UHGV virus genome: UHGV-0385297
Length of the DNA stretch: 64,000 nucleotides
Direction: 5' to 3' (one strand)
Source of the DNA: a virus
Shown: positions 1 through 64,000 of the stretch, one piece after another
How positions within the stretch are numbered: position 1 is the stretch's first letter
Layout: the number at the start of each line of letters is the position of its first letter
Notes under the pieces: model-generated
Database searches by the model: none
Told to the model about the DNA's origin: nothing
Seen by the model: the letters and a program-made list of their open reading frames with translations, nothing else
Program-made: the position numbers and the translations under genes

Positions 1-505
1 CTATTAGTTTTTCTTCGGTTATTTCTTCTTTTTTATTAATATCATCTTGCTTATATTTGATAAAACCATCACTATCAGCATATGTCAAAGTGTTATATTG
101 TCCCATTGAAATCTGACGAATATAGGCATTCCAAACATTTGATTTAACCTTACCAGAAGCAAGATTTTCAGTTTCTTGAATACTGGAATCCCATACTTTT
201 TCGAGAAAAGGTTTATTCAAATAGCGAAGCGCGAGTCGTACAGATTCTTTGTCTGGTTCATGTTCTATACCATCTTTTCCAACTTTAAAAACTATTTTTC
301 TGGTACATTCTCTGCAAATAGGAGTTAAACCACTTTTATTCATTGGGTCTGTACTCATGTAGAATCCATCCTTGGATTTATGAGTATCACACAGATAACA
401 CCATGCACCGTCTTTAAGAGATTTAACCTTTTCCTCTAATGTTTCAATTTTCTTCCTAGCTTGAGCAACTGTTATTTTAGTTGCTGGTTCTTTAGCTGTC
501 GCCAA
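1..505 (-). CDS. Zinc-ribbon protein (partial; its end runs off the window at position 1)
   Basis: The minus-strand ORF is open to the window edge. It starts at TTG (505-503), 9 nt downstream of an AAAGGAAGGAAG RBS. Two CxxC pairs are present (CYLCD...CRECTRK). Confidence 0.45.
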   Translation of the reverse strand, partial: MATAKEPATKITVAQARKKIETLEEKVKSLKDGAWCYLCDTHKSKDGFYMSTDPMNKSGLTPICRECTRKIVFKVGKDGIEHEPDKESVRLALRYLNKPFLEKVWDSSIQETENLASGKVKSNVWNAYIRQISMGQYNTLTYADSDGFIKYKQDDINKKEEITEEKLI

Positions 506-704
506 TAACAGTCACTTCCTTCCTTTAATTCCAAACAAAAAAGAAGAGTAGTAACATACTCCTCTTAACAATTAAAAATTTCATCTATTATATTGTAGTT
601 TTTTTGATAGTAATAACCACTTACTATCTTGATACCTCCCCTGCACTATTTGGTAGTTTAGCCACGTCGCAACACCCAGTTCTCTTTTGGTATCTTCCCA
701 GGCA

Positions 705-789
705 CGTTCACGGTAGGATTCGAACCTACATGTCATAAGACACATTAGTTTTCAAGACTACGCCGTTATAACCATTTCGGTACATGAAC
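705..789 (-). tRNA. tRNA-Ser (anticodon TGA), long variable arm
   Basis: The acceptor pairs GTTCATG with CGTGAAC. The T-arm is GTAGG-TTCGAAT-CCTAC, the anticodon loop is cTTGAaa, and a long variable hairpin is present. The fold was done by hand. Confidence 0.65.
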
Positions 790-1282
790 TTAATAAAAAG
801 CAGGAGAGTAGTGCTGATCCACTCAGATCTATACCCATCGAATCATACAGTATATAGACTTTAGCATCAGGTTTCCTGCGTATATCCCTGTCTTTCCAGA
901 GTGCCAGACCGCCCAGCAGTCATTCAATAATCTTTCAAACTCAGATTTGGTGCAAGCACCACTTCTGATAAAAGTCTCCGTCAACTTTTGTTCAAAAAAT
1001 AAGGAATCAATGCAGGCATCGACTCCTCGAAAACTCATAAGAGTTTTGTTCAATAACGCCGCATTTAAGCAGTAGCGACAGTGAATATTTATTTTACCCT
1101 TGTATTCACTACGAACAAGTCATCGCTCGGCAATTTTTTTAATCGGTTAGCCGTGTGACCGATGCTCACTGGTTGTTTGTATCCTCTAACTAAAACGCTG
1201 CCGTGGCATCGCCCTTACAACCTGGATATGGTGGTTTGATTGATGTAGGGGTGTTGAAGATAAAGTATTGGAGAATAGAAGA

Positions 1283-2236
1283 TTAGAAAGTAAACTTGTC
1301 CTTGTTCTCCTTTACCTTTTTCTTATTAACAGTCAAGTAATGACGTACAGTAGTTTCGGTACTCTCATGATGTAAAAGTTCTGCTATATCCTGAATATCC
1401 ATACCAAGCTCTTTTAAAATATTTGAACCACTATGTCTAAGATCATGATTATGAAGTGTAGGTACACCGATCATTTTTCCTGCCTTTTTACACCAGTCGT
1501 TCAATGTGCTATTTTGAATACATTGAGTTTCTGTAACGTGAGGAGTAATAAATACCCAGCCAAAATCATTGATATTATTTTCTTCTCTATATTTCTTCAA
1601 TTTTCTTAGCAATTGCTCGACTTCCGGAGAGAAATATAAATCAACAACCTTTTGTTCTTTTTCAAGAACGTCATTGCACATACGCTCATCAAGATCAACT
1701 TGTTCCCATTTCAAATGAGACATTGCGTTTACACGAGCCATGGTAGATAACCCAAACATAATATACGTTTGCAGTTGTATGTCTCCATTTTCTTCAAGTT
1801 TTTCTCTTAACAAATTGACCTGATCAACACTTAAAAATGTTTGTTTGATAATAGCCATTCCTTGTTTTGGACGTTCTAGGAATTCTGTAGGAGATTCTTT
1901 AATCAATTTTTTCTTACGGAGAAATTTATAAAAAGCAGATACGGAAGCCATTACTCTTTTCTGTCTATTAACATTATTTCCTTGCTCTTTTCTCCAATAA
2001 AAATATTCCTCTATGTCTTCATCTGTTGCTTCCAGCACTGACAAATTAAATTGATTATCGTACATATAAATAAACCACTGTCTTAAATCTGAATTATACT
2101 GTTGAATACTATTATGAGATAAATCACGAATAGACATATCAATCTGATATTTTTGAAATAGTTTTAACGTTTCTGGATTGATATGTCCCAATTTTTCTTT
2201 ATCGTACAATAAAATTCTTTTACTTTTTTCTGCCAT
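1283..2236 (-). CDS. int: Tyrosine recombinase / phage integrase (XerC/D-like)
   Basis: Catalytic residues are visible (R in ARVNAMSHLKW, HDLRHSG, LLHHES..TTVRHYL with the Tyr). The ATG at 2236 has an AAAGGAAGTGAG RBS; the track's longer start at 2257 is less likely. Confidence 0.8.
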   Translation of the reverse strand: MAEKSKRILLYDKEKLGHINPETLKLFQKYQIDMSIRDLSHNSIQQYNSDLRQWFIYMYDNQFNLSVLEATDEDIEEYFYWRKEQGNNVNRQKRVMASVSAFYKFLRKKKLIKESPTEFLERPKQGMAIIKQTFLSVDQVNLLREKLEENGDIQLQTYIMFGLSTMARVNAMSHLKWEQVDLDERMCNDVLEKEQKVVDLYFSPEVEQLLRKLKKYREENNINDFGWVFITPHVTETQCIQNSTLNDWCKKAGKMIGVPTLHNHDLRHSGSNILKELGMDIQDIAELLHHESTETTVRHYLTVNKKKVKENKDKFTF

Positions 2237-2715
2237 TTTCTCACTTCCTTTACCCAAAAAATAAAAAGAAGCGAGATAGCAGTAAAATATATCACTTCTT
2301 TATAAATAAATATTCTATACTGAACAAAATTGCGTTTTCCGCAACTTTTTTAAAATGCGCAAATTTTATTTTTATACCACGTTGTCCGATATTTTCACAA
2401 ATGTCCGATTATCCACCATTACATTGCTCCTTTTGGTGGATATTCGGACAAATCAAATACTTGATTTTTACTAATATATCAATGTTTTTTTGAGTTTTTT
2501 TGCGAATCGTTACCTCTATACACTCTATTACTTATTATTAGCGTTAGCCACATAGCTTTTCTTTTTCTGATTCTGACGTTCTAATGCGGCTATGCCGCTT
2601 CTTTTTATAAATACCATTTTGAAAATAAGTGTAATTTTTTACACCTTTTCGCTCTAAAAGGTGTAAATATATACACCTACAATGAAGACTTTTTATAGTA
2701 TTTTAAGTAAAAATC

Positions 2716-3285
2716 TTACATATGGTCCTCTAATTCTATACTACTTGATGTCTCTTCAATATTAGCCCATTTACTTTTACTAAATAAATCTACAATTTCT
2801 TTTTCTATATCTTGACCTCTAAGAAAAATATAAGGGTTAACCACAAAACACTTTTTCGTCTTATTTGCATATGTATCGGATTGTCTTTCAACTTTCTTCA
2901 TGATATCTTTTTTACATAATGAACTTATAATTCTTTTAAAAGTTTCATAATTTTCACCTAAGATATCACTTATAGTTTTGCCGTCAACGATCTTGCCATT
3001 ATATCTTAAAATTCCGTCATTATAAGAAATGAAGGGTATGAGTGCCATAGTGACCGCATATTCCTTGGTAGGCAATTCTTTAAATAAAGCCGTAATAGGA
3101 TGTACAAACACCTTGACAAACGCCTCCTTCTTTTGGAAATTTATTATATGTGTTTGTTTATAATTGTTCTGCTGTTGACGTACAATTTTGTCACCTTCAT
3201 ATATTTCACTTAATATTTTTCCATACTCACTGACAACTGTACCAACTCTAATTTTTTCTTTTGTATCAATCATTTGAATCACCAC
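2716..3285 (-). CDS. Hypothetical protein, possibly a wHTH DNA-binding protein
   Basis: The 189-aa ORF abuts the next gene downstream; I recognise no catalytic motif. Confidence 0.5.
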   Translation of the reverse strand: MVIQMIDTKEKIRVGTVVSEYGKILSEIYEGDKIVRQQQNNYKQTHIINFQKKEAFVKVFVHPITALFKELPTKEYAVTMALIPFISYNDGILRYNGKIVDGKTISDILGENYETFKRIISSLCKKDIMKKVERQSDTYANKTKKCFVVNPYIFLRGQDIEKEIVDLFSKSKWANIEETSSSIELEDHM

Positions 3286-3286
3286 C

Positions 3287-3475
3287 TATCGAGAAGCTTT
3301 ATAGTTGGCTACGATTTCTTCAAGTTCTGGTGATTCATTAAAATAGAATACGTTTTTCCCATTTTGATTTTCATTTGGACGCATATCCAGTAATACAAAA
3401 CCATGCTGCATTAAAATACCTGCAAGTTTCATGTTAAAAATTGTTTTAATTTTTGTGTCTCTCATATGTTTTATT
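3287..3475 (-). CDS. Small phage protein (59 aa), paralog of 9371-9553
   Basis: The sequence MRDTKIKTIFNMKLAGILMQHGFVLLDMRPNE..KNVFYFNESPELEEIV shares a K.L..L...G......K..F.F...L..L pattern with the 60-aa ORF at 9371-9553. It falls below the track's length cutoff. Its stop lies 1 nt from the start of 2716-3285. Confidence 0.5.
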
Positions 3476-3607
3476 CTCCATTCATTTGATATAATTGCAC
3501 ATCACTCGCAAGAGTGGTGTGCGAGGATTGAGCCTCTGGCTCGATCCTATAGTGCCACAGGCACATACTTAGTTATTTTCCATTTCATAAATAAAACTTT
3601 GAATTAA

Positions 3608-3691
3608 TGGGTAGAGCAGGAGTCGAACCTGCGGTGTTTCTGATGTAACCGATTTACAGTCGGTTGCCCTCGCCTCTAGGCACATCTACCC
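3608..3691 (-). tRNA. tRNA-Tyr (anticodon GTA), long variable arm
   Basis: The acceptor is GGGTAGA/TCTACCC. The anticodon arm is ACCGA-cTGTAaa-TCGGT and the T-arm is GCAGG-TTCGACT-CCTGC. Confidence 0.7.
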
Positions 3692-3766
3692 AAATTATAA
3701 GAGTGCGTAGCCATAATAGACCACGCACCCATACACAAAAAGACTAATGAATTTTCATATCTAAAA

Positions 3767-4006
3767 TTACTTTGCTTCTTTAGCAACCTCAGCAGCTTCA
3801 TCTGGATGAGCAGCCGCCCACTTGTCACATTCCTTCTCGAATGTAGTGCCAGGGAATGTCAGCCAACCCTTTGCCTTACATCTTGGACAATCATCTGGAT
3901 GGCTCTTGCCCATACCAGGACCAAACTGAGACATATGCTGCTCATATTCAGCTTTCTCCATTGGGGACTCATATTCAATTTTTCTATGCTTGTAATCGTA
4001 AATCAT
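3767..4006 (-). CDS. Hypothetical protein with a CPRC motif
   Basis: An AAAGGAG RBS sits 7 nt upstream of the ATG at 4006 (MIYDYK...). The track's start at 4033 is 27 nt further upstream. Confidence 0.5.
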   Translation of the reverse strand: MIYDYKHRKIEYESPMEKAEYEQHMSQFGPGMGKSHPDDCPRCKAKGWLTFPGTTFEKECDKWAAAHPDEAAEVAKEAK

Positions 4007-4039
4007 ACAAAAGCTCCTTTCATAAAAACGCAAAAATAG

Positions 4040-4390
4040 TTACTTATTTTCCTCTTCCTGTTTAGGAAGAAGTTTATCTACAGCTTTATCTAGCTGCTGT
4101 TTTCCATAAGATTCAATGCTCTCAAATGCACGATCTACAATCTGAGAGATCATTTCAACAGTAAAAATAGGACGCATATATACAGGCACAAAAGCATATA
4201 GTTTTTCCACTACATACTCATGTTTCATGCCACCGGCTTTTATTGTATCCTTATATACAGACTCAGCTTCTGAGATATAATCGCCAGCAACTTCTTTTAA
4301 CCTGGAATTCGTCCTAAAATAAAGGCTCAGACCGCCAAGGATAACCCATACGACAATCTGAGCAATTTGAATAATTGTATTAATATCCAT
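4040..4390 (-). CDS. Membrane-anchored hypothetical protein
   Basis: It has a hydrophobic N-terminal helix (IIQIAQIVVWVILGGLSLYF) and is tightly packed in the operon. Confidence 0.5.
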   Translation of the reverse strand: MDINTIIQIAQIVVWVILGGLSLYFRTNSRLKEVAGDYISEAESVYKDTIKAGGMKHEYVVEKLYAFVPVYMRPIFTVEMISQIVDRAFESIESYGKQQLDKAVDKLLPKQEEENK

Positions 4391-4405
4391 AATATTTTCC
4401 TCGAA

Positions 4406-5020
4406 TTAATAACCGAGAAGCTTTAGAAAATCCTTCATCTGTTTTTCAGATAACTTTTCAGAAGTGTAGAATGTATGACTGGTATACTTACCATCTTCAG
4501 ACTTACTTACGGTAAATCCATGAATATCATCATCTTCGTCAGTTTCTACATCCAGATTCATTTCACCGTCATGTAGCTCTGCACAATCTTCACAGTTTCC
4601 ATCACATTCATCTGTAAGACCAAATAGAATAACTTCCTTCTCAAGGTCTTTACATTCTTCAATCACGTCCTGAGAGACGGAACCGTCCATATCAATGTAG
4701 AAAATATCTGCATCATACAGATCACCGTAATCATCCAGTGGGATGACAGTTACATAACCTTCGTCAGTTACGCTTAACATATATTCAATATCTGGATCGT
4801 CATCAGTAAGATCAACCCTCCAAATACTGGTTTCATCCAGATCCATAACCTCGTCAAAAATGTATTCGACCAGATCTCTGCCCGCGATCAGAGCTACAGT
4901 TTTATCTGTATGATATAAATGATGAATGAACTTATATGCTAATTCTGTGTAGTCATAAACAGTGATAATGTTTAAATTTTCTTTAACTTCAGGTGTTTTA
5001 TTTTCAGTTACCTTTTTCAT
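4406..5020 (-). CDS. Highly acidic hypothetical protein (possible DNA mimic)
   Basis: D/E-rich runs such as LDVETDEDDDIHGF and DLTDDDPDIEY suggest an anti-restriction-type mimic; this is inference only. Confidence 0.5.
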   Translation of the reverse strand: MKKVTENKTPEVKENLNIITVYDYTELAYKFIHHLYHTDKTVALIAGRDLVEYIFDEVMDLDETSIWRVDLTDDDPDIEYMLSVTDEGYVTVIPLDDYGDLYDADIFYIDMDGSVSQDVIEECKDLEKEVILFGLTDECDGNCEDCAELHDGEMNLDVETDEDDDIHGFTVSKSEDGKYTSHTFYTSEKLSEKQMKDFLKLLGY

Positions 5021-5099
5021 TTAAACGTATTTTCCTTTCATTCCTTATGTCGGATGCAATATGTACTATTTATTTTTTCTGGGATGGGAGAGTGTTAAA

Positions 5100-5399
5100 T
5101 TAAGCACCCTTTACAGCATCCTTTAAAGCGGAGCCAGCCTTAAACTTAACAGTCTTAGTAGCTGCAATTTCAATCTCTTCACCAGTAGCAGGATTTCTAC
5201 CAATTCTTGCAGGTCTTTCTGCTACATCAAAGCTACCAAAGCCGGTGATTGCAACCTTCTCACCCTTAACCAGTGCATCCTTAACTGCTTCAAAAACTGC
5301 ATCTACAAAAATAGTAGTATCCTTTAAAGAAATCTTTGCATACTTCTCGTCCTGTACTGCAATTGTCTGTACGTTCTTTACTAATTCGGTCTTGTTCAT
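5100..5399 (-). CDS. hup: HU/IHF-family DNA-binding protein
   Basis: The sequence MNKTELVKNV...GFGSFDVAERPARIGRNPATGEEIEIAATKTVKFKAGSALKDAV follows the canonical HU arm motif. An AAAAAGGAG RBS is present. Confidence 0.85.
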   Translation of the reverse strand: MNKTELVKNVQTIAVQDEKYAKISLKDTTIFVDAVFEAVKDALVKGEKVAITGFGSFDVAERPARIGRNPATGEEIEIAATKTVKFKAGSALKDAVKGA

Positions 5400-5907
5400 A
5401 AAATAAATATCTCCTTTTTCTCGTTAAAATTTTTTAAAATAAAAAAGGGTAGCTGCTCCGAATGGAGTCAACTCCCTATGATTAGTTACGATTTTCTTTG
5501 CGGATGATCGAGAACCTATTTGTTTATGCGATTTTAGCTGATCGACAACAGCGGGTTTGTCACCCAAAAATATTGTGAATTCTATAATAGTATAGTATAA
5601 TTGCTTCTGCGGAGTTTCTTCCGCATTCTAAGCTGCTAGTTTTTCCAAAAGATGAATAATCTTGAAGAAAGGCGGTGGTGTATAATGTTTAAGTGTGTGT
5701 ACCCTTACATTGTGCATGTCAGTGCTTACTGGCGGTTCCGACTGAATAAGTGGGAATTCGTTAGAACACATTGGCGAAGGCTACCCAGTTTGTAGCCAAG
5801 CATCGTTCATCCTAGAGACAGGATCAACTCTCGTGTTCTTGTCATTTTTTCTAAGATAACTAGCAGCTTTCTTCTTTTTTATCCCGCTTCGGCAATTATG
5901 TCTACTT

Positions 5908-7098
5908 TTATACAAGTTCAATAGGGTAGTAACAAGCTACTCCTTTTTGATTACAGATACATACCATCTGAGATGGTTTTCCAGATAATCTCTTCTCAAT
6001 AGTAAATTGATCACCTGAACCAGCTAAAGTACCACCTCGAATCATTTTTACTCCATTTGCTTCATCAACTGCACAAGTGTGCATGTGACCCATAATTAAG
6101 GCATATGGGAAATACCCAAGCATAGAGCAGAGATTATATGTACCTGCTTTAGAGAATGGGTCGTAGTCTCCGTGAACAACAGTGTAAAACTTTCCACGAA
6201 TATCCAAGTCTACAATACCTACATCCAAATTTCTCTTTAAAATATGGATATTAGATATATGCTGTAAAGATAAACCAACACCCCATGTAATAATGTCATC
6301 AAGACGTTCATCGTGTAATGCATCTTCCTTACGCTCAATCCTGGTATGATTCCCAACTACACTTGAAATAAATACATTTGAAAAATGTTTAGACAATTCA
6401 TAGCAGAAAGATGAAATAAGTTCGGTTGCAATCTTAATCTGTTCGATAACATTTTCTCTATTTGTTACCTGTAAACTTTTATGGATGGACCCTGAAATCA
6501 TATCTCCACATAAAACCACATAACATTTCTCTGAATTATGTAACTCCCTAATAGCAATTACTTCGTTCAGTAATTTATTAAGCCTTTCAGCGGCAATATT
6601 GGAATTGTATTCTCCCCAAACAGAATTAAAGCACTGTCCAATATGAAAATCACTTAAGACAATTAACATATCATTATCAGATGTAACATCTACTTTTTCA
6701 TGAGTCTCAAAATTAGTACGCCCAAGCTGAGAAAGTGTACTTTCCAGCAGGTCTAATTTATTTTCTACACGGGCATCAATATAATTCTGTCTCTGCCAAG
6801 CAGTTCGTTCATCTCTAAACTGAATTTTCTTTCGTTCTAGTTCACGGATCTGTTTATCCAACTCATTATTACGGTTTTCCTTAGAGAATACTTCTGTATT
6901 GAAATCTTTAGCATTGTTGTAACGCTTACGATAAGCACTCTCAGAGCGATAAACGGTTTCATCTTCCCTAAACGCCTTATTAATCAATGCAGCAATTTCG
7001 TCCCATGTCATATCTAAAAGGCCGTTTTCTTTTGCCTGTCCTAATCTCCAAATATACTGAAGTTCGGATTCTCCGTTTAATAAATCTGTATTAAACAA
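5908..7098 (-). CDS. Calcineurin-like metallophosphoesterase with an N-terminal coiled coil (SbcD/Mre11-like?)
   Basis: The motifs LSDFHIG, LCGDMISG, VGNHT and GHMH are preceded by a ~130-aa heptad-rich region. Confidence 0.6.
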   Translation of the reverse strand: MFNTDLLNGESELQYIWRLGQAKENGLLDMTWDEIAALINKAFREDETVYRSESAYRKRYNNAKDFNTEVFSKENRNNELDKQIRELERKKIQFRDERTAWQRQNYIDARVENKLDLLESTLSQLGRTNFETHEKVDVTSDNDMLIVLSDFHIGQCFNSVWGEYNSNIAAERLNKLLNEVIAIRELHNSEKCYVVLCGDMISGSIHKSLQVTNRENVIEQIKIATELISSFCYELSKHFSNVFISSVVGNHTRIERKEDALHDERLDDIITWGVGLSLQHISNIHILKRNLDVGIVDLDIRGKFYTVVHGDYDPFSKAGTYNLCSMLGYFPYALIMGHMHTCAVDEANGVKMIRGGTLAGSGDQFTIEKRLSGKPSQMVCICNQKGVACYYPIELV

Positions 7099-7114
7099 TC
7101 ATTCACCAACTCTC

Positions 7115-7330
7115 TTACGCATCTTCTTCATCGGAAGCAGTTGGCTCAGGAATATCCTCATCGACCTTTACTTTGATCACGATTTCTACTTCACTGCCCT
7201 CAAAGTCTTTCCACAAACAAGATAACTTCTTATCTTCACCGTCCACGGTAATAGTCATATTTTCAACATCAATTAAGCCTGCAGTCTTTAAAGAAGTAGT
7301 AGTGCTGCGTTTATATACTAGATTTGCCAT
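7115..7330 (-). CDS. Hypothetical protein
   Basis: It is a 71-aa ORF between the phosphoesterase and the ClpP-like gene. Confidence 0.4.
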   Translation of the reverse strand: MANLVYKRSTTTSLKTAGLIDVENMTITVDGEDKKLSCLWKDFEGSEVEIVIKVKVDEDIPEPTASDEEDA

Positions 7331-7378
7331 TTGATTTTTCTCCTTTTACTCAAAAAATAGAAGAGTGGTATACTCTTC

Positions 7379-8074
7379 TTAGATGATTTCGTCTAAACTG
7401 GTAATAATCTTGTCAGCTACGCCATATTCAATTGCTTCGCTTGAAGATAAATACCAATCGTTTTCAAAATTTTCATAAAATACATCTTCTGGAATTTTTG
7501 TTCTTGACAGAACAAATTTTCCTAATTCTTCAATTTGTCTCTGATAATTTAGAATAGCAGCAACGACATCATTGTAGCTTCCGCTAAACTGACCTGCTCC
7601 TTTATGGATGAGAAATTCAGCCGTTGGGAATGTCAGTCTCTCATGACAAGCTAAATAAATAAAGCAACCGCTAGAAGCTGCCATACCAACATTAATGCCA
7701 ATTACTTTTGTTGTACTTAAAGAAATTGTATCTACTAAGCAGTTGTTAACTTCTAAATCTCCGCCTGGGCTAAAGAAAATGACTTTAATTGGCTTACGAT
7801 CCTTTACAGGGATATTGTTTTTATTATCTTCGGAATTCCACTGCATAATCATTTTTGCATATTCCAAAGTCATAGTAGTGATTTCATCATCAATCCAGAT
7901 GATCCTATCATCATAATTCTTATAGAATTGTAAAAGACTAGGATCTGGAAGTTGTAAATTCTCTACGTTACTTGGAATTGCGATATCAAGATATGTAGCA
8001 TCTAATTTCTTTTTATTTGGGATTTCTTTAATCTTTATTTTATTTAGAAGTTCTTTAATTTCCTTTTTGTTCAT
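7379..8074 (-). CDS. ClpP-family serine protease with an N-terminal extension
   Basis: FFSPGGDL...GMAASSGCFIYLA...FLIHKG...EAIEYGVADKI aligns along the whole ClpP fold, including the Ser and His catalytic positions. Confidence 0.75.
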   Translation of the reverse strand: MNKKEIKELLNKIKIKEIPNKKKLDATYLDIAIPSNVENLQLPDPSLLQFYKNYDDRIIWIDDEITTMTLEYAKMIMQWNSEDNKNNIPVKDRKPIKVIFFSPGGDLEVNNCLVDTISLSTTKVIGINVGMAASSGCFIYLACHERLTFPTAEFLIHKGAGQFSGSYNDVVAAILNYQRQIEELGKFVLSRTKIPEDVFYENFENDWYLSSSEAIEYGVADKIITSLDEII

Positions 8075-8197
8075 AGGCGTTAAAGCCTCCGATTTCGTAA
8101 TATTTACTCTTTATGAGCATAAAAAAAGAGAATGCTTTTAAACATTCTCTTTGCCAAATGCATGGCTACTGGCGGCACGACCAGCTTTCCTATATAA

Positions 8198-9343
8198 TTA
8201 AGAACATAATAAAAGAGAGTCTTTATTTAGACTCTCTGGATTTATTATATAAGTTTTATCGTTATTAAAAAAATAATTATCTAAAATAGAATTTATATTG
8301 TCTCGCTCCCAATATGGAATACGCATTAATGGAATATTATAATCTATACAATGAAGATTCTTTGCCTGATCACGTTCTTTATTTTCCGTAAAATTAATGC
8401 TTGCAATTTCGATGCCATCTCCATTAAAATCGATAGGCATGTAATGTTGTTCTCCATCAAATTCAATCGCCATATTTAGTTTTGGTAAGTAAAAATCAAA
8501 TCTCAATGGGTTATCCCAATAGGCAGTATAAATTTCATGAGTGTCATGTTCATAAACATAATTATGCTCTTTTAAATAAGCTAAGATTGTTTTTTCTCCA
8601 ATGGAACAAGTACATTCATTGCATTTCGTTTTACCTTTTAAAAATAATCCATAACTTGTAGTATAGGGCTGACCGCATACCTCACAAGAAATTAAAAGGT
8701 TATAATCATTATAAGATGTATAATTCGATAATAATTTATTTTTCCCATTTGCTTCTATGGTTGCACGTACTTCTTCTATTGAATATTTTTGTTTTTCAAC
8801 CATAGATTCTCTGCCACAATAATAACATCCTCGTCCAGATTTAAGATGTATCCAATTATTCCATTGAATACCTTTATCTATATGTTTATTACAAATATAA
8901 GGCATTTTTGTTTCATTATTTACATAAATTGATGGCATCATAATACAATCATTATCTTTGAAAGTTGAAATCATTTTATTTAATGTTTCAACTTTTTTCG
9001 GGATATTTCTAGCTTCCCATTTTTCTTTTACTTTACCATGGATGTTTGGAGACGCAGTACCATATCTAATCTTTTTAACTTCAACACCTTTTATAGGCGC
9101 ACAATCACGACATGCCACCTTGGAAACAATTGTCGTACCTCTATAATATTTTTTTACTTGCATAGAAAATATTTTTCCACAATAGTCACATTGTACATCA
9201 ATAAATTTATCACTTGAATGGGGAATATCTTCGAACCTTACTTCAAATTTATCTCCAAACTTTGTAAACCGATATCCTTTTTCTTCATAATAAGATTTTT
9301 GTGAGCCATTCCATTCTACTAATAATTTTTCTGTAATAACCAT
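8198..9343 (-). CDS. Multi-zinc-ribbon protein with a C-terminal PD-(D/E)xK (DUF559-like) endonuclease domain; putative homing endonuclease
   Basis: About six CxxC modules precede the motif FDFYLPKLNMAIEFDGEQH...RD..K. The ATG at 9343 has a GAAAGGAA RBS; the track start at 9367 is TTG. Confidence 0.55.
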   Translation of the reverse strand: MVITEKLLVEWNGSQKSYYEEKGYRFTKFGDKFEVRFEDIPHSSDKFIDVQCDYCGKIFSMQVKKYYRGTTIVSKVACRDCAPIKGVEVKKIRYGTASPNIHGKVKEKWEARNIPKKVETLNKMISTFKDNDCIMMPSIYVNNETKMPYICNKHIDKGIQWNNWIHLKSGRGCYYCGRESMVEKQKYSIEEVRATIEANGKNKLLSNYTSYNDYNLLISCEVCGQPYTTSYGLFLKGKTKCNECTCSIGEKTILAYLKEHNYVYEHDTHEIYTAYWDNPLRFDFYLPKLNMAIEFDGEQHYMPIDFNGDGIEIASINFTENKERDQAKNLHCIDYNIPLMRIPYWERDNINSILDNYFFNNDKTYIINPESLNKDSLLLCS

Positions 9344-9370
9344 TTCGCAACGTTCCTTTCGTAACAAAGA

Positions 9371-9553
9371 TTAGGAAATAAGATATGTATTCTTTTCGAT
9401 ATCCCATTTCTCTAAGTTTTTATAAAGTAAATTATTTTTTTTAAATAAAAAGACCAAAAATCCTTTCGACTTTTGATCTGTATCAATTCTGATTACTGGA
9501 CAACCATTTTCAATTAGAAAATTTGCAAGTCGTTTACTTTTGCATACAAACAT
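9371..9553 (-). CDS. Small phage protein (60 aa), paralog of 3287-3475
   Basis: An AAGGAG RBS is present and the pattern matches the other copy. Confidence 0.5.
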   Translation of the reverse strand: MFVCKSKRLANFLIENGCPVIRIDTDQKSKGFLVFLFKKNNLLYKNLEKWDIEKNTYLIS

Positions 9554-9567
9554 TCAAAGATTTCTCC

Positions 9568-10806
9568 TTACATCTCATCTGCAATAGCAGCAATTTTACT
9601 TCTATAAATATTTTGAAGTTCAACTTCTCCATAGAAGTCCTGGCCTCTAAACACTTCTGACATTCTTCTCATACCATTGTTCCCACCGGCATATTGAGCA
9701 AGATCAACCTGTGCAGTGTAATCACCATCAATAATACAGATAGAATCTTCACCGATTCTTTGAAGAGCAAGTTTCATTAAAGAGATATCCATATTCTGAG
9801 CTTCTGTGATATAAACACCTGCATTCATACCGCTAGTGTCAAAACCACGAATATCTGACATAGGTAAGAGAGAAAGTTTTCCATCAAAAATTAACCGCTG
9901 GACTTCAATCATTCCACCTAGTTTACTGCTTAACATATTTCCAATCTGAGAATCGCATAGTTTCTCGTCTTTTGAGCCAGGATAATACCCCAGCTTTGCA
10001 CTATTTGCAGTAGCAACTGTATTACAAAAAACAATAATTTTATCAATTTTATGTTTTTCTAACTGATAGAATAAGAAACCTAACCCAAGGTAACTTTTAC
10101 CTGTGCCTGCAGGTCCTTTAATCATAGTTACTTGATTGGTCTGTAAACTATTTAAAACAAGTTGTTGATAAATATCTCCTTGATATGGATTAATCGTTCC
10201 GAAGAAATTAGTTTTAATGTTTGTAAATTTTACATTCTTGTACATTTCTCCGTCCCATTTCATTTTGTCAACAACTTCATTCTTTTCATTTTTTATAATG
10301 AGATATTGATTTGGAAGTAAATCATAGATATTTTCTGTAAGATGTTCATAGAAATAAGCCATATCTGGTTCAGATAATGATTTCTCAATAAAACCTTTGT
10401 ATTCGTCATCAATATTGTTTTTTACACTATCAACATTAAGACCAAATACCCATTTAGCAATTGTTTTACATGCAATATCATTTGTGATGAATAATACATC
10501 TGGAATAGTTGTAGCACATGCACAAATTTGATTGTCTGGTGTGTTTTCAAGACCTTTTTCTTCAATAATATTTAAAATATCATTTGTCACAACCACAACA
10601 TTAAACTTTTCTGGATTCTCATCAAGAATATGAAGAGTTTTTCTTGCAGCAAATTTTACTTCTTCATCTTTATTTCTTGATACTTTGATGTGTTCCATTT
10701 CGTGAAGAGAAGTAGAACTAATATAAAATTTTTCAGTATTTTCTAATAACTTATTCTGCAATAGCAGAAGAGCATTAGTATCATAAAAAATAGCGATGGT
10801 TTCCAA
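9568..10806 (-). CDS. phoH: PhoH-like ATPase with an N-terminal PIN domain
   Basis: A Walker A motif (MIKGPAGTGKSY) is followed by a PhoH-type C-terminus (GDYTAQVDL, RSKIAAIA); the N-terminus is PIN-like. Confidence 0.8.
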   Translation of the reverse strand: METIAIFYDTNALLLLQNKLLENTEKFYISSTSLHEMEHIKVSRNKDEEVKFAARKTLHILDENPEKFNVVVVTNDILNIIEEKGLENTPDNQICACATTIPDVLFITNDIACKTIAKWVFGLNVDSVKNNIDDEYKGFIEKSLSEPDMAYFYEHLTENIYDLLPNQYLIIKNEKNEVVDKMKWDGEMYKNVKFTNIKTNFFGTINPYQGDIYQQLVLNSLQTNQVTMIKGPAGTGKSYLGLGFLFYQLEKHKIDKIIVFCNTVATANSAKLGYYPGSKDEKLCDSQIGNMLSSKLGGMIEVQRLIFDGKLSLLPMSDIRGFDTSGMNAGVYITEAQNMDISLMKLALQRIGEDSICIIDGDYTAQVDLAQYAGGNNGMRRMSEVFRGQDFYGEVELQNIYRSKIAAIADEM

Positions 10807-10846
10807 CCGCCTTTCCTGTATATTTCGTTAATTATTGATCATTCAA

Positions 10847-11029
10847 TCAATGAACGATAGAATTTTTAGCATTCTGCTTTAGCAGCCACAGAACTTCTCT
10901 TTCCTCGACTGCCCAATATCTCTTTGCTCTGGACTTATGTGTAACAGAAGAAATCTTCACACAGTCTCCATATCCAGCTTTTCTTAACATCTGGGCTTCA
11001 CTCTGAGTAATCTTAATTATAATAAACAC
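10847..11029 (-). CDS. Hypothetical small ORF
   Basis: The ORF is 60 aa with no convincing RBS. Confidence 0.25.
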   Translation of the reverse strand: MFIIIKITQSEAQMLRKAGYGDCVKISSVTHKSRAKRYWAVEEREVLWLLKQNAKNSIVH

Positions 11030-11070
11030 TTCTTTCTTTATATATTTCTCCTATGATGGGAGATGAGTAA

Positions 11071-11143
11071 TGAATCCGGTTGGAATCGAACCAACGACAT
11101 AGGGATTTTCAGTCCCTTACTCTACCAACTGAGCTACAGATCC
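11071..11143 (-). tRNA. tRNA-Phe (anticodon GAA)
   Basis: A 73-nt cloverleaf: acceptor GGATCTG/CGGATTC, D-arm GCTC..GAGT, anticodon loop cTGAAaa, T-arm GTTGG-TTCGATT-CCAAC. Confidence 0.75.
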
Positions 11144-11170
11144 GTGCAACGGGTGTCTTACCCGAAAGAA

Positions 11171-11243
11171 TAGCGGGAGCTGGATTTGAACCAGCGTTCT
11201 CTAGGTTATGGGCCTAGTGACTTATCCTCTTGTCCATCCCGCA
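11171..11243 (-). tRNA. tRNA with anticodon CAT (Met or Ile2), atypical
   Basis: The anticodon arm is CTAGG-CCCATAA-CCTAG and the T-arm is GCTGG-TTCAAAT-CCAGC. Positions 1-72 look unpaired (T/T) and position 33 is C. Confidence 0.55.
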
Positions 11244-11321
11244 ATAATTTTATATATGGCTGGATATGTTTACACATATAATTCCATTTAACAGCCCACA
11301 GGCTGACCATGTATGTAATTT

Positions 11322-12140
11322 CTAATCACGAACTTTATTAATCTGATCTAATACTTCATCAATTTCTGCTTCATATAATTTCGCACAGCAAGCATATAAA
11401 TTATCAATATATCCGAACTGTTCTGCATATTTTATAACAGTAAGCTGATCTTTTTTCTTGACCTGCTTTAAGTTATAATTTTCAGTTTTCTGTTCTAAAT
11501 CAATATGGAAATTTTCTCTGAAACATTTGTATAATTCCTTATACCTGTTAGCATAATTTCCGCTTCTACGTCTACAAATCCTATTGATAATATCCTTTTT
11601 CTTATAAAGTGGGACATCATCAGTAAGACCGTTAATTACTTCTTGTTTATGAATAATTTCTTTTTTCTGGGAATTGATTTTTTGATCTTTTAATCTGAGC
11701 TGTTCATTCTGACTTCGAATAGTCTGAAGAGTAGTAGAAAATAGAAGTTTAGTATTCTCATCTGCAAATGGAAGATATGTGTCTATGAATAAGTTATCAT
11801 TGTTTATATATCCGCCAGTTTTACGAATTGTTGGAAGTACCTCAGATGTTACCCAGCGCTTAAAACGCTTGGCAGACTCAAGTTTACTGCCAAAAATCAG
11901 CGCATATAATCCAGATTCATTAATAATTACCATTTTCTGAATTCCACCAGGGGTCATCAAATCAGTGACTCCCTTATCTGTTCCATCAACATGTTTTGCT
12001 ACGGCATTGGCAATAGATTTTCCTTTCCCATATCCAAGTGCTTCTGCTATATCTTTTCCCACGAACCACGGCTCGCCATCAATTACTAAAGTTCTTACTT
12101 CACCAAATTCTTCATTTTTAAAAATTTCTAAATCTTGCAT
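11322..12140 (-). CDS. Bro-N domain antirepressor-like protein
   Basis: The N-terminus FKNEEFGEVRTLVIDGEPWFVGKDIAEALGY...SGLYALIFGSKLESAKRFKRWV follows the Bro-N/KilA-N pattern. Confidence 0.75.
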   Translation of the reverse strand: MQDLEIFKNEEFGEVRTLVIDGEPWFVGKDIAEALGYGKGKSIANAVAKHVDGTDKGVTDLMTPGGIQKMVIINESGLYALIFGSKLESAKRFKRWVTSEVLPTIRKTGGYINNDNLFIDTYLPFADENTKLLFSTTLQTIRSQNEQLRLKDQKINSQKKEIIHKQEVINGLTDDVPLYKKKDIINRICRRRSGNYANRYKELYKCFRENFHIDLEQKTENYNLKQVKKKDQLTVIKYAEQFGYIDNLYACCAKLYEAEIDEVLDQINKVRD

Positions 12141-12372
12141 AAATTATTTCCTTCCTACGCATTTGGGCAGCGCATCACCACATACAATATTTACAGTTAC
12201 TTGCCGATAACTCTTGTTATCTTATGAGAGATGACTGCGGCAACAATCATCTCGTAAAGAAATATTTATGCAAAACAGAGGTAATCACCTCTCATAAAAC
12301 AACAAGTTATTGTACGAATTTCTATTAATATATTCTCTCTTTCACACATGGAAAATTTTTGAGAATTATGAT

Positions 12373-12446
12373 AGCGAGATAAAGGAATCGAACCGATATA
12401 TCTCCGCATTAAAAGTACGGCGCTCTACCTTTTGAGCTAATCTCGC
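12373..12446 (-). tRNA. tRNA-Lys (anticodon TTT), weak T-stem
   Basis: Acceptor GCGAGAT/ATCTCGC and D-arm GCTC..GAGC are good. The anticodon arm is CCGTA-cTTTTaa-TGCGG. The T-loop GGTTCGATTCC is present but its stem pairs poorly, so this may be a pseudo-tRNA. Confidence 0.5.
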
Positions 12447-12898
12447 CAGACGCCAATAGGCATACTACAGGACGCAGTACACCCATCAGCAAAAGAAAAA
12501 ATATAGAAGAAAGGGTAAAACATATGAATATCTACATCTAAAATTTTAAGTAGCCATAGCAGCCAAGTACAAATCTTTACGGCAATTACATAACCCGCAT
12601 ATAAACTTTCTCCTGGATTTGATAAAATTTTAAAATTTATACATTGAACTTTAGAAGAAAAAGAAGTTTGAAAAATGAGTTTTAAACATTGAATTCTGAG
12701 CTTTGAACTTTTATCATCTTATGTAATATACTATTACAAAATATATTATTTGATAAAAATTTGCATTAGGCGCACAATTTTCTTCAAATTCCAATATTTA
12801 TTAACCTTTTAAGGAATATCTTCCTCTCCGTGATAACCCGCACGGAGAAACGGGATGTAAGTTCAAGATTTTCGCTATAACTACAAAAATATCACATT

Positions 12899-13531
12899 TT
12901 AAAAACTTACTTCGATGAAAGAAGTAGCATTACTCAGAGTAAGCTGAGAGTCAATGTTACTTAAGAAACCATCAATGTCTGCTTCAAGTTTCTGGATCTT
13001 ATCATAAAGATCAATCGGGTCTACAAACTCATATTCGTTCTGTAAACGATATGGTTTTACTACTGCATCCTGTTCCTCAGTAGTGAGTTTCTTAGCGCTG
13101 TCTTTACCAACTAAGGTAGTAAGCAGACTATCCACTTTTTCGTCTACCTTTTTGTTCTCTTTATCAACTAAAGTAGTGGCAGCACTGTAATCCAGCTTCA
13201 TCTTGCGTAAAAGGTTCTGTTCGTACTCAATGGAATTTTTACGCTCAATGCCTTCTGCACGAGTCATTTCCACACCATTTACTGTAATCTTTGTAATAGC
13301 ATTGGATAATACAATTTTAGATTTTAACTCTGAATGATTTTTAATAAGATCGGTTGCAGATTGAAAATCTGCCTTGCATCTATCTTTAAATGTCTCTTTG
13401 GAAACGGCACCAATTCTATCGGATGATTTCTTAGCTGCACCACAAAAATTTGCGTTTACAATTGCTTTATTAATTCTTGCGTCTAATAATTTTAGTTCAG
13501 TTAAAGCTTCGGTAACTGTAATTTTTCTCAT
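12899..13531 (-). CDS. Hypothetical protein
   Basis: A 210-aa ORF with an AAAAGGAG RBS. Confidence 0.5.
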   Translation of the reverse strand: MRKITVTEALTELKLLDARINKAIVNANFCGAAKKSSDRIGAVSKETFKDRCKADFQSATDLIKNHSELKSKIVLSNAITKITVNGVEMTRAEGIERKNSIEYEQNLLRKMKLDYSAATTLVDKENKKVDEKVDSLLTTLVGKDSAKKLTTEEQDAVVKPYRLQNEYEFVDPIDLYDKIQKLEADIDGFLSNIDSQLTLSNATSFIEVSF

Positions 13532-13668
13532 AATGATATACTCCTTTTTATCCTGATTGCATTTTTAAACGACTGCATTGTGCCGATGTTACGATTAATT
13601 ACATTGTTTTCCATACCTGTTATATAACACCATAAAATCACTCAAAAATGGCGTAATTAAGCCAAAAA

Positions 13669-14532
13669 CTAAGCTTTTCTATTTGTGGTATTACGTTTTT
13701 CGTTATATTTTTTATATCTAATTAAATCATTTTTTCTCTTACACTCACCACAATACATTTTCTTATTTCCTGTTTTTTCAATCAGTGCGCCACATTGTTT
13801 ACAGCGAGTGTACTTATTATTGTGTCCACGCTTAACTCCATAATATTCTTTCTGATAATTTCGAATATAATAGGAAAGAGAACGATTTATGTACTTAACA
13901 TAGAAATGATCTTCAGTAATAAAATCAAAATTATTTACAAGCTTTGTCTTATCTTCATACTCGTCAATCAATTTACAATTGTCAAAACACTTTCTAAGAA
14001 AACCCTCAATTATGATTTTGTACTCGTTCCAGGAAAGGGTCATTTTTTCTTTCTGAAATCTTTCTTTCGTGGTTAAAGCTTTATCCATAATGTCATCTAT
14101 GACAGAAGTAGCATTTTCTTCGGTCATATCTACACCAGAAGCCCATTTGTAATACAATTGTTTTGGCTTTTTGAGCAAATCCATATATTCCTTATTTAGA
14201 ATTACTTCTTTATCAAAATATTTCGTATAAATATTATTTATTTTTTGCCTTATAATTGAACACCAATTTTGATTTTTGGAAACAGATTTATAGTATTTAT
14301 ATTCAATCATGGACCATGCATCAAATACTTGTCCAACTGGTGTTCCCAGTAAATTCTTTGCTACCTTAAATCGAATAGCTTTCTTATATGTTCTTCTTTT
14401 ATTTCCACATGACCAGATGGCGGAGCAGAACGAAGAGAAAACTTCGTCCTTTTGCTCCTGAGTCTGTAGTTCTTTGTATTTTTCTATAATTTCATATAGA
14501 AATGTTTCGTTACAGTCGTAAATATGTATCAC
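13669..14532 (-). CDS. Hypothetical protein with a C-terminal zinc ribbon
   Basis: It carries CKQCG...CGEC at the C-terminus. Its start overlaps the end of the polymerase gene by 23 nt. Confidence 0.5.
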   Translation of the reverse strand: MIHIYDCNETFLYEIIEKYKELQTQEQKDEVFSSFCSAIWSCGNKRRTYKKAIRFKVAKNLLGTPVGQVFDAWSMIEYKYYKSVSKNQNWCSIIRQKINNIYTKYFDKEVILNKEYMDLLKKPKQLYYKWASGVDMTEENATSVIDDIMDKALTTKERFQKEKMTLSWNEYKIIIEGFLRKCFDNCKLIDEYEDKTKLVNNFDFITEDHFYVKYINRSLSYYIRNYQKEYYGVKRGHNNKYTRCKQCGALIEKTGNKKMYCGECKRKNDLIRYKKYNEKRNTTNRKA

Positions 14533-17140
14533 CTACTTCAAATTCATAATATTTTCCAAGATATTCATAAGTATTATATGATTTGTATGGAACTTCTCGA
14601 ATAGAAATATTTCGCTTTGGATTAGTATTATTTTTTAAATTCTCAATAATATATTCTCCATAAGCAGCCCAAGCTAAAGATTTACTGATTGAAAGAGAAG
14701 AGTATGAAGTTGCAATAACATAATTGGCAATAACATCTTCGTCAAGTTTAAGTTTTTCAGAAATATTATCTTTATATTTCTTTACAACTTCGTCCATACT
14801 AAAATCATTATTTTCATCTTTATGTAAATTTAGATGCTGCTTTATTTCATCTGCATACATATTGATGAATTTCTTACACTCTTTAATGACTCCTTTATCT
14901 TTTAGATTAAGGTCATTGTTGACGATTAAGCATCTTGTATCTATAAGATCATTAACACTGTTATCCCATTTAATATTCTTTTTCTCCCATGTCTCGATGT
15001 ATTCACATAATTCATTCATAGGAGAAGGAGACCTATAGGCATTCAATTTTTCTTTCTCATCTGGTTCAACTCCCTTATTTTTACTAAGAATATTCTGATA
15101 CGTTTTCATTTTTTGAGGATAATTATGAAGCAAGAAATACGGTAGCTGTTTTAAATGTTTTCTCAGACCACTATTCATATGCCACCTAAAACCGGTTTTA
15201 AGAAAATCAATTTCTTTGCCCTGGAAAATTCTTAGAAGAGAAGAGGAATCAGAGTATAACTTCTGAATATCTGGATTTGTTGTATACCGATTCTCAATGC
15301 TTGTTGCTACATTGGTTATTTCACCAATACGGTTATCTCTTGTCATTACTTCATACTCAATTAAATTTTCTTTCGTATATGGTTTTGACTTTGCTGTAAC
15401 CTTATCTTCGACATCAAGAATAATATGTTTGTCAATTTTTGAACCAATAACAATTGGTTCGTTGCACAAAAAGAAAATATCCCCGTCAAAATCTGCCCCT
15501 CCCTGCTGCGGGGCAGATATATCATACATATTAAACATCACGACATCTTGATCTTTAAAATATCCGAACCATTTATTTAAAATGTCATTTCGCACAATTT
15601 GAATCTTGTTTACTTCAGATGGGTCCACAAGAGGAGATCTAAAAGAAGCACAATATCCTGGTTCAAAATTTGCAGTATATAATTCTCTTTCTTTTAAGCA
15701 ACCGACTGGATTTTCTCCGACTGCATATTGAAGATAACCAATCATATCACCAACACCTGTATGATAAAAACCAGAACAATAAATTTTTCCTACTTTTGCC
15801 TCATCAATGGATTTTTTTAATTTTCTATAAATAAACTGCTTTACTGCAGGATCCTTCAACATTACATCATTGATCAATGCTGCTTCGAGATATTTACTTT
15901 CTGGCTCATATCCATCTGTATCATTTATACCCATGAATTTGTAGGTATAAAATTTATCTCCTTTAATAATCTTCTCGAATAGGTTAGTAGTGTATTTTGC
16001 CAATTTGATGATTTTTCCATCATTGTCAGGATTTAAAACGTCATATTCTTTTCTATTTTTATCTACAAAACTATTGATGTATTTCTCATTCCATAGATCA
16101 AGACATTGTAAATACTGAAAATTCATTCTGGTGTACTTGTTTAAGTGCTTTACATGATGGCTATACTTACTAATACCTAATTTAAACTGATATTTCTGTA
16201 ATGTCTTCATATATTCAATCCATGCATCATTTCCATACTTTGATTTAAAAATCTTATGACCTTTAAACATTGAGATGTTCCAGATACAATCAATATCATC
16301 GATTTTATGCTCATATCCATAGATATCAGTAATAGTAGTGTATCCCCATTCCTTTAGAATTTGTTTAAATGGAACATATACGGAATATCCTTTTATAAAT
16401 GGCAGACGAACCTGGTTTCCAATAACGTCATAGCCTAAATCCAACTGTGTACTAACAGTTTTCATAAATTCTCTTTCATGACAACCACATCCATCAAAAG
16501 GAGATAATCCTATATCTCTTAAACCTTCTTCAATTTCTCTAACTTTATATTTTTTGGACTCACCAGTTTCTTTATCTACGAAAGTTTTTTCTTTTTCTAT
16601 GACATATTTGATAAGCTGATCATTTAAAGTTTTTTCATATTCACCGATGATAACAATATTTGGAATATAATCTTTAATGAGAGTACAGGAGCTAAACGGG
16701 AGACATCTTTGCGCTTCATATTTAGAAATAACGCACTCATCAATTTCAATATCCATTTGAGTGATCATGTATAATTCATCGAAAATTTCGTCACATACAA
16801 AAGCAGTAATACCGTCTTTTCCCTGAGATGCAGATTTTCCAAAACGAGAATAATGAGTACCGTTATACGTAAATCCATTATTAAGAATATCTCGCAGTGC
16901 GGTTTCTTGTTTTGGATTCTTTTTTGCGACTATAAGCATAAGCTCTTTAATATGTGTTGAAAATCTACCTCTTAGCCTTTGAATCTGATCAAACAATAAG
17001 GAATCACCTTGTTTAATAAGATATTCATTATCTATTTCTTCATTTTTACTTAGACTCAAATCATATTCTGAATCAATGAGTTTTTTGATTGGTAACTTAA
17101 CCAAAGTGTATTGAATTGATTTTATAATAAACACCACCAT
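14510..17140 (-). CDS. YonO-like single-subunit RNA polymerase candidate
   Basis: This 876-aa protein contains QQGGADFDGDIFF. ADFDGD is the invariant Mg-binding loop of multisubunit RNAP beta-prime and of the SPbeta-prophage YonO polymerase. Its size and its HU-like neighbour also fit YonO. Confidence 0.55.
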   Translation of the reverse strand: MVVFIIKSIQYTLVKLPIKKLIDSEYDLSLSKNEEIDNEYLIKQGDSLLFDQIQRLRGRFSTHIKELMLIVAKKNPKQETALRDILNNGFTYNGTHYSRFGKSASQGKDGITAFVCDEIFDELYMITQMDIEIDECVISKYEAQRCLPFSSCTLIKDYIPNIVIIGEYEKTLNDQLIKYVIEKEKTFVDKETGESKKYKVREIEEGLRDIGLSPFDGCGCHEREFMKTVSTQLDLGYDVIGNQVRLPFIKGYSVYVPFKQILKEWGYTTITDIYGYEHKIDDIDCIWNISMFKGHKIFKSKYGNDAWIEYMKTLQKYQFKLGISKYSHHVKHLNKYTRMNFQYLQCLDLWNEKYINSFVDKNRKEYDVLNPDNDGKIIKLAKYTTNLFEKIIKGDKFYTYKFMGINDTDGYEPESKYLEAALINDVMLKDPAVKQFIYRKLKKSIDEAKVGKIYCSGFYHTGVGDMIGYLQYAVGENPVGCLKERELYTANFEPGYCASFRSPLVDPSEVNKIQIVRNDILNKWFGYFKDQDVVMFNMYDISAPQQGGADFDGDIFFLCNEPIVIGSKIDKHIILDVEDKVTAKSKPYTKENLIEYEVMTRDNRIGEITNVATSIENRYTTNPDIQKLYSDSSSLLRIFQGKEIDFLKTGFRWHMNSGLRKHLKQLPYFLLHNYPQKMKTYQNILSKNKGVEPDEKEKLNAYRSPSPMNELCEYIETWEKKNIKWDNSVNDLIDTRCLIVNNDLNLKDKGVIKECKKFINMYADEIKQHLNLHKDENNDFSMDEVVKKYKDNISEKLKLDEDVIANYVIATSYSSLSISKSLAWAAYGEYIIENLKNNTNPKRNISIREVPYKSYNTYEYLGKYYEFEVGDTYLRL

Positions 17141-17183
17141 TCATAATTATTTCTTCTTATTTATTCTCCCTATTATCCTTAAT

Positions 17184-17603
17184 CTACTCAATTTTTTCAT
17201 ATGCGTATCCGTCATCTGTAGTATAGTAAACATGTTTTATTCCTATATCTCTAATAGCAGCCATACAAGATGGACAAGGTCGTGCCAGTTTAAACACACC
17301 CCCATATCCTGCACGGTATATGTACAGTTTTACCTTTGAGAAATTAATATCCATATCACGGATCGCCGCCAGACAATTTATTTCTGCATGAAGTCGAGGC
17401 AATGTTTTATAACCTTTGTCGTATTCAATATGTCTATATCTGTTATATTTTTTCTGTAATGGATGAGTTTTGACGGTATTACAACCGATAGAAATAATAG
17501 ATCCTTGATAGACGGCTACACAGCCTACATGAGTTTTATGATAATCGGATAGGAGAGCAGTTTGATAAGCTTTCTGAAAATATTTCTGATCTGTCTTAGT
17601 TAT
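17184..17603 (-). CDS. dCMP/cytidine deaminase
   Basis: Zinc ligands HAEINCL and PCPSCMAAI are present, together with VGCVAV. The start is uncertain (ATG 17603, or the longer TTG 17687). Confidence 0.75.
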   Translation of the reverse strand: MTKTDQKYFQKAYQTALLSDYHKTHVGCVAVYQGSIISIGCNTVKTHPLQKKYNRYRHIEYDKGYKTLPRLHAEINCLAAIRDMDINFSKVKLYIYRAGYGGVFKLARPCPSCMAAIRDIGIKHVYYTTDDGYAYEKIE

Positions 17604-17793
17604 CATGATTTTTTCTACTGTCTCTCTGTTTGGACCAAGCTTCACAAGATTTGTTGAAAGCAATATCTCGCATAAGGCATTCATCAATTTCTGTCATACT
17701 ATATGGATGACCGTATGCATTGCGCGCGATTACACCTCCAAATGTGTGCTGGTACTTATGGTTCTTTGATTCGATGGTTACTGTTGTGTTCAT
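17596..17793 (-). CDS. Small protein overlapping the deaminase start
   Basis: It is 65 aa with an AAAGGAGAAAT RBS. Its stop overlaps the deaminase ATG (ATGATAACTAA), which suggests translational coupling. Confidence 0.5.
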   Translation of the reverse strand: MNTTVTIESKNHKYQHTFGGVIARNAYGHPYSMTEIDECLMRDIAFNKSCEAWSKQRDSRKNHDN

Positions 17794-17860
17794 TGTTAAT
17801 TTCTCCTTTGATTTTTAAAATATTTTTATTCACGATGTTCACCTTTCCTATGTGAAACTC

Positions 17861-18643
17861 TTATATATTGTTATTCTCTAAAAGTTCTATTTGTTTTTCG
17901 ATTTCCTTATTGCAATCATAGGTTTGATCAATTACCTGGTTGCCATAACTGTCTTTCGTGAAATGTCTGTAATCTGCAAAAACTTTAGGTGTAGTAATAT
18001 ATTTTTCACGAGTTGAGGTGCTGTCTTTGATTCTCTTCATAGCTTTTGATTTTATAATTTCTAATGCATCTAAAATTTCTACTATCCTACCTACGTAACG
18101 TTCTGAAAGTCCTGTTTCATCTGAAATGGTTTTATAATGCCGGTAACAGCATAATGGGGATGTTGAAGATCTATTCATATTTAGACGGAGATAAGATAGA
18201 AGCAATAGAATATATGAAGAAGACATACGGATCGTGTCTACGGAAGTTCCTTCTAATTCTTCTTTAAAATTTAAAATTTTTTCAAGCTCATCGAAGTAAA
18301 TAATTCCAAAACGATCTGGTATATCAAATTTTTCAATATTAAGTTTTACCTGCAGGTATTTCACAGAATTAGTATGTTCTTTTAAACACTTTTCAAAGTC
18401 AGGAAACGTTTCAAAATAATTCTGGTCTGCAAGAAGTAGTAATGTATTATAATATTTCTGATTAATCTTTCCATCTCGGTAATTTGGCTTAAGTTTTGAC
18501 CAGTGGCATAATTCTGTAGTAGAAAATGCCACTGTGTCATCAAGAGAACGCCTTGCACATAAGTATGAAAAGATAATCACACGTTTATCCGATAGGGCAG
18601 TATCATATATAATTTCTTTTGGAATCTTCACATAATTAGGCAA
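17861..18643 (-). CDS. Hypothetical wHTH protein (possible replication organiser)
   Basis: The stretch ETGLSERYVGRIVEILDALEIIK looks like a winged helix-turn-helix; the function is inferred. Confidence 0.45.
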   Translation of the reverse strand: MPNYVKIPKEIIYDTALSDKRVIIFSYLCARRSLDDTVAFSTTELCHWSKLKPNYRDGKINQKYYNTLLLLADQNYFETFPDFEKCLKEHTNSVKYLQVKLNIEKFDIPDRFGIIYFDELEKILNFKEELEGTSVDTIRMSSSYILLLLSYLRLNMNRSSTSPLCCYRHYKTISDETGLSERYVGRIVEILDALEIIKSKAMKRIKDSTSTREKYITTPKVFADYRHFTKDSYGNQVIDQTYDCNKEIEKQIELLENNNI

Positions 18644-18706
18644 GACGTATCACCTCACTATGCTACAAATGAGCTTATTTTACTGCTATCTACCACTTTT
18701 AATGTA

Positions 18707-19324
18707 TTAATGAGTATGTTTGTTATTTTCATATTCATTTTCAATCTCCTTTGCAATTTTATTACAATATAATTTATATAGTTTTATAACTTCATCATTT
18801 GAAAATCTAATCGTCATATAATTATTCTCCAAAAAGAAAATTCTTCGCATTTTATCTTTTAATTGCTGTAGTTTGTTTGTATGATTTGATCCGTCTATTT
18901 CAATTATCGTTCTCGATTTTCTATCTACAAAATCGGCAATATATCTTTTTACACCATATTTTTTGTATCCATCTTTACCTGTTCCAAATGATATTTGGCA
19001 CTCCAAGTATGGATACATTTCTTTAAATATTCGTTCATGTTTCGTGGTGAATTTATCATTACAACCGCCATGTAAATTAGATTTTTCATAAATTAAATAA
19101 TCTTTATAATTATGTACTTGGGTTATAACATTGTACAACGGTAAACTACTCTCAAATATTTTTTGAGATAAATCAGACAAACAAATGTTATTCATTTTAG
19201 AAAGCTTCTTTTTTAATAAAATCCAATTAAGACGTTCTTTGGAAACATCTATAGATTCTTGATACTTTCTATTAAAAACATTCAGTTCCTCAATGTTAAT
19301 CTGTTGCATTTTTAATTCCTCCAA
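18707..19324 (-). CDS. PD-(D/E)xK (DUF559-like) endonuclease-domain protein
   Basis: RYIADFVDRKSRTIIEIDGSNH...IRFSNDEV matches the C-terminal domain of 8198-9343. Confidence 0.55.
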   Translation of the reverse strand: MEELKMQQINIEELNVFNRKYQESIDVSKERLNWILLKKKLSKMNNICLSDLSQKIFESSLPLYNVITQVHNYKDYLIYEKSNLHGGCNDKFTTKHERIFKEMYPYLECQISFGTGKDGYKKYGVKRYIADFVDRKSRTIIEIDGSNHTNKLQQLKDKMRRIFFLENNYMTIRFSNDEVIKLYKLYCNKIAKEIENEYENNKHTH

Positions 19325-19382
19325 TTTAAATATTTTATTTGTAATATCTTATTCTCCAAAATTTTAAAAATCTTTCTGTACA

Positions 19383-19958
19383 TTTAGGTACATCATCTTA
19401 TACCCAAAACTCGCTCTGTCAGATTTTAAAATAGAAGAGTAGCTTTACATGGTCTGAAGTCCCCAATTTGGGTACATTTATATATACCTAAAATTCACTT
19501 TATCCAACTAAAGCAAAAATACGTTTAGGTACATGTAGGATATACCCAAAAGTGTAAAATTCCTTCATTTGGGTACATGCCAGCTATCACTTTTGTGCAG
19601 TCCATATCAAGATAGACTCATATATATCAAGAGAAGAGTATTGTACATTCACAATAAATTGTTCATGTACGATTACGGGCTTCGCCCTATATTTTGTTCT
19701 CTCTTTTTCTTTCTCTCCATTTGTTTTCTTCCTTTTGATATTTGGGTACATATATGTGTACCTATCTGCAGGTTTCTTTCTTCTTGTTTATTTTCTCTAT
19801 TTGGGTACATAGTTTATATACCTAAAATGAGTGGAAAAATAATAATATGTTCTTTAAATTGATTTCTTATGTATTTTTTTCATCTTTCTTTTATCCATTT
19901 CCACCTATTTTCACCTAAAACAGATTCGTATCCTCTTTCTTTTAAGATTTGGGTACAT
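19383..19958. repeat. Array of at least seven TTT(G/A)GGTACAT 11-mers, four with an inverted half-site (TACC(C/T)AAAA) 5-8 bp downstream
   Basis: Copies lie near 19383, 19465, 19523, 19569, 19737, 19800 and 19948. Further copies are at 20630 and 24118. Confidence 0.8.
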
Positions 19959-20146
19959 GCTTCAGCTCCGATCCAGTCATAGTCTAATGGTTCCTGGCAG
20001 CAGTGTAGGTAATAATCAATCTGTCCTATTAACCATTTATCCGAATTATTTTGTGATGCTGATAAAGTTCTTCTTTTAAAGCTATGTATTCTTGTTTATG
20101 TTCTTCATCAAGTGTTGACCATAGATCCACAGGATATAACATCATC
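19880..20146 (-). pseudogene. Frameshifted ORF
   Basis: MMLYPVDLW...HHKIIRING stops, then continues in the +2 frame as WLIGQIDYY...KWIKER. No single intact frame is 60 aa or longer. Confidence 0.35.
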
Positions 20147-20353
20147 TTATTTGTATCCTTTCTTATATAAGTCTTTGCATACTGCATAACCGATTGATGC
20201 CAAGTCATTGCCTTTTTTAATCTTTTCTTTCCAATTCTGCATACATACCTCTATAGAATTGGGAAATTTATAAGTCTTGTAAAATTCGTACATGATTGCA
20301 TATAACTCTTTAAATTCTTTTACTGTATAAATCTTTGTTTCTTTTGATGTCAT
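20147..20353 (-). CDS. Hypothetical small protein
   Basis: The ORF is 68 aa. Confidence 0.45.
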   Translation of the reverse strand: MTSKETKIYTVKEFKELYAIMYEFYKTYKFPNSIEVCMQNWKEKIKKGNDLASIGYAVCKDLYKKGYK

Positions 20354-20925
20354 TTTGAATTACCTCATTTTCTGTTTTATTTTATTGCTATATTATTGTT
20401 CTCCATTTTAAAATTTTTTCTTTGGATTTCTTTTTGTCCTGTTTCTGATCAGAAGAGTAATTAACTTTCTTCATATGCTATTAGTAGATCTACGATCACT
20501 TTTTAAGGATTAAAATCCATTTGGATGGCCCAGGTGATAAGTTGCTATGGTGCGAGATTCAACTGTCTTATTTTTCTGTGAGATAAGATTTAGGCTAATG
20601 AATATCCTGGATGGCTATTCAGGTACATGTTTTGGGTACAATGTTTTGTCTACCCTTGGAAATTCTTTCTTCGCAGGCTCAGAAAGACCGTCCCTAATCA
20701 TAGGGACTATTTCTTGTCAGTTTTTAGATAGGGGAGTAGTTAATGATCAGAATGAGATGTTCTACGAAATTCTTTACATGGGATTTGGTAACTCTGTGTG
20801 AGTTTTTGATACCTATTTTCGTTTCTAAGTATGCGAGTGGTAAGTTGGTAGGGTAGGAGAGTAAAATGGCTAGAATTTTTCTGAGCGTTGATTTAAACAA
20901 ATGATATTTTAGAGATATGAATTAG

Positions 20926-20958
20926 GTACAAAAAATAAGACACCCTGATCAGGATGCC
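20926..20958 (-). terminator. Rho-independent terminator for 20966-21820
   Basis: On the minus strand a CAUCCUG..CAGGGUG hairpin is followed by UCUUAUUUUUUGU. Confidence 0.55.
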
Positions 20959-20965
20959 TTATCTA

Positions 20966-21820
20966 CTATGATGCTTTATCAAAAATGGTTGTATATTTAG
21001 TTTGGGTTGTTTCCAGCTGCATAAGATTATACTGTCGCAGAAGTGTATCTACTACGTTTTCGAACAATACTCTAATGTGAGGTGAATGTTCAATGGCATC
21101 TAAGGTATAACATGTTTTCAGTTTATTTTCATAGCAATAATCTTCTTTTAGCTGATTTAAATCTATATCAGGATAGAGATTCTGCATTTCTCTGTAAAGG
21201 TTCTTATATAATTCTGTATAAGAAATATCAAAATATTCTGCTAAGAGCTGATACTTTGGGAACATCTTTGTGGACCAATAGGAATATTTACGCTGAGAGA
21301 TTGATTTCTGTGTAGTCTTAAGATTATTGATCTCATTTTGCATAACAGTAATAGTAGTAGTGATGTCTGTCATAGCTTTTGTTAATTCGGATACTGTTTT
21401 AGTTAATGAAAATACTGCATCTGTGACTTGAGTAAAATCATTCATTGAGACCAGATCATTGTGTCGGTATTTTTCTACAATATCCCATACCCAATCCATG
21501 AAAAGGTTTGCTTTTGGCTGTCTGGACCAACGGCAGATTTCCATAACACCACGTTCTGTATAATAAACACGCTCTTGTTCTTCGCTCTTAGTCAGGTTAG
21601 TACCAATTTGGTACTGACCTAATTTCATTCTTATACATAATGGATCTAATCTATCCTTATGCTTAAGATGAATTCTTCTAATACACATTGATGGATCAGT
21701 ATATTCTAACGCCTGACCAATCTGTTCTCTTGTAAGAAGGATATCATCATTCATATTACGATAGAAGCTGCAGGATAAATTATTAAAGGTTTCTGTGGTT
21801 ACTAATTTTAATGTACTCAT
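20966..21820 (-). CDS. Bro-N/ORF6N-like antirepressor-family protein
   Basis: The N-terminus FNNLSCSFYRNMNDDILLTREQIGQALEY...ERGVMEICRWSRQPKANLFMDWVWDIV fits the family. Confidence 0.55.
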   Translation of the reverse strand: MSTLKLVTTETFNNLSCSFYRNMNDDILLTREQIGQALEYTDPSMCIRRIHLKHKDRLDPLCIRMKLGQYQIGTNLTKSEEQERVYYTERGVMEICRWSRQPKANLFMDWVWDIVEKYRHNDLVSMNDFTQVTDAVFSLTKTVSELTKAMTDITTTITVMQNEINNLKTTQKSISQRKYSYWSTKMFPKYQLLAEYFDISYTELYKNLYREMQNLYPDIDLNQLKEDYCYENKLKTCYTLDAIEHSPHIRVLFENVVDTLLRQYNLMQLETTQTKYTTIFDKAS

Positions 21821-21920
21821 TTAGTTGTCTCCTTATGTATTTTTACTTTGTTAGTGGTTACATAAGAATATTCTCCTAATGAGTTAGGATTTGTTTACAG
21901 TTTAATTTGTAATAAAATCT

Positions 21921-21950
21921 TTCTTTGTATATTGAATGTTGTATGTTATA
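21921..21950 (+). promoter_or_regulatory. Sigma-A type promoter for 21986-22849
   Basis: TTGTAT, a 16-nt spacer and an extended -10 (TGtTATAAT) sit in the divergent intergenic region. Confidence 0.45.
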
Positions 21951-21985
21951 ATCATGTATAAGTCATATAATTTTAGGAGGAGAGC

Positions 21986-22849
21986 ATGAGAAGATCGTTA
22001 AAGGATTTGCGCGGTGTCGAAAAAGATTCATATAAAGGTTTGCCTGAAGAGCTGAGAGAGTTCAATTATTATATTCCTGATTGTGGCAATGTAATTATGG
22101 CTGTGCCTGAGTGTTTATTAGAGAAAGCAGAAGAAAACGGTGAACTGGATATGTTTGAGTGTCCGTTTCCTGTAAAGTATGTGTTGGAAAAAGGATATAG
22201 AATATATAAAAATCACGTTATTTGTGAAGGAAAGTATGATAAGTTTGTTGGATTGCAGGTTGAAGAGGATTATTATGAATATAATAGACCAAGTAAGAGT
22301 AGTGGCGGATCAATATATACAAATGCGTTGATTAATGCTCTCAAAGGTAAGGTCTTTCCATCTTATATAGGGATGTCAGAAGGCACATTATTTGATATGA
22401 GTGATACAGGAGCTACTTTGACCATGTTTATGTATGATCCTGAAAAAGATGAAATTGCACAGTTTGATAGGTCTAAACCAGTTGAGATTCGATTTGCTGC
22501 TATAAAAGATGTCATTATGATGACTATTAAATTGGGCAATTTAGAATGGTGGGAAGCACCATACAGTGTTCATTTAAGTAGGAATTTGACACGGATGCCG
22601 GTCATTGAAGATGGTAAGGGTATTAATCTTACTTTGATGTTAGTTAATATTAGAACTGGAAGAGTAGAAAATGTAAAAGTAGTACAGCTATCTACAGAAT
22701 TTAGTGTTGCGCTATGCAAGGCTATTGATAAGCAGAGATCTACGAAGTTCTCGAATACAATGTATAATATAAATATTGATCGGTTATATGATATGTATAC
22801 TGCGGATCAGCTGGCAGAAATGGGTACTGCAAGGTGTAAGATTGGTTAA
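21986..22849 (+). CDS. Hypothetical protein
   Basis: A 287-aa ORF with a GGAGGAG RBS. Confidence 0.55.
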   Translation: MRRSLKDLRGVEKDSYKGLPEELREFNYYIPDCGNVIMAVPECLLEKAEENGELDMFECPFPVKYVLEKGYRIYKNHVICEGKYDKFVGLQVEEDYYEYNRPSKSSGGSIYTNALINALKGKVFPSYIGMSEGTLFDMSDTGATLTMFMYDPEKDEIAQFDRSKPVEIRFAAIKDVIMMTIKLGNLEWWEAPYSVHLSRNLTRMPVIEDGKGINLTLMLVNIRTGRVENVKVVQLSTEFSVALCKAIDKQRSTKFSNTMYNINIDRLYDMYTADQLAEMGTARCKIG

Positions 22850-23340
22850 TGGTAGAGTGGATTTGTAGTATAGATATAATGGTAGATACGACAAGTTAAT
22901 AATCGGATACGTTAGAACGATCCCTGGGTAATGGTATGTTATGTACTGTTACTTGGGGATTTTTTGTTGTGTAATTGTGTTGGGATGGATCGGAATGGAT
23001 GAAGGGTATGTTTTGATGTGTTATGAGTTGAAAACATGGAATCGTAAATTCCCTTTAATATAATGAAGAAACACGTTTTAAGATTAGAATTTTAATTTTT
23101 GGGATGTTGCATTTTTTGAAATTTTGGTGCGATTTTTATTGAGATTGCGGGATTTTTACGATAAGGGGGCCGATAACAGTTTTTGAGGTGGTGACGAGGG
23201 GATTTTGGGCGTAGTTGTGGGGAAATGGAGTGTTGGGATTTGGAATGTAGATGGGAGAGGAGCGTGATACACCTGGATGAGTTGGAAGTGGTGGGTGATT
23301 TGGAAGAGATGTTCAAATTTTAATTTGAAAGTTTGATTTT
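22850..23340. other. GT-rich, nearly cytosine-free tract with no ORF
   Basis: About 490 bp of G/T runs (GGGATTTTT three times, GTGTTGGGAT twice, GGGG runs). The opposite strand is C/A-rich and G-poor. Confidence 0.7.
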
Positions 23341-23467
23341 GAACTTAGTGTGTAGATGAAACAGCTACCGGCTCTGGTGAAAACACTTTAGCACTTTAAA
23401 GTTTTAACCAGCCCCCATAAACAATAATAGTAATAATTACTGTTATTTTACACGGTTTTTTCCTATT

Positions 23468-23481
23468 TTACCGTAGCCGAA
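23468..23481. promoter_or_regulatory. LexA (Cheo/SOS) box CGAACATATGTTCT
   Basis: It matches the Bacillus-type consensus CGAACATATGTTCG at 13 of 14 positions. Confidence 0.6.
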
Positions 23482-23506
23482 CATATGTTCTGTTATTTGA
23501 TCCGAC

Positions 23507-23520
23507 TTCTGGCAATCGAA
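23507..23520. promoter_or_regulatory. LexA (Cheo/SOS) box CGAACATATGTTTG
   Basis: A 13 of 14 match to the consensus, 39 bp from the first box. Confidence 0.55.
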
Positions 23521-23662
23521 CATATGTTTGCTTATTGACTGTGAGCTATGATAGTTTTTTAAACTTTTACATGTAGTATTGATAACTACATGTAATGATA
23601 TTTAATACTATAAGAGGTAGTTCGACAGTGAAAAAATAATATCGAAAAAATTAAAATTGTTA

Positions 23663-23691
23663 TTGACAATCACACTATCATGTGATATATT
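23663..23691 (+). promoter_or_regulatory. Consensus promoter with a TCACA-N6-TGTGA operator in its spacer
   Basis: TTGACA, a 17-nt spacer (atcacactatcatgtga) and TATATT. Confidence 0.7.
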
Positions 23692-23763
23692 ATAGTCAAG
23701 TTCATAAAGAACGACAGCGGGAACGCTGTTATAGCACTTTTAAAAGTTTTTAGAAAAAAGTGC

Positions 23764-23792
23764 TTGACAATCACATGAACGTGTGATATAGT
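23764..23792 (+). promoter_or_regulatory. Second tandem promoter with the same operator
   Basis: TTGACA, a 17-nt spacer (atcacatgaacgtgtga) and TATAGT. Confidence 0.7.
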
Positions 23793-23799
23793 CATTAAT

Positions 23800-24400
23800 G
23801 TAAGAACAAAGTAGTTCAGTTCTTACAGCCGCTAAAATGCCCATGTGGGGCGGTGGCAAGTTCCTTGTCAATTTAATAGGAATAAAGCCCATGAATTGAA
23901 AAATTCACAGGCTTTAAAAGTTGGTTTGATAAACCAAACCGTAGCAAGTTCAGTTTATCATTCTATCTTTCATTTGTCAAGTCTGGCAAGTGTTTTCCTA
24001 TTAATCGGCTACCAGTGACGGCACTGGTGGACTTTGCGCAACGGTCAAGATAACAATACTGGATGCCCGCAAGAGTGTCTAGCGTTTACGCAAGTAAGCG
24101 CATTGTGAAAATACCCGTTGTGGGTACATTGAAAAATAAACAACTTATACAGTGTTTTATAAAGCGTTTGGCATTTTCAACAACGGGTGAATTCCCCGTT
24201 AAAATGTCCGTGTAGCGTATAAAAGCGTTACACTAGCAAGCTGGACTTAGCACGACTGCGGTTGTGAACGTGTTCGCATTTGCGCACTTAGCTTGCTACT
24301 GGTGAAAATCCCACACTAGGATTCTGAAATCTTGCCTAGTAGTGACCCGTAAGAAGGTAGGAAGTCGGTTTAAGGCTGAGAAGCATTTTGGACAATAAAT
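23800..24400 (+). ncRNA. Candidate large structured RNA or leader (GC-rich island, no ORF)
   Basis: GC is about 45-48% against roughly one-third in the flanks. Nested inverted repeats include AAAGCC..TGAATT..AATTCA..GGCTTT, GGTTTG..CAAACC, CCCGTTGT..ACAACGGG and TAGCAAGCT..AGCTTGCTA. It lies downstream of two strong promoters. Confidence 0.3.
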
Positions 24401-24538
24401 AAAATGATTGTAAGACGTGTCGTTATACATAGGTCAAGGGGCGGACTAGCACTACCAGTCTGTCCTTTGCTCGTGTGCATAACACGGCAACTACAAAAAA
24501 TAATTTTAATTCCGCAATGCGGAGAAAGAGGTATTTAT

Positions 24539-25339
24539 ATGAAGATTAACTTTTTAGCAAACTTTGAGAAAGTAACTATCAACGCTATTGTGCCAGCGGT
24601 ACAGTATGAGGCTAACCTGATGCTTCAGACTATGAATGATGAAGCAATCGCTAAACAGGATAAAATCATCTCTAATCAAAAAGGTGGTTACTCTGAGGAC
24701 GAAATTAAGGTAGCAAAGGACAAAAAGAGTAAACTGGAAGCCGCTAACGCTGAACTTGTAATTGCTAATGCTGAACTTGAGCCACGCTACAAGTCTACCC
24801 TGGAAGTAGTTACCAGTGCTAACAATGGTCATGTATCTAATGACCTTGTAGCGTTCCGTAACATTTTACGGCTTGTGGCATGCTCTGATAATAGCAAGTT
24901 TTTCCGCTATGCCATTATCACAGATGTCGATTTTTCAACGTTTTATGACCTGTTTGAAAAGTGCCATTCTATCGATGGTGACTTTGATGACAATGGTATG
25001 CGTGTATACCTTAATCAGGCTTGGAACACCCATAAAGACATCAAAGCTGAGATTGAAAAAATCCTTAAAAAAATGTTTTCACTCGTTGCTGACAGTGATT
25101 TAACCAAAAAAGTTACTATCAGATTTAACAAAACAGACCTTGGCATCTTACATGAGTGTTACGTCACAGGTCTGACCGTTTCTGCTAAAAAGGATAAAAA
25201 CGGTGAGGTAGTAGTGGGTGATTATAAATTTAGAACTGTAATCACTCGTAAGAAAGACAAGGATGGCAATGATAAGTTTGAAGGTGACAAGTTCAAAGAA
25301 CTCATTGCTAAAATTGCGTTTGGAAAACTGTATGCATAG
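24539..25339 (+). CDS. Hypothetical protein (first gene of the plus-strand block)
   Basis: An ATG with a GAGAAAGAGG RBS. The longer track ORF would start inside the structured region. Confidence 0.6.
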   Translation: MKINFLANFEKVTINAIVPAVQYEANLMLQTMNDEAIAKQDKIISNQKGGYSEDEIKVAKDKKSKLEAANAELVIANAELEPRYKSTLEVVTSANNGHVSNDLVAFRNILRLVACSDNSKFFRYAIITDVDFSTFYDLFEKCHSIDGDFDDNGMRVYLNQAWNTHKDIKAEIEKILKKMFSLVADSDLTKKVTIRFNKTDLGILHECYVTGLTVSAKKDKNGEVVVGDYKFRTVITRKKDKDGNDKFEGDKFKELIAKIAFGKLYA

Positions 25340-25428
25340 TTTTCACAGGACACAGCGGTTTAAGGGCGGTTCAACTCCGCCCGTGTCTAGTTATAGAAAA
25401 TATAAACAATTTACGGAGGTAAAATAAC

Positions 25429-25683
25429 ATGAATATGGTTCAGGTACAGAAAATGTTAATAAACGTATACCGTGATTACATCGGTATGGGCAGAAGGCAG
25501 AGCGAAATGGATAAAAGCGTTCTGTCTTTTTTAATGCAGGAATATTCCCAGACTTGCATGGACTGGGAAGAAATCCAGTGGCTCTGGATCCAGTATCTTA
25601 AAAAGGGTGTATTGGATCTTCCAGAGGCAATGAAAAGAGCCAAATTAAGAATAGAACAGGAGACAGCGGTATGTGTAAGGTAA
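25429..25683 (+). CDS. Hypothetical protein
   Basis: It has a GGAGGT RBS. Confidence 0.55.
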   Translation: MNMVQVQKMLINVYRDYIGMGRRQSEMDKSVLSFLMQEYSQTCMDWEEIQWLWIQYLKKGVLDLPEAMKRAKLRIEQETAVCVR

Positions 25684-26069
25684 AAGTGTATCACACAATT
25701 TCCAGGGAAGTATTTCACGGAATGCAATTTGCACCATTTTCTATCCGTGCGGTATTTGAGAACGGAACAGAGCTTGTATGCTCTGAATTTTCCAGAACTG
25801 AAAGCGGTATAACAATGTACCTGTACAACGGAAGTGGTGCATGGAAACGTATCTGCAATAACGGCATTTATGCGGATTTAATGGAAAAGTATTACCGCCG
25901 TTGGTTCAAAGAAAAACATGATAGTCTGAACTATGCAGCTATGATGAAACATGACCGTAAACGCAAAACAGGTTCAGCTGGACAGAGGCTCACACCATTC
26001 TGCGGACAGGTCACAGACTATGAATGTGCGAAAATTCCATTGCATGACTTTCGCAGAGTATGGAACTAA
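25671..26069 (+). CDS. Hypothetical protein
   Basis: A GGAGA RBS; it overlaps the previous gene by 13 nt. Confidence 0.55.
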   Translation: MCKVKVYHTISREVFHGMQFAPFSIRAVFENGTELVCSEFSRTESGITMYLYNGSGAWKRICNNGIYADLMEKYYRRWFKEKHDSLNYAAMMKHDRKRKTGSAGQRLTPFCGQVTDYECAKIPLHDFRRVWN

Positions 26070-26086
26070 CAAAGGGAGGTAGCGAA

Positions 26087-26242
26087 ATGTTAGAAATAAA
26101 TAATGATATTAAGATTATTACAGACGCAATTAACACTTTTGGAAGTTGTACTATGCACATTCTTCCAAAAGACAAAGAAGAGAAATTAACAGAACTGGGA
26201 TATGAAATATCCCGTAAAAGTTGGGGAATTATTATAAGATAA
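26087..26242 (+). CDS. Small hypothetical protein
   Basis: RBS GGGAGGTAGCGAAATG. Confidence 0.45.
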   Translation: MLEINNDIKIITDAINTFGSCTMHILPKDKEEKLTELGYEISRKSWGIIIR

Positions 26243-26256
26243 TTGGAGGTAGCGAA

Positions 26257-26340
26257 ATGATGAGTTTTGTTTGGGTAATGTGTGTATTTTTCGGTGGTAT
26301 GGCATGTGGTTATTTACTTACTGATAATAAGGAGGATTAA
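26257..26340 (+). CDS. 27-aa hydrophobic peptide
   Basis: MMSFVWVMCVFFGGMACGYLL, preceded by the same GGAGGTAGCGAAATG context as the gene upstream. Confidence 0.35.
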   Translation: MMSFVWVMCVFFGGMACGYLLTDNKED

Positions 26341-26344
26341 GGAT

Positions 26345-26710
26345 ATGAAAAGAGAAATGACTAGAGGAGAAATGAGACTGTATTTAACTGGCAATGCCAG
26401 TGTATGGGTAGGTAAGACATTTGCACATGGTAAAAACATGCGCATGGTATCCAGGTTCACAGAAGAGGCAGATTATACCTGTGAGTATGATGGTGAGGAT
26501 CTGGGTGATGGATTCTGCACACATGACGTAGACGAGGCACTTGACTGGTTATTCGGTGTACGGAAATCAAACTACCAGAAGCATTATTTCTACTTTGCGA
26601 CTGGGGAAAATGTAAAATCAATCTGCTTTTACACATCAGAGGACGCATGGGAATTTGTAAAAGAATACGCAGATAGCGGTTATGACTGCGTAGTAGAAAG
26701 ATATATATAA
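26345..26710 (+). CDS. Hypothetical protein
   Basis: RBS AAGGAGGATTAAGGATATG. Confidence 0.55.
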   Translation: MKREMTRGEMRLYLTGNASVWVGKTFAHGKNMRMVSRFTEEADYTCEYDGEDLGDGFCTHDVDEALDWLFGVRKSNYQKHYFYFATGENVKSICFYTSEDAWEFVKEYADSGYDCVVERYI

Positions 26711-26866
26711 AGGCAGACCATGCTCTGCCAGCTCTGAGTTATGGAAACCGCTACGAGGTTCAGAGCAGACAACGGAATTTATTTCGGCTAATATCCATAG
26801 GTAACTTGTAAACCAGTATAAAAACCGTTATACTTGACTTATAAAAGTGAAAGGCGGTGGAAAGGA

Positions 26867-27043
26867 ATGGAAGGCATGAGCGAAAGCGAACTGATTGCTG
26901 TATTAATCGATAAGTACACAGATTTACAGCGAATCAAAAAAGCAAACGGCGGAGTAGAAAACGCAGAACTTGATTATCAGATTAAAGTCACCACTGCGAA
27001 ATTAGCTTCTATGAAGGTAAATGTAGAAGATTTAACTTTATAA
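26867..27043 (+). CDS. Hypothetical protein
   Basis: A 58-aa ORF with a GGTGGAAAGGA RBS. Confidence 0.4.
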   Translation: MEGMSESELIAVLIDKYTDLQRIKKANGGVENAELDYQIKVTTAKLASMKVNVEDLTL

Positions 27044-27120
27044 TCCGTCCGGGATTCAGGGGCAAGGGATATAAAAATTCCTTGCTCTTTTTATGCCTAA
27101 AATACAGGAGGTAAAGTGAT

Positions 27121-27651
27121 ATGTGTAAATATTTCAGCGGATGCAAAACAAAACAGCAGCTTAAAGTACGGTTTAAAACTCTGATTAAAGAGAATCACCC
27201 AGACAATGGAGGGGATCTGGAAACAATGCAGACCATAAACGCAGAATACGACAGATTAGTTAAAATTCTTCCAGATATTCCAGGTTCAGAAACAGAAATG
27301 CGTGATGAAAAAGAAAAATCTGCACGGAAACCAGAACCAGAAAAAACAGAAACCGATTTTACAGACTTATCAGACGCAGTAAAACAGGCTATAGCCAGAG
27401 CAACGCAGATACCAGGTATTGAAGTGGAAGTGTGTGGTTCTTGGGTATGGGTATCCGGAAATACTTACGCAGTTAAGAATACATTGAAAGAAATTGGCTT
27501 CCGGTTCTCAGGCAAAAAGAAAATGTGGTATTTCCATGAGGAAATTGAAGGACGGAAATACTTCAAACGTAAAAGAGAAATGGATATGGGATCTATCCGA
27601 TCTAAGTATGGTACGGAAACTATGTATCATAGGGAAGTATGCTTAGGGTAG
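27121..27651 (+). CDS. J-domain (DnaJ-like) protein
   Basis: The HPD tripeptide appears in LIKENHPDNGGD inside a J-domain-like N-terminus. RBS AGGAGGT. Confidence 0.65.
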   Translation: MCKYFSGCKTKQQLKVRFKTLIKENHPDNGGDLETMQTINAEYDRLVKILPDIPGSETEMRDEKEKSARKPEPEKTETDFTDLSDAVKQAIARATQIPGIEVEVCGSWVWVSGNTYAVKNTLKEIGFRFSGKKKMWYFHEEIEGRKYFKRKREMDMGSIRSKYGTETMYHREVCLG

Positions 27652-27703
27652 TGCCTAGTATGACGGCAGAAGAGAAATTTTCTGTCGTTGATAGTGGGTA
27701 TTA

Positions 27704-27732
27704 TTGAAAATCACATGTATATGTGATAGAAT
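27704..27732 (+). promoter_or_regulatory. Third promoter carrying the TCACA-N6-TGTGA operator
   Basis: TTGAAA, a 17-nt spacer (atcacatgtatatgtga) and TAGAAT, directly upstream of the Cro-like gene. Confidence 0.65.
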
Positions 27733-27763
27733 GGAGGTAATTATATAGGACGGAGGAAAGGAA

Positions 27764-28045
27764 ATGATAGTATATAGAAAACTAAACAATTTGCTAAAAG
27801 AAAAAGGAATGACATGGAAAGATTTATGTCAAGCAGGAATTAGTGTTAATATGCCAACTAAATTTTCACTAAATAGAGTAGTGAAAACAGATGTTATAGA
27901 TAAAATTTGTGCATATTTACATGTTCAACCCGGTGACATAATGGAATGGGTAGAAGATGAGGATGAATTAAAGCAACTTGAAATAGAATCGCAAATCGCA
28001 GCACTCAAAAAGCAACTCGCAGATCTTAAAGGAGACAAACCATAA
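27764..28045 (+). CDS. XRE/Cro-type HTH regulator
   Basis: The HTH LKEKGMTWKDLCQAGISVNMPTKFSLNRVVK is present. The gene's own promoter carries the operator shared with the 23.7 kb promoters. Confidence 0.65.
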   Translation: MIVYRKLNNLLKEKGMTWKDLCQAGISVNMPTKFSLNRVVKTDVIDKICAYLHVQPGDIMEWVEDEDELKQLEIESQIAALKKQLADLKGDKP

Positions 28046-28254
28046 TGACCATAACCGGTGCATACCAAAAAGACCAGAACTTCACAACCATCTATACAGA
28101 AGATACCCTTTATACCATTGCCCGCAATACAGGTGAATGGAGTTACAGAAAAATGGGTGATTGGTTAGCTTGCGGAGGCAAATTAACACCTGAACTATTC
28201 CAGGAATGGAAAGCAGAATGTACTGAAACAGGTACGTTTAACCTTAAGGAGTAA
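28045..28254 (+). CDS. Hypothetical protein
   Basis: An ATGA start overlap with the previous gene. Confidence 0.5.
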   Translation: MTITGAYQKDQNFTTIYTEDTLYTIARNTGEWSYRKMGDWLACGGKLTPELFQEWKAECTETGTFNLKE

Positions 28255-28270
28255 AGTTAATACGCAATGT

Positions 28271-28312
28271 AATAGCATCTACCAGAGAAAAATCTGATAG
28301 GTGCTATTTCTT
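28271..28312 (+). terminator. Hairpin terminator (repeated element)
   Basis: AATAGCATCTA..TAGGTGCTATT followed by TCTTT. The same stem recurs at 29097. Confidence 0.45.
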
Positions 28313-28339
28313 TATGGAAATCAGTGTCATAAGTGCCAT

Positions 28340-28368
28340 CTTGACAATACAACAAATTTGATGTATTT
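28340..28368 (+). promoter_or_regulatory. Promoter for higBA
   Basis: TTGACA, a 17-nt spacer, and TGtATTTT. Confidence 0.4.
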
Positions 28369-28402
28369 TAAAGGTAGAATACAAAGGAGGAAGTTTTAAA
28401 GT

Positions 28403-28738
28403 ATGACACGATCTTTTATTGAGACACCAACGTTTACATCAAATTGGAATGAATTAGGATTGACTGACGAGGATTTAAGAACTCTTCAAAATGATCTGTT
28501 AGAAAATCCTAAAATGGGTGATGCTATTCCTGGAACTGGCGGAATAAGAAAAATTCGTATTCCAATGGAGAATAAAGGAAAGGGAAAACGTGGTGGCGCA
28601 AGAGTAATATATATTGATGTAGAAATTAAAGAAATAATTTATTTTATCAATGTATATTCTAAAAACGAAAAAGATAATTTAACAGAAGATGAAAAAAAGG
28701 CTTTTAAAGCCTTGGTGAAAATTTTAAAGGAGAGATAA
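28403..28738 (+). CDS. higB: HigB/RelE-family toxin
   Basis: GIRKIRI...GKRGGARVIYIDV...IYFINVYSKNEKDNL follows the RelE/HigB pattern; the toxin gene comes first. Confidence 0.65.
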   Translation: MTRSFIETPTFTSNWNELGLTDEDLRTLQNDLLENPKMGDAIPGTGGIRKIRIPMENKGKGKRGGARVIYIDVEIKEIIYFINVYSKNEKDNLTEDEKKAFKALVKILKER

Positions 28739-28740
28739 AA

Positions 28741-29058
28741 ATGAGTAAATTCTTTGACGAAACAATGCAAGGTTTACTTGAAGCAATTGCAATTGACAAA
28801 GGACAAATTCCAATGAAAAAGGTAGAGGGCTTATCAGCCCCTACCTTACGGGCAGAAAATATAGAAAGTAATTTGATCGATAATATCATTGCATTACGGA
28901 AAGAGAATAATATATCTCAAACGGAATTAGCTGATTTGACCGGAAGTAATCAGCAAACAATTTCACGTTTTGAAAAGAAAGCGCATAGTCCATCATTAGT
29001 TTTATTTGTTAAAATTATTGATGCACTTGGATATGAAATGCAGATTGTGAAAAAATAA
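28741..29058 (+). CDS. higA: HigA-like XRE antitoxin
   Basis: The HTH LRKENNISQTELADLTGSNQQTISRFE sits directly downstream of the toxin. Confidence 0.65.
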   Translation: MSKFFDETMQGLLEAIAIDKGQIPMKKVEGLSAPTLRAENIESNLIDNIIALRKENNISQTELADLTGSNQQTISRFEKKAHSPSLVLFVKIIDALGYEMQIVKK

Positions 29059-29096
29059 TAAAATTCGTGTCATACAAATAAATACAAAAGAGATTA

Positions 29097-29130
29097 TAGC
29101 ATCTATAGAAATATAGGTGCTATTTTTATG
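29097..29130 (+). terminator. Rho-independent terminator
   Basis: ATAGCATCTA..TAGGTGCTAT followed by TTTTTAT. Confidence 0.6.
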
Positions 29131-29163
29131 CTCAAAAATAAGTGAAATCAGGAGGGAAAATAT

Positions 29164-29343
29164 ATGTGTGAATTTATTGTATTTTATAAAACAAGAAGTG
29201 GTAAATACGCAAGAGAAATCAAATTTATTTCTTACAATAAGGCAAAGTCGTTATTCAGTACCTTGAATAGAGATTTTAAGTATCTCATAGGTGTAGACGA
29301 AAATGGAATACATCATACACTATTGAGTGAAATCAGGAGGTAA
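29164..29343 (+). CDS. Small hypothetical protein (59 aa)
   Basis: RBS AGGAGGG. It falls below the track threshold. Confidence 0.45.
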   Translation: MCEFIVFYKTRSGKYAREIKFISYNKAKSLFSTLNRDFKYLIGVDENGIHHTLLSEIRR

Positions 29344-29350
29344 AAGCGAA

Positions 29351-29767
29351 ATGAAAAAAGAAGATTTATTTTTCGGACCATTAATCTGCGGAGCTACATT
29401 AATAGCAGCCAGTGCGTTCTTAATCGGAGCAAGTTTAGGAACTAAACAGGCAGAACGGGATTTATATCCACTGCCTACAGTCGTAACCGAAATTGATCGC
29501 AGTATAGATAAAGTAACTTGTACAGATTACAACGGATATGAGTGGTCATTCTACGGCTGTGAGGATTGGCAAGAGAATGACATCTGTACTCTGCTTATGG
29601 ATTCACGGAAAACAGAGAAAATATATGATGACCGGATTGTACAGACCAGATATTCTGGCAATGTAGAATCCATGGTTGATATGGAAGCTGTAACCGACTT
29701 CCAGGCAAATGATGATTCGCTGTATTTGTACTTGGCAGATGGTACAGGTTACTATTGGGAAAGATAA
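29351..29767 (+). CDS. Membrane-anchored hypothetical protein
   Basis: An N-terminal transmembrane helix (GPLICGATLIAASAFLIGASLG). RBS AGGAGGT. Confidence 0.55.
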   Translation: MKKEDLFFGPLICGATLIAASAFLIGASLGTKQAERDLYPLPTVVTEIDRSIDKVTCTDYNGYEWSFYGCEDWQENDICTLLMDSRKTEKIYDDRIVQTRYSGNVESMVDMEAVTDFQANDDSLYLYLADGTGYYWER

Positions 29768-29787
29768 ATAGAAGGGAGAGTAAACAT

Positions 29788-29946
29788 ATGTGTCAGAAAG
29801 ATTACAAAGAGAAACGGTTTGCAATGACTGCAGCAAAGCAGTTGGGTTATGGAGATACGGTCATAGAACGGATCAGACAAAGCAATTCGCTCTATGAGAT
29901 TGATCGTATCATGAGAACCGCACGGCTTAACATGCCATGGAGATAG
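29788..29946 (+). CDS. Small hypothetical protein
   Basis: RBS GGGAGAG. Confidence 0.4.
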   Translation: MCQKDYKEKRFAMTAAKQLGYGDTVIERIRQSNSLYEIDRIMRTARLNMPWR

Positions 29947-29956
29947 GAGGTAAGAA

Positions 29957-30184
29957 ATGACAAGAGAACCAGAAGTAGTTATGTACTACACACTTGAAGA
30001 AGCTAAAAGATTGATCCGCCGTGAGGATGTACGGAAACGCAAACGGTTTTGGCGCAGTGCTAAACAGAAATTTGTAGGTGCTGCGCTGATTATGGTTGTA
30101 GCATTTACTGGTGAGATTGCAGCTATGGTGTTCGCTGTGATGTTAGGTTTGTACTTGATCTTTACAAAAGAAAGATGGATGTAA
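29957..30184 (+). CDS. Small membrane protein
   Basis: A C-terminal transmembrane helix (AALIMVVAFTGEIAAMVFAVMLGLYLIF). Confidence 0.5.
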   Translation: MTREPEVVMYYTLEEAKRLIRREDVRKRKRFWRSAKQKFVGAALIMVVAFTGEIAAMVFAVMLGLYLIFTKERWM

Positions 30185-30215
30185 GCGGTTCATAAATTTG
30201 AGCCGCTATTTTTAT
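30184..30215 (+). terminator. Rho-independent terminator
   Basis: AGCGGTTCA..TGAGCCGCT followed by ATTTTTA. Confidence 0.6.
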
Positions 30216-30256
30216 ACCCAAAATAAAAAAATCAAAGAGAAAAAGGAGAAAATATT

Positions 30257-31384
30257 ATGTGTAGAATTGATGGAAAGAAACTTACTGTATTAAGAAAATC
30301 TCAGAAAATGAGCCAGGAGGATTTAGCAAAGAAAAGTGGTTTAAGTAGGAGTGCCATAGGTAATTATGAAACTGGAAGATTTAATGCAAGTGATGAGGCA
30401 TTGGATATGATTGCACAGGCTTTAGGTGTTGAATCAAAAGAACTTGATAAAGATTTTATCCAGCTTGGAAAAGCTGTTATAGAAGGTAAAAATGATTCTC
30501 ACCATATCCATAACACAGATAAGCGGTATTTAACTCCACAGGAAACTCAGGAAATCCTTGATAAATTACGGTCTTATAGTGACAATGTGTCACTTGAAGA
30601 AGCGAAACGAGCATTGACAAAAGCAAACCAGTCTACAGTAGGCAATAAGGTATATGCGGTTGTAGCGATTAAAGGATTAAATATTCCTGTATGGCAGAGA
30701 AATACAGACAAAGAGAAATGCTTAGAAATCAGCCAGAAATATGATGAAAACAAATATGATCCAATTAAAGTATATGCTTTCAATGAAAAGTTATACGTAG
30801 CTGATGGAGCGCATAGATTAATTGCTTACATCATGCGAGGAGAAGAATATATTCTGGTTGAACTTATGGATATTGAAACGGAAATTGAAGCAGCTCATAC
30901 GTTCTTATTACAGAGTTTAGGCAGACGGAGAATGTCTCAGAATGATATGTGGAGAGCTGCTATTAAAGCCGGATTAGTCCAGTACGAAACATTACGGAAA
31001 ATTGCTATTAAAAATAAAATCCAGATTAAGGCAGATCTTAAGACGATTAAGAACCCTGTCGGAACTATCAATGCAGTATCAGGGAAAATGTTACGGATTG
31101 CGCATAGTGACCCTGATGTATTAGAGAAAGTGTTCGCTCTTATTAAAACACTTGGTTGGAATGCATCTGATACAAGTCCATACAAAACTTATATCCTGTG
31201 TACTTTGAAAAATATGTACGCAAATTTCAGCGAAAGAGAGAATGAATTAGAGAAGTTGATGATGGAAAACTGTATGGGTGCAACCTATTTTGAAGAGAAA
31301 GTTGCAACTGTAAATACACAGACAAGACTGTATGACGTTTTAATGGAAGATATTTCCAAAAATGCAGAAAAGAAAACTGCATAA
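30257..31384 (+). CDS. XRE-HTH fused to a ParB/sulfiredoxin-like domain
   Basis: An N-terminal HTH (LSRSAIGNYETG) and a central region KLYVADGAHRLIAYIMRGEEYILV that resembles the ParB N-terminal GxxRxxA box. The gene stands alone between a terminator and a hairpin. Confidence 0.6.
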   Translation: MCRIDGKKLTVLRKSQKMSQEDLAKKSGLSRSAIGNYETGRFNASDEALDMIAQALGVESKELDKDFIQLGKAVIEGKNDSHHIHNTDKRYLTPQETQEILDKLRSYSDNVSLEEAKRALTKANQSTVGNKVYAVVAIKGLNIPVWQRNTDKEKCLEISQKYDENKYDPIKVYAFNEKLYVADGAHRLIAYIMRGEEYILVELMDIETEIEAAHTFLLQSLGRRRMSQNDMWRAAIKAGLVQYETLRKIAIKNKIQIKADLKTIKNPVGTINAVSGKMLRIAHSDPDVLEKVFALIKTLGWNASDTSPYKTYILCTLKNMYANFSERENELEKLMMENCMGATYFEEKVATVNTQTRLYDVLMEDISKNAEKKTA

Positions 31385-31485
31385 ACATAATATTCAAAAG
31401 AAATATACATAGTTAGACTTTGCGGGCAAGGCAACTTGTCCGTGAAAATGTAATCATGTAAATGCAAATTCAAGGAGGAACATAT

Positions 31486-31746
31486 ATGAAAACAACAGTT
31501 ACTTATCAGAACGTAGGAATGGTTAGTATGAGAGCAAGAAAGAAAATCGGTTTTGAAAAACCGGTTCTTTTATGGGTATCTTATGAACCGGTAATTGAAA
31601 ATGAAAACAGAGTTATAAAAATCAATCTTAGAGGACTGGAAAATCCATTACCATTCAATTCTCTCAAGACTGATACATACGGAACTGGCAGGTTACATCA
31701 ATGGTTAGAAGATCATGGATGGAAACTAATCGGTCAGTTTAGATAG
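31486..31746 (+). CDS. Hypothetical protein
   Basis: RBS AAGGAGGAACATATATG. Confidence 0.5.
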   Translation: MKTTVTYQNVGMVSMRARKKIGFEKPVLLWVSYEPVIENENRVIKINLRGLENPLPFNSLKTDTYGTGRLHQWLEDHGWKLIGQFR

Positions 31747-31760
31747 GTAATCAGATAATG

Positions 31761-31860
31761 TACTCAATCATAGGTGCAAATGAACGGTAGAAACCTCTTA
31801 GTCGAAGGTACGTTTTTCTCAGAAAGCGAAATTGATTGAGTACATTAATGTGATTATGTA
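31761..31860 (+). other. Structured element with a 14-bp long-range inverted repeat
   Basis: AATGTACTCAATCA, 65 nt of sequence, then TGATTGAGTACATT. The enclosed stretch has its own small hairpins. It lies in the 5' region of the HicA-like gene. Confidence 0.5.
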
Positions 31861-31894
31861 TCACGAAAAATAAAAGCGAAAGGAGAATAAGTGT

Positions 31895-32107
31895 ATGTGT
31901 AACAAAGTAAAAATGGCACCTGTATCTAAGGTAAACTTTAGGCAGGCTTTACGAGGGCATGGCTATGTACTTGACCGAACTAATGGCGGTCACGAGACCT
32001 GGAAAAAAGTAGTCACTAAGACTTGTACGATTCCAAGTCACGGAACGGATATTTCAGCACCATTAGCGAAACGGTTAAGCAAGGAACATGATTTAGATTT
32101 ATTTTAA
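31895..32107 (+). CDS. HicA-like toxin (orphan)
   Basis: FRQALRGHGYVLDRTNGGHETWKK...TIPSHGTDISAPLAKRLSKE parallels the confirmed HicA at 54714. Confidence 0.55.
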   Translation: MCNKVKMAPVSKVNFRQALRGHGYVLDRTNGGHETWKKVVTKTCTIPSHGTDISAPLAKRLSKEHDLDLF

Positions 32108-32120
32108 GGAGGGAAAAGAA

Positions 32121-32519
32121 ATGGCAGATTACAAAGTACGGTTAGTTGCTGGGCGGTATTGTCTGGCAGAAACAAAAAATAATTGGATTGTAGGTTGCGG
32201 TTATAATCCAGACAGACCAGAAGGACAGCAGTGGGAGCAGGGTAAATATTTCTCTAAGGCAAATGGTTTAACTGGTCTCTTAAGTTTACACGAAGCAACG
32301 GAATATATGTATAGTCGTCTGGACGAAAACTACATTCCAAGGGAAAGGTTAATCGAATTGGCAACACGGTTTAAGGACTGTGCCAATGGAGATGAGGATC
32401 TTGAGTATGTAAAAGATGATATGGAAGACAACGAGCTTAAATTCTTTGAGATGGATGAGAAAACAACAGAAGATATGGAAATTGATGATGATATCTTGTT
32501 AGAGGAGAATGATTTATGA
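32121..32519 (+). CDS. Hypothetical acidic protein (not HicB-like)
   Basis: It lies immediately downstream of the HicA-like gene and has a D/E-rich tail. Confidence 0.5.
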   Translation: MADYKVRLVAGRYCLAETKNNWIVGCGYNPDRPEGQQWEQGKYFSKANGLTGLLSLHEATEYMYSRLDENYIPRERLIELATRFKDCANGDEDLEYVKDDMEDNELKFFEMDEKTTEDMEIDDDILLEENDL

Positions 32520-32791
32520 TGCCTACATATTCATTAATCAATTATTTTGATGTATGGGGAAATGCAAAAGATGGTTGGGAAGTCAATAATCTCTGTACAG
32601 AGAAAACTGGGATCACCATTACTGATGATGCGACCGATAAAGAGATTTTAGATTATCTTGTGCAGATTGGTTTTCTCGCTACATCTGATATGCGAAAGGT
32701 AAAAATAGATACTACTGACGGTGACATGATGGAAATTTACGCAGTTAAAGGTATGCAGCCTTTAGGCAGATTGCAGAGGGAATGGAAATGA
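32516..32791 (+). CDS. Hypothetical protein
   Basis: An ATGA start overlap. Confidence 0.5.
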   Translation: MMPTYSLINYFDVWGNAKDGWEVNNLCTEKTGITITDDATDKEILDYLVQIGFLATSDMRKVKIDTTDGDMMEIYAVKGMQPLGRLQREWK

Positions 32792-32928
32792 AAAAGAAAC
32801 CACGGTGGAAAGATTTACCTTTTGATGAACGGATGGATAAGAAGTTAAAACAGCGGGGATTATCCGAAGAAACACGAGAAAGGGTAAAACAGAAAATTAA
32901 AAAACGGAAACAATTAGTAGAAGCATAA
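32788..32928 (+). CDS. Small basic protein (46 aa)
   Basis: An ATGA start overlap; lysine and arginine rich. Confidence 0.35.
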   Translation: MKKKPRWKDLPFDERMDKKLKQRGLSEETRERVKQKIKKRKQLVEA

Positions 32929-32961
32929 AATTCGTGTTTCATTAGATTAGAGGTAAGAGAA

Positions 32962-33186
32962 ATGAATAATATTTTTGTGATTGATAAAACAACAAAATGC
33001 AATTTAGGAGTCCTTGATTTCACACCACGGATAGATGACAGGATTTCTATGAAAGCATCTGAAGGGAAAGAAATAGAAGTAGTAGTTGAGTGTGTATTAT
33101 ATGAGCCATTGGAACATGCAACATTGGTTTTTGTAAACATTGTCGAACCATATTACACAGCGTTAGTAAAAGCAATTAAATGGTAA
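32962..33186 (+). CDS. Hypothetical protein
   Basis: RBS AGAGGTAAGAG. Confidence 0.5.
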   Translation: MNNIFVIDKTTKCNLGVLDFTPRIDDRISMKASEGKEIEVVVECVLYEPLEHATLVFVNIVEPYYTALVKAIKW

Positions 33187-33257
33187 TAAAATTCGCATTT
33201 CATTAGAAAAAGGAAACAAATATGTATAGAGGATTCATTTGAAGATAGGAGGATATT

Positions 33258-33608
33258 ATGAATCTATATGATGGTTGCGAATCAAATAAGGAAATCATTT
33301 ATGGTTTTACTTCACTTGATTTTTACGATAAATTAGAAAAGCGACAAAATGAAATTTTATCACAAGGAAAGAAAGTTGTGTTTGTAGAATCAAATACAAG
33401 TGTTCATGCAGGTGCAAGAGTTGTTATATATTCTGATAAAATTCCTGAAATCATGCAGAATTATAAAAACAGATACGTCAAAATCAATGGAAAATGGACA
33501 AGAAATAGTCTTCTTGGATATTGCGATCGCTGTGGAAAGTATACAGAACTTATTTGTTTGAGCGATAAAGGAAGAACATGTGAAAATTGTTCAGACTGGG
33601 ATTTCTAA
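33258..33608 (+). CDS. Hypothetical protein with a C-terminal zinc ribbon
   Basis: CDRCG...CENC. RBS AGGAGGA. Confidence 0.55.
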   Translation: MNLYDGCESNKEIIYGFTSLDFYDKLEKRQNEILSQGKKVVFVESNTSVHAGARVVIYSDKIPEIMQNYKNRYVKINGKWTRNSLLGYCDRCGKYTELICLSDKGRTCENCSDWDF

Positions 33609-33644
33609 TAAATCTAAGATTTCTTTGAAAGGAGCGGAGCGAAA

Positions 33645-33860
33645 ATGACAAGTGTTGAAAAGTCAAAAGAAGATGCACGGAACTTAAATGAACTTATGGA
33701 TCATCTGATTAAGCTGATCGAATCGGATGACATGCGGTTCTCATTTGAATTTTGTGCAGGCGGTATAATGGGAATTTATGACAAAGAAAAAGCAATCGGT
33801 TATGCCGTTCACATTGCACCGATTGAATATGACGAAGATGGAAACGCAACAAATTTATAA
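33645..33860 (+). CDS. Hypothetical protein
   Basis: RBS AAAGGAGCGGAG. Confidence 0.5.
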   Translation: MTSVEKSKEDARNLNELMDHLIKLIESDDMRFSFEFCAGGIMGIYDKEKAIGYAVHIAPIEYDEDGNATNL

Positions 33861-33872
33861 GCAACCGCAAAG

Positions 33873-33910
33873 GCAGTTAGGAGAATAAATACCTAGCTGC
33901 TTATTTTATT
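33873..33910 (+). terminator. Rho-independent terminator
   Basis: GCAGTTAGG..CCTAGCTGC followed by TTATTTTATT. Confidence 0.6.
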
Positions 33911-33927
33911 ACAAGGAGGAATGAATT

Positions 33928-34338
33928 ATGTATGATTTTACAAAAAACGAAATGGAAATTGTTAAAGACAACTTGATGTCATTTATTGCAAACTTTGGTA
34001 AACCACGGATTAAGCGTGGAGATGATGGCGAAAGTTTCTATGTATTCACTGATGATTCAGATTCATGGAGACATTATTGTTATAACATTGATTATCTGAA
34101 TGGATGGTTATACGGATGTGTGCAAGCAGTTTGTGGAAATCCAAAGCGAGATAAAGAAATGAGAGAAATGTGTGATAGTGCAGGTTTTAGAGAAAGATAT
34201 GCAATCTTGTATGGTGAAAGAGGAGTGAAAAATATTAGTGGTCATAAATGCTATGTATTCACATACTCAGAAGATGACGAATACCAGGATGCAAACGGAG
34301 CACTTTATGACACAGTAACAAAAAGTTGGAGAGGTTAG
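33928..34338 (+). CDS. Hypothetical protein
   Basis: RBS AAGGAGGAATG. Confidence 0.55.
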   Translation: MYDFTKNEMEIVKDNLMSFIANFGKPRIKRGDDGESFYVFTDDSDSWRHYCYNIDYLNGWLYGCVQAVCGNPKRDKEMREMCDSAGFRERYAILYGERGVKNISGHKCYVFTYSEDDEYQDANGALYDTVTKSWRG

Positions 34339-34356
34339 AAAGGTTGGTTGATTAGT

Positions 34357-34761
34357 ATGAAATATGTTCCGAGAAATGAATATTTTGATTTGATTAGAAA
34401 ACTTGGTGTAAAGAAAACAGAAAGTGAATATGAGATTACAGATTTAGATTTATCTGTATATCCATTAAATGAAGATACAAAACGGATTGCAAATGTAAAC
34501 TTTATGGAAGAGACAAAAGATAAAAACGGGAATTATATGCTAAGTGGGCATTGGATGTCTGATTTAAGTTATCAGTTCGCAAAGAAATGTAAATTTGATT
34601 TAGTTCAGGTAGATGGATATAGTTCGTATGCTTATTCGGATGAACAGATGGCTGTGTTTACATATACGGAGGGTGATATTTATCTCACATTGTTTACTGA
34701 TAAAGCGAAATATGAAGCTGAAAAGGAAAGAACGATTAAATTTTATGAGGAGAAATATTGA
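34357..34761 (+). CDS. Hypothetical protein (MISMKY N-terminus shared with 35093)
   Basis: The start context TTGATTAGTATGAAATAT is duplicated at 35093. Confidence 0.5.
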   Translation: MKYVPRNEYFDLIRKLGVKKTESEYEITDLDLSVYPLNEDTKRIANVNFMEETKDKNGNYMLSGHWMSDLSYQFAKKCKFDLVQVDGYSSYAYSDEQMAVFTYTEGDIYLTLFTDKAKYEAEKERTIKFYEEKY

Positions 34762-34762
34762 T

Positions 34763-34924
34763 ATGAAAAAGAATACGGAATTATGTATAAGAGACAAAAA
34801 TGGATATATTGTAGGCTGGGAAGCTGGGTATTCAGATGATGAATTAAAACAATTGCTAGAGCGACATAAAGACGAAGGATGGCATATAAGTTATGCAGAA
34901 TATACAGAAGGAGGATTACGATAA
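34763..34924 (+). CDS. Small hypothetical protein
   Basis: RBS GAGGAGAAATATTGATATG. Confidence 0.45.
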   Translation: MKKNTELCIRDKNGYIVGWEAGYSDDELKQLLERHKDEGWHISYAEYTEGGLR

Positions 34925-35103
34925 TGGCTTATAAAAGAAAAACAAAGGATTGTTATGCAATCGAAGGGAATTGTGGTTACGGATGGGATATTGAATGTAA
35001 TTGTGAAGATAGAGCAGATGCAAAAGCACAGTTGAAGACATACAGAGAAAATGTAAATTATCCTGTGCGAATTAAGAAATGGAGAGAAAGGATTGATGAT
35101 TAG
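34924..35103 (+). CDS. Small Cys-rich protein
   Basis: RBS GAAGGAGG. The start overlaps the previous stop (TAATGG). Confidence 0.45.
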   Translation: MAYKRKTKDCYAIEGNCGYGWDIECNCEDRADAKAQLKTYRENVNYPVRIKKWRERIDD

Positions 35104-36064
35104 TATGAAATATACAATAGACACATTAAGAGAGATTAACGCAAGATTTTGTGGTTCGCATATACTTATGAATTACGATGTAGATAAGGCAAATATGTAT
35201 GTCGAACTTATAAAAAATACACGATCTGAAAAGACTCCAAGTGTAGGTGATTGCGTTAGATATACAAATGAATATGGAGATTACTATGGAGCAGCTCATA
35301 TTGAAAAAGCAGATGCGAATGAAGTTTATATCTGTGAACAACCATATACACCTTTTGTTTATGAATATGAAGGCAGAATCAGTTGTAATACAAGTGGTGG
35401 AGCATGGACACATTTACCAACAAGAGAACTGAAATATATAGGTAAAATTGAAAAGAGATTTTGTGATTGGGGTAATTGTGGAGGCTGTGCAGATGGTGCT
35501 ATTGATTTTATAGCAGAAGTAAGTTTATGGGAATATGTAGATAGTAAAAATCCTTTTGTAAGTGAAAATGGATATAAGTTCACAACAAAGGATTTTGATA
35601 AACAGTATATATCATTCAATCCTAAAGATGATTCACCTTATGTATATTTTGGAGAAGGTTGTGTCTGGAAAAGTAAAACAGATTTATATGCTTATCTGAG
35701 AACATATAGAGCAGAAATTTTCAAAGGACATTGGCAGAATCAGTTCATTGTGTGGACTTGGAAAGAGAAACAGCATCATATATCACCAACGGAATTTGAT
35801 AGTCTTAAATTAGAAGAAGATACATTCCTGATGAATGGTGACATCATGAGATGTAAAAGAAAATATGATGAAATTACCCATACTGTACACACATATTATG
35901 TTTGGTATTGGGACGATCCAACTAAAGACTTCTTTGAGGCAAGTGCAGAACAGAATAAAATAAGAGAAAAATATTATACACTTGATAGAAAAATTCCAAC
36001 ATATATTGTTGCAAGAGAAGAATTAAAGTCTGGAATTGAAATTCCAAAACATAAGGAGGTGTAA
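35093..36064 (+). CDS. Hypothetical protein (323 aa)
   Basis: A long ORF that is Cys-rich in places (CDWGNCGGCADGAIDF). Confidence 0.55.
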   Translation: MMISMKYTIDTLREINARFCGSHILMNYDVDKANMYVELIKNTRSEKTPSVGDCVRYTNEYGDYYGAAHIEKADANEVYICEQPYTPFVYEYEGRISCNTSGGAWTHLPTRELKYIGKIEKRFCDWGNCGGCADGAIDFIAEVSLWEYVDSKNPFVSENGYKFTTKDFDKQYISFNPKDDSPYVYFGEGCVWKSKTDLYAYLRTYRAEIFKGHWQNQFIVWTWKEKQHHISPTEFDSLKLEEDTFLMNGDIMRCKRKYDEITHTVHTYYVWYWDDPTKDFFEASAEQNKIREKYYTLDRKIPTYIVAREELKSGIEIPKHKEV

Positions 36065-36068
36065 TAGT

Positions 36069-36434
36069 ATGCAAATTCTTGATAAAGCCATTACACCAGA
36101 TGGAATAGAAATTGAGCTTAGAGATTTAAGTGGAAAACATAAACTGCCAGATTATAACGGATTGGTAATTGTCTTTCGTACAATTGCAAAGAAAACATTT
36201 CCACCTAATCTTGGATGGTATGCAAAAAAAGGCAAAGAATTTCGGTCATGTATTTGTTGCTATAAAAATTATACATCAGATATGTTAAAGGCAGATTATG
36301 AGAAATTAAAAAATGGTACAAAAACTCTTGCAGATTTGAAATCATATTTTTGGAATGGAAATAGAGATTGTTATGTACTTGGGTTGGAATGGAGTAAAAG
36401 TTATGCTGAAAACATTAAAGGAAATGTTAATTGA
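36069..36434 (+). CDS. Hypothetical protein
   Basis: RBS AAGGAGGTG. Confidence 0.5.
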   Translation: MQILDKAITPDGIEIELRDLSGKHKLPDYNGLVIVFRTIAKKTFPPNLGWYAKKGKEFRSCICCYKNYTSDMLKADYEKLKNGTKTLADLKSYFWNGNRDCYVLGLEWSKSYAENIKGNVN

Positions 36435-36636
36435 AGCGGGTTATCCTGAAAGCGAAATGTATCATCCTTCGTATGGATCTGATTTGTATGTATATGTAAC
36501 ACCGCTTACAACAAAGGTAATTGAAGAATGGTGTAAGGCACATGATTACAGAATGGCTTGGCATTGTCCTACATTTAAAGACCAGATAACAGGCAAAATG
36601 ATGTATGATTGTGCATTTCAGTGGTATGAAAATTAG
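36403..36636 (+). CDS. Hypothetical protein
   Basis: A GGAG RBS; it overlaps the previous gene's 3' end. Confidence 0.45.
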   Translation: MLKTLKEMLIEAGYPESEMYHPSYGSDLYVYVTPLTTKVIEEWCKAHDYRMAWHCPTFKDQITGKMMYDCAFQWYEN

Positions 36637-36689
36637 CAGATAGGAGCGTGATTATATGGCATATTAAGATTTAAGTGAAAGGAAGAACC

Positions 36690-37160
36690 ATGATGAATTT
36701 GCAGGTACTTGAAACGGTAAAAACTGAATATATAAAACTCAGAGATAAATACCAGAAGAAAGCAATAAAAGAGCGTGAAAAAGTAAACGATGTGTATGTG
36801 ATGGTATGTGGAGAGAAATGTTATACAGAATCAGAAATAAATGAGTGGTATGCATGTGACTATATTACTTGTGAGCAGTCGAATAAATTCATTGAAAAAC
36901 TCAATAAGAAAAAAGCCACAGCAGGAGAAATGAAAAACTCAATGACAGAGAGCGAAATGATTTGCAGAATCATAGATAATAGCATTTCAAATCTGAATCA
37001 GGAAGTTCATGATATCAAGGTAAAGCAGAAACGGGAAGCAGAAAAAGAAGAACGGTGGAAAATAGCACAAGCCCAGGGATGTTCCTACAGGGAGTTTTTA
37101 GAGTTGGAAGAAGTAAACAGAAGATCAGAGGAATATGAGAAGCTTATGGGCTTAAACTGA
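36690..37160 (+). CDS. Hypothetical protein
   Basis: RBS AAAGGAAG. Confidence 0.5.
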   Translation: MMNLQVLETVKTEYIKLRDKYQKKAIKEREKVNDVYVMVCGEKCYTESEINEWYACDYITCEQSNKFIEKLNKKKATAGEMKNSMTESEMICRIIDNSISNLNQEVHDIKVKQKREAEKEERWKIAQAQGCSYREFLELEEVNRRSEEYEKLMGLN

Positions 37161-37182
37161 AAGTTAAGATTTGGAGATAGAG

Positions 37183-37368
37183 ATGCAGAAGAAAGATACA
37201 TACACCAGAGAAGAAGTAATTGAGATGTTGACAGAGATGCAAAAAGAAACAGCACACACTAATGGATTTTTCGCCGGACACGTCACTCAGTTATGGGTTA
37301 TCAGAACCATGCTTGGTAAGAGAATTGCGGAACTGGGCGGCGAAGGCATCCAGGTCACAATCGTATAG
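37183..37368 (+). CDS. Small hypothetical protein
   Basis: A GGAG RBS. Confidence 0.4.
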   Translation: MQKKDTYTREEVIEMLTEMQKETAHTNGFFAGHVTQLWVIRTMLGKRIAELGGEGIQVTIV

Positions 37369-37436
37369 ATGGAATTTGAATTGTAGTAAATTATAATTTT
37401 CGCCATAAAAGTAAAATAGAAAATCGAGGGAAAAGT

Positions 37437-37658
37437 ATGAATAAAACTATTGAAATTACACCGAAACTAGAAAAAAGGATAGTTGATTTTTGTGATGATG
37501 AACTTAATTATCATATCAATGAGTGTGCATATGGTTGCATTGAATACAAAAATGAGATTCTGGCACAATTACAACTGCTAAATCTTTTAGGTTATACGGA
37601 AATGAGTAATGAATACAAAAGACAATACAAAGAATGTTTGGCAGAAAATCATAAATGA
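37437..37658 (+). CDS. Hypothetical protein
   Basis: A GAGGGAAAAG RBS. Confidence 0.5.
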   Translation: MNKTIEITPKLEKRIVDFCDDELNYHINECAYGCIEYKNEILAQLQLLNLLGYTEMSNEYKRQYKECLAENHK

Positions 37659-37700
37659 TTTTAGATACATTGAAATTGTAATTTCTTAGGAGGTAAACAA

Positions 37701-38009
37701 ATGGTAAAATGGATTATTGTTCACACCAATTCAGATAATGGATGTATAGAATTTAAATTATTTTATGGTACGGAAATTGAAGTGCGACAATTATTAAAAT
37801 CAATGGCCGTAAAAAGCGATATCATAACTAACTTTACAGAAAAAATGGATAAAGACGAAGCCGATATTTATGAAGAAATTTCAGATATGATTGATGATCA
37901 GGGTTTTGATCCAAAAAATAATACATATACAGTTATGGTGAGTGATCAATATGGAGAATGTGATGAAGTGTTTACGGCAATTGAGTTAGACAACATTAAG
38001 ACAGTATAG
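37701..38009 (+). CDS. Hypothetical protein
   Basis: RBS TAGGAGGT. Confidence 0.5.
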   Translation: MVKWIIVHTNSDNGCIEFKLFYGTEIEVRQLLKSMAVKSDIITNFTEKMDKDEADIYEEISDMIDDQGFDPKNNTYTVMVSDQYGECDEVFTAIELDNIKTV

Positions 38010-38090
38010 AAATATATTTTAGGAGAATAACTAAAGGCAGATGCAGAAATGTGTCTGCCTTATTAAATAGGAAAGGATAAGTAAAATACT

Positions 38091-39263
38091 ATGTTAAAAT
38101 TTAAACTTAATGCAAGAGAACTCAAAGAAATGATGGAAAAGGCAGCAACAGTAATTAATAAGAAAAGTTGTCTTCCAGCGTTATCACGGTTATATTTCCA
38201 GATTGATGAGAACGAACATCTTAAAATCTGGGGTACAAATATGGAGCATTGGTTAGAAGTGAGAAGCGAAAATATTTATGACACACAGCCAGGAGTTGTA
38301 GGAATTGATATTGAAGATATGAAAATCATTTCTAAGATGTCAGGAGAAATTACATTTGAAGACATTACTAAGGATGCAGACGCAAAGATTAGTATTAAAT
38401 GTGGAAAGAAAAATGTAACGATTCCTAGATATACAAATACAGATATTTTCTTACCAAGTATGGATGATACGGAAACTAAAATTCTTTCTGTTAAAGAGAA
38501 TTGGTTACTTGATACAGTATCTAAATTAGTTGTATTCACTGCGGCGGATGATAAAAACAAGATGATGCAGGTTTTTAACTTTAACACAAAAGATAAACGA
38601 GTAGAAGCGCTTGATGGTCATAGAATTGGAATGAGATCACTTGATACCCAGAAGATTTTTGTTACAACGGAAAACCCATTTGAAACAGTAAAGCTTCATA
38701 ATATGTGTGTTCCTGTTTTTAAAAAGGTAATGAGTAAGAAATCAGAAAGAGAAATTGATATTTACCAGGATAAAAAGTATATCAGAGTAGAAGGCAATGA
38801 TTTTACTTATGTGACTAGAAGAATTAATGGAGAATATTACAAAGTAAAATCAATGTTACCTACAAATGAGCTTTTCAGATTTAAACCAGATAGAGAAGCG
38901 TTCTTAGAGGCAATGAAGTACGATTCTGATTTAACAAAAGATATTACAATTCCAGTTGTATTACATAGCGAAAACGGAAAGTTATATTCATACATTAAAA
39001 CAGCAAGATATGAAGCATTTGATACTTTTGATACAAAAGAAAATACAATGAGTAATGATATTTATATTGGATTCAGACCAACATATTTAACAGATGTATT
39101 TTCAATCGCAGATGCAGATGAACCTGTATGTGCAGGAAGCAAGGACATAAATCCATTAATGATCTATGGAAATGAGTATAGTTTTCTTCTGCTTCCGGTA
39201 AATATTAGACAGGATAAAAACAAGATCATTGATGCAATCAAAAAGAATATTGAGAGGAATTAG
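38091..39263 (+). CDS. dnaN: DNA polymerase III beta sliding clamp-like protein
   Basis: The N-terminus FKLNARELKEMMEKAATVINKKSCLPALSRLYFQI...LKIWGTNMEHWLEV and the C-terminus FRPTYLTDVFS parallel DnaN; the 390-aa length also fits. Confidence 0.6.
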   Translation: MLKFKLNARELKEMMEKAATVINKKSCLPALSRLYFQIDENEHLKIWGTNMEHWLEVRSENIYDTQPGVVGIDIEDMKIISKMSGEITFEDITKDADAKISIKCGKKNVTIPRYTNTDIFLPSMDDTETKILSVKENWLLDTVSKLVVFTAADDKNKMMQVFNFNTKDKRVEALDGHRIGMRSLDTQKIFVTTENPFETVKLHNMCVPVFKKVMSKKSEREIDIYQDKKYIRVEGNDFTYVTRRINGEYYKVKSMLPTNELFRFKPDREAFLEAMKYDSDLTKDITIPVVLHSENGKLYSYIKTARYEAFDTFDTKENTMSNDIYIGFRPTYLTDVFSIADADEPVCAGSKDINPLMIYGNEYSFLLLPVNIRQDKNKIIDAIKKNIERN

Positions 39264-39301
39264 GTAGCGAAAGCTACCTGATTTCATATAAGGAGAATGA
39301 T

Positions 39302-39499
39302 ATGGAAAAATATAGAATGGTTCAGGGAATTGGTTTGTACTGGAATCGCCGTTGGGAAATTCAGAAAAGATATACATATTATGAAAGAAAACACGGAGAA
39401 TTAAAGGAAATCATCGGCTGGCATATGGTCTTTTGGTCAAGTAATAAAGAGAGATGTGAAGAAGTGTTTAAGAGGTACATGGACGAGGAGGACGAATAA
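39302..39499 (+). CDS. Hypothetical protein
   Basis: RBS AAGGAGAATG. Confidence 0.5.
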   Translation: MEKYRMVQGIGLYWNRRWEIQKRYTYYERKHGELKEIIGWHMVFWSSNKERCEEVFKRYMDEEDE

Positions 39500-39500
39500 T

Positions 39501-40475
39501 ATGACCATTGAAATGCTAGAAAATAGAATTGATGAGATTTTAAAAAATATATTCTACGTAAATGAAGATGGTGGCATTGAAATTTACACAGATTACAGAG
39601 ATAGGGAATTATCAGATAGTTTTTTAAAAAAGATATTTGAGCATGATAATCCAAGAGAAGCATTTAATGATGAATTGGCTGAATGGGCCGATGATTATGA
39701 ACAGAATTATGGAGAAAATGAATTAGAAAAAGATATCCGTAAAGAGCTAACAGAAGAAGAGGAAGAATATTTTACAGAACATTTTGATGAAATCCGAGAA
39801 TATGTAAAAGAAAATACATATTTTTATTATGACGCAGATGATTTTAATAATGAAGTAAAAGTAAATATCATGGTAGATTGTGGTAATTGGAATTATGATT
39901 GTGTTTGTGATAATGTGCTGAATTGGTATGGAAATTCAGGAGATGGAAACATTGATAAAGAGTCGTCTATGCTGTGGTTAGCAAAAACACAAGGTAAAGC
40001 AACTGCATTAAGAAAAGCTTGTAAACAAGTACATAGGGATGACGGATATTATGTAGATAGAGATAAGAATAAAGACAAATTTATTGAAAGCTGCATACAG
40101 GAATTTGAAAATCTTCCATCACATATGGCAACTGTAACATTTCTTGTAAAAATGCCGTTATTTGATTTATTTGATTTAATCGAATTACAGAATAAAGAAT
40201 ATGACGAAAAAGGAAAATATGATCCACGAAAGAATGAAAAATCAAAATCTTATATAGTTCTTGGAAAAGAAACAATGTGTGGGTTATATGATACTTGGTC
40301 TGGCGGTGGTTCTGTATTAGAAGTAGAACTGGATAAGGATGTTAAACTTCCTATTAAATATGCAATCTTTTGTGTAGAGGGATGCAAAATGCATGGATAT
40401 GATATTGATGAAGTTTATGGGCTGATTGATAGTTGTTGGAAAGAAACAGTAAAGGAAATAAAAGAGGTTGCATAA
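39501..40475 (+). CDS. Hypothetical acidic protein
   Basis: RBS GAGGAGGACG. Confidence 0.55.
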   Translation: MTIEMLENRIDEILKNIFYVNEDGGIEIYTDYRDRELSDSFLKKIFEHDNPREAFNDELAEWADDYEQNYGENELEKDIRKELTEEEEEYFTEHFDEIREYVKENTYFYYDADDFNNEVKVNIMVDCGNWNYDCVCDNVLNWYGNSGDGNIDKESSMLWLAKTQGKATALRKACKQVHRDDGYYVDRDKNKDKFIESCIQEFENLPSHMATVTFLVKMPLFDLFDLIELQNKEYDEKGKYDPRKNEKSKSYIVLGKETMCGLYDTWSGGGSVLEVELDKDVKLPIKYAIFCVEGCKMHGYDIDEVYGLIDSCWKETVKEIKEVA

Positions 40476-40522
40476 AACCTGATGAAAGAACGGTTTTAAG
40501 AATAGAAAGTGAGGAAGATATT

Positions 40523-40924
40523 ATGAGATACTACGAAACAAAAATTGGAAAGATTATTGAAGAAGAATTTGATCCACGGATGGGTAATGCAGTATTTGCT
40601 TATATAATGAGCAACGGAATCGATGCAATTAAAGAATATACGGATGAAGAAATTGCCAAAATCAAAGGCAATGTATTATGCACAGCGGAGTTCAATCAGT
40701 CATTAGTTAGATGTGCTAGAAGAATCTGTAGGGAATGTGAATGGATTGAGATGATCGAATTTATTCGGCTGTACTTATGGTGTACTCCAACGGTACATGA
40801 TGTGTATCTGTATAGAGAAGATTTTACAGAAGAAACTTTTGCAGAATTATTAAATTCACTTGACTTAGAAGATGAAGATGTAGGAAGCGAAATCAAATTG
40901 TTTGCAGTTGTTGATAAAGAATGA
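40523..40924 (+). CDS. Hypothetical protein
   Basis: RBS AGTGAGGAAG. Confidence 0.5.
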   Translation: MRYYETKIGKIIEEEFDPRMGNAVFAYIMSNGIDAIKEYTDEEIAKIKGNVLCTAEFNQSLVRCARRICRECEWIEMIEFIRLYLWCTPTVHDVYLYREDFTEETFAELLNSLDLEDEDVGSEIKLFAVVDKE

Positions 40925-40948
40925 ATTTGGAATTGAGGTGGAAAGTGA

Positions 40949-41293
40949 ATGAGATATTTAACCTATTATAAAGAGTATCCAATATATGAGCCAGCAGAAG
41001 GCGGATATTATTACGCTGGAAATGAAGTAGCACAAAGCGAAAGAATGTCAAAGCGGAAATGTAGGTCACGTTTCAATGAAATATGGAAAGAATGTGAAAA
41101 GGAAAACATCGAAAATGGATTTACAGAAGATGTAGATTGGGCAGAGGTTTATAACCGAACTGGAATTCATCCATGGATTAAATTTGGTGATAATTGTATA
41201 TACAAAGAGTCAAATTATGTTGGCCAAGGCGAAAGTTATGTAATCGAAAGAAAACTTGGAAGTCAAAGAAAAGGTTGGGAACCATATTGTTAG
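40949..41293 (+). CDS. Hypothetical protein
   Basis: A GAGGTGGAAAG RBS. Confidence 0.5.
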   Translation: MRYLTYYKEYPIYEPAEGGYYYAGNEVAQSERMSKRKCRSRFNEIWKECEKENIENGFTEDVDWAEVYNRTGIHPWIKFGDNCIYKESNYVGQGESYVIERKLGSQRKGWEPYC

Positions 41294-41305
41294 GAGGGAT
41301 ACAAG

Positions 41306-41494
41306 ATGACAAGATGCTATATTTGCGGAGTTTCCGATGAAAATGTTCCCAATTATCAGCAGACATACAAAGGTAAAATAAATGGAAAGCCAAGACGGAA
41401 AACAATTCGAATATGTAATTGTTGTGGTGCTTGGTTGTCATATGAAGATATAAGAGAAAAAGTTTCAGAAAATCGTGGATGGGATCAAGAATAA
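41306..41494 (+). CDS. Zinc-ribbon small protein
   Basis: CYICG...CNCCG. RBS TAGGAGGG. Confidence 0.5.
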   Translation: MTRCYICGVSDENVPNYQQTYKGKINGKPRRKTIRICNCCGAWLSYEDIREKVSENRGWDQE

Positions 41495-41511
41495 ATGGAG
41501 ATGTGGTAATT

Positions 41512-41685
41512 ATGATGACAGAAGAGAGATTTAAACGGACGAGCTGGAAGATGTCTTATGAAGAATATAAAAAGTGTTACTGTCCAGGCTGCAACAGAAA
41601 GGATTGCCCACATAGAGAGGCGTTCAGAAGAGTACCTGTTATTGACGGTGGCTTGGGCCTGTGTCCAAACTTAAATGGAAAATAA
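41512..41685 (+). CDS. Small Cys-rich protein
   Basis: CYCPGCNRKDCPH...LGLCPN. Confidence 0.4.
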   Translation: MMTEERFKRTSWKMSYEEYKKCYCPGCNRKDCPHREAFRRVPVIDGGLGLCPNLNGK

Positions 41686-41703
41686 AACAATGAGAGAATA
41701 TAT

Positions 41704-41735
41704 AAGAGGTAGAGAAATCTGCCTCTTATTTTATT
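41704..41735 (+). terminator. Rho-independent terminator
   Basis: AAGAGGTAGA..TCTGCCTCTT followed by ATTTTATT. Confidence 0.55.
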
Positions 41736-41746
41736 GGAGGGAAAAT

Positions 41747-42106
41747 ATGAAAGCGTATAAATTGTTACGAAAATTGTCAGATGGGAAATTATATCCGCTA
41801 TTCATTCATAAAACATATTCAACACCATTTAATGAGTGGATGCAGGCGGAATGCTATCCAACAAAGGGGTTTGCAGTACGGAAAGGATGGCATTGTACAA
41901 TTAGGCCTGAAGCACAACATTTGTCAATGCAGTTAGCAAATGGAGAACAAAGAGTTTGGTGCGAAGTTGAAATAGAGGATTATCAGTTCTACGAAAGACC
42001 TAAATGCCAGGGTGGGACATGGGCTTTGGCACAGAAAATGAAAATTGTAAAAATTCTAAGCGAAAATAAGGTTAAAGAAATATTAAATAAAAAGGAGACG
42101 GAATAG
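41747..42106 (+). CDS. Hypothetical protein, the homing target gene
   Basis: RBS TTGGAGGG. Its C-terminal 45 aa have a diverged second copy downstream of the HNH gene. Confidence 0.55.
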   Translation: MKAYKLLRKLSDGKLYPLFIHKTYSTPFNEWMQAECYPTKGFAVRKGWHCTIRPEAQHLSMQLANGEQRVWCEVEIEDYQFYERPKCQGGTWALAQKMKIVKILSENKVKEILNKKETE

Positions 42107-42108
42107 AA

Positions 42109-42858
42109 ATGGTAAAAACAAAGGAAGATTTAACAGGGAAAAAGTTTGGTAGGTTAACAGTTGTAAATCAGGCATACGATTTTATTAGTGGTGGAAGAAA
42201 AATTGCTGCATGGAATGTATTTTGTTCTTGCAATCCAAATAAAATTTTTCGAGTAAGACAAAAGGACTTAAAATCAGGACACACAAAAAGTTGTGGTTGT
42301 ATTGTTTCTGAAAATGCAAAAACAGTTGGGAAAATAAATGACGGGAAAAATGCAAAGAAATATAATTCATATAACCTAAACGGTGAATATGGTGTTGGAT
42401 ACACACTGAATGGAGAAGAGTTTTATTTTGATAAAGAAGATTATGAAAAAATTAAAAGTTATTGTTGGAGAATTGATACTCGTGGATATGTTACGACAAA
42501 TATTGATAAAGTCCCTGTTTTTATGCATAGATTAATTTTAAATATTACAGACAAAAATATTATTGTAGATCATATTTATCATAATAAAAATGACAATAGA
42601 AAATCAAAATTAAGATTATGTACGAACAAAGAAAATTGCAGAAATGCAAAAATTGGTATAAATAATACATCTGGTGTTGTTGGTGTTTTTTATAACAAAA
42701 ATAAAAATAAATGGGAAGCAACAATAAAGGTTGATGGAAAATCAAAATATTTGGGGAGATATGACAAAATTGAAGATGCAATAAATTGTAGATTAGAGGC
42801 ACAAAATAAATATTTTGGTGATTTTTCGAATAAAAAGAATGGAGAACAACGTGTATAG
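42109..42858 (+). CDS. HNH homing endonuclease with an AP2 DNA-binding domain
   Basis: The HNH_3-like motif is HRLILNITDKNIIVDHIYHNKNDNRKSKLRLCTNKENCRN. The AP2 motif is SGVVGVFYNKNKNKWEATIKVDGKSKYLGRY. Confidence 0.8.
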   Translation: MVKTKEDLTGKKFGRLTVVNQAYDFISGGRKIAAWNVFCSCNPNKIFRVRQKDLKSGHTKSCGCIVSENAKTVGKINDGKNAKKYNSYNLNGEYGVGYTLNGEEFYFDKEDYEKIKSYCWRIDTRGYVTTNIDKVPVFMHRLILNITDKNIIVDHIYHNKNDNRKSKLRLCTNKENCRNAKIGINNTSGVVGVFYNKNKNKWEATIKVDGKSKYLGRYDKIEDAINCRLEAQNKYFGDFSNKKNGEQRV

Positions 42859-42861
42859 GTT

Positions 42862-42999
42862 GAATGTGAAGTTGATGATTTTAGTACATATAATCGCCCA
42901 GAATCTCAGGGTGGAACATGGATCTTAGCACAAAGAATTAAAATTATAAAAGAGTTAAATGATGATGATGTTATGGAGATTCTGCAGAATGTAGCTTAG
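42862..42999 (+). pseudogene. Diverged 3' remnant of the 41747-42106 gene family
   Basis: The remnant translates to ECEVDDFSTYNRPESQGGTWILAQRIKIIKELNDD. The intact C-terminus reads CEVEIEDYQFYERPKCQGGTWALAQKMKIVKILSEN. There is no start codon or RBS. Confidence 0.55.
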
Positions 43000-43012
43000 G
43001 AGGAAAAGAAAA

Positions 43013-43483
43013 ATGAAAAGATATTTATTATGTGCTTTAGATGATGAGAATTACACAGAACCTAAATTTTATATTTATGAATCACGAGAAGAAGCATTTA
43101 AGGATGCAGTAGAAGATTGTATCAATGCAGCAGATGGTGGAGATTTTCAGATGAAAGTTGAAAATAATCAGAATCGTATTTCTGTTAATTTTGATCATGA
43201 TAACTTCTTTGTTACAGAAATTAAAGAGCTGGATTTGGATGACGGAAATTATGCGATTATTCGGCACCATGCTTATGAGGGTGTTGGGTTTGAAGTATTA
43301 TTTCAGGGAACATACGATGAGTGTGTAGAGAAACGAAAAGAATTTATCAAAAAGGCATTTGAAGAAAATGATTATTCTGGTGGAGATAATAGTGATTTCG
43401 ATATGGAAAATGATGCTTGCATTGATACTGGTATTGAGTGGGAAATTTACTCAATTGTGAAGTTGCCGGAAAGTGAGGGATGA
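43013..43483 (+). CDS. Hypothetical acidic protein
   Basis: RBS TTAGGAGGAAAAG. Confidence 0.55.
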   Translation: MKRYLLCALDDENYTEPKFYIYESREEAFKDAVEDCINAADGGDFQMKVENNQNRISVNFDHDNFFVTEIKELDLDDGNYAIIRHHAYEGVGFEVLFQGTYDECVEKRKEFIKKAFEENDYSGGDNSDFDMENDACIDTGIEWEIYSIVKLPESEG

Positions 43484-43689
43484 ATATGACGACAATAAAG
43501 ATTTATTGCAATAAGCGAAATCATAATAAGTATATTGAGGTTCGGAATGATGGTCACTATCACAATTCTGTGCGGCAATACATGGAATGGAAAGATGAAA
43601 ATGTGAAAAATCTACTTGGTGATAGGCGGTTGCACCGATGGAAAATAAAAAATTTAAAGGCTCTATTAGAGGATTATGAGGAGGTATAA
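43480..43689 (+). CDS. Hypothetical protein
   Basis: An ATGA start overlap. Confidence 0.5.
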   Translation: MNMTTIKIYCNKRNHNKYIEVRNDGHYHNSVRQYMEWKDENVKNLLGDRRLHRWKIKNLKALLEDYEEV

Positions 43690-44056
43690 ACAAGATATGG
43701 AAAATAAACAAGAAATGGAACTTTATATTAAACAGTTGGAAGAAGAAAATTTACGGTTAAAGACAAGTAATAAATCTCTCAGAACAAACAATAAGGGGTT
43801 ATTAAATGGCCACAACAAGCTGCAGCGTGATTTATACAGAGTAAGAAATGAACGGAATGAATTACGAAATAAACAGTTTACTGATGAGGAGCTACGAATT
43901 CTTTTTATGGCAATAAAGAAATTACTTAAAGGTATAAGTATGGAGTTAAATGTTACTTATGACAAGGTGAATTATAATTCACTAGAAATGTTATTAGCAC
44001 AGTCTTGGGCGGTAAGGCAGAAAGTTTATAAAATGCTGAAAGAAGAGGTGGAATAG
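43676..44056 (+). CDS. Coiled-coil hypothetical protein
   Basis: The start could be 43676 or 43697. Confidence 0.5.
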   Translation: MRRYKQDMENKQEMELYIKQLEEENLRLKTSNKSLRTNNKGLLNGHNKLQRDLYRVRNERNELRNKQFTDEELRILFMAIKKLLKGISMELNVTYDKVNYNSLEMLLAQSWAVRQKVYKMLKEEVE

Positions 44057-44060
44057 AAAA

Positions 44061-44300
44061 ATGACAGGTGGATGGGGATTTGAAACAATTTTTGGAACAA
44101 TTGGAGAAGAAATCGAAGATAAAACTTTTGTCGTTATTCCAAAAGAAGATTCATTAGATGTGTTACGGAAAATACAAAGCGATCTTGCCATGACTCAAAT
44201 CTTAGAAGGCTCTGAAAATATAGGAGATGTTCTATATAGATGCGAACTCATGGAAGAGGTAAATAAAGGCTTGAAAAAACTGGAAGAAATGATGAAATAG
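44061..44300 (+). CDS. Hypothetical protein
   Basis: RBS AGAGGTGG. Confidence 0.5.
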   Translation: MTGGWGFETIFGTIGEEIEDKTFVVIPKEDSLDVLRKIQSDLAMTQILEGSENIGDVLYRCELMEEVNKGLKKLEEMMK

Positions 44301-44327
44301 TCAATTTTATAAATGGAGGAATATTTT

Positions 44328-44510
44328 ATGAAAATGAATAGTTTAGAATTAGCAAAGAGAATTATTGATTGTATTTCAGATGGTTATGATGATGAAGAAT
44401 ACAGAGGAGAGGCAACAGAACAATTAGAAACAGAATTAGATGTAACACCTTCTTATATTGTAGATGTAATTAAAAAACTCTGTGAACGTATCGAAGAGTT
44501 AGAAGCGTAA
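44328..44510 (+). CDS. Hypothetical protein
   Basis: RBS TGGAGGA. Confidence 0.5.
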   Translation: MKMNSLELAKRIIDCISDGYDDEEYRGEATEQLETELDVTPSYIVDVIKKLCERIEELEA

Positions 44511-44550
44511 TCGGAATAAATTAGAAGCTACGGAAATGGAGGGACAAAAC

Positions 44551-44850
44551 ATGGATAAACGGATTCCAGAATATACGATTATAACACGGAACAAAGTGTT
44601 AGAAAACGACATAGAAGATGTATTAAAAGAGCAGAATGAGAAGAGGGAGATTCTTGAATTAAATGAAGATGGCTACATTTGTCACTTCTTCAATGCTGGC
44701 CCAGAATACAAAATAGTTTCAAGTATTGATGAAGCAACTGAATATTTGAATATAAAAGACGGTGCAGATCTAGTTCAGTTTTGTAATGGAAATTATGGAT
44801 TTGTAGCTTATTGCAACGGAAAAGAAGATGCTTTTGAGGTTATAGGATGA
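44551..44850 (+). CDS. Hypothetical protein
   Basis: RBS TGGAGGGAC. Confidence 0.5.
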   Translation: MDKRIPEYTIITRNKVLENDIEDVLKEQNEKREILELNEDGYICHFFNAGPEYKIVSSIDEATEYLNIKDGADLVQFCNGNYGFVAYCNGKEDAFEVIG

Positions 44851-44888
44851 AACAAGAGTTTCATTAGATTAAAAGGAGAGTATAAACT

Positions 44889-45086
44889 ATGGCATATATA
44901 TTAGGAAGATTGATTTCATGGAATATAAAATTTGAAAAAGTTGATAGCAAATGCGTAAGAGTATATGGAAACTTTGATGGTTTTTCTGTAGTAAGAGAAT
45001 CGGAACAGGAAAACTATATTGAAGTGGATGGAAGGCTTATTGACTATGAGGATTTTGAAGATTGGCTATATGTTATTAACCAATGA
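44889..45086 (+). CDS. Hypothetical protein
   Basis: RBS AAAGGAGAG. Confidence 0.5.
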   Translation: MAYILGRLISWNIKFEKVDSKCVRVYGNFDGFSVVRESEQENYIEVDGRLIDYEDFEDWLYVINQ

Positions 45087-45123
45087 AATGAGGATTTACT
45101 GTGAAGAATGGAGGTAGATTTAT

Positions 45124-45411
45124 ATGAAGAAAATTACAGAAGAGTTAATTACAGAAGCTATGGAAAATGGATTTACAAGAGAAGATGCAGAAAGAGGATA
45201 TGGCGTTTTTACATCTGATTATGGAAATGGTGCAGAACATATACAGAGGCTTGATTGCATGATGATATTCGATAGTGATAATGAAGCTGCTGAACAGGCT
45301 GAAAAAGACGGAATTAAAATTATACATGATATGGAATTTGATGATGAAAATTCAGCAGCTTATATTGATACACCTGAAAATAGAGAATTGCTGAAAGATT
45401 TAGCATTGTAG
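45124..45411 (+). CDS. Hypothetical acidic protein
   Basis: RBS TGGAGGTAG. Confidence 0.5.
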   Translation: MKKITEELITEAMENGFTREDAERGYGVFTSDYGNGAEHIQRLDCMMIFDSDNEAAEQAEKDGIKIIHDMEFDDENSAAYIDTPENRELLKDLAL

Positions 45412-45422
45412 GAGGAATTGTT

Positions 45423-45647
45423 ATGAACAGATATATTGTTGAAATTAAAAGAGAAGATGATGAAGAACCTTGGTTATTTTTAGTATTTTCAGAAGAAACA
45501 AGGGAATATGTAAAAGAAGTAATCATTGAAGCACAAAAGGAATTTCATTTCTCAGATACTTGCGAATTAATGGATTATGTTTGTGATACTTATGATTTTA
45601 GATGGGAAGATTTTGCATATGACATTAGTTTGGATATGGAAATTTAA
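45423..45647 (+). CDS. Hypothetical protein (paralog of 45691)
   Basis: A TAGGAGGAATTG RBS. Both copies end in W(E/R)DF.YDI. Confidence 0.5.
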   Translation: MNRYIVEIKREDDEEPWLFLVFSEETREYVKEVIIEAQKEFHFSDTCELMDYVCDTYDFRWEDFAYDISLDMEI

Positions 45648-45690
45648 CTAATGAAACGATGATTTAGTTGGCTTAGAAAGAGAGGAAAAT

Positions 45691-45960
45691 ATGAGAACAT
45701 TAAATTTAAGAATAAATTTCTTTTGGGATGACGGAGATGATATGGAGACATTTGAATTAACGGTGCCAAGCAACGTAAGTAATGCGGAAATACTGGACAC
45801 ACTAAAAAAAGAACATGAATATCTCTGCGAAGAAGACGAGGAAGACGTTTATGGGAAAACTGGAAGGACACCAGAAACATTACTAAATTATATATGTAAT
45901 AAATATTATGGGTGGTCATGGCGTGATTTTCAATATGATATTGATGTTAATTTCAACTAA
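45691..45960 (+). CDS. Hypothetical protein (paralog of 45423)
   Basis: RBS AGAGAGGAAAAT. Confidence 0.5.
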   Translation: MRTLNLRINFFWDDGDDMETFELTVPSNVSNAEILDTLKKEHEYLCEEDEEDVYGKTGRTPETLLNYICNKYYGWSWRDFQYDIDVNFN

Positions 45961-45991
45961 ATAAAACGTAGATATCAGAAACGGAGGAAAT

Positions 45992-46192
45992 ATGATGAAG
46001 CGTGATTTAGTAGATGAATTATATAAAACAGCATATAAACGATATAGAGACAAATATCCAAATAAAGATTTTGCATCTATTCCAAATTTTTTAGATTCAC
46101 TTTGGTTTAGTATTGAAGGCGAACTTAATAGAAATGGATATAATGCTGCAAGAAAATATGTCGAAGAAGCAGACTTAATTGTATTAAAGTAA
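45992..46192 (+). CDS. Hypothetical protein
   Basis: RBS ACGGAGGAAAT. Confidence 0.5.
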   Translation: MMKRDLVDELYKTAYKRYRDKYPNKDFASIPNFLDSLWFSIEGELNRNGYNAARKYVEEADLIVLK

Positions 46193-46227
46193 ATAAAACG
46201 GTAATTTCTTAATTGGAGGAAAATATT

Positions 46228-46434
46228 ATGGATGATATGCAATTTGCGAAATATAGTTGTGAAATCAGAGAAGTATTAGAAAATGTATCAGAAGAAAATC
46301 TGGAAATACTTGTTAGAAATGTAGTTGCTTATGCAATTTCAAACAATCGTAGCAAGACAAACTGGACTGCACAAGAACTATTTGTAGATGTTATTCCAGA
46401 TGAATTGATAGCGGAAATATTTAATGAAGAATAG
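46228..46434 (+). CDS. Hypothetical protein
   Basis: RBS TTGGAGGAAAAT. Confidence 0.5.
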   Translation: MDDMQFAKYSCEIREVLENVSEENLEILVRNVVAYAISNNRSKTNWTAQELFVDVIPDELIAEIFNEE

Positions 46435-46455
46435 TAGAAAGTGAGGTAGATGTAA

Positions 46456-46905
46456 ATGAAGAAATACACGTGGGATGAAATTTATAAGAGAGCAGATGAA
46501 TGTTGTTTTGGAGAGGATAATTTAAAGGCAAAGGATAATGCGAGAGAAAATGTGCGTTGCCTTGCACTTGAATACGGAGAAGAAGATTTGGAAAAAGCAG
46601 AGTGTCCAGAAGATGAAGTGGATTACTATTGTGATAAATACAATATTTTGTTTGATGAAAATGGTCACATAGTTGATGGATATATTGATTATGCCAAACT
46701 TGCGATTGCTATAATCAATGAGTTTGAAAGTGATAGAGAGGAATCAGGAAGAAGAGAAATCGAAAAAGGAATGAGACTTCTGCTTAGTAAGTATGTTTCT
46801 AAAAATGAAAGAAAAATTATTGATGATGTTTTTATGACTCTTACTGGTTGGAACTTGAAATCATTGTTAGAAAAATCAATAGAAATTGATGATATGGAAG
46901 TGTGA
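46456..46905 (+). CDS. Hypothetical protein
   Basis: An AGTGAGGTAG RBS. Confidence 0.5.
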   Translation: MKKYTWDEIYKRADECCFGEDNLKAKDNARENVRCLALEYGEEDLEKAECPEDEVDYYCDKYNILFDENGHIVDGYIDYAKLAIAIINEFESDREESGRREIEKGMRLLLSKYVSKNERKIIDDVFMTLTGWNLKSLLEKSIEIDDMEV

Positions 46906-46961
46906 TGTAGAAATTATGTAGATGAAACAGCAATTTAATAATTTGAAAGGAGATTATACTT

Positions 46962-47267
46962 ATGAAAAAAATTATTAATGGAAAAATGTACAATACGGAA
47001 ACAGCAGAGAAATTAACCAGTTGGGAACACAGTTACAGATCACAGGTTGATTGGTATGAAGAAATGCTCTACAAGAAGAAAACAGGAGAATACTTCTTAT
47101 ATGGAAATGGTAATGCCGGAAGTAAGTATGCAAGAGAGACAAGTCAGAACTGTTATTCTCCTGATGAGACAATTATTCCTATTACCGAAAGCACGGCAAG
47201 ACGTTTAGTGGAAAGAAATGCAAGCGTAGAAGAATACATCAGAATTTTTGGTGAACCAGAAGAATAA
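46962..47267 (+). CDS. Hypothetical protein
   Basis: RBS AAAGGAGATT. Confidence 0.5.
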   Translation: MKKIINGKMYNTETAEKLTSWEHSYRSQVDWYEEMLYKKKTGEYFLYGNGNAGSKYARETSQNCYSPDETIIPITESTARRLVERNASVEEYIRIFGEPEE

Positions 47268-47283
47268 GAGAGGAGAAATGATT

Positions 47284-47565
47284 ATGTTAGGAAAATATTT
47301 GGATATTAGTACATCCCATTTAAAAGAAGAGACACTGAATAGTTTAAGCGAAAATAAAATGCCTTATAGTTATGATTATAAAGAGGGCATATTCATTAGC
47401 GTACCTGATAAAGACATTATAGGGAAAGAAATTCGTAATCTGCCATCAGATTTAGTTGTATTGTTAGAATATGCTTGGGAAAATGATGTGCTTTTAATCC
47501 GGTTGGATACGGATGGAGAGATTGTTGATGATCTTCCTGTATACGAATGGGATGAGGTAAAATGA
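47284..47565 (+). CDS. Hypothetical protein
   Basis: A GAGAGGAGAAATGATTATG context. Confidence 0.5.
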   Translation: MLGKYLDISTSHLKEETLNSLSENKMPYSYDYKEGIFISVPDKDIIGKEIRNLPSDLVVLLEYAWENDVLLIRLDTDGEIVDDLPVYEWDEVK

Positions 47566-47602
47566 AACGGAAAATTCAATAGAAGAAAGAGAGGATATTT
47601 AT

Positions 47603-47800
47603 ATGAATAAAGTATATTTAATTTGGTTGTCAAATGATGATATTGAACCTATGGTTGTCGGTATTGCAACAAACAAAGAGAAAGCTAATGCAATGAGAGA
47701 CAAATTAGCATCTACGGATGGATTTGAATTTAATGATTATGAAATCGTTGAAATGAAATCTGACACTGTAATAATTGATAATATAGAATATAAATTTTAA
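47603..47800 (+). CDS. Hypothetical protein
   Basis: RBS GAGAGGATAT. Confidence 0.5.
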   Translation: MNKVYLIWLSNDDIEPMVVGIATNKEKANAMRDKLASTDGFEFNDYEIVEMKSDTVIIDNIEYKF

Positions 47801-47831
47801 GATGAAAAGCACATTTCTTGGAGGTGAAATT

Positions 47832-47999
47832 ATGAATGAGTTATATATAAGTGACAGCAGTATTTGTTTCAAAACGAATGAAAATACATATGATAAGGCA
47901 ATGGATAAATTTCTTAAAGCATGTGTTGATGCAGAAATTGATATTGTAATCGAAAATGCTTTTTTGAGAAATGAAAATGGAGATGAAATAGATGAATAA
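47832..47999 (+). CDS. Hypothetical protein
   Basis: RBS TTGGAGGTG. Confidence 0.45.
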   Translation: MNELYISDSSICFKTNENTYDKAMDKFLKACVDAEIDIVIENAFLRNENGDEIDE

Positions 48000-48189
48000 T
48001 ATACATGATAAGGTATTTATTTGTCCAAAGTGTAGCAATAAAACGTTATATCCTGTAAATGGAAACAAAGATATAATCGGTATTGGTTATCATGAGGTTT
48101 GTATTTGTGATGAATGTGCTGCTGAACTGTTAGCAGAACCGCAATTTGATTATTCAGTAAAATTTGTTGATATTCCAGAGGAGGAATAG
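47992..48189 (+). CDS. Zinc-ribbon small protein
   Basis: CPKCS...CICDEC, with an overlapping start. Confidence 0.5.
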   Translation: MNNIHDKVFICPKCSNKTLYPVNGNKDIIGIGYHEVCICDECAAELLAEPQFDYSVKFVDIPEEE

Positions 48190-48302
48190 AATGAAAAACA
48201 AAAAATGGACTTATGATTTTGTACCAGTTGGGATAAAGTGTATCAATTTAAAAATGAAAAATTGATATGGATTACTAAATTTTAATGAAAACCGTGTTTC
48301 AA

Positions 48303-48337
48303 AGGCAGATGAGAATAATCATCTGTCTTTTCTTTTT
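48303..48337 (+). terminator. Rho-independent terminator
   Basis: CAGATGA..TCATCTG followed by TCTTTTCTTTTTTGG. Confidence 0.65.
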
Positions 48338-48366
48338 TGGAGAATATATTATCAGGAGGTATGGAA

Positions 48367-49389
48367 ATGGAAAATAAAACATTAAAAATCTTGGAATTAT
48401 TTGGAGGAATTGGAGCGCCACGGAAGGCACTAGAAAATTTAGGATTTGATATAAAGAGTATTGATTACGTTGAAATTCTTCCATTCGCAGTACAAGCCAA
48501 TAATTCAATTTTTGATATTGCTTACAAACCACAAAGCGTTGTTGGATGGAATTTAAATCCTGATATTCTTATACATGGAAGTCCATGCCAGGACTTCAGT
48601 AAAAATGGTAGAAATAATATTAATACAGGACGGTCAATCTTATTTGAAGAGACATTAGCAATTATTGATCACAAGCTTCCAAAAAGACCAACGGTAGTTA
48701 TTTGGGAGAACGTTCCGAATCTTCTTTCTGAAGGCAAAAAGGTTAATCATCGTGTTCATCACTATCACTATCTGAGTGAAATGGAAAGAATGGGATACAA
48801 AAATTATTATAAAATTTTAAATGCAGCTGATTATAACATTCCACAGGCAAGAGAAAGATTATATACGATTAGTATTCTGAAAGATCAATTAAAAGATAAA
48901 GAGTTTGAATTTCCAGAAGCGGTTGAGTTAAAGAAAGATATTAGTTGTTACCTTGAAAAAGACGTAGATTGGGATAAATATTCACTTAGTCCTGCGGAGA
49001 ATGCAATTTTCTTTACAAGAGAAGACGGTCAATTATGCGTGAAAGAAGCAACAAAACTTGGGTATAAAGAAGTAAACGAATATGATGTAATTAATGTTGA
49101 GTTCCCAACAAGTACAACACGTAGAGGAAGGGTTGGACATGGTATATGCAAAACATTAACAACGGCTCCAAGACAGGCTATCTATTATGACGGGAAAGTA
49201 AGAATGCTAACTGCGAAAGAACATCTTCGGTTAATGGGATTTAAAGACAAAGATTATAATCATATGAAGAAAAGTGGATTAACTGATCAACAAATCAGTT
49301 ATCTTGCAGGTAATAGTATTTGTATTCCTGTGCTAATGGAATTGTATAAGGAACTTATGAAATTGAACTTATTTAGTAGAAGTGAATGA
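48367..49389 (+). CDS. DNA cytosine-5 methyltransferase (orphan)
   Basis: Motif I is ELFGGIGAP, motif IV is GSPCQDFS, motif VI is ENV and motif VIII is IPQARERLY. No restriction enzyme partner is present. Confidence 0.8.
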
Positions 49390-49402
49390 TGGAGTACGGA
49401 AA

Positions 49403-49582
49403 ATGAGAACAGAAATTAAAAAGCAGACGGAAGAATGGTTGGATGAACGGTGGATGATCGCAAATATGGAAGAAGCAAGACCGCAGGATATGAGTTATTA
49501 CGCCGGTGCTGTAAAGGCATTGGAGTTTGCTGGATATGAATGGCAGAGAGATGCAGAAGGCAAACATACATTATATATATAA
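49403..49582 (+). CDS. Hypothetical protein
   Basis: RBS GGAGTACGG. Confidence 0.45.
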   Translation: MRTEIKKQTEEWLDERWMIANMEEARPQDMSYYAGAVKALEFAGYEWQRDAEGKHTLYI

Positions 49583-49596
49583 GGGAGCGTGATGAT

Positions 49597-49827
49597 ATGA
49601 ACAGGAAAGCACTTTATAGAGTAGTTTTCCATAATGAATCAAATGATGTTTATATAAGTATTGCAATGGAATATAACAAAGGAGATTTTTTGTTAGATGA
49701 TTATGGAGAGAAATTATTAAATACGGATCAGAGAATTGCAGCTTATGATGAATTATCAAAATATGTGTCAGAAGATTTTATTCACGATACAGTAATAGAT
49801 GATCTGGTAGAAACTATAACAAAGTAA
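49597..49827 (+). CDS. Hypothetical protein
   Basis: RBS AAGGGAGCG. Confidence 0.5.
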   Translation: MNRKALYRVVFHNESNDVYISIAMEYNKGDFLLDDYGEKLLNTDQRIAAYDELSKYVSEDFIHDTVIDDLVETITK

Positions 49828-49857
49828 CTGATAAAAGTTAGATTTGGAGGAGAAATT

Positions 49858-50202
49858 ATGACCTTATACGAATATATTAAATCAGCTCCTGATGGAGAAG
49901 AAATTGCAGTACATGATCAGGATTATGATATGGAAAGTTATTTTTATAATGATGACGCTGATGGTGATGTGTGGCAAATGGAAATGTTAAAATTAGCGAA
50001 GCTGCTAACAGTAATTGAGTCATACGGAAATCGTGTTACGGTTAACCTTTCCGATTTGATAATAAAGAAGTTAGACGAATTGGAAGCTGCAAATTTGTTC
50101 ATTAGATGCAACACCAATGCAATTATGAACGATATGAATAATATTCTCGCAGGTTATGTAAGTGAAGAATGGCTAACAAGATTTGTAAAAGCGCTAAGTT
50201 AA
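49858..50202 (+). CDS. Hypothetical acidic protein
   Basis: RBS TTGGAGGAG. Confidence 0.5.
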   Translation: MTLYEYIKSAPDGEEIAVHDQDYDMESYFYNDDADGDVWQMEMLKLAKLLTVIESYGNRVTVNLSDLIIKKLDELEAANLFIRCNTNAIMNDMNNILAGYVSEEWLTRFVKALS

Positions 50203-50205
50203 TGG

Positions 50206-50233
50206 TTACAGAATAATGCAAAAGTGGTATAAT
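50206..50233 (+). promoter_or_regulatory. Promoter for the lipoprotein gene
   Basis: TTACAG, a 16-nt spacer, and TGgTATAAT. Confidence 0.45.
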
Positions 50234-50280
50234 GAAGTAAAATATATAACCTCAAAACACACAATAAGGAGGAAATAAGT

Positions 50281-50898
50281 ATGATCGGAACATTATTATT
50301 TTTAACTGCGTTAGGTGTTAGTGGATTAAGTTGTTTAAGTGACAATCATTATTGTAAGAAAACAAGTATACACAAAGAAGGAGATGATACCGTATGGTAT
50401 GATCGAAAAGGTAGAGAAATTAGAAACGGAGAACGTACTACCTATAGAGTAAGAGAAGATAAATATGGGAATCTTGGTGGACAGGTAGTGGGAGTAAATA
50501 GTGGTAGGGTTTATGAAGATAGCCTTGCTAAAAAATATGCGTTTTACAAGGCAGAAGAAGATAAAGAAGCACAATGGGCAAAAGAGAATGGAAATCTTGC
50601 CTATAATAAATACTATCCTCAGTATAACAAAGCTTATACGACAGAGATTAGTACGGGAAAAATTATTTCCTGTCTTTGGGAATATAAAACAGAATGTGAT
50701 GGGCCATCGAAATATAGAAAATTCTATTTTGATCCAGCAACAATGACAATTCCAAAAGGAACTGCTCCTGGAGATATAGGAGTAGAAATATCACTACATG
50801 AATATGTAGATTTGCATGGACCACTTATGTTCACAGGTGATTCATTTCCATATGATAGTGCGGTGAGAAGAAAACTTGGAGATTGGTTATATAGTTAA
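50281..50898 (+). CDS. Putative secreted protein or lipoprotein
   Basis: A signal-peptide-like N-terminus (MIGTLLFLTALGVSGLSCLS) with a Cys at the lipobox position. RBS AAGGAGGAAAT. Confidence 0.55.
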   Translation: MIGTLLFLTALGVSGLSCLSDNHYCKKTSIHKEGDDTVWYDRKGREIRNGERTTYRVREDKYGNLGGQVVGVNSGRVYEDSLAKKYAFYKAEEDKEAQWAKENGNLAYNKYYPQYNKAYTTEISTGKIISCLWEYKTECDGPSKYRKFYFDPATMTIPKGTAPGDIGVEISLHEYVDLHGPLMFTGDSFPYDSAVRRKLGDWLYS

Positions 50899-50939
50899 AT
50901 GAAAACGCAGATTAAAATTAAGTATAAATGGAGGTCATT

Positions 50940-51017
50940 ATGTTCATCGAATTGATCAGTTGGGCAATTGCTTTAGGTATTGTTTATGGACCATGGATGC
51001 CATGGAATAGACGGTAA
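50940..51017 (+). CDS. 25-aa hydrophobic peptide
   Basis: MFIELISWAIALGIVYGPWMPWNRR with an AATGGAGGTC RBS. Confidence 0.35.
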   Translation: MFIELISWAIALGIVYGPWMPWNRR

Positions 51018-51058
51018 ATAAAATTGAATACAGAGAATACATGTAGGAAGGTTGTAAA

Positions 51059-51340
51059 ATGCAGCCTTCCTATTTTAGTACAGAGAAAGGAATAAAAATA
51101 ATGAGTGCAGAAGAATACGTTAGGAATGTAGCCAAACGGAAAGGATGGATCAAGTATTATATGCTTCACCGTCCAGTGAGTATCGGAACACAGCCACAGA
51201 AAGGATTCATGGATTTTATCAACTATGATAACAAGACAAATGTAAATGGTATATCTGCCTGGGCGGAAGTATATTATGATCGGTTACTGGATCAAGAAGA
51301 ACTGGATAAATATGAGATGATGAAAGGAGAAGAGTTATGA
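51059..51340 (+). CDS. Hypothetical protein
   Basis: The start is 51059 or 51101. Confidence 0.45.
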   Translation: MQPSYFSTEKGIKIMSAEEYVRNVAKRKGWIKYYMLHRPVSIGTQPQKGFMDFINYDNKTNVNGISAWAEVYYDRLLDQEELDKYEMMKGEEL

Positions 51341-51714
51341 GTCATATTGTAAGAATTATTTCAGAAAGAGAACGGAGACAACAGTCAATTTATGAACATT
51401 GTTTTCATATTATTGGCGCACCATATTATGAAACGCTTGGGTTTGGATGTGATAAAGAAGGCAATTTAACTCAGACGGATGATATGGAAAGTAAACTTAG
51501 AAATTACAATGATTGTGCCGATCATCCAGAAAAATGGGAAGATATGGGTATACGAAAAAGGTCTTGTTGGTATACAGAGCCAGCACATGCAAAATGCAGC
51601 TGCGGGTATGAGGTTATCCTTCAGGGAGATACATATTGTGATGGATGCGGACAGTTGTACAATCAGTTTGGACAGGTGCTAAAAGATCCAAGTGAGTGGG
51701 AAGAAGATTGGTAG
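51337..51714 (+). CDS. Cys-rich hypothetical protein
   Basis: CSCG...CDGCG. RBS AAAGGAGAAG. Confidence 0.55.
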   Translation: MSHIVRIISERERRQQSIYEHCFHIIGAPYYETLGFGCDKEGNLTQTDDMESKLRNYNDCADHPEKWEDMGIRKRSCWYTEPAHAKCSCGYEVILQGDTYCDGCGQLYNQFGQVLKDPSEWEEDW

Positions 51715-51954
51715 AGAAATCTGGTGGCTATAATATTGCAACCTATGTTATAATATTTATGAGAGGTTCGAAATATGATGAAATATTTTTCAAAAAACAG
51801 GTCAAGAGTGGGATGAAATGGCTAGAAAATAAAAAGAAACTCTTTGTGTGCGGGGAATACTATATCTCTAGAATTAAATCAAGGATCAACCCCGCCAAAG
51901 AGTTTCTGAAAACATTATAACATAACTATCGAAAAAAGAAAAGAGGTAAAATAT

Positions 51955-52668
51955 ATGTCTTGGTATGAAGGAAAGCACTCATGCGGTCATGAGGGTGGTA
52001 TAGAGCTTGTGGGCACAAAATCCTACAAGGAATGGAGGGCAAAACAGTATTTTTCCGATTTGTGTCCAGACTGCAAGCAAAAAGAAAAGAAAGAAAGAAA
52101 TAAAGAGATTGCAGAACAGTATGATATGCCCGATCTGAGCGGAACGGAAAAACAGATCGTCTGGGCAAATACAATAAGGGCAGATTTCCTGGACTATTGT
52201 GAAAAACACGAATTGGCGGCAGAATTCTTAATCAATACAAAAACTGATGCAAAGTTCTGGATTGATAATCGGGATCATATCTGTGATAAAGAGTTTGTGC
52301 TGTGTTATGAGGATATTTTGGAAAGAAAGCTACAAGCATCAAGATTTCTGCCGGAAGATACGATCATACCCACAAGCCAGAAATATTATGATACAGTAGA
52401 GATTACAGAGTATGTAGATTTAGGTGGTGTTGATCGATATATAAAGCTTTGCTACATGAAAAATAGCGATTTCATAAGCCTTGTTAAAAGTAGAGGATAT
52501 GAATGGAATCAGTACGTAGGAGGATGGTGTAAATCATTGCCAAAAATTGTAAAACATGATTTTGAAAATGAAGCGATTGAAATAGGCAAAATATTGTTAG
52601 ATAATAGGTTTTCTGTTTGCGTTCATGATGAGAATATAAAAGCAAAATTAGAATTGATTAGAGAATAA
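51955..52668 (+). CDS. Hypothetical protein
   Basis: RBS AAGAGGTAAAAT. A CPDC motif is present. Confidence 0.55.
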   Translation: MSWYEGKHSCGHEGGIELVGTKSYKEWRAKQYFSDLCPDCKQKEKKERNKEIAEQYDMPDLSGTEKQIVWANTIRADFLDYCEKHELAAEFLINTKTDAKFWIDNRDHICDKEFVLCYEDILERKLQASRFLPEDTIIPTSQKYYDTVEITEYVDLGGVDRYIKLCYMKNSDFISLVKSRGYEWNQYVGGWCKSLPKIVKHDFENEAIEIGKILLDNRFSVCVHDENIKAKLELIRE

Positions 52669-52763
52669 TATAATTAGGAAATAATAGATTCATTTGGAGT
52701 GGAATTGTCGTAAGGCAGTTCTGTTTCTGATATAATGGAGAATATAATATTGAGGTGATTTGT

Positions 52764-52988
52764 ATGGAATATCCAAAAGAAATTTACTTGGATGGTTATA
52801 CATATACGCAAATGTATGAACATGAAAAAGGTGGAATGTATTATCATTCAGAAGAATGCAGCGATGTTATTACAGGTTCATTTATTAGTTTATATCCAGA
52901 TGGAAGATTAACATATTTATGGGATGGATATGAACATGAATATGGAAAATATGATTTTGAAAATAATAAAAAGATTGGAGGATTATAA
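52764..52988 (+). CDS. Hypothetical protein
   Basis: A GAGGTGA RBS. Confidence 0.5.
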   Translation: MEYPKEIYLDGYTYTQMYEHEKGGMYYHSEECSDVITGSFISLYPDGRLTYLWDGYEHEYGKYDFENNKKIGGL

Positions 52989-52990
52989 AT

Positions 52991-53251
52991 ATGTTATATA
53001 CAATAGTACATACAGTAATTAATAATAAAGGAGAACACCCAGAAGCAAACGCAAGGGTGCTTGGGATATATTCAAATGAAAATGTTGCTATTAATGAAGC
53101 GGAAAAATGGATTAAGAATACAAAGACTTCTGACATAAATGTAAAGAGAATAACAGACACAGAATGGTATTTTTGGTATGAAGAGAATGGAAATAGCTAT
53201 GGCGGTTATGTAGATGTATATGGAAAAAGATTAGACGAGCCAATTGAATAA
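52991..53251 (+). CDS. Hypothetical protein
   Basis: A TTGGAGGATTATAAAT RBS. Confidence 0.5.
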   Translation: MLYTIVHTVINNKGEHPEANARVLGIYSNENVAINEAEKWIKNTKTSDINVKRITDTEWYFWYEENGNSYGGYVDVYGKRLDEPIE

Positions 53252-53287
53252 ACCAATGAAACCAAGTTTTCTTTGGGAGGTATGAAT

Positions 53288-53440
53288 ATGATTACATTTA
53301 AGTGCTTATATAAATTAACAAAAGAAGAAGTTCAGGGAATTGTATTTGATATTAAAAATGGTAAATCTTATACTGTTTCAGGCTGGGAGGATTATTATGC
53401 TACAGATGCAGATATTATTGAGTATTATAATTCCCTTTAA
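53288..53440 (+). CDS. Small hypothetical protein
   Basis: RBS GGGAGGT. Confidence 0.35.
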   Translation: MITFKCLYKLTKEEVQGIVFDIKNGKSYTVSGWEDYYATDADIIEYYNSL

Positions 53441-53517
53441 TAAAAATTACACATCTTGAATAATGTAACTTGGGATTATGTAAAATCACATAAAATCTAA
53501 GTTTCAGGAGGTTATGA

Positions 53518-53709
53518 ATGCAAAATAAAAAATATAAGTACAAAGTGAGTAATATAGCGGATGATGAGACAAGCGGATATATAGAGTTGACACCAGACGA
53601 AGCAAGGATTGTGCAATATGCAACAAATGAAGAAAATTGGAATATTATAAAACAAGGAGAATATAGTGGTGGATTTGAAATTGACGTAAATAATCCAATT
53701 GAAATTTAA
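53518..53709 (+). CDS. Hypothetical protein
   Basis: RBS AGGAGGTT. Confidence 0.5.
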   Translation: MQNKKYKYKVSNIADDETSGYIELTPDEARIVQYATNEENWNIIKQGEYSGGFEIDVNNPIEI

Positions 53710-53737
53710 CTTTCTTTTGATGATTGGAGGTAAAAAA

Positions 53738-54079
53738 ATGGAAAATAAAAATTTAAACTGTTATGGATATTTATTAAATTGTCCAGAAGAAATGCTCGTA
53801 GATATCAATGAAACAATGAAAGATAAACAAACAACTATAAATTGGAACAATTTTAAGGTTGGTGATGCTTTTTATGCAGAAAATACTTACAGATGTGTAA
53901 TGGTAGATCACGTCATGAAAAGAATCGTATTTACAACAGAAGAATATAAAAATGAGTTTGAATTAAGATATAATAACAATAAATATAAAAAGCCAGATAT
54001 GAGAGAAAAGATAAAAGAATATATTGGTGAGCCTGATACAGAAATTGATAGGCTTGAGGGGTTTATTAAAAAATACTGA
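53738..54079 (+). CDS. Hypothetical protein
   Basis: RBS TTGGAGGTAAAAAA. Confidence 0.5.
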   Translation: MENKNLNCYGYLLNCPEEMLVDINETMKDKQTTINWNNFKVGDAFYAENTYRCVMVDHVMKRIVFTTEEYKNEFELRYNNNKYKKPDMREKIKEYIGEPDTEIDRLEGFIKKY

Positions 54080-54170
54080 TAGTCCATATGATTTACAGAT
54101 TAAAGGTAGGCTGAATGCAATAATCGAAGTGAAAAATGATTTACTTGGTAGATTAGAAGAGGCGATATAG

Positions 54171-54338
54171 GTGGCAAGAATAATAGATAAGCCAAATAAA
54201 ATAAAAGTGAAACTCATTGTAGAAGTAGAAGCAGAATTCTATGATGATGAGTCATCAGAAGAAACATTAAGATATTGTGTTGAACAAGACTTGGAAGATG
54301 CAGGATTCAATGTTATTGATGTTTCAGTCATGAAATGA
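54171..54338 (+). CDS. Small acidic protein (GTG start)
   Basis: A GAGG RBS 8 nt upstream of GTG. Confidence 0.3.
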   Translation: MARIIDKPNKIKVKLIVEVEAEFYDDESSEETLRYCVEQDLEDAGFNVIDVSVMK

Positions 54339-54367
54339 CGATTTTAAGTGAAAATGGAGATGGTTAA

Positions 54368-54601
54368 ATGGATTTAGATAATATAACCGATATTGAAATT
54401 TTGAAAAGTGCATTAAAAAAGTACATGGTTCAAATGAAAAAAGATGCACATTCAAATGATGGCACGGATTATCTTTTTAAAGAAGGGCTTTGGTATTATG
54501 TTACTCAAGATGGAACAGGTGTGACAATTTATTCAGATAATATGGAACACGATTGTATTTTTGATTATGATACCGCAAAGAGATATTTAAATGTAGGATA
54601 A
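54368..54601 (+). CDS. Hypothetical protein
   Basis: RBS ATGGAGATGG. Confidence 0.5.
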   Translation: MDLDNITDIEILKSALKKYMVQMKKDAHSNDGTDYLFKEGLWYYVTQDGTGVTIYSDNMEHDCIFDYDTAKRYLNVG

Positions 54602-54660
54602 AAAATTAAATAAAGGTTGGTTTCATTGATGGCTTTGTGTATTGAGTGTGTATAAAAACG

Positions 54661-54688
54661 TTGACATTACGCAATAAGTGTGTATAAT
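54661..54688 (+). promoter_or_regulatory. Consensus promoter for hicAB
   Basis: TTGACA, a 16-nt spacer, and TATAAT. Confidence 0.55.
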
Positions 54689-54713
54689 ATATGTATAAGG
54701 AGGCAGACACCCC

Positions 54714-54887
54714 ATGAAAAGAACGGAATTAGTCAGTAGACTAGAAAAAGGTGGTTTTGTCTTTGAGAGACACGGTGGCAGTCATGACATATATGTTCGG
54801 GGAAACGTTAAAGAAACAATTCCGAGACATAAAGAAATTGATGAGCGTTTGGCAAAGGCAATACTAAAGAGAAATGGACTTTTATAG
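54714..54887 (+). CDS. hicA: HicA toxin
   Basis: MKRTELVSRLEKGGFVFERHGGSHDIYV...TIPRHKEIDERLAKAILKRNGL is a canonical YcfA/HicA sequence (57 aa). RBS AAGGAGG. Confidence 0.75.
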   Translation: MKRTELVSRLEKGGFVFERHGGSHDIYVRGNVKETIPRHKEIDERLAKAILKRNGLL

Positions 54888-54946
54888 TCCATTATTTCTT
54901 TAGTATTATATGAATATCAATAATTAGAGAATGGAGGTTTAAAAAG

Positions 54947-55366
54947 ATGAAAAATGTATATCCTGTATTCTTTACAAAAACAAATGAAGATATATTAGTT
55001 GAAGTTCCAGATTTTGGAATTTTAACAGAAGGTAAGGATATGAATGATGCCATGAATATGGCACGAGACGCAATTGAATTAAAATGTGTATCAATGGAAG
55101 ATGATAAAGAAGAAATTCCAACACCATCTGAACTTAAAGAATTAAATCCGGCAAATGGAACCTTTGCAGACGATGGAGAAACCGTGGTCTCATTTGTAGA
55201 TATTGATTCTACATTATATAGAAAGAAAATTGATACAAAAACTGTAAGAAGAAATGTTGCCTTACCAAGCTGGTTAAATTATGCTGCGGATCAAGCAGGA
55301 ATTAACGTGTCACGGATTTTACAGGAAGCACTTATGAGAACATTAAAAGTGGAGAATAGGATGTAG
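54947..55366 (+). CDS. hicB: HicB antitoxin
   Basis: The N-terminus VYPVFFTKTNEDILVEVPDFGILTEGKDMNDAMNMARDAIE is HicB-like. The C-terminus is RHH-like (RRNVALPSWLNYAADQAGINVSRILQEAL). Confidence 0.7.
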   Translation: MKNVYPVFFTKTNEDILVEVPDFGILTEGKDMNDAMNMARDAIELKCVSMEDDKEEIPTPSELKELNPANGTFADDGETVVSFVDIDSTLYRKKIDTKTVRRNVALPSWLNYAADQAGINVSRILQEALMRTLKVENRM

Positions 55367-55370
55367 CTTA

Positions 55371-55523
55371 ATGGAAAATTATATGAATCCGCCTGTTGAT
55401 TACCAGTGGACTGATCGGGATATTATAAACGAATATCAACGCTGTCAAGATAAGAAACAAGTGGCAAAGATATATCTGATCAGTGTAAAGGAAGTGACGG
55501 AAATCCTAAAACGGAATAAGTAA
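55371..55523 (+). CDS. Small hypothetical protein (possible HTH)
   Basis: It starts 5 nt after the hicB stop and has a weak RBS. Confidence 0.3.
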   Translation: MENYMNPPVDYQWTDRDIINEYQRCQDKKQVAKIYLISVKEVTEILKRNK

Positions 55524-55536
55524 ATATGGTTTTATG

Positions 55537-55570
55537 TAGAAGTAGAGAAAATCTACTTCTATTTTTTTTA
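55537..55570 (+). terminator. Strong rho-independent terminator
   Basis: TAGAAGTAGA..TCTACTTCTA followed by TTTTTTTTAT. Confidence 0.75.
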
Positions 55571-55630
55571 TGCAAAATCGGAATGGATATGGAGAATACA
55601 TAGATAGGAAACTATCGGAGGTAAATAGAA

Positions 55631-56182
55631 ATGCAATACATAATAACTAATGGTGAGAAATATTTAAAACAGAATCCTCAAGCTGGATATTTGGTTGTGG
55701 ATAATTTTAGTGATGCATCGATATGGCAAGTAAAAGAAAAGGCAAACAATGTAATAAAAACCTGTCCATTATGTAGGACTTATGATATGGAAACCATTGA
55801 ACTTACAACAAATGATATTGAAGATACTCCTATCAACTATGATTTAGAAGAAAAGATAGGAGAAATTGAACGGTTTACGGAACAACTTCAAAGCCGAAGA
55901 ATTATACTTCTAAAGTTGATACAGAGAGAAGATTTAAAAATTGTAGACATAGAACATGTTGCTGAGTTTAAAAATTTAGGAGCTGCGGCTGGCTATAAGA
56001 TTTACAAATTACTACATGACTGCAAATGCAGAAGAAGGGATTATAAAAATGAGCTGAGGCAGATAGATGGTATTCTTGGTAAAACATTAAATGCAAAAGG
56101 AATTATATGTATGAAAAAAGCAATAAAAAGTGTACAGGAACAGAAATATGAGCCTCGGATTTTAAAAGAATTATTTCAGTAA
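55631..56182 (+). CDS. Hypothetical protein
   Basis: RBS TCGGAGGTAAAT. Confidence 0.55.
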   Translation: MQYIITNGEKYLKQNPQAGYLVVDNFSDASIWQVKEKANNVIKTCPLCRTYDMETIELTTNDIEDTPINYDLEEKIGEIERFTEQLQSRRIILLKLIQREDLKIVDIEHVAEFKNLGAAAGYKIYKLLHDCKCRRRDYKNELRQIDGILGKTLNAKGIICMKKAIKSVQEQKYEPRILKELFQ

Positions 56183-56194
56183 AGGAGAATGATT

Positions 56195-57196
56195 ATGGAA
56201 GAGAAAAGTAGATATGCAACAAAGAAAAAAGGTAAAACAGAAGTTCAGCCATTATGGAATATGGAAGATATTAAAGCGGTTATAGAATGGTTTGAGAAAA
56301 AAGAAGATTGGGATGGATATTTTATCACCATGTTAGAGCTTCTTCTTGGTAGACGTATTGGTGATACTATCTCTATGAAGTGGTCTGATCTGTATTATGA
56401 AAACGGAAAGAGAAAAGAAGCAATTAACACTATTGTAGAGCAGAAGACAGGTAAAGTCACTGAACTGCCAGTAAGTCATATGACATATGAAGCAATGGAT
56501 ATTTATTTGGACCATACCGGCATTAATCCAATGCAGCATTATGATGAGTTTATTTTTAAATATGAAGCGAAAACTGCATGGGTTCAGCGTTATGATAATC
56601 CTGTGTATGATAATACAGACATAGAAGAATGGTGCAGATTCTTAGGAAAGGATTTTACGGAAGATCGTAAACAGAAAATTTTAAAGGATTTTGAAAAGCA
56701 AAAGGAGTATAAAACATTAGGTGGTTATTTGTATTATGAAGTAGAATGGAATGACATTGTAAAGTGGCAGTCTGATGATTATAGGAAGAAACTAAAACAG
56801 GCTGCGAAAGCTATTGGTATCACAACTCCAGTCAGTACGCATAGCCTTCGGAAGTCGCTAGGATACTGGGTGTATAAAATGCATATGTTCGATCCTAACT
56901 GTTTGCTGACATTACAGAAGCTCTTTAATCATGCAGATCTTCAGACAACTATAATTTATATTGGTTTAGTGGAGGAACAGAAGAGAAGATATTTGGAAGA
57001 TCATGGAGAGTTCATTAAGAACGTCCTGGCTGGCAAGGGAGATGAAATCATCAAAAACATGCCGGTCATTTCATTAAAATCAAACGACTTTGGAAATGTA
57101 ATTATGAATGTTATCAAGGGAATGCAGGAAGGCAAAGAAGCAGTTGAGGTTTACCAGATTGCTATTAACATGGCAAATGAGAAGCGAATTGCGTAA
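56195..57196 (+). CDS. Tyrosine recombinase (second copy)
   Basis: R in LLGRRIGDTIS, then HSLRKSLG, then LQKLFNHADLQTTIIYI with the Tyr. RBS AAGGAG. Confidence 0.7.
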   Translation: MEEKSRYATKKKGKTEVQPLWNMEDIKAVIEWFEKKEDWDGYFITMLELLLGRRIGDTISMKWSDLYYENGKRKEAINTIVEQKTGKVTELPVSHMTYEAMDIYLDHTGINPMQHYDEFIFKYEAKTAWVQRYDNPVYDNTDIEEWCRFLGKDFTEDRKQKILKDFEKQKEYKTLGGYLYYEVEWNDIVKWQSDDYRKKLKQAAKAIGITTPVSTHSLRKSLGYWVYKMHMFDPNCLLTLQKLFNHADLQTTIIYIGLVEEQKRRYLEDHGEFIKNVLAGKGDEIIKNMPVISLKSNDFGNVIMNVIKGMQEGKEAVEVYQIAINMANEKRIA

Positions 57197-57209
57197 AAGG
57201 AAAGCGGTG

Positions 57210-57695
57210 CTATTTTTTAGCATCGCTTAATTCCTTAATCTGTTCTATTAGCTTATCATATTTATCAGCTGATATAACAACATGTCGGCGCATAAAAGAG
57301 TGTACTATTTGGTTTGCAACGTCTTGAGCTATCTGCGCCATTTTTTCTTCATCTTTTGTATCGACATTTACTTTTATAGGAGTGCTTGGATCATTCGGAT
57401 TATTTAAACTAACAGTAAATGTTGATTCTTGAGATTTTTCTTTTGGATGGTCGATGTCAAAAACAATGTCAGGTGAATCGCACCATTTTGTTATATCATC
57501 ATTAATAAGAATATCATTTGGCGTACAGTGAAAAGTATTACATAAAGAAGTAAGGACATCGAAATTTATTCGTGTCGTTTCACTAGAGTATAATTGTTTT
57601 GCAGGATTATAATTTACACCTATTGCCTTAGCAAATTTGTTGATATTACCGTCAAACATGACATCTACATATTTTTTTATATTAAGTCTATACAT
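57210..57695 (-). CDS. XRE-family HTH regulator
   Basis: The HTH is INKFAKAIGVNYNPAKQLYSSETTRINFDVLTSL. It is transcribed divergently from the MazF-like gene and converges on the recombinase gene. Confidence 0.65.
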   Translation of the reverse strand: MYRLNIKKYVDVMFDGNINKFAKAIGVNYNPAKQLYSSETTRINFDVLTSLCNTFHCTPNDILINDDITKWCDSPDIVFDIDHPKEKSQESTFTVSLNNPNDPSTPIKVNVDTKDEEKMAQIAQDVANQIVHSFMRRHVVISADKYDKLIEQIKELSDAKK

Positions 57696-57721
57696 GCATA
57701 ACCTCTATATAAAAGAGAAAA

Positions 57722-57786
57722 TTAACGTCTACAATAACAGTATACAATAAAAAAGTGAAAAAGTAAATTAATGTCTACAATAACAC
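57722..57786. repeat. Two direct copies of TTAA(C/T)GTCTACAATAACA plus an inverted ATTGTAGA flanking the -35
   Basis: The direct copies are at 57722-57739 and 57769-57786; 57769 forms TCTACAAT..ATTGTAGA around the promoter. Confidence 0.7.
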
Positions 57787-57815
57787 TTGACATTAATTGT
57801 AGAGTGTAATATACT
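57787..57815 (+). promoter_or_regulatory. Promoter of the MazF-like gene
   Basis: TTGACA, a 17-nt spacer, and TATACT. The track's TTG start coincides with the -35 element and is therefore not a start codon. Confidence 0.55.
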
Positions 57816-57861
57816 AAAATTGTTCAAAGAAATGAATACTAAAGGAAAGGAGGATGCAGAA

Positions 57862-58221
57862 GTGGAAGGCGGTTATAAGAAGTTTGATGTAGTATTAGTA
57901 GATTTTGGTGAAGAAATATTAGCTGGCGAACAAGGTGGCATTAGACCGGCAGTGATTGTACAGAATAATATAGGAAATAGGTATAGTGTTTCTACGGTTG
58001 TGATGCCGTTTACGTCACAACCCAAAAGTTTAAAGCAGTCTACGCATTCTCTTTTTCCTGCGAATGAAAAATATGGTTTAACAAAAGACTCCTATCTTTT
58101 AGGAGAATGTATTAGACAGGCTTCTGAACGCAGAATTATAAAAAAAATGGGAACCATTTCTGACAATGCTGGTAGAGAAGAAGTAAAAAGAGTTTACTTC
58201 TCAAATTGGGGAAATGACTAG
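57862..58221 (+). CDS. MazF/PemK-family toxin (mRNA interferase)
   Basis: FDVVLVDFGEEILAGEQGGIRPAVIVQNNIGNRYSVSTVVMPFTSQ follows the PemK pattern. A GTG start with an AGGAGG RBS is preferred; ATG 57832 is the alternative. Confidence 0.65.
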   Translation: MEGGYKKFDVVLVDFGEEILAGEQGGIRPAVIVQNNIGNRYSVSTVVMPFTSQPKSLKQSTHSLFPANEKYGLTKDSYLLGECIRQASERRIIKKMGTISDNAGREEVKRVYFSNWGND

Positions 58222-58230
58222 GAGGATATT

Positions 58231-58509
58231 ATGGAGTATATATTAATGACAGTAGAAGAGGCAAAGAAGATGGCAAAAAAAGATGCTGTTGTTCTTGTAG
58301 CGGTAAATGATTTAGAAAATCCCAAGGATATAAGTGAATTTTCAAAGAAGAGATTTTTTGAATGTGAGAAAATGATTAAGGAAGCAGAAACCATCGCATC
58401 GGTCTGTGATGATTTTATTAGGCAGCTTAGATGTTATACGGAAAGACAAGATGCATTTCCTGATCTAAGACTAAAAGGGAAGGAGAGTGTGATCCTTTTG
58501 CGGGAATAA
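58231..58509 (+). CDS. Hypothetical protein downstream of the toxin (possible antitoxin or immunity protein)
   Basis: RBS TAGGAGGATATT. Confidence 0.5.
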   Translation: MEYILMTVEEAKKMAKKDAVVLVAVNDLENPKDISEFSKKRFFECEKMIKEAETIASVCDDFIRQLRCYTERQDAFPDLRLKGKESVILLRE

Positions 58510-58517
58510 AATAATAC

Positions 58518-58531
58518 CGAACAAATGTTCG
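58518..58531. promoter_or_regulatory. LexA (Cheo) box CGAACAAATGTTCG
   Basis: A 13 of 14 match to CGAACATATGTTCG. Confidence 0.6.
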
Positions 58532-58540
58532 ATAAAGTAG

Positions 58541-58569
58541 TTGACAGAACAAATGTTCGGCTATATAAT
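58541..58569 (+). promoter_or_regulatory. SOS-controlled promoter with a LexA box (AGAACAAATGTTCG) in its spacer
   Basis: TTGACA, 17 nt, TATAAT; the second box sits at 58546-58559. Confidence 0.55.
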
Positions 58570-58593
58570 AGCAAATGTAAAGAGATTCCAGAA

Positions 58594-58728
58594 ATGGAAA
58601 CGGAAAATAAAAAAGACTACCATCTGATAATGTGGTTGCCGCCACAAAACAGATATACGGTAGTCTTAATACATAAGCACCCATCAAGATACTATGCAAT
58701 ACATATTATACTTTGTTTCATTTCATAA
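58594..58728 (+). CDS. Small SOS-regulated ORF (44 aa), speculative
   Basis: It is the only ORF between the SOS promoter and the terminator at 58821, and it has a weak RBS. Confidence 0.25.
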   Translation: METENKKDYHLIMWLPPQNRYTVVLIHKHPSRYYAIHIILCFIS

Positions 58729-58820
58729 ATCAAGTTAATCAAAGCAAGTATCTGCTGAAATTTTCCAATCTTTATTTTTACAACAAGAGAATATAAGCAT
58801 AGGGCTGTAGTCAAGCGGTT

Positions 58821-58850
58821 AATGCAATAAATTATTGCATTTATTTTTAA
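58821..58850 (+). terminator. Rho-independent terminator
   Basis: AATGCAAT..ATTGCATT followed by TATTTTTAA. Confidence 0.55.
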
Positions 58851-58870
58851 TACAAAAAAATATATAAGGA

Positions 58871-59638
58871 GTGATTTTTATTAGTTCAAGAGCGTTAGTT
58901 GATAACTATTCAAAAGAAGAATTAGAAAAAATTGTTACTAATTCATTTTCTATGGCAGAAGTTATTGAAAAATTGGGATATAAAACAAGAAATGGAAGTA
59001 ATTTTAAAACAATTTTGAAACGAATTAAAGAATACAATATTAATTGTGATCATTTTAGAGTTCCTGAAAGAGTTGTAAGAACTTTTGAAAATACATTTTG
59101 TAAAGATAGTACCGCAAGTCAAAATACATTAAGAAGTGCTTTTATAAAAATAAGTGATAATACTTTTTGTAAAATATGTGGACAATCAAATATATGGAAT
59201 GACAAAGAACTTACAATGATTTTGGATCATATCGATGGGAATAATCATAATAATGTGATTAATAATTTAAGATGGATATGTCCCAATTGTAATAGTCAGT
59301 TACCGACCTTTGCTGGTAGAAATTTAAAAGAGAGAAAATCTCAAATTGATGGAAAAATAAAATATGTTCCAATGATAAAAAGAAAAAAGAACATGAAAAT
59401 ATGTCCTATTTGTAATATAAACGAAATTTCTATGAATAGTAAAATGTGTCTTGAATGTTATAACAAAGACAGAAGGAAAAACATTCCTCCAAAAGAAGAA
59501 TTAGAAAAATTAATATACATAAAATCTTTTGTAGAAATTGGCAAGAAATATAATGTTACAGATAATGCGGTAAGAAAATGGTGCAAATCTTATGGATTGC
59601 CGTTCAGATATGGTGAATTACATAAATATGGAGCCTAA
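58871..59638 (+). CDS. HNH endonuclease (homing type)
   Basis: LDHIDGNNHNNVINNLRWICPNCN is an HNH motif. The start codon is unclear; GTG 58871 abuts the AAGGAG sequence. Confidence 0.65.
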   Translation: MIFISSRALVDNYSKEELEKIVTNSFSMAEVIEKLGYKTRNGSNFKTILKRIKEYNINCDHFRVPERVVRTFENTFCKDSTASQNTLRSAFIKISDNTFCKICGQSNIWNDKELTMILDHIDGNNHNNVINNLRWICPNCNSQLPTFAGRNLKERKSQIDGKIKYVPMIKRKKNMKICPICNINEISMNSKMCLECYNKDRRKNIPPKEELEKLIYIKSFVEIGKKYNVTDNAVRKWCKSYGLPFRYGELHKYGA

Positions 59639-59686
59639 TTACATTACAAATCACACAATCGGTGGTCAATAAAAGACTGCCGGTAT

Positions 59687-59760
59687 GGATCGTTAGCTCA
59701 GTTGGTTAGAGCAATCGGCTCATAACCGATCGGTCACAGGTTCAAGTCCTGTACGATCCA
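59687..59760 (+). tRNA. tRNA with anticodon CAT (Met or Ile2 type)
   Basis: A 74-nt cloverleaf: acceptor GGATCGT/ACGATCC, D-arm GCTC..GAGC, anticodon arm ATCGG-cTCATaa-CCGAT, T-arm ACAGG-TTCAAGT-CCTGT. Confidence 0.75.
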
Positions 59761-59786
59761 TTGACGAAAAAGGAGGGAAAAGGAAA

Positions 59787-60401
59787 ATGGACTATGTAAT
59801 CAGAAATAATAGGGGAGTTTATATCAAAATCGATTCAGGTGGTAGACCTGTCTCATGCAATTTCAAAGATAGAACACTGATGGATCGCAACAAAGCAAGA
59901 AATGTTTTAAATTCGCTTCCAAAACATATGAAGAAAATGAAATTCTTCATGGAAGCCATTCCTGAAATCCCTCCGAGAGTAATTGAGACGCCACAGACGT
60001 ATAAACCATCTGAGAATATTACTCGTTGGGTGGAACAATTTGGAACCTGCGGAGATATTTTCAACTCGGCTGTAAAACGAAGCAATGAGCTGATCGGTAT
60101 TCTGTATGATCTTGATAAGGGATTGCTCAATATCCTTCATTCAATCGAGATTGAGAAGCCGAAAGATTTATATACAGGCTGGCAGCTCTATAAGGCTATC
60201 CGTGAAAACCGTACTCAGCGTAGAGAAACAAAAGATGAAATCCAGATTATCCAGAATGTTCTGACGAATATCAATCCAGAATGTGTTCAACGTGAACGGA
60301 TTCAAAAAGCCGTGGATGGACTTTTCCATAGAAAATATACATATCGAATCATCGAAGGAAACGAAGATGATGAGAGTGAAACAGAAATACATAACAATTA
60401 G
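59787..60401 (+). CDS. Hypothetical protein
   Basis: RBS AAAGGAGGGAAAAGG. Confidence 0.55.
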   Translation: MDYVIRNNRGVYIKIDSGGRPVSCNFKDRTLMDRNKARNVLNSLPKHMKKMKFFMEAIPEIPPRVIETPQTYKPSENITRWVEQFGTCGDIFNSAVKRSNELIGILYDLDKGLLNILHSIEIEKPKDLYTGWQLYKAIRENRTQRRETKDEIQIIQNVLTNINPECVQRERIQKAVDGLFHRKYTYRIIEGNEDDESETEIHNN

Positions 60402-60412
60402 GTAGGTTCAAT

Positions 60413-62671
60413 ATGGGGAAAGTAGAAAAAATAAATCTGAATGAAAAACAGATGGAATTAGTTACATATTATTCTGAAAATGATATGGCGAGATTAAAAC
60501 GGATTTGTAATCCAATCATTAATATGAAGAACGTAGATCAGAAGGATTATGATGACTTGTACAGTGATGCACTGAAAGTTCTTCTGGAAAGTGTTCAGAC
60601 ATTTGATGAAACAGCAGATTGTTCCTTTAATACATTTCTTACAGGAAATATTAAACGGTCATTCTATGATTGGAGCCGTGATCAGCTGACTTGGAAGCGG
60701 TGCAACCTGGAATATGAAACAGATGAAAATGGAGAGATTAAAAAAGATAAGAATGGAAAACCAATAAAAAAGAAAGTCTATGATGTTTCTATGGATGTTC
60801 CATTGGAAGATGGATCTGATTTAAGAGAAAAAATCCCGTCCAATTTCAGTGTAGAGACAGAACTTGGATTAAATGGAGATGATACTGTAGAAAAGGTAAA
60901 TATACTTCTTGATAGTATGCCACGGTTACAGAAGCAAATTACTATTTTGAAAATGAGGAAAGTTCCTGTAGAAAAAATTAAGAAGATCTTAAATATATCG
61001 CAAAGCGATTATGAAAACGCAGTAGAGCGGATTAAGAGAAATGAAAATATGGAAATGTTTTTAAAAGACACGAAATATAATATGGAGGAATATAATATGA
61101 AAGACAGAGTAATTGCTATTAGCGAATCCGAAGATTACAGAATGGACAAATTACCAATGTTCACATTATTGCAGCAGAAAAAAGATGGTGACATTAACTG
61201 TAAATACATTTTACAGAGAAAACCATTTCAGTGGTCAGAAGAAGAAGCGAATCGTTATTTCTGTAGAATATTAAGTTCTCTTCCTGTTCCTGAAATCGTT
61301 TTATGTGAGCAAAAAGTAAAGGAATTGATTATTGCATATTTAATTGATGGTTTACAGCGTTTATCTTATGCGGAGGCATTTAGAAATAATCGTATTAAAA
61401 TTGGAAGTGTAGGTGCAGAAAGACACTTAATTGAATATAGAGAATATTCTTTAGACGAAAACGGAAATCGAATTTTAGATGACAACGGATTTCCAACCTA
61501 CGAATTAAAAATATGTGATGTTATTGGAAAATACTACAAAGATCTTCCTGATGAATTAAAAAAGAGATTTGATGTATTTAATTTCAATGTGACTAAGTTT
61601 TTTAACTGCACGGATCAGCAAATTGCGGATCACCTTCGCGACTACAACAACCACTCATCTATGAACAAGGAGCAGTTGGGACTGACCAAGATTACTACCG
61701 TAACAGCTGGGAAAATTAAGAAAATCTCTGAGAAGAATATGTTTTTCAAAAATTGCTGTAAAATCACTACAACTAATGAGACTAAAGGTAAACTGGAACG
61801 TGTAGTTGCCGAAGCAATTATGCTTTTGTTCCATAAGGACGATTGGAAAGCTAAATTGGAAAATGCCTATAAGTATGTAGATGAAAATGCAACAGACGAA
61901 GAGTTTGAACAGCTTAATTCTGATTTAAACCGTTTGGAATTAGCAATTGGAGAAAATAATAAGGAAGTTACCAAGTTATTTACTCCAGCTGCTATTCCTA
62001 TGTGGGTGGCGGTATTCAATGAGTTTACAAAGTATAACATTGAAGATAGCAGATTTGTAGACTTCCTTAATGCATATGTAACCGATTTAAAGGATCGTAC
62101 AGTAGATGGTGTAAGCATGAAAACTTTTAAATCAGAACAGAGTAAAAAGAGAACTACCATCATGGGAAAGATCAATCTGTTGGTTACTCTTATGAAAGAT
62201 TATTTACATATTGAAGATACAGAAGAAACAGAAAATACATATGAAGAAACAACTGATGAAAAAGTAACTGAAAACGAGAATAATACAGTAGAAGAGACAA
62301 CAGAAGATAATGTTACTACAGAAGAAATGGAATCAGTAGTAACTGAATCACAGTCAGAAGAAGATCATGAGTTACAGTTCGTAAAAGAGGTAGCTGATCC
62401 AAATGTAGAACAGGAAGATATTGAACTGTATAAGGATTTTATTGATGACTATCTTAAGTTAGACTCCTGTGTATACAAAGTTGGTATGCCGGTATTGTTA
62501 GCACTTATGGCATATGCTTGTAATGCAGAGAAAGACGAAGAGTTTAGTGAATGGCTCAATGAAATGGAAAAACAGCATAGAATTTTCACAGGTTCAGAGA
62601 AAGATAATTATGAGAAGTTGAAAGCAGAATTTCTTCAGTTTTTAGATTCTCATAACAATAAAGCAGCATAA
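60413..62671 (+). CDS. Sigma-70 family (region 2 plus region 4) N-terminal domain fused to a DUF262 (ParB/sulfiredoxin-fold) domain and a long C-terminal extension
   Basis: Region 2 reads DDLYSDALKVLLESVQTFDETADCSFNTFLTGNIKRSFYDWSRDQ and region 4 reads LQKQITILKMRKVPVEKIKKILNISQSDYENAVERIKRN. From about aa 250 comes KLPMFTLLQ...QRKPFQWSEEEANRYF...IAYLIDGLQRLS, the DUF262 DGQQRLT-type signature. The C-terminal 400 aa are acidic and helical. Confidence 0.55.
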   Translation: MGKVEKINLNEKQMELVTYYSENDMARLKRICNPIINMKNVDQKDYDDLYSDALKVLLESVQTFDETADCSFNTFLTGNIKRSFYDWSRDQLTWKRCNLEYETDENGEIKKDKNGKPIKKKVYDVSMDVPLEDGSDLREKIPSNFSVETELGLNGDDTVEKVNILLDSMPRLQKQITILKMRKVPVEKIKKILNISQSDYENAVERIKRNENMEMFLKDTKYNMEEYNMKDRVIAISESEDYRMDKLPMFTLLQQKKDGDINCKYILQRKPFQWSEEEANRYFCRILSSLPVPEIVLCEQKVKELIIAYLIDGLQRLSYAEAFRNNRIKIGSVGAERHLIEYREYSLDENGNRILDDNGFPTYELKICDVIGKYYKDLPDELKKRFDVFNFNVTKFFNCTDQQIADHLRDYNNHSSMNKEQLGLTKITTVTAGKIKKISEKNMFFKNCCKITTTNETKGKLERVVAEAIMLLFHKDDWKAKLENAYKYVDENATDEEFEQLNSDLNRLELAIGENNKEVTKLFTPAAIPMWVAVFNEFTKYNIEDSRFVDFLNAYVTDLKDRTVDGVSMKTFKSEQSKKRTTIMGKINLLVTLMKDYLHIEDTEETENTYEETTDEKVTENENNTVEETTEDNVTTEEMESVVTESQSEEDHELQFVKEVADPNVEQEDIELYKDFIDDYLKLDSCVYKVGMPVLLALMAYACNAEKDEEFSEWLNEMEKQHRIFTGSEKDNYEKLKAEFLQFLDSHNNKAA

Positions 62672-62697
62672 AAAATACATAGAAAGAGGTAAAAGAT

Positions 62698-63087
62698 ATG
62701 GCAAAATTGACGGGTTATTATGAAGTGGCAGAAACGATTCAGAGTGGTGGTAGATATTATTACGCAATCTACGAGGATTATGTTTGTTATCAGGTAGGAG
62801 ATAAGATTTTAGTTTCAGGAGCATGTCACAATATCTTGGAAATTACTTCTATTCTTACACCAGAAGAAGTAAAAGGCAAGGTAAATATCACAGCAGAAGT
62901 TATTTGTAAAGTTGATACAGAAGCATATGAAAAACGTGTTGAAGAACGTAGAAGAAAGATGAAACTTAAGAAAGAATTGGATAAAAGATTAAAAGAAATC
63001 GTTAACGAAGGGAAATATGAATGGGCAGCAGAGAAGAATTCTGAGTTTGCTAAGATGCTGGAAGAATATAAGAAGATGGGAGAATAA
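62698..63087 (+). CDS. Hypothetical protein
   Basis: RBS AAAGAGGTAAAAG. Confidence 0.55.
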   Translation: MAKLTGYYEVAETIQSGGRYYYAIYEDYVCYQVGDKILVSGACHNILEITSILTPEEVKGKVNITAEVICKVDTEAYEKRVEERRRKMKLKKELDKRLKEIVNEGKYEWAAEKNSEFAKMLEEYKKMGE

Positions 63088-63092
63088 TACAT

Positions 63093-63683
63093 ATGGAACA
63101 CGTAAATAACATTATGAGTAAAGCAGATGTGGAAAGATTAAAATCAGATAATTATCAGCCTATTACAGTTACTGCAGGTTATCCAATTACAAGTCATGCA
63201 GTCGGTGGTGGAATTTCTGTTGAAAAGTTTGCGGAAAATATAAAGGGTTCTCTTTCTTTATCTATTAAAAAAGAATCTAATGTAAAAATAAAAATCAAAG
63301 ATGTAAATATCATTGTAGAGAATAAAGTCGTAGAAGTAACTTTTACAGATGGAGATAAACAGAAATCAGTTTGCCGAGAGCCAGATGTGTTCAGTTTAGA
63401 GATGGCAATTTCTATTTGTATCACAAAACATGTACTTGGTGGAAGCAGTTTATATAATAAGGCAGTTCGCAATGGTCTTAAGTGTTATGAAAATAAGTTA
63501 AAGAAAGCAGAAACCGAAGAAAAAGAGAAAGAAAGAATTGAAAAACGCAAGGCGAAGTTAGCTGCTTATAAGAAGCGTAGAGCTGAGAAACGAAAAGAAG
63601 AACAGATCGAAACTCAGAAAGAAGCATATCTGAGAGCGATGAGAGATTTTAATAAGGAACTTTCTGAAGCTAGTTGCGAATAA
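63093..63683 (+). CDS. Hypothetical protein with a basic coiled-coil tail
   Basis: A 196-aa ORF. Confidence 0.5.
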   Translation: MEHVNNIMSKADVERLKSDNYQPITVTAGYPITSHAVGGGISVEKFAENIKGSLSLSIKKESNVKIKIKDVNIIVENKVVEVTFTDGDKQKSVCREPDVFSLEMAISICITKHVLGGSSLYNKAVRNGLKCYENKLKKAETEEKEKERIEKRKAKLAAYKKRRAEKRKEEQIETQKEAYLRAMRDFNKELSEASCE

Positions 63684-63744
63684 TACAATGGGCGGTAGAA
63701 ATGCCGCCTTATTAGAAAAAATGCATAAGATAGGAGAAAAATAA

Positions 63745-64000
63745 AATGGTAACAGATGTGACTTATGAGCTGATGAAAATTGGAAACAATCTGACGGATG
63801 ACACAAAGGCAAATGTAAATACTGCCGTGGATGACATTAATAACATCGTCAGAGAGATGATTGAGTCAGACAGTCAATTTCAGTTCAAAAAAGGAATTTT
63901 CCGTAGGCAGTACAATGCCGATGTGGAGTATTCTTCTTTCAATACTATTAGGATTCATGTGAAAGATGATAACAGAATCTACTATATTTCAGTAGAGAAT
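63745..64000 (+). CDS. Hypothetical protein (partial; continues past the window end)
   Basis: RBS ATAGGAGAAAAAT; the ORF is open at the 3' end. Confidence 0.5.

Follow-up and report, generated by a model that had tools for sequence, protein, structure and literature searches.

The ATCACA-N6-TGTGAT dyad repeated at three promoters of this large phage of gut bacteria is probably an operator bound by a 93-aa HTH_26 protein that the phage itself encodes, and this protein would repress the tandem promoters P1 and P2 and also its own promoter, P3 (Table 1). Exactly three matches to TCACANNNNNNTGTGA occur in the window (the whole 64-kb stretch of DNA analysed), at 23670-23685, 23771-23786 and 27711-27726. 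Shuffled controls gave a mean of 0.10 matches to TCACA-N6-TGTGA, with none of 100 shuffles reaching three. The true dyad is 18 bp long and is present in three exact copies, with no further copy at <1 mismatch. Allowing two mismatches yielded 35 matches in the 64 kb where 38 were expected by chance, so there are three sites without a hidden larger set. The regulon is small and local.

In each case the dyad, always in the same register, takes up the entire 17-bp spacer of a near-consensus sigma-A-type promoter, and the N6 differs from site to site (CTATCA, TGAACG and TGTATA). The right half of O1, TGTGA, doubles as a TRTGn extended -10 element. P1 and P2 have the two highest promoter-like scores between 19 and 31 kb; P2 is 101 bp downstream of P1, and their flanks resemble each other, consistent with duplication. 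P3, whose context (...TGTGATAGAATGGAGGTG...) is conserved and is found in relatives too, has nothing in common with P1 and P2 beyond the promoter and the dyad. The HTH_26 gene follows immediately: its ATG at 27764 comes 32 bp after the end of the P3 -10 element. A preliminary description of this DNA had reported TCACA-N6-TGTGA at three places between near-consensus -35 and -10 elements, and both observations hold. Its dyad coordinates marked the right sites and the wrong extent, in that they included the preceding A of what is in full an 18-bp dyad.

Table 1. Features of the proposed repression circuit and associated RNA elements
Feature	Position	Strand	Details
Promoter P1	23663..23691	+	-35 TTGACA 23663-23668; 17-bp spacer = operator; -10 TATATT 23686-23691; 11/12 plus TG
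Operator O1	23669..23686	.	ATCACActatcaTGTGAT; exact dyad
Promoter P2	23764..23792	+	-35 TTGACA 23764-23769; 17-bp spacer; -10 TATAGT 23787-23792; 11/12 plus TG
Operator O2	23770..23787	.	ATCACAtgaacgTGTGAT; exact dyad
Long structured RNA from P1/P2	23799..24417	+	fold z -7.7 over 23799-24403
Conserved leader-end cassette	24418..24490	+	GTTATACATAG, GC-rich hairpin (~24438-24465), T-rich tract, then GTGTGCATAACAC; fold z -4.3
Hairpin just upstream of P3	27655..27703	+	strong hairpin plus GATAGTGGGTATTA; fold z -7.3
Promoter P3	27704..27732	+	-35 TTGAAA 27704-27709 (weaker); 17-bp spacer; -10 TAGAAT 27727-27732; 10/12 plus TG
Operator O3	27710..27727	.	ATCACAtgtataTGTGAT; exact dyad
93-aa HTH_26 (Cro/C1-type, XRE-fold) gene, proposed repressor	27764..28045	+	Pfam, model, Foldseek

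The product of the gene behind P3 matches the Pfam family HTH_26 ("Cro/C1-type HTH") with an E value of 9e-14 and 51.9 bits (cut-off 22); 99 close homologues all belong to this family too. Its AlphaFold model (pLDDT 81.5) has a five-helix DNA-binding domain in residues 1-62 followed by a long C-terminal helix (66-90), and Foldseek matched it to VanUg, the SaPI2 Stl N-domain, CylR2, DdrO, C-proteins and SinR; repressors such as SaPI2 Stl and CylR2 are the closest solved structures. These results confirm the earlier assignment of an XRE/Cro-type gene to the third promoter.

The three-promoter layout proposed from this one sequence recurs in many related phages. The promoter-dyad arrangement is conserved in uncultured gut phage contigs of 100-200 kb, and was found once within a 378-kb Lachnospiraceae contig. 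TTGAMAATCACA-N6-TGTGATA occurs in 115 IMG/VR stretches, mostly contigs of 100-200 kb and typically as tandem pairs; copies sharing a contig all lie within a few kb of one another. The paired promoters of relatives are 92-201 bp apart, and an HTH_26 homologue (tblastn, 46-64% identity) is encoded 1.5-4 kb downstream. The homologue's own promoter contains the dyad within its spacer, no more than 120 nt from the start codon, in 57 of 69 distinct homologue-plus-upstream versions. Two of the others are near misses, five have the dyad shifted onto the -10 element, and in five or six of the 69 there is no recognizable upstream dyad. Relatives whose HTH_26 protein is 99% identical retain O1-O3 despite having swapped genes between P2 and P3. 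At the phage sites TCACA/TGTGA is conserved and the N6 varies freely (AAGTTC, AATTAA and others in relatives), as do the flanks.

Four operator classes could be distinguished: TCACA/TGTGA (class A), C[CA]ACA/TGTGG, CTACA/TGTAG (class C) and xCACT/AGTGx (class D). In class A, the helix predicted to recognize the DNA reads S[VQTI]N[MT]P[TAQ][KR]FS. Where the helix is SKNMPYKFS (L005), P3 has CCACA/TGTGG and the two tandem promoters have CAACA/TGTGG, and phages with SPT[LVI][VI]AKFQ (L001-4 and L006-7) have CTACA/TGTAG at the tandem promoters and CTATG/TGTAG at the gene's own promoter. Six loci with IAANTPQKFS have xCAC[TC]/[AG]GTGx at all three. The two half-sites change symmetrically, a genome's promoters change in concert, and the predicted helix is not the same from class to class. 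This suggests that the binder is a dimer encoded by the phage, and the HTH_26 protein is the likeliest candidate. Mirrored changes of this kind would not be required of a promoter element. The sample comprises four classes, only one of them populous, and since the genomes are related it represents few independent co-variation events. L171-type genomes are mixed, with TCACT/AGTGA at the tandem promoters and TCACA/TGTGA at the gene's own promoter, and within class A the helix carries substitutions that leave the operator unchanged. Promoter function could explain part of the conservation of the class A right half-site, which overlaps the TRTG extended -10 element. Judged from sequence comparison, the conservation and the co-variation of operator and helix form the pattern predicted for a dimeric repressor that has a small regulon and controls its own synthesis, and support the autoregulatory reading of the preliminary description.

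Immunity modules move and co-vary as blocks, so a linked regulator could co-vary with the operator as well, and the HTH_26 protein is not uniquely named by these data. Another regulator of the same module might bind the dyad, with the HTH_26 gene merely one of its targets. The window holds further DNA-binding candidates, namely a 375-aa XRE-domain protein (30257-31384) encoded 2.2 kb downstream of the HTH_26 gene and two tyrosine-recombinase-like ORFs (56189-57196 and 1283-2257) that could be integrase-fold repressors of the SPbeta SroF/MrpR type. Like SPbeta, the phage has a gene for a YonO-like RNA polymerase, and the SPbeta repressor that binds a repeated promoter element has an integrase fold (PMC10516654). 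We nevertheless consider such a binder unlikely. SroF binds as a monomer to an asymmetric box of 24-26 bp (bioRxiv 10.1101/2025.11.27.690993), whereas the site here is an 18-bp dyad with symmetrically changing halves, and a PDB sequence search detected no similarity between the two recombinase-like ORFs and the MrpR/SroF chains. Many relatives with TCACA/TGTGA match the 375-aa protein over its C-terminal part only (residues 124-364). The position of the dyad immediately upstream of the HTH_26 gene in 57/69 versions is the classic signature of autoregulation.

A host factor is less probable still. Binding within promoter spacers is known for MerR-family proteins, and when one genome per species was scanned, an identical 25-nt promoter-plus-dyad pattern was found upstream of a ~185-aa DUF1836/MerR_1 gene in 17 Clostridia species and upstream of a flotillin-like gene in five. 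The N6 at the DUF1836/MerR_1 sites is conserved as TGACC[AG], and O2 (ATCACATGAACGTGTGAT) is one base away from a host DUF1836 site. The phage promoters could therefore be copies of a host operator bound by a DUF1836/MerR-like regulator, with early transcription following host physiology. Among 71 distinct DUF1836 promoters sampled without bias, however, the host operator is TCAyrTG-AC-CAyrTGA, with a conserved TGACCA centre and free positions 4-5, and just seven of the 71 have TCACA/TGTGA. The phage sites are the opposite, with conserved arms and a free N6, and the likeness is superficial. The window and the viral loci have no DUF1836 homologue, the phage dyad classes follow the phage HTH_26 helix, and matches upstream of ribosomal-protein genes and rpoB, where the N6 is variable, were selected by the search pattern itself.

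That the dyad is no operator at all and is instead a promoter-strength feature (a TRTG extended -10 element plus a favoured spacer) spread by duplication of one promoter seems barely credible: TGTGA followed by TAnnnT does fit the Gram-positive TRTGn element, the 25-nt pattern also occurs at the housekeeping promoters rplJ, rpoB, rpsO and rpmG in some Clostridia and the P1/P2 flanks fit duplication, but we know of no role for the left half-site in sigma-A recognition, classes C and D keep a perfect dyad after losing the TRTG match, the arms change in mirror image at unlinked promoters of one genome and are held while N6 and flanks vary freely, and P3 does not otherwise resemble P1 and P2.

As the operator of the HTH_26 protein, the dyad would be bound by a dimer, probably formed through the long C-terminal helix, with one recognition helix contacting each half-site of 5-6 bp; 11 bp, or one helical turn, separate the centres of the two halves. 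The operator spans -29 to -12, abutting the -35 hexamer and taking in the extended -10 TG and the first -10 base. Given this overlap with the spacer, the extended -10 and the -10 element, we infer that a bound dimer excludes the host sigma-A RNA polymerase. One arm of the circuit would repress P3, which has the weaker -35 element and is behind an insulating hairpin. The other would repress the strong tandem pair, from which rightward early transcription is expected to begin, with a structured RNA of ~650 nt as its first product and a mosaic block of accessory genes after that.

The resemblance to lambda Cro and CI lies in the small HTH protein of the Cro/C1 family, the overlap of dyad operators with early promoters, the negative autoregulation proposed for the HTH_26 protein and heteroimmune classes that arise through co-variation of operator and recognition helix. 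The window differs in having a Bro-N/Ant-like gene as the opposite-strand neighbour rather than a divergent CI partner beside the operators, a single operator per promoter rather than a graded triple, and an HTH_26 gene that is not the first behind the main promoters but follows them by ~4 kb. The term "Cro-like" is thus apt for fold and family only; without a divergent CI partner or a triple operator, this is not a lambda-type switch. In phage P22, the Arc operator at Pant also lies between the -35 and -10 elements, as do the operators of some other repressors, a placement that makes the repressor a competitor of RNA polymerase for one face of the promoter. Arc has a ribbon-helix-helix fold and is a tetramer when bound, whereas the protein here is an XRE-type HTH with an operator that exactly occupies the 17-bp spacer and also serves as the extended -10 element. 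The nearest solved structures, SaPI2 Stl (a dimeric master regulator according to its PDB entry), VanUg and CylR2, which regulates cytolysin expression, share the XRE five-helix domain (Foldseek probability 1.00, 18-34% identity, 61-67 aligned columns). Their C-terminal parts are different and their operators unrelated; we know of no ATCACA-N6-TGTGAT-type operator for any of the three.

Aca proteins and the AcrIIA1 N-terminal domain offer a parallel in gene order: the gene for a small HTH repressor closes a block of small, variable early accessory genes (the P2-P3 genes are mosaic among close relatives), and an inverted repeat lies within a strong near-consensus early promoter, which the repressor damps once a burst has passed, as proposed here for the HTH_26 protein. 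The Pfam family listed for AcrIIA1 is HTH_26 (PMC9410906), which the 93-aa protein also matches. A PDB sequence search with the 93-aa protein gave three chains among the matches listed, none of them AcrIIA1. The window differs further in that no anti-CRISPR gene was identified in it, an insulated promoter serves the HTH_26 gene in addition to the upstream tandem pair, and what the regulated promoters produce first is a long structured RNA. SPbeta, with SroF/MrpR (YopR) and SPBRE, resembles this phage in being a large phage of Firmicutes that encodes a YonO-type RNA polymerase, in having a short element that recurs in early promoters and is bound by a phage repressor (as proposed here), and in being linked to SOS by LexA boxes elsewhere in its genome (PMC10516654; bioRxiv 10.1101/2025.11.27.690993). 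SroF has an integrase fold and ~ten dispersed sites, as against an 18-bp dyad, three local sites and a proposed binder of XRE fold in the window.

The leader transcribed from P1 and P2 contains no convincing ORF between 23799 and 24417, and a search of Rfam assigned it to no family. Its equivalents in ten relatives (510-980 nt) have fold z values of -2.7 to -9.4, with the sense strand more stable than the opposite strand in nine of the ten. Conservation at the DNA level within the leader is limited to the leader-end cassette, whose stem has compensatory changes across 32 distinct versions and which is terminator- or attenuator-like. The hairpin ahead of P3 is a second copy of this "hairpin + ATAGTGTGCAT" cassette; relatives have a hairpin and then TTTTATAGTGTGCATTA at the equivalent position, and it probably insulates P3 from upstream transcription. 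Because P1/P2 transcripts meet the leader-end cassette before the first ORF (which probably has its real start at 24539), the leader may be a discrete RNA. The earlier proposal that P1 and P2 drive both the structured leader and the first operon therefore stands for the leader and is qualified for the operon.

The HTH_26 protein could be a prophage maintenance repressor or a Cro/Aca-type early shut-off factor. We lean slightly toward a role in maintenance or immunity, because the phage has an integrase, integrated relatives, SOS boxes and an insulated P3. The switch is probably real but conventional and self-limiting, autorepression of the Cro, Aca or AcrIIA1 kind being already known. The highly structured 0.5-1 kb RNA made from P1 and P2 is the more unusual feature of these phages.

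We found exactly three copies of TCACA-N6-TGTGA in the 64-kb window, starting at 23670, 23771 and 27711, while dinucleotide-preserving shuffles gave a mean of 0.10 copies and reached three in 0 of 100 cases. The conserved unit extends one base further on each side, as ATCACA-N6-TGTGAT, and again has three exact copies in the window. When two mismatches were allowed, the window contained 35 matches against 38 expected, which is the chance level, so a hidden larger set of degenerate sites is absent. There is one dyad per promoter, the copies being 101 bp and about 3.9 kb apart, and each fills the spacer of a predicted sigma-A-type promoter (P1, P2 and P3, with the putative operators O1, O2 and O3). 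A promoter consensus scan of 19-31 kb ranked P1 and P2 as the top two (11/12 plus TG), with P3 at 10/12 plus TG. The preliminary description, which placed an operator between near-consensus -35 and -10 elements at three places, is borne out. In the sequence itself, the right half-site TGTGA and the -10 together give TRTGn-TAnnnT, the Gram-positive extended -10. TGTGA doubles as this element, which puts the putative operator at -29 to -12. In the window and in its relatives, the -35 of P3 is weaker (TTGAAA, TTGCTA, TTGTGA and others). Downstream of P3 are a GGAGG and then the ATG of a 93-aa ORF encoding what we call the HTH_26 protein, which confirms the XRE/Cro-type gene predicted at this place.

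Features of the window, with window coordinates
Feature	Position	Strand	Remarks
tRNA-Ser gene	705-789	-	left end of window
XerC/D-like integrase	1283-2257	-	adjoins tRNA-Ser gene
YonO homologue (SPbeta single-subunit RNA polymerase)	14510-17140	-	876 aa
Bro-N/Ant-like ORF	20966-21820	opposite to P1	upstream of P1
G+T-rich stretch	22960-23330		about 400 bp, strongly G+T-rich, short repeated GGG/TTT words; upstream of early promoters
74-aa ORF	23092-23316	opposite to P1	in G/T-rich DNA; no NCBIfam match
SOS-like boxes	23478-23491; 23517-23530		CGAACATATGTTC / CGAACATATGTTT; 145-185 bp upstream of P1
P1	23663-23691		TTGACA-17-TATATT; dyad fills 17-bp spacer
P2	23764-23792		TTGACA-17-TATAGT; dyad fills 17-bp spacer
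Leader	23799-24470	+	structured RNA region downstream of P1/P2
First hairpin cassette	24418-24490		flanked by GTTATACAT / GTGCATAAC, able to pair around the hairpin
P2-P3 genes	24539-27651		mosaic: Fic, Uma2, HNH, nucleotidyltransferase and DUF3846 sets in relatives with 99%-identical HTH_26 protein (L318-L321)
HDV-F-prausnitzii match (Rfam, HDV-like ribozyme family)	26731-26800	+	44.1 vs gathering score 44, local E 6e-7; between two small ORFs of the P2-P3 early region, no tRNA gene adjacent
176-aa ORF	27121-27651		HPD tripeptide as in J-domains; no Pfam match
Second hairpin cassette	27655-27703		ahead of P3; hairpin fold z -7.3
P3	27704-27732		TTGAAA-17-TAGAAT; dyad fills 17-bp spacer
HTH_26 gene	27764-28045		93 aa
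RelE-like gene	28403-28738		with next gene, behind own TTGACA-17-TATTTT promoter (region 28341-29058)
HigA/HipB-like HTH gene	28741-29058		pairs with RelE-like gene
SOS promoter region	58518-58568		perfect TTGACA-17-TATAAT; SOS (LexA) box GAACAAATGTTC in spacer, second box CGAACAAATGTTCG directly upstream of -35

The HTH_26 protein matches Pfam HTH_26 (PF13443, "Cro/C1-type HTH", XRE superfamily) over residues 6-65 with 51.9 bits (cut-off 22, E 9e-14), and the same family was present in 99 of the 99 homologues found. An AlphaFold model built with 39 homologues (mean pLDDT 81.5) has helices at residues 5-13, 18-24, 30-35, 42-52 and 56-59, which make up a five-helix XRE domain (residues 1-62) with helices 2 and 3 as the helix-turn-helix, followed by a long C-terminal helix (66-90) through which the protein would dimerize. 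Foldseek gave a probability of 1.00 to VanUg, SaPI2 Stl, CylR2, DdrO and SinR; among solved structures, the closest are VanUg and the N-terminal domain of Stl, master repressor of SaPI2 (34% and 32% identity, respectively), together with CylR2, DdrO, SinR and C-proteins of restriction-modification systems. From what is established for such proteins, half-site centers 11 bp apart would fit an HTH dimer on one face of the DNA. In many relatives (e.g. L008, L038 and L045; L-numbers are loci of relatives found by our searches), a four-codon mini-ORF (ATG GAG GTA AAA TAA) comes immediately after the P3 -10, and the codons of this mini-ORF make up the ribosome-binding site for HTH_26, which hints at translational coupling; the window has no mini-ORF between P3 and the HTH_26 start.

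Megablast found no DNA relatives of 23400-28300 among deposited phages and plasmids, and relatives were reached solely by protein-level and pattern searches. A scan of IMG/VR with TTGAMAATCACA-N6-TGTGATA gave 115 stretches matching the promoter-plus-dyad pattern, most of them on contigs of 100-200 kb. Typically two and sometimes three copies occur 92-201 bp apart, as at P1 and P2, and every copy on a contig lies within a few kb of the others. By tblastn, a homologue of the HTH_26 protein (46-64% identity) is encoded 1.5-4 kb downstream of the tandem pairs. A profile search of IMG/VR returned 431 relatives, 80 of which were kept; the pooled set contained 69 distinct versions of the homologue plus 120 nt upstream. 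As with O3 in the P3 spacer, 57 of these 69 versions have an xxAC[AT]-N6-[AT]GTxx dyad within the spacer of the gene's own TTGnnn...TAnnnT promoter (43 TCACA/TGTGA, five ACACT/AGTGG, four TCACA/TGTGG, four TTACA/TGTGA and one CCACA/TGTGG). The other 12 comprise two near misses, five with the dyad shifted onto the -10, and five without a recognizable dyad. O1-O3 are kept in very close relatives (HTH_26 protein 99% identical) despite exchanged P2-P3 genes.

The strongest evidence for the HTH_26 protein as the predicted binder is that operator and recognition helix (predicted at residues about 27-38) vary together, in four paired classes of which one is dominant, among related genomes that represent few independent events. 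In each class the right arm shows the mirror image of any change in the left arm, and unlinked promoters of a genome change together. The geometry is constant over the classes at 5+6+5, beginning with the second base of the 17-bp spacer. The recognition helix also varies within class A, and one lineage, L171, is mixed, combining TCACT/AGTGA tandem promoters with a TCACA/TGTGA site at its own promoter. A further search for class C produced just two new loci, and L322 had no recognizable dyad promoter in its available DNA. Promoter strength is not the reason for retaining the dyad, since classes C and D have lost the TRTG match.

Operator classes paired with recognition-helix types of the HTH_26 protein
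Class	Helix	Operator	Found in
A	S[VQTI]N[MT]P[TAQ][KR]FS	TCACA/TGTGA	window and most relatives
B	SKNMPYKFS	CCACA/TGTGG at own promoter; CAACA/TGTGG at both tandem promoters	L005
C	SPT[LVI][VI]AKFQ	CTACA/TGTAG in tandem spacers; CTATG/TGTAG over own promoter's -10	L001-4, L006-7
D	IAANTPQKFS	xCAC[TC]-N6-[AG]GTGx (e.g. CACTTTATAAAGTG) at all three promoters	six loci

The dyad could alternatively be read by a host DUF1836/MerR-like factor. In a genome scan, an identical 25-nt pattern with conserved N6 was found upstream of a gene for a DUF1836/MerR_1 protein of about 185 aa in 17 Clostridia species and upstream of a flotillin-like gene in five species, and O2 differs from the host DUF1836 site by a single base. 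However, unbiased sampling of DUF1836 promoters in metagenomes (71 distinct) gave TCAyrTG-AC-CAyrTGA as the host operator, with a conserved center and variable positions 4-5, and TCACA/TGTGA in just seven of the 71. Given that the phage sites hold the positions that host sites vary, and vice versa, the two resemble each other only in part, and the host factor is an unlikely binder of the phage dyad. The phage sites lack the combination of the TCAnnTGACCAnnTGA consensus and an encoded MerR-type HTH that would mark a member of the DUF1836 regulon, and no MerR-type DUF1836 homologue occurs in the window or the viral loci. Pattern matches at the rplJ, rpoB, rpsO and rpmG promoters have a free N6 and were chosen by the search pattern itself. 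The host dyad fills the 17-bp spacer in 66 of 71 distinct upstream regions and is shared by the flotillin-like gene (genome loci L203, L232, L235, L241, L248, L266, L271, L275, L298, L301, L303, L308, L311 and L317; metagenome loci L324-L403). We found nothing in the literature on DUF1836 binding sites, and by their upstream sequences DUF1836 and the flotillin-like gene look like an autoregulated host regulon without prior characterization.

There is a small chance that the dyad belongs to another phage regulator, either a 375-aa XRE protein or a repressor of the SPbeta integrase-fold type. In many relatives with the same operator, the C-terminal part alone of the 375-aa protein is recognizable. 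SPbeta SroF/MrpR is a monomeric integrase-fold repressor that reads an asymmetric box of 24-26 bp (bioRxiv 10.1101/2025.11.27.690993; PMC10516654), whereas the window site is an 18-bp dyad; this geometry is wrong for such a repressor, and neither of the two recombinase-like ORFs in the window matched MrpR or SroF in a PDB sequence search. The HigA-like antitoxin was rejected as the binder, its toxin-antitoxin pair being present in few relatives and having a different dyad, ATACAAC-N6-GATGTAT, in its own promoter spacer. That the dyad is a promoter feature only is hardly credible, and is ruled out by the mirrored changes in both arms. CRP/FNR sites (TGTGA-N6-TCACA) have the inverse half-site order on either strand, and O1-O3 do not match the Firmicutes LexA/SOS consensus GAAC-N4-GTTC.

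Autorepression by the HTH_26 protein would resemble Cro, Aca/AcrIIA1 and P22 Arc in function, with an operator in the core promoter and binding that is here predicted; by fold the window protein is XRE/HTH_26. The arrangement differs from the lambda CI/Cro switch in that no HTH repressor was found on the other strand upstream of P1, where lambda would have its divergent CI gene and the window has the Bro-N/Ant-like and 74-aa ORFs. It also has one dyad per promoter rather than three adjacent graded operators between two promoters. The earlier "Cro-like" label is thus apt for the Cro/C1-type family of the protein, and does not extend to the architecture. Aca proteins and the N-terminal domain of AcrIIA1, another protein listed under HTH_26, use an inverted repeat in the core promoter to repress strong early promoters (PMC9410906). 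The window shares with them an inverted repeat in a strong early core promoter and an HTH gene at the downstream end of variable small genes. The matches listed in a PDB sequence search with the HTH_26 protein were SaPI2 Stl and VanUg chains alone, with no AcrIIA1 chain, which argues against close homology only.

The first 600-670 nt from P1/P2 contain no convincing ORF. Starting the listed ORF at 24404 gives an N-terminus that is implausible; the ATG at 24539 is the conserved start. The leader has a fold z of -7.7, and the equivalent regions in ten relatives (including L001, L050, L092, L103, L123, L152, L163, L171 and L179) are 510-980 nt long with fold z from -2.7 to -9.4, the transcribed strand being the more stable in nine of ten. 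Leader sequence diverges fast and is conserved solely in the last 120 nt or so, which contain GTTATACATAG, then a GC-rich hairpin showing compensatory changes, followed by a T-tract and GTGTGCATAACAC. A second copy of the hairpin plus ATAGTGTGCAT lies ahead of P3, in the window and in relatives. In both cassettes, (T)ATAGTG[TG]G[CT]AT comes after a strong hairpin, and the cassette is kept in 32 distinct versions with compensatory stem changes. Its candidate functions are those of a terminator or attenuator, a processing site, and a signal to the YonO-like polymerase. No Rfam family was found for leader or cassette at gathering or permissive thresholds, and inspection by eye showed no convincing sigma-A promoter after the first cassette. 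Because the conserved hairpin cassette ends it, the leader may be a discrete non-coding RNA or an attenuator, and it may represent a new large phage non-coding RNA. The preliminary description had P1 and P2 driving the structured leader and the first early operon; the fold supports the structured leader, and the operon is less secure if the leader is a discrete RNA or attenuator.

The window has 33% G+C and six tRNA genes; its genes point to the left as far as about 20 kb and to the right from about 22 kb on. GC skew is +0.35 over 22-24 kb, and a class C relative has a stretch like the G+T-rich one in the corresponding position (L001 3560-4060); possible roles of the stretch are an origin, a packaging site or a genome end. 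The best matches of the YonO homologue are from Thomasclavelia phage TR-TP1 (30% identity, 3e-77) and Enterocloster phage PMBT24, and its identity to SPbeta YonO itself is 23%. Judged by this polymerase (23-30% identity), the nearest cultured phages infect Thomasclavelia and Enterocloster, and these similarity levels assign the window to a distant branch of YonO-encoding phages that is uncultured. Also encoded are two Bro-N/Ant-like proteins, a sliding-clamp-like protein, a methyltransferase, several HNH endonucleases and, besides the integrase, a second, divergent recombinase-like ORF. Given this gene content and the lack of a deposited DNA relative, we place the window in a large uncultured phage of Clostridia that is probably temperate. 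One relative lies within a 378-kb contig of a Lachnospiraceae genome bin (tandem sites in L204, P3 and gene in L297), which suggests integration and makes Lachnospiraceae a likely host group. Together with the integrase beside a tRNA gene, this related element suggests a temperate phage that integrates at a tRNA gene.

SOS-like boxes start at 23478, 23517, 58518 and 58546, and 26 of 68 distinct relatives have arrays of two to four such boxes in the 350 bp preceding the first tandem promoter. The promoter at 58518-58568, with no long ORF in the roughly 300 nt downstream, has the same operator-in-spacer design, for host LexA, and probably provides an SOS input to the phage.

In the proposed circuit, an HTH_26 dimer would occupy -29 to -12 and keep sigma-A polymerase out. 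P1 and P2 would be strong repression targets, and P3, with its weaker -35 and its position behind a strong hairpin, would be under autogenous control. A maintenance or immunity repressor may be indicated by the integrase, by the relative that lies integrated, by the insulation of P3 and by SOS-type promoters at other places. The co-directional HTH_26 gene at the end of a mosaic early block may point instead to an early shut-off of the Aca/Cro-like kind. We tentatively propose, as a possibility that we consider rather less than even, that the HTH_26 protein and dyad form the lysis-lysogeny immunity switch of a large uncultured phage family, with heteroimmunity, non-coding RNA and SOS parts. This family would consist of phages of 100-200 kb from Lachnospiraceae and other Clostridia with a YonO-type RNA polymerase, and mirrored operator changes together with recognition-helix changes would have made its heteroimmunity classes. 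The tandem promoters would chiefly make a structured, fast-diverging non-coding RNA of 0.5-1 kb and no protein operon, ending in the hairpin cassette (GTTATACATAG, hairpin, GTGTGCATAAC) that also lies ahead of P3. Input from SOS would use separate LexA-box promoters built on the operator-in-spacer design (58540-58568).

Autorepression by a small HTH protein at a promoter dyad is textbook phage biology. The comparative support for such a system here is good, with binding as a prediction, in a phage group that has so far been without characterized regulation. Of most value for further work are the operator/helix classes, with their natural orthogonality, and the structured RNA that they control. 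If confirmed, the classes would be a clean natural data set on DNA reading by XRE-type helices, and the promoter-repressor pair, which is compact and portable and comes in at least four specificities that are orthogonal by nature, could furnish genetic parts for Clostridia. Confirmation would also give the first regulatory handle on widespread large gut phages without a cultured close relative. The transcripts made first and shut off first would then be a long structured RNA and a mosaic accessory block, whose P2-P3 mosaicism is the pattern expected of an early accessory/anti-defence island, and it is in this block that anti-defence genes would be expected.

What the first reader, a model, noticed from the sequence alone, without database searches (positions are those of the whole stretch)
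23800..24400. A 600-nt GC-rich, ORF-free, heavily base-paired segment behind two strong operator-gated promoters; candidate large ncRNA
GC rises to about 45-48% against roughly one-third for the genome. There are many nested inverted repeats (AAAGCCcaTGAATTgaaaaAATTCAcaGGCTTT; GGTTTGataaaCCAAACC; CCCGTTGT...ACAACGGG; CTAGCAAGCT...AGCTTGCTA). No ORF of 60 aa or more exists on the sense strand. The segment sits directly downstream of two tandem near-consensus promoters. Large ornate RNAs such as ROOL and GOLLD are characteristically found in Firmicutes phages and prophages, often near tRNAs. The alternative reading is an unusually long structured 5' leader for the 24539 operon.
Basis: partly seen in the sequence, partly recalled or inferred. 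Interest (0 to 1): 0.7.

Follow-up and report, generated by a model that had tools for sequence, protein, structure and literature searches.

The report
Phage early-operon leader hiding antisense RNA
The flagged stretch is the roughly 740-base untranslated, strongly folded leader of a gut phage's repressor-controlled early operon; it is assembled from exchangeable RNA modules and carries a ~70-base antisense RNA gene on the opposite strand, and it is not one giant RNA of a known family such as ROOL or GOLLD.

Summary
The observation mostly holds. Window 23795-24538 has no conserved ORF under any genetic code. Its GC is 41.9% against 33.4% for the window, not 45-48%. It is the most stably folding 400-nt stretch of the 64 kb, and it lies behind two operator-gated promoters. 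No Rfam family matches it: not ROOL, GOLLD, HEARO, raiA, a riboswitch or a ribozyme.

Relatives from metagenomes show a mosaic rather than one ornate RNA:
- an invariant 22-nt hairpin, M1, whose closing stem covaries;
- a small gene on the minus strand, with a perfect sigma-A promoter (23980-23952), about 70 nt of RNA and an intrinsic terminator (23916-23883), conserved in seven lineages.
- a folded domain (24036-24124) kept through compensatory changes;
- an exchangeable cassette (24127-24487) that ends in a terminator-like hairpin, M5.

In relatives the M5 position holds a twister-like ribozyme, a hammerhead or a tRNA-like cloverleaf.

Best reading: this is a composite regulatory leader. A cis-antisense RNA damps early transcripts, and the leader is probably separated from the mRNA at its 3' end. 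All functions are inferred; there are no expression data. It is a new variant of known kinds and moderately interesting.

The parts
23663..23691 (+). Early promoter P1: TTGACA, 17-nt spacer, TATATT, with TG. The operator palindrome ATCACActatcaTGTGAT (23669-23686) lies between the hexamers.
   Evidence: Relatives carry different palindromes at the same place (AACATGTT.. in L001-L003, ACTACA..TGTAGT in L034 and L288), which indicates swapping of immunity specificity.
23764..23792 (+). Early promoter P2: TTGACA, 17-nt spacer, TATAGT, with TG. It has the same kind of operator at 23770-23787. The inferred transcription start is about 23799.
   Evidence: The start site is inferred from the position of the -10 element.
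23799..23827 (+). 5'-terminal hairpin H1 (UGUAAGAAC/GUUCUUACA) at the predicted start of the P2 transcript.
   Evidence: Folds. It is conserved in L001, L002, L005, L033 and L288, but it never varies, so there is no covariation test.
23828..23857 (+). M1 hairpin. It has a variable closing stem, a 5' internal loop UAAAAU, an invariant GCCC/GGGC stem and an AUGUG loop. The core CTAAAATGCCCATGTGGGGCGG (23832-23853) is invariant.
   Evidence: The core is exact or differs at one base in 8 otherwise unrelated leader types. Covariation of the closing stem: 85% of cells paired against 70% in shuffles (0 of 500 shuffles as high), score 0.386 against 0.123, and slid controls at most 0.204. It is single copy.
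23952..23985 (-). Promoter of the antisense small RNA: CAGAC-TTGACA(23980-23975)-N14-TGA(23960-23958)-TAAACT(23957-23952).
   Evidence: The stringent pattern TTGACA-N14-TGN-TANNNT occurs only 3 times in the 64 kb: P1, P2 and this site. The expected number is 0.07. The hexamers, the TG and the 17-nt spacing are invariant in seven lineages, while the spacer sequence is the same in the three closest (window, L002, L033) and differs in L034, L030, L114 and L085.
23873..23945 (-). Predicted ~70-nt cis-antisense small RNA: a 5' hairpin (complement of 23923-23940), a terminator stem (23916-23883) and a tail UUCCUAUUAA. The start (about 23945) and end are inferred.
   Evidence: The terminator was called. 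The fold gives -24.3 kcal/mol, z = -6.3. The same layout, 5' hairpin plus intrinsic terminator 65-90 nt after the promoter, appears with different sequences in L033, L034, L030, L114 and L085.
23971..24002 (+). Sense-strand hairpin UUGUCAagucUGGCAA followed by UGUUUUCCUAUU. It overlaps the -35 of the antisense promoter and is a possible weak attenuator.
   Evidence: Terminator-like site. The stem is retained with wobble or compensated changes in L034, L030 and L001. The U tract is absent in L114 and L085, so the role is uncertain.
24036..24124 (+). Conserved folded domain: closing stem CGCAACGG/CCGUUGUG (24037-24044 with 24115-24122) around three inner helices.
   Evidence: In L033 the inner sequence is largely replaced, yet the four helices stay 95-100% paired, with 12 changes on both sides of a pair. 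The evidence rests on one divergent lineage (L033, and L288 which is similar).
24127..24487 (+). Exchangeable cassette, type A in this window. It includes the long hairpin 24233-24242/24290-24298 and the motifs CUGGUGAAAAUCCCACA and GUAGGAAGUCGG.
   Evidence: L001, L033, L287 and L288 replace it with a different ~435-nt RNA that ends in a twister-like ribozyme. L005, L034 and L004 have other sequences. Only near-identical copies of type A were found, so there is no covariation test.
24436..24485 (+). M5: the hairpin AAGGGGCGGAC-(11-nt loop)-GUCUGUCCUUU, then the small hairpin GUGUgcauaACAC. It is a terminator-like or processing element at the end of the leader.
   Evidence: The fold gives -25.5 kcal/mol, z = -3.6. 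It belongs to a family with clear intrinsic-terminator members after genes in L005, L030, L031 and L043. The stem is compensated in the second L043 copy. The window copy has only 3 U after the stem.
24512..24541 (+). M6 hairpin CCGCaauGCGG, immediately followed by the Shine-Dalgarno sequence GAGAAAGAGG and the ATG (24539) of the first early gene (266 aa, no known family).
   Evidence: The hairpin is kept with different sequences: CCCAacaTGGG in L005 and CCCATgcgttaaATGGG in L004 and L030. The gene product has no match in Pfam, PHROGs, PADLOC, NCBIfam or the PDB.

Best explanation
Window 23795-24538 is the long untranslated leader of the early, lytic operon of a temperate phage. The phage carries a YonO-type RNA polymerase and most likely infects Firmicutes. 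The leader is read rightward from the repressor-gated promoters P1 and P2. It is a composite of exchangeable modules, not one RNA machine.

(1) The transcript begins with a 5' hairpin and then the invariant M1 hairpin. M1 is probably a binding site for a conserved protein or for RNA polymerase; its function is not established.

(2) A strong sigma-A promoter facing leftward at 23980-23952 makes a ~70-nt RNA that ends at an intrinsic terminator. This RNA is perfectly complementary to leader positions ~23873-23945. I infer that it pairs with nascent early transcripts, forming a duplex that RNase III cleaves, and/or that it interferes with convergent transcription. When P1 and P2 are only leaky, this would act as a second lock on the lytic operon. 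Full derepression would overwhelm it.

(3) The remaining ~500 nt is a folded domain plus a swappable structured cassette that ends in the M5 hairpin. Relatives carry a twister-like ribozyme, a hammerhead or a tRNA-like cloverleaf at exactly this position. I therefore infer that the leader is separated from the coding mRNA here, by partial termination or by nuclease processing in this phage. The mRNA would then start with the M6 hairpin and the ribosome-binding site.

Shown: the sequence features, their conservation and their covariation. Inferred: transcription, RNA ends and all regulatory effects.
For: Non-coding status:
- No ORF is conserved, and recoding a stop codon gives no ORF that spans the region.
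- The equivalent position is ORF-free, apart from short unconserved ORFs, for roughly 350-1000 nt in relatives whose first gene is only 22-48% identical.

Promoters:
- P1, P2 and the minus-strand promoter are the only three perfect TTGACA-N14-TGN-TANNNT sites in the 64 kb; 0.07 are expected by chance.
- The minus-strand promoter shows the signature of a promoter: fixed hexamers, TG and spacing with a spacer sequence that differs outside the three closest relatives, in seven lineages.

Antisense RNA:
- Each of the six lineages folded has a 5' hairpin plus a stem followed by a U run, 65-90 nt downstream on the minus strand. Their sequences are otherwise dissimilar. z ranges from -3.2 to -6.3.

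Conserved structure:
- M1 covaries.
- The 24036-24124 domain is maintained through 12 compensatory pairs.
- The + strand folds better than the - strand (-242.8 against -207.6 kcal/mol), and G-U pairs in conserved helices fit a + strand RNA.

Mosaic structure:
- Breakpoints relative to relatives lie at 23647, 23857-23877, 24052, 24140, 24422 and 24487.
- The modules M1 and M2 occur in the opposite order in L030.

The 3' slot in relatives:
- Twister-P1-like elements with compensated P1, P2 and P4 stems and a compensated T1 pseudoknot: L040 at 41 bits (E = 9e-6), L033 and L001 at about 33 bits.
- A hammerhead III with a complete CUGAUGAG..CGAAAC core in L034, about 40 nt before the ATG.
- An ARAGORN-called cloverleaf in L004.

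Precedent: hammerheads flank genes in prophage polycistronic RNAs, and one lies 13 nt upstream of the first early gene of halovirus HF2 (PMC3088659).
Against: - No transcript data of any kind are available. The transcription starts, RNA ends and effect of the antisense RNA are all inferred.
- The window itself has no ribozyme core in the leader.
- M5 has only three U after its stem, so termination there may be weak or absent.
- The type A cassette (24127-24487) has no comparative support, because only copies 95-99% identical were found. Its local folding z-scores are modest (+0.7 to -3.7).
- The covariation in 24036-24124 rests on one divergent lineage, and the structure tested was derived from the same sequences.
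- M1 and the antisense gene are absent from some relatives: L004 has neither, and L033, L114 and L085 lack M1. Neither is therefore indispensable.
- In L003 an IS30 element splits the leader. Either an intact leader is dispensable, or that genome is defective.
Confidence: 0.5

Rival explanations
1. A single discrete large ornate non-coding RNA of ~650-700 nt, from P2 to the M5 hairpin, with a trans-acting function of its own, comparable to ROOL or GOLLD. The downstream operon would be expressed only by read-through.
For: - The whole-region fold has z = -8.5, and GC is in the 99.6th percentile.
- Several helices are conserved or covary.
- A 3'-end-forming element sits at the end of the leader in every type: M5, twister, hammerhead or tRNA-like. 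Such an element would release a discrete RNA.
- The window has phage context and tRNA genes.
Against: - No Rfam large-RNA model matches, even at E = 10.
- The segment is a patchwork. Its parts are swapped independently and reordered between relatives.
- About 135 bp belongs to a minus-strand gene.
- An IS30 element interrupts it in L003.
- A 20-nt deletion in L002 and L003 removes one proposed long-range helix.
- The 3' half is only modestly structured locally.
Confidence: 0.15
2. A purely cis-acting leader that controls read-through. The hairpins followed by U runs (23971-24002 and M5) would be attenuators. M1 would be a nut/put-like RNA signal that makes RNA polymerase resistant to termination. 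No released RNA would have a function.
For: - M1 is an invariant hairpin placed after early promoters in eight leader types. This recalls lambda boxB/nut and HK022 put (established knowledge).
- There are terminator-like sites on the sense strand.
- M5 belongs to a family of intrinsic terminators.
Against: - No N-like, Q-like or LoaP-like gene was identified; the first genes have no known families.
- M1 is missing from L033, L114, L085 and L004, which keep long leaders.
- The sense-strand U tracts are weak or absent in L114 and L085.
- Ribozymes and a tRNA-like element at the same position point to cleavage rather than termination.
Confidence: 0.2
3. A type I toxin-antitoxin module or its remnant. 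The minus-strand small RNA would be an antitoxin against a small membrane-toxin mRNA in the leader.
For: - The leaders of L005 and L030 contain 22-25-aa hydrophobic ORFs with strong Shine-Dalgarno sites.
- L005 has a similar minus-strand promoter just 3' of that ORF (inspection).
- SPbeta-type prophages are known to carry type I systems (established knowledge).
Against: - The window has no small ORF with a credible ribosome-binding site opposite or next to the small RNA.
- The 57-aa frame is not conserved.
- In L030 the small RNA points away from the small ORF.
Confidence: 0.05
4. A DNA-level element, such as a replication origin, packaging site or attachment site, or else a decayed gene, rather than functional RNA.
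For: - Palindromes fold on both strands; the minus strand has z = -6.25.
- A 10-bp inverted repeat (23871-23880 with 23996-24005) brackets the small-RNA gene (helix 5).
Against: - Stems are kept through G-U wobbles and compensatory changes that fit the + strand RNA.
- There are no iterons or tandem repeats.
- The ORF-free state is old: it is shared with relatives whose neighbouring protein is 22-48% identical.
- There are no frame remnants under any code.
Confidence: 0.05

Closest known systems
Phage cis-antisense small RNAs: P22 sar and lambda OOP
   Same: Each is a ~70-nt RNA made from its own promoter inside, and convergent with, a phage regulatory transcript. Each ends at an intrinsic terminator and is fully complementary to its target. 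Such RNAs are expected to act through duplex formation, RNase III cleavage or promoter interference (established knowledge; anatomy).
   Different: The target here is an untranslated leader far (~600 nt) from the first start codon, not a ribosome-binding site or the end of a gene. There is no sequence similarity and no Rfam family. The host is a Gram-positive gut bacterium. Expression and effect are untested.
Antisense-RNA transcription attenuation (pT181, pIP501, pAMbeta1; pCF10 Anti-Q) and phage P4 CI RNA immunity
   Same: A countertranscript or small RNA is encoded within the leader of the controlled operon. A hairpin followed by a U run lies just downstream of the target region on the sense strand (23971-24002).
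   Different: The sense-strand U tract is not conserved in L114 and L085. No alternative pre-emptor pairing has been demonstrated. P4 CI is processed from the same strand, whereas here the RNA is a separate convergent transcript.
Self-cleaving ribozymes that punctuate prophage polycistronic RNAs (hammerheads, Perreault et al. 2011, PMC3088659; the halovirus HF2 hammerhead 13 nt before the first early gene; twister)
   Same: Relatives of this leader carry a hammerhead III or a twister-like ribozyme 40-60 nt before the first early gene. The window's own operon has an HDV-like ribozyme at 26731-26800.
   Different: The window's leader has no recognisable ribozyme. That position is occupied by the M5 hairpin, which is not known to cleave. 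The twister-like elements score below Rfam's gathering cut-off (33-41 bits against 67.2) and lack P3.
Large ornate bacterial and phage RNAs (ROOL, GOLLD, HEARO, raiA)
   Same: All are hundreds of nucleotides long, GC-enriched and highly folded. The context is a Firmicutes-type phage with tRNA genes in the same genome.
   Different: There is no covariance-model match. The architecture is not conserved as a whole, because modules are swapped and reordered. Part of the segment is a gene on the other strand.
Lambda nut/boxB and HK022 put antitermination RNA signals
   Same: M1 is a short, sequence-invariant hairpin just downstream of repressor-controlled early promoters.
   Different: There is no sequence resemblance and no identified partner protein. 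The distance from the promoter varies from 35 to about 490 nt. M1 is absent from several related leaders.

Membership tests
ROOL / GOLLD / HEARO / raiA (large ornate RNAs in Rfam) | A match to the family covariance model (sequence plus secondary structure) at or near its gathering score | tested here: not met
   cmscan of the whole window at gathering thresholds and at E <= 2, and of 23300-24700 at E <= 10, gave no hit to any of these families. Relatives also gave none.
Riboswitches / T-box and other cis-regulatory Rfam families | A match to a known aptamer or leader model | tested here: not met
   No such hit at E <= 10 in 23300-24700. The best hits were microRNA and snoRNA models at E of 0.6-9.
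Self-cleaving ribozymes (hammerhead, twister, twister-sister, pistol, hatchet, HDV-like) within 23795-24538 | The conserved catalytic core, or a model match | tested here: not met
   No Rfam hit. No CUGANGA...CGAAA motif and no twister loop motif in the leader. Ribozymes do occur in relatives at the equivalent position, and at window 26731-26800.
Cis-encoded antisense small RNA gene | Its own promoter on the opposite strand | tested here: met
   TTGACA-N14-TGA-TAAACT at 23980-23952. It is one of only 3 such sites in the 64 kb, with 0.07 expected. The hexamers, TG and spacing are conserved in seven lineages, and the spacer sequence differs outside the three closest.
Cis-encoded antisense small RNA gene | A defined 3' end (an intrinsic terminator) a short distance downstream | tested here: met
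   A stem at 23916-23883 followed by UUCCUAUUAA. Non-homologous terminators lie at the same distance in L033, L034, L030, L114 and L085.
Cis-encoded antisense small RNA gene | The RNA accumulates and affects the sense transcript | not testable with these tools
   No transcriptome or genetic data are available.
Intrinsic (factor-independent) terminator, for M5 | A GC-rich stem immediately followed by a run of U | tested here: inconclusive
   The stem is strong (about 13 pairs; -25.5 kcal/mol with the neighbouring hairpin). Family members after genes have UUUUAU tails. The window copy has only UUU followed by GCUCG, plus an 11-nt loop, and the terminator scan did not call it.
Type I toxin-antitoxin system | A small hydrophobic toxin ORF with a ribosome-binding site, overlapped by or adjacent to the antisense RNA | tested here: not met
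   There is no such ORF in the window. The only longer frame is not conserved. Candidate ORFs exist only in L005 and L030.
5' untranslated leader of an operon | It lies between mapped or predicted promoters and the first start codon on the same strand, with no intervening strong terminator or gene | tested here: met
   P1 and P2 lie at 23663-23792. The first ATG with a Shine-Dalgarno site is at 24539. Only weak terminator-like sites lie on the + strand in between. The start site itself has not been mapped.

The most novel reading that the evidence does not exclude
The leaders of this phage group would be carriers of exchangeable non-coding RNA cassettes, the RNA equivalent of phage morons. Each cassette would be expressed first after derepression and would bring its own 3'-end-forming device. 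These devices are interchangeable: a twister-like ribozyme, a hammerhead, a tRNA-like cloverleaf cut by RNase P or Z, or the M5 hairpin. The released, stable ~0.4-0.7-kb RNAs would act in trans, for example as decoys against host defences or nucleases. M1 would be a shared handle. On this reading, M5 in the window would be a new processing or self-cleaving element occupying a ribozyme position.
Probability: 0.2. Interest if true: 0.8.

Novelty: new variant of a known kind. Interest (0 to 1): 0.5.

Why it matters
1. It turns a vague "large ncRNA" call into a concrete, testable map of a lysis-lysogeny control region in an uncultured group of large gut phages that encode a YonO-type polymerase. 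The map has three perfect promoters facing each other within 320 bp, a predicted antisense RNA, and an invariant hairpin of unknown function.

2. The biological role of bacterial and phage twister and hammerhead ribozymes is still unclear. Here, natural relatives carry a twister-like ribozyme, a hammerhead, a tRNA-like element or a plain hairpin at the same position, in front of the same gene. That is a ready-made swap experiment for asking what cleavage at the leader-mRNA junction achieves.

3. M1 and the ~300-nt conserved RNA upstream of the ribozymes in relatives are not in Rfam. They could seed new families.

Tried and rejected
- **Rfam.** I ran it at gathering and permissive thresholds on the window and on 15 related loci. 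There were no large-RNA or riboswitch hits.
- **GenBank phages.** A blastn search with the leader and a tblastn search with the first gene found no match.
- **Protein-guided searches for more relatives.** They returned only near-identical loci, or failed for lack of conserved blocks. The homologue search found 6 proteins.
- **M1 as a mimic of a host sequence or a prophage marker.** There were no exact matches in 185,579 representative genomes, so the idea of a CRISPR-repeat or host mimic was dropped.
- **M1 as a multi-copy phage-polymerase promoter.** It is single copy in the window and in each relative.
- **M1 as the start of a conserved peptide (MPMWGG...).** The frames end after 6-33 codons and have no Shine-Dalgarno site, so this was rejected by inspection.
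- **A loose pattern for the antisense promoter.** Run against viral and genome collections, it returned mostly chance hits. Only L114 and L085 were real.
- **A pattern for the type A cassette.** It found only known loci.
- **A long-range partner for the M5 loop CACUACCA.** None is conserved.
- **Hidden ORFs under recoded stop codons.** None spans the region.
- **A 736-nt MFE scan of the whole window.** It timed out. I replaced it with a 400-nt scan.
Full report
**What is at the coordinates**

Window 23795-24538 lies between two tandem promoters and the first gene of a rightward operon, whose ATG is at 24539 and is preceded by GAGAAAGAGG. The promoters match 11 of 12 consensus positions and have TG-extended -10 elements (23663-23691 and 23764-23792). 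Each holds an ATCACA-N6-TGTGAT palindrome between its hexamers. A third copy of that promoter-operator stands at 27704, in front of a Cro/C1-type HTH gene.

The longest sense ORF is 57 aa. It is truncated in L001 and out of frame in L033. Reassigning TGA, TAG or TAA does not create an ORF that spans the region.

GC is 41.9% for 23800-24400, against 33.4% for the whole window. That is the 99.6th percentile of 600-nt windows, but below the 45-48% claimed, and the adjacent genes are 36-42.5% GC.

The + strand folds to -242.8 kcal/mol (z = -8.5) and the - strand to -207.6 kcal/mol (z = -6.25). After regression on GC, 23800-24199 is the most stable of 82 windows of 400 nt, and 24100-24499 ranks seventh. 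In 150-nt windows the strong signal (z of -5 to -6, on both strands) lies in windows starting 23640-23880, which span 23640-24029. Windows starting 23940-24420 give only +0.7 to -3.7, and the + strand is the better folder in all but one of them.

**Genome context**

The window encodes an 876-aa protein that matches PF05183. It is 30% identical to the "RNA-dependent RNA polymerase" of Thomasclavelia phages, and more distantly related to YonO of SPbeta. The window also has six tRNA genes and an anti-repressor-like gene. It is therefore a large temperate phage of Firmicutes-type hosts. No deposited phage shares the leader or the first gene.

**Known families**

cmscan against Rfam 15 found nothing in the segment at gathering thresholds, and only noise at E <= 10. 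The best hit was a microRNA model at E = 1.5. Membership of ROOL, GOLLD, HEARO, raiA, any riboswitch or any ribozyme family was therefore tested and not met. The one notable hit elsewhere in the window is an HDV-like ribozyme (RF02682) at 26731-26800, at 44.1 bits against a cut-off of 44. It recurs in relatives L004 and L001.

**Relatives show a mosaic**

Searches with neighbouring proteins and with short conserved DNA motifs recovered about a dozen independent relatives from IMG/VR, ENA and Logan.

- L002 and L042 are 95-97% identical to the window throughout.
- L001 is alike up to 24140. It then carries a different ~435 nt and rejoins at 24487.
- L033 and L288 are alike to about 24052 in blastn. 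The closing stem and the sequence up to about 24127 still align by eye, and from there they carry the same cassette as L001. L287 carries that cassette as well.
- L005 diverges just after 23857-23877 and rejoins at 24422.
- L004 diverges at 23647.
- L003 has an IS30-family transposase (NF033563, 103 bits) inserted at about 24006.

The operators inside P1 and P2 differ between relatives, as expected for swapped immunity specificities. In all relatives the position stays ORF-free, apart from short unconserved ORFs, for about 350-1000 nt. This holds even though the first gene is only 22-48% identical. That argues against a recently decayed gene.

All-against-all comparison shows short shared modules in otherwise unrelated leaders. 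They are sometimes in a different order: M2 precedes M1 by about 400 nt in L030.

**Module M1**

The sequence CTAAAATGCCCATGTGGGGCGG (23832-23853) is exact, or differs at one base, in eight leader types. It forms a hairpin in which the internal loop UAAAAU, the GCCC/GGGC stem and the AUGUG loop are invariant, while the closing stem varies.

- 85% of cells are paired, against 70% in shuffles (0 of 500 shuffles as high).
- The covariation score is 0.386, against 0.123 in shuffles.
- Slid controls reach at most 0.204.
- Four of the pairs are G-U on the + strand.

M1 is single copy per phage. It is absent from L004, L033, L114 and L085, and from 185,579 representative genomes. Its function is unknown; a protein-binding or polymerase-binding signal is the natural guess.

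**Module M2 is a gene on the other strand**

Read on the minus strand, 23985-23952 is CAGAC-TTGACA-N14-TGA-TAAACT. In the whole 64 kb, on both strands, the pattern TTGACA-N14-TGN-TANNNT occurs three times: P1, P2 and this site. The number expected by chance is 0.07.

In seven lineages (window, L002, L033, L034, L030, L114 and L085) the -35, the TG, the -10 and the 17-nt spacing are fixed. The spacer sequence is identical in the window, L002 and L033, and differs in L034, L030, L114 and L085. L001 keeps TTGACT-17-TAAAAT. That is the signature of a promoter rather than of an RNA helix.

The minus strand downstream of this promoter was folded for six of these lineages (L002 is identical to the window there). 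Within 65-90 nt, each carries a 5' hairpin and then a stem followed by a U run, with otherwise dissimilar sequences. z ranges from -3.2 to -6.3.

In the window the predicted RNA runs from about 23945 to about 23873. L033 replaces the terminator hairpin with an unrelated one followed by UUUUUU. That explains why the hairpin is preserved without its sequence. The RNA is by construction fully complementary to leader positions ~23873-23945.

**The rest of the leader**

Helices around 24036-24124 (closing stem CGCAACGG/CCGUUGUG plus three inner helices) stay 95-100% paired in L033 despite extensive sequence replacement, with 12 pairs changed on both sides. For the whole 5' half there are 18 such pairs, against 4.5 in shuffles and 2-5 in slid controls. 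Two caveats apply: there is only one divergent lineage, and the structure was derived from these same sequences.

The cassette 24127-24487 has only near-identical relatives, so it has no comparative test. A 20-nt block that holds the ACAACGGG arm is missing in L002 and L003.

**The 3' slot**

Just before a small hairpin (M6, which covaries) and the Shine-Dalgarno site, the window carries M5 (24436-24485).

M5 belongs to a family with the consensus (C)AUAGUUAGAAGGGCnGAC-loop-GUCnGCCCUUUUAUAGUG. Its copies after genes in L005, L030, L031 and L043 are textbook intrinsic terminators. The leader copies in the window, L005 and L043 have enlarged loops containing CACUACCA. The U tract is short (three U) in the window and L005, and four U in L043.

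At the same position relatives carry:

- a twister-P1-like element in L001, L033, L287 and L288; a further copy lies between genes in L040. Scores are 33-41 bits, below the cut-off of 67.2, because P3 is missing. However, P1, P2, P4 and the T1 pseudoknot are all compensated between copies;
- a hammerhead III with a complete core in L034 (26 bits);
- an ARAGORN-called cloverleaf in L004.

Three of the four kinds of occupant are known RNA-cutting signals. Precedents exist in prophages and in halovirus HF2 (PMC3088659). The window's leader itself has no ribozyme core.

**Interpretation**

The segment is best read as a composite early-operon leader.

- *Shown:* non-coding status; the promoter and terminator anatomy on both strands; conservation and covariation of M1, of the antisense gene and of one folded domain; modular exchange.
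- *Inferred:* the antisense RNA damps leaky early transcripts, in the style of P22 sar or lambda OOP (duplex formation, RNase III cleavage, or convergent-promoter interference); and the leader is detached from the mRNA at M5.

A single ROOL- or GOLLD-like RNA is unlikely, given the patchwork structure, the opposite-strand gene, the IS insertion and the lack of any model match. A purely cis-acting antitermination leader remains a reasonable rival. The more novel reading is that these leaders carry swappable RNA cassettes with interchangeable 3'-end devices, and that these are released as functional RNAs. The evidence does not exclude this.

**Limits**

- There are no expression data.
- Relatives are few and unevenly diverged.
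- E-values for the custom model are rough.
- The type A cassette that fills most of the flagged coordinates is the least supported part.

Noticed in passing
window 26731-26800 (+): An HDV-like self-cleaving ribozyme (Rfam RF02682, HDV-F-prausnitzii) at 44.1 bits against a gathering score of 44. It lies between genes, after ORF 26282-26710 in the same early operon. The same element is present in relatives L004 (8568-8637, 46 bits) and L001 (6190-6259, 42.7 bits).
   Followed up: partly
L001 3899-3954; L033 2546-2600; L040 1164-1218; L287 and L288 (by eye); L034 4614-4669: Relatives carry minimal twister-P1-like elements. They lack P3 and score 33-41 bits, below the cut-off, but their stems and the T1 pseudoknot are compensated. 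L034 carries a hammerhead III with a complete core. These lie 40-60 nt before the first early gene, or between early genes.
   Followed up: partly
L004 6546-6633: An 88-nt cloverleaf-like element (ARAGORN calls it tRNA-Lys; no Rfam tRNA hit at E <= 1). It has a 7-bp acceptor stem and a UUCAAUU T-loop, and lies directly before the ribosome-binding hairpin of the first early gene. This is the same position as the ribozymes and M5.
   Followed up: partly
L001, L033, L287, L288 (e.g. L033 2250-2545) and L034 4270-4610: A ~300-nt RNA upstream of the twister or hammerhead. It has conserved islands (GGTATACG; CTTGAAGTGT-hairpin-ACAGGTGAARAG; GGGTAAAAA; TCC..GGGTG.GAG.CCC.AAAAGT) separated by compensated hairpins. 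It has no Rfam match and is a candidate new structured RNA family. It is absent from the window.
   Followed up: partly
window 23478-23491 and 23517-23530: Two boxes (CGAACATATGTTCT and CGAACATATGTTTG) that resemble the Gram-positive LexA (Cheo) box, about 150-200 bp upstream of P1. They are conserved in L001-L005, L033 and L288. They suggest a direct SOS input into the early region.
   Followed up: no
window 22962-23330: An ORF-free, C-poor, G/T-rich tract (GC skew up to +0.71) with recurring GGGAT and TGGGA words. Similar tracts lie upstream of the control region in L030 and L288. On the minus strand it would be C-rich and G-poor, like a Rho-loading site. Its function is unknown.
   Followed up: no
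window 23566-23596: A near-perfect palindrome, TTTACATGTAGTATTGATAACTACATGTAA, between the LexA-like boxes and P1. It is conserved in all close relatives. It could be an operator or a terminator-like hairpin.
   Followed up: no
L003 1773-3474 (equivalent to window ~24006): An IS30-family insertion sequence (437-aa transposase, NF033563 at 103 bits) sits inside the leader of one relative. It is flanked by a duplicated TTTCCTATTAATC.
   Followed up: partly
L005 ~6013-6081 and L030 ~3498-3575: Small hydrophobic ORFs with strong Shine-Dalgarno sites lie inside related leaders: MLIFLKYLIVASIIYVTLSNKQ and MISLIIKVAIITVLILSVRDDINNR. In L005 a minus-strand promoter (TTGACC, 17-nt spacer, TAGAAT) lies just 3' of the ORF, which resembles a type I toxin-antitoxin layout.
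   Followed up: no
window 14510-17140 (-): An 876-aa YonO-like single-subunit RNA polymerase (PF05183, E = 1e-13). It is 30% identical to Thomasclavelia phage TR-TP1 and about 23% identical to SPbeta YonO. It places the phage in an uncultured branch of large temperate Firmicutes phages.
   Followed up: partly
window 27704-27730 and 27764-28045; 30257-31384: A third copy of the operator-bearing promoter precedes a 93-aa Cro/C1-type HTH gene. Further on, a 375-aa protein has an N-terminal HTH_3 domain and a long uncharacterised C-terminal part. It may be a repressor or a signal receptor; this was not examined.
   Followed up: no
window 23871-23880 and 23996-24005: A perfect 10-bp inverted repeat (TTAATAGGAA / TTCCTATTAA) brackets the whole antisense RNA gene. 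L034 has a different 8-bp inverted repeat in the same positions. This could be a long-range sense-strand helix or a trace of cassette mobility.
   Followed up: no

Follow-up and report, generated by a model that had tools for sequence, protein, structure and literature searches.

At 58.5 kb, the window (the whole 64,000-nt stretch of viral DNA analyzed here) carries a consensus promoter, P_LexA, that appears to be gated by LexA and to be opposed by a predicted antisense RNA. P_LexA is predicted to lead through a leader into a sigma-factor operon, and in this particular genome the leader has been interrupted by an HNH gene. We estimate the probability that this whole explanation is correct at roughly 60%. 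The features on which it is based are collected in the table.

Predicted features around the LexA box pairs (window coordinates)
Feature	Position	Strand	Details
LexA box pair at 23.5 kb	23478..23530		CGAACATATGTTCT at 23478-23491; CGAACATATGTTTG at 23517-23530
Promoter of PemK and 92-aa genes	57787-57815		39-nt direct repeat and inverted ATTGTAGA operator
PemK/MazF-like toxin gene	57832-58221	+	upstream of P_LexA; separate promoter
Conserved 92-aa gene	58231-58509	+	upstream of P_LexA, with the PemK gene
LexA box 1	58518..58531		CGAACAAATGTTCG; 1 mismatch to consensus; -35 begins 9 nt further downstream
P_LexA	58541..58569	+	TTGACA (58541-58546), 17 nt, TATAAT (58564-58569); 12/12; predicted start near 58576
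LexA box 2	58546..58559		AGAACAAATGTTCG; shares last -35 base and occupies most of the P_LexA spacer
44-aa ATG ORF	58594-58728	+	no Shine-Dalgarno sequence
Predicted ~95-nt cis-antisense RNA	58604..58698	-	start ~58698, end ~58604; fold z = -5.24
Antisense terminator hairpin (long)	58667-58613	-	T-run is the complement of 58614-58604
Antisense 5' hairpin	about 58698-58670	-	predicted fold
P_minus	58705..58733	-	TTGATT-17-TATAAT; -35 at 58733..58728, -10 at 58710..58705; converges on P_LexA
tRNA-Gln remnant	58801..58822	+	5' 22 nt only; homology to L004 stops at 58822, within an intact tRNA-Gln
AT hairpin and T-run	58821-58848	+	arms 58821-58830 and 58832-58841; weak, -7.3 kcal/mol
HNH homing-endonuclease cassette	58823..59633	+	811-nt insertion replacing 132 nt of ancestral sequence
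HNH ORF	58871-59638	+	phrog_10822 match, 2.5e-38
tRNA-Met	59686..59761	+	variable leader cargo
204-aa protein gene	59787..60401	+	first conserved coding gene after P_LexA; paralog of 183-aa ORF 55631-56182
Sigma-70-family factor fused to DUF262/GmrSD_N	60413..62671	+	752 aa; Sigma70_r2; TIGR02937 6e-8; phrog_351

The window was scanned with the box consensus CGAACATATGTTCG. Four Cheo-type sites, each with one to two mismatches, were found against 0.21 expected, and none of 100 shuffles reached four. The sites fit the operator of Firmicutes LexA (Cheo/DinR), whose 14-bp palindrome reads CGAAC-N4-GTTCG and requires intact arms, and three of the four contain perfect GAAC-N4-GTTC cores. GAAC-N4-GTT[CT] is the motif bound by Firmicutes and Clostridia LexA (PMC4234289), and LexA-bound SOS boxes are documented for SPβ (PMC8270828). 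A preliminary description of this DNA had named the same four boxes. All of them are real, but the starts it gave for the first pair (23468 and 23507) are misplaced by 10 and should read 23478 and 23517, while 58518 and 58546 were correct. Its layout at 58.5 kb, a pair of boxes around TTGACA-17-TATAAT with one box in the spacer, was confirmed, the other box lying upstream of the promoter.

The boxed-promoter layout is retained in 20 distinct loci as well as in the more distant lineages E, F, G, H, and I, and about ten diverged lineages of one phage family share it. Counterparts of P_LexA score 11–12/12 in every relative scored. When the lineages were aligned, the columns without variation were those of the two promoter hexamers and of the GAAC and GTTC arms; flanks and adjacent proteins of the same relatives had diverged to ~50% identity. 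Among diverged relatives the arms are conserved while centres and flanks drift; L068, for example, has ATTT instead of AAAT at the centre of box 2, a flip that leaves both arms intact. The one element common to all lineages is a box within the core promoter. In the window's lineage it adjoins the -35 and in other lineages the -10, box 2 having shifted between the two positions without losing its overlap with the core promoter. Most lineages also have box 1 in the corresponding position, but it is decayed in lineage E and absent in lineage H; the boxes are partly decayed in lineages D and F, and lineage E has the spacer box alone. The invariance of arms and hexamers across diverged relatives supports the LexA gating proposed earlier for this site. 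The operator-in-spacer design is present in at least 120 viral contigs, unrelated 15–60 kb contigs among them, and its identity in unrelated contigs argues for a shared host factor. We infer that the 58.5-kb boxes are host-LexA operators on a near-perfect sigma-A promoter.

At 58.5 kb the operator overlaps the core promoter, whereas at the 23.5-kb pair it does not. The claim of a second box pair holds insofar as the boxes exist, but the pair is lineage-specific, being retained in the closest relatives only, and brackets no promoter. No recognizable sigma-70 promoter overlapping the 23.5-kb boxes was found on either strand, and a TTGACT near them is lost in L047. The pair is located in an ORF-free regulatory region, where it precedes two promoters in tandem, the first of them by about 130–185 bp; these promoters have operators of their own. 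Enrichment of the GGGATTTT motif near this pair was not significant.

Comparison of lineages suggests that the conserved part of what P_LexA controls is an operon comprising the 204-aa protein, the sigma factor, and DUF262, the tRNA and HNH genes being leader cargo that varies. In HNH-free genomes, P_LexA is followed by tRNA genes (tRNA-Gln and/or tRNA-Lys outside the window, or none) and then by the 204-aa/sigma/DUF262 operon. Between P_LexA and the sigma gene of HNH-free relatives, no other strong promoter or terminator-like site was found. In some lineages, a hairpin is located after the tRNA and before the 204-aa gene, where part of the transcripts could be terminated. The AlphaFold2 model of the 204-aa protein (pLDDT 78.6) consists of an N-terminal alpha/beta domain and a long helical hairpin; a fold search with this model returned generic coiled coils only, with no informative match and no YopT-like fold, and a PDB sequence search gave no match. 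Sigma factor and DUF262 are encoded by separate genes in other lineages (split in L007 and L074). PADLOC detected no complete known defence system, its sole match being that of the L074 DUF262 protein to NsnA.

Facing P_LexA, P_minus is predicted to produce the ~95-nt cis-antisense RNA. Its position is conserved, and in most other lineages it has an extended -10, TGTAATAAT or TGTAACAAT. The predicted antisense terminator ends ~27 nt downstream of the P_LexA sense start, so the antisense RNA would be fully complementary to the sense RNA from roughly +27 to +122. Two hairpins followed by a T-run on the minus strand were observed in about ten lineages, with z ranging from -2.45 to -7.68. In the seven lineages measured, the hairpins had energies of -18 to -26 kcal/mol, and in 7/7 lineages 8–9 A were present within 12 nt upstream on the plus strand, giving a strand-specific A-run/T-run. 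The inner stem is swapped in a compensatory manner between A1 and A2. RNAalifold found no consensus structure on a MAFFT alignment of ten antisense candidates, and we claim no covariation statistic, since the antisense lineages are unalignable by sequence. The minus-strand terminators of lineages G–I were identified by manual and scripted reading; an automated detector that proved too strict recovered almost none in 80 pattern-scan loci. Rfam searches of 58300–59000 and 22700–24600 with gathering and E-value thresholds returned nothing near a gathering score. [quoted passage not shown]

In the window itself, the leader differs from that of close relatives. L067, L068, and L069 share the leader and have tRNA-Gln intact, and contigs with an identical 92-aa protein contain zero, one, or two HNH genes. 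An HNH domain and clean presence/absence breakpoints in close relatives mark the inserted gene as a homing endonuclease. From these breakpoints, the HNH cassette landed in the window's leader, truncated tRNA-Gln, and brought in a weak hairpin that mimics a terminator. The insertion is similar to free-standing HNH insertions in phages in its clean breakpoints among near-identical genomes, its tRNA gene target, and the small hairpin ahead of it; an insertion of this kind, with nothing unusual about it, explains the apparent "terminator." In the window and in L001, the HNH-associated hairpin may have uncoupled the operon from P_LexA. The case calls for caution, because homing-endonuclease insertions can fake "short transcription units" when a single genome is read.

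The preliminary description proposed just such a unit, in which SOS induction of P_LexA would yield no more than a ~270-nt transcript, stopping at the 58.85-kb hairpin, with a 44-aa peptide or a sense small RNA as its product. A hairpin with a T-run is indeed located about 250–270 nt downstream of P_LexA, but it is weak, belongs to the HNH insertion, and is missing from near-identical phages that have the same leader and no HNH gene; in HNH-free genomes the promoter is predicted to continue into the operon. The 44-aa ORF exists, but it has no ribosome-binding sequence, single-base indels shorten it to 23 or 27 aa in the near-identical L018 and L019, and no counterpart was found in other lineages. 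For the 285-nt sense RNA, the fold has z = -4.05; however, the same hairpins account for this signal, and their T-run is on the minus strand only. The small RNA candidate that is conserved lies on the strand opposite to the one proposed. On this evidence, the short transcript is very unlikely. A different short product is envisaged if the locus is a type I toxin-antitoxin-like module, in which an SOS-induced mRNA for a small toxin is restrained by a cis-antisense RNA made constitutively; symE/symR and tisB/istR-1 are modules of this type. The arrangement of a LexA-boxed sense promoter and a convergent cis-antisense RNA over the 5′ part of the sense RNA fits this idea, as does a neighbourhood rich in toxin-antitoxin genes (PemK and HicAB), and there is a precedent in E. 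coli, where the LexA-repressed symE gene is paired with the cis-antisense RNA SymR (PMC1891008). In both systems the sense promoter carries a LexA operator, and a small RNA, here a predicted one, spans the sense 5′ region from the opposite strand. SymR, however, overlies the start codon of symE and prevents the toxin from being translated, whereas the leader overlapped here is non-coding: its ORFs are conserved neither within nor between lineages, none is hydrophobic or has a ribosome-binding site, and the conserved coding genes begin >200 nt past the predicted antisense RNA. We regard a toxin module as highly improbable.

Two further explanations question the regulator or the cargo. The boxes could be bound by a phage-encoded protein, either a LexA homologue such as GIL01 gp6 or another HTH protein, rather than by host LexA. 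In GIL01, SOS-like sites are indeed the targets of a phage-encoded LexA-like activator (PMC6182141), genes for several HTH proteins lie near P_LexA, and about two thirds of the phage genome is outside the window. Against this, the same CGAAC-N4-GTTC operator is found at the same promoter position in many unrelated phage contigs, the window's other promoters have operators different from the LexA boxes, and no S24-motif or LexA-like ORF was found within the 64-kb window of the ~200-kb genome, using an approximate LexA query sequence. A phage regulator is quite unlikely in our judgment. Alternatively, the tRNA genes could be the main cargo of P_LexA, providing an SOS-boosted tRNA supply, with the protein operon controlled separately. 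In most lineages the leader is indeed followed by tRNA-Gln, tRNA-Lys, or tRNA-Met, and the post-tRNA hairpins of some lineages could terminate transcription. But in lineage E no tRNA separates the promoter from the 204-aa gene, the short leader of lineage I shows no evident tRNA, the identity of the tRNA varies, tRNA-Gln is destroyed in the window, and no alternative promoter of the operon was found. We consider tRNA supply as the main function improbable.

Under the preferred reading, in which LexA and an antisense RNA jointly control the sigma operon, the ancestral arrangement is the one still present in close relatives. P_LexA would transcribe a leader of about 230 nt and, by presumed read-through, variable tRNA genes and the 204-aa/sigma/DUF262 operon, while a weaker convergent promoter in the leader would make the ~95-nt antisense RNA. 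In a lysogen, LexA would cover the P_LexA core promoter, and constitutive antisense RNA together with convergent transcription would destroy or abort leaky sense transcripts. Upon DNA damage and LexA cleavage, the far stronger P_LexA would overrun the antisense promoter and titrate the antisense RNA, with a thresholded burst of operon expression as the outcome. Convergent-promoter and antisense attenuation is known from RnaG/icsA (PMC2879508) and from the interference between pR and pL of coliphage 186 (PMC5001618). Here, as in those systems, face-to-face promoters are about 130–160 bp apart and a short structured antisense RNA is complementary to the sense leader; they have no LexA gating, and attenuation, RNase III cleavage, or collision would be possible modes of action at P_LexA.

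The genes upstream of P_LexA belong to a different unit. The PemK and 92-aa genes precede P_LexA and are not transcribed from it; they have a separate promoter, and its operator is of another kind. The earlier suggestion of a link between DNA damage and the neighbouring toxin gene is therefore not borne out, and the HNH gene, to which the same suggestion extended, is downstream yet is variable cargo. A scan of genome contigs with the 92-aa family gave no matches, and the structural model of the 92-aa protein (pLDDT 62.5), too poor for a verdict on its fold, produced no YopT or 2DLB hit. The window also has an integrase-like gene on the plus strand followed by an HTH gene on the minus strand; the catalytic-type motifs look intact by eye, and the integrase-like gene is missing from that position in L073 and L074.

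The closest known parallel is found in SPβ-like Bacillus phages, which have a LexA-controlled Sar antirepressor/SroF (YopR) switch (Chmielowska et al., bioRxiv 10.1101/2025.11.27.690993). Both cases concern SPβ-related temperate phages with a YonO-type RNA polymerase, in which a phage promoter with a host LexA box lies beside an integrase-like gene on the plus strand and an HTH gene on the minus strand; with the LexA box on a phage promoter, the SOS signal would enter by transcription and not by repressor autocleavage. The two also differ. BLASTP of the integrase-like, HTH, and 92-aa proteins against SPβ YopR, YopS, and YopT revealed no similarity, and PDB sequence searches were uninformative. 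In place of a ~70–100 aa dimeric antirepressor with a YopT fold directly after the LexA box, there is a leader with no conserved ORF, and the first conserved gene, for the 204-aa protein, is followed by a sigma factor. A predicted convergent antisense RNA is added here, and the relatives do not consistently have the integrase-like gene nearby.

That host LexA can control phage promoters is already established. Coliphage 186 Tum is an example of a LexA-controlled antirepressor. In GIL01, LexA, with gp7, directly controls P1 (PMC4551915). When host LexA represses a phage promoter in this way, DNA damage triggers phage gene expression. P_LexA, at which LexA binding is predicted, resembles these promoters; it differs in the phage family, in having a sigma-factor operon as cargo, and in the added antisense layer. 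The operator-in-spacer design is widespread among contigs of gut phages, so the boxes by themselves offer no novelty. The part that appears to be undescribed is the conserved trio: a consensus promoter blocked by LexA, an antisense RNA gene facing it, and an operon with a sigma factor. The trio is carried by large SPβ-related phages of gut Clostridia, a group that is prevalent but has not been cultured. If it is the SOS input for induction, it would extend the recently described LexA-to-antirepressor logic of Bacillus SPβ to a different effector and offer a testable handle on how abundant gut prophages respond to DNA-damaging drugs. A broader proposal, which we advance tentatively and consider doubtful, is that in a widespread family of ~90–220 kb SPβ-like prophages of gut Clostridia the LexA-gated promoter and an antisense threshold switch on the sigma operon upon DNA damage, with neither a cleavable repressor nor a Sar-type antirepressor. 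If so, the LexA/antisense module would be the induction trigger of the family, and the leader would be a place where arriving tRNA and homing-endonuclease genes are tolerated.

The roughly ten lineages that share the layout belong to an SPβ-like family of 90–220 kb phages encoding a YonO-type RNA polymerase, and the YonO-like polymerase ties the phage to SPβ and to phages of Enterocloster and Thomasclavelia. The element itself, about 200 kb long, is an SPβ-like temperate phage with a YonO-type RNA polymerase, and its hosts are probably gut Clostridia, for example Lachnospiraceae. One relative was found in the middle of a contig in a 378-kb Lachnospiraceae MAG, and its homolog of the 204-aa protein is ~48% identical.

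With up to two mismatches allowed, CGAACATATGTTCG occurs four times in the window, as a pair at 58.5 kb (boxes 1 and 2) and a second pair near 23.5 kb, compared to 0.21 occurrences expected by chance; none of 100 shuffles gave four. The stricter core, GAAC-N4-GTTC, has four matches against 0.68 expected, three of which are boxes and one of which lies inside a tRNA gene. The preliminary description, which reported four putative LexA sites, was thus correct in its factual core; its coordinates hold for the 58.5-kb pair, while those of the other pair were 10 nt too low. The promoter that it placed at 58.5 kb, with one box in the spacer, also stands: box 1 is located 9 nt 5′ of the −35 hexamer, and box 2 begins at the final −35 base. 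These boxes and the promoter are real and, judged by sequence, very likely functional.

Coordinates of features in the window
Feature	Position	Strand	Basis or remark
YonO-like single-subunit RNA polymerase, 876 aa	14510-17140	-	protein similarity
LexA boxes, second pair	23478-23491, 23517-23530		
Tandem promoters, TTGACA-17, TG-extended -10	23663 and 23764, within 23653-23790	+	
LexA boxes 1 and 2	58518-58531, 58546-58559		
Boxed promoter, TTGACA-17-TATAAT	from 58541 to 58569	+	12/12 match, promoter scan
Predicted antisense RNA	~58698 to 58604	-	promoter, hairpins and T-run
Convergent promoter, TTGATT-17-TATAAT	58733..58705	-	promoter scan, conserved position
HNH genes	8198-9367	-	
	42109-42858	+	
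	58871-59638	+	
PemK/92-aa promoter, TTGACA-17-TATACT	57787-57815		within operator region 57712-57815
HTH protein	57210-57695	-	encoded divergently from PemK/92-aa
204-aa protein	59787-60401		paralog of 183-aa ORF 55631-56182 (25% identity, E = 3e-9)
Sigma-70-family factor, divergent			downstream of 204-aa gene
DUF262/GmrSD_N protein			fused to sigma in window, separate gene elsewhere

Two viral-contig scans with the 92-aa protein as a query yielded 28 loci, 20 of them distinct. In all of these, the 92-aa gene is followed by a box, 7 to 9 nt, TTGACA, a spacer box, and a −10; in some, the neighboring protein is down to ~50% identity and flanking DNA can no longer be aligned. The alignment columns that do not change are the GAAC and GTTC arms and both promoter hexamers. 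Box 2 adjoins the −35 in the window’s lineage and the −10 in other lineages; its position has thus moved, with overlap of the core promoter maintained. The design is also kept in farther relatives, recovered via the 204-aa protein (lineages E and F) or a DNA pattern scan (lineages G, H, and I). Since only the spacer box remains in lineage E, this box is the universal element. Small inversions separate near-identical phages here: in the relative L068 (3275-3900, compared to window 58505-59760), the box 2 center is flipped from AAAT to ATTT with the arms kept, the leader hairpin has its apical loop inverted from TTGCCG to CGGCAA with the stem kept, and the entire hairpin 5′ of tRNA-Met is inverted, again with the stem kept.

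A pattern scan found exact TTGACA-N4-CGAAC-N4-GTTC-TATWAT in at least 120 viral contigs, many of them unrelated, 15 to 60 kb long, and carrying the promoter directly 5′ of a small ORF. One operator common to unrelated phages points to a shared host protein as the binder. The LexA site documented for Bacillus and Clostridium is the same motif (PMC4234289), and SPβ carries SOS boxes bound by LexA (PMC8270828). With an approximate LexA query, no S24 motif or LexA-like ORF was found among the ORFs of the window, which represents about one-third of the genome. Other regulated promoters of the window (the PemK promoter and the tandem promoters) carry different operators. Among the many unrelated phages with a box-in-spacer promoter directly 5′ of a small ORF (IMG/VR contigs L079-L155, 15 to 60 kb), one such ORF begins M..E.YR.KIIE, and in a group of ~15-kb contigs, an ORF starting MTIDEYTSLTR follows a second box at ~+12. 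These ORFs are candidates for LexA-controlled small regulators.

In every lineage (seven of seven measured), a hairpin of −18 to −26 kcal/mol is located ~30 nt past the −10. On the plus strand, it is preceded by an A-rich run (8 to 9 of 12 nt) and has no free T-run after it; on the minus strand, the same hairpin precedes a T-run, as in an intrinsic terminator. A minus-strand promoter lies at a conserved position ~95 nt to the right of the hairpin and in most other lineages has an extended −10, TGTAATAAT or TGTAACAAT. The antisense RNA predicted from these elements is 83 to 129 nt long across lineages; in each case, its fold consists of a short 5′ hairpin and then the terminator hairpin. Its fold z scores against dinucleotide shuffles were −5.24 (A1), −2.45 (A2), −5.88 (B), −4.94 (C), and −3.03 (D); lineages E and F scored −7.68 and −6.18, and lineage I −5.6 with a cruder mononucleotide shuffle. 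The inner stem is ATCTG/CAGAT in A1 versus CAAGC/GCTTG in A2, with pairing kept. RNAalifold gave no consensus for the antisense RNAs because the lineages are not alignable by sequence, and no Rfam family matched the locus. The antisense unit is missing from the unrelated small phages with the same LexA promoter design. The noteworthy result is the conserved unit, as predicted here, of LexA promoter, antisense RNA, and sigma operon.

The preliminary description had the promoter driving a short, ~270-nt transcript that ends at a terminator. Alignment with relatives identified TAGGGCTGTAGTCAAGCGGTTAA (58801-58822) as the 5′ portion of a tRNA-Gln gene that is intact in relatives L004 and L005. BLAST placed insertion breakpoints at 58822 and 59634; between them, an 811-nt segment containing an AT hairpin, a T-run, and an HNH ORF stands in place of 132 ancestral nt, among them 52 nt from the 3′ end of tRNA-Gln. 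Contigs encoding a 92-aa protein identical to the window’s have no HNH gene (L067-L069), one, or two (L071); in L067-L069, tRNA-Gln is intact and the hairpin is absent. The hairpin at the HNH edge amounts to only −7.3 kcal/mol. Given the breakpoints, its absence from HNH-free relatives, and its weak energy, the supposed terminator is the front edge of an inserted homing-endonuclease segment rather than a conserved transcription-unit end, and the short transcript falls with it. The leader/tRNA region is a hot spot of HNH insertion; at L071 3638-5466, two tandem HNH genes leave no tRNA. The 44-aa ORF proposed as an alternative product was rejected: it lacks a ribosome-binding site, it is shortened to 23 or 27 aa by single-base indels within an A-run in the otherwise nearly identical L018 and L019, and lineages A2, B, C, and D have no readable related peptide. 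On this reading of its frames, the leader is best taken as non-coding.

Relatives free of HNH genes have no strong plus-strand promoter 5′ of the next genes other than the boxed one, and no plus-strand terminator-like site was found between it and the sigma gene in two of them examined (L024 and L031); in some lineages, a hairpin after the tRNA could end part of the transcripts. The leader cargo varies (tRNA-Gln, tRNA-Gln plus tRNA-Lys, tRNA-Lys, tRNA-Met, or none), and the 204-aa protein, the sigma factor, and the DUF262/GmrSD_N protein are constant downstream. The 183-aa paralog lies directly 5′ of the integrase-like gene, the 204-aa ORF 5′ of the sigma gene. The 204-aa model combines an alpha/beta domain at the N terminus with a long helical hairpin, and a fold search with it gave no informative match. 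At L004 4766-4836, where the window has tRNA-Met, a degenerate tRNA-like sequence not called by ARAGORN is a probable pseudogene. Neighborhoods in relatives (L074 1216-2175, 8750-9688, and 10362-10621; L073 1770-2774) contain TIR-domain, Thg1-like, Abi_alpha, and TnpB/Cas12f-like genes, and the L074 DUF262 protein matches PADLOC NsnA (4.5e-17), which hints that the promoter neighborhood doubles as a defense/accessory island.

The proposed link from DNA damage to the toxin was not borne out. The PemK and 92-aa genes lie 5′ of the boxes under their own promoter with a different operator, so the boxes do not make this connection. That promoter is flanked by a 39-nt direct repeat holding GTCTACAATAACA twice, plus inverted ATTGTAGA, which together look like the operators of the HTH protein encoded divergently from these genes.

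We infer a mechanism in which a promoter of consensus strength would be closed to RNA polymerase by LexA on the spacer box, with the upstream box adding LexA occupancy. The antisense RNA, complementary to ~+27 to +122 of the sense RNA, and head-on transcription from a promoter ~130 to 160 bp away would remove leaky sense transcripts. Upon LexA cleavage, transcription from the stronger sense promoter would overrun the opposing one and titrate the antisense RNA, giving a thresholded response that supplies tRNAs, the 204-aa protein, and the sigma factor.

The closest known system is the Sar-SroF switch of the SPβ family, where the integrase-fold repressor SroF (YopR) is inactivated by the small antirepressor Sar (YopT in SPβ), whose LexA-repressed gene lies one ORF beyond sroF (bioRxiv 10.1101/2025.11.27.690993). 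The window has a similar order: an integrase-like gene (+) precedes an HTH gene (−), after which come plus-strand genes and SOS boxes. In contrast to that locus, no small conserved ORF follows the boxes, the integrase-like gene is not a constant neighbor among relatives, and the 204-aa protein, as modeled, has no YopT-like fold. The 92-aa model was too poor for comparison with YopT, and window proteins have no sequence similarity to YopR, YopS, or YopT. LexA is paired with a cis-antisense RNA in symE/symR (PMC1891008) as well, and the convergent layout resembles attenuation at RnaG/icsA (PMC2879508); unlike in symE/symR, no toxin ORF lies under the predicted antisense RNA. The unit is therefore classed as a variant of known systems.

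The second box pair sits in a 1.7-kb ORF-poor regulatory stretch (22850-24536). Both boxes are present in the relative L047; in L046, one is exact and the other is reduced to the GAAC-N4-GTTC core. None were found within 3 kb in more distant relatives. No sigma-70-type promoter overlaps the pair on either strand, and a nearby TTGACT is lost in L047. These are probably real LexA sites. The tandem promoters downstream, both strong, lie in a 37-nt direct repeat, with an ATCACA-N6-TGTGAT palindrome in each spacer; their products may be non-coding RNAs or a long leader. Between them and the boxes is a perfect 11-bp inverted repeat, TTACATGTAGT ... ACTACATGTAA (23567-23595), which is retained in both L046 and L047.

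The window belongs to a large phage and contains six scattered tRNA genes along with genes for PhoH, an exonuclease, a sliding clamp, a methyltransferase, three HNH endonucleases, Ant-type anti-repressors, and two tyrosine recombinases. No close DNA-level relative was found among deposited phages. Over 81% of its length, the polymerase shares 30% identity with proteins of the Thomasclavelia phages TR-TP1 and TR-TP2, and its matches to SPβ yonO are weaker; its closest relatives belong to Thomasclavelia, Enterocloster, and SPβ-group phages. This similarity places the phage, by protein sequence, among SPβ-like phages of gut Firmicutes. The 92-aa protein occurs in hundreds of public assemblies, on contigs of up to 222 kb. 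A relative of the 204-aa gene lies mid-contig in a 378-kb Lachnospiraceae MAG from goat cecum, a location suggestive of a temperate phage that infects Clostridia. An HDV-like ribozyme match (RF02682, HDV-F-prausnitzii) was found at 26731-26800 (+), scoring 44.1 bits against a gathering score of 44.
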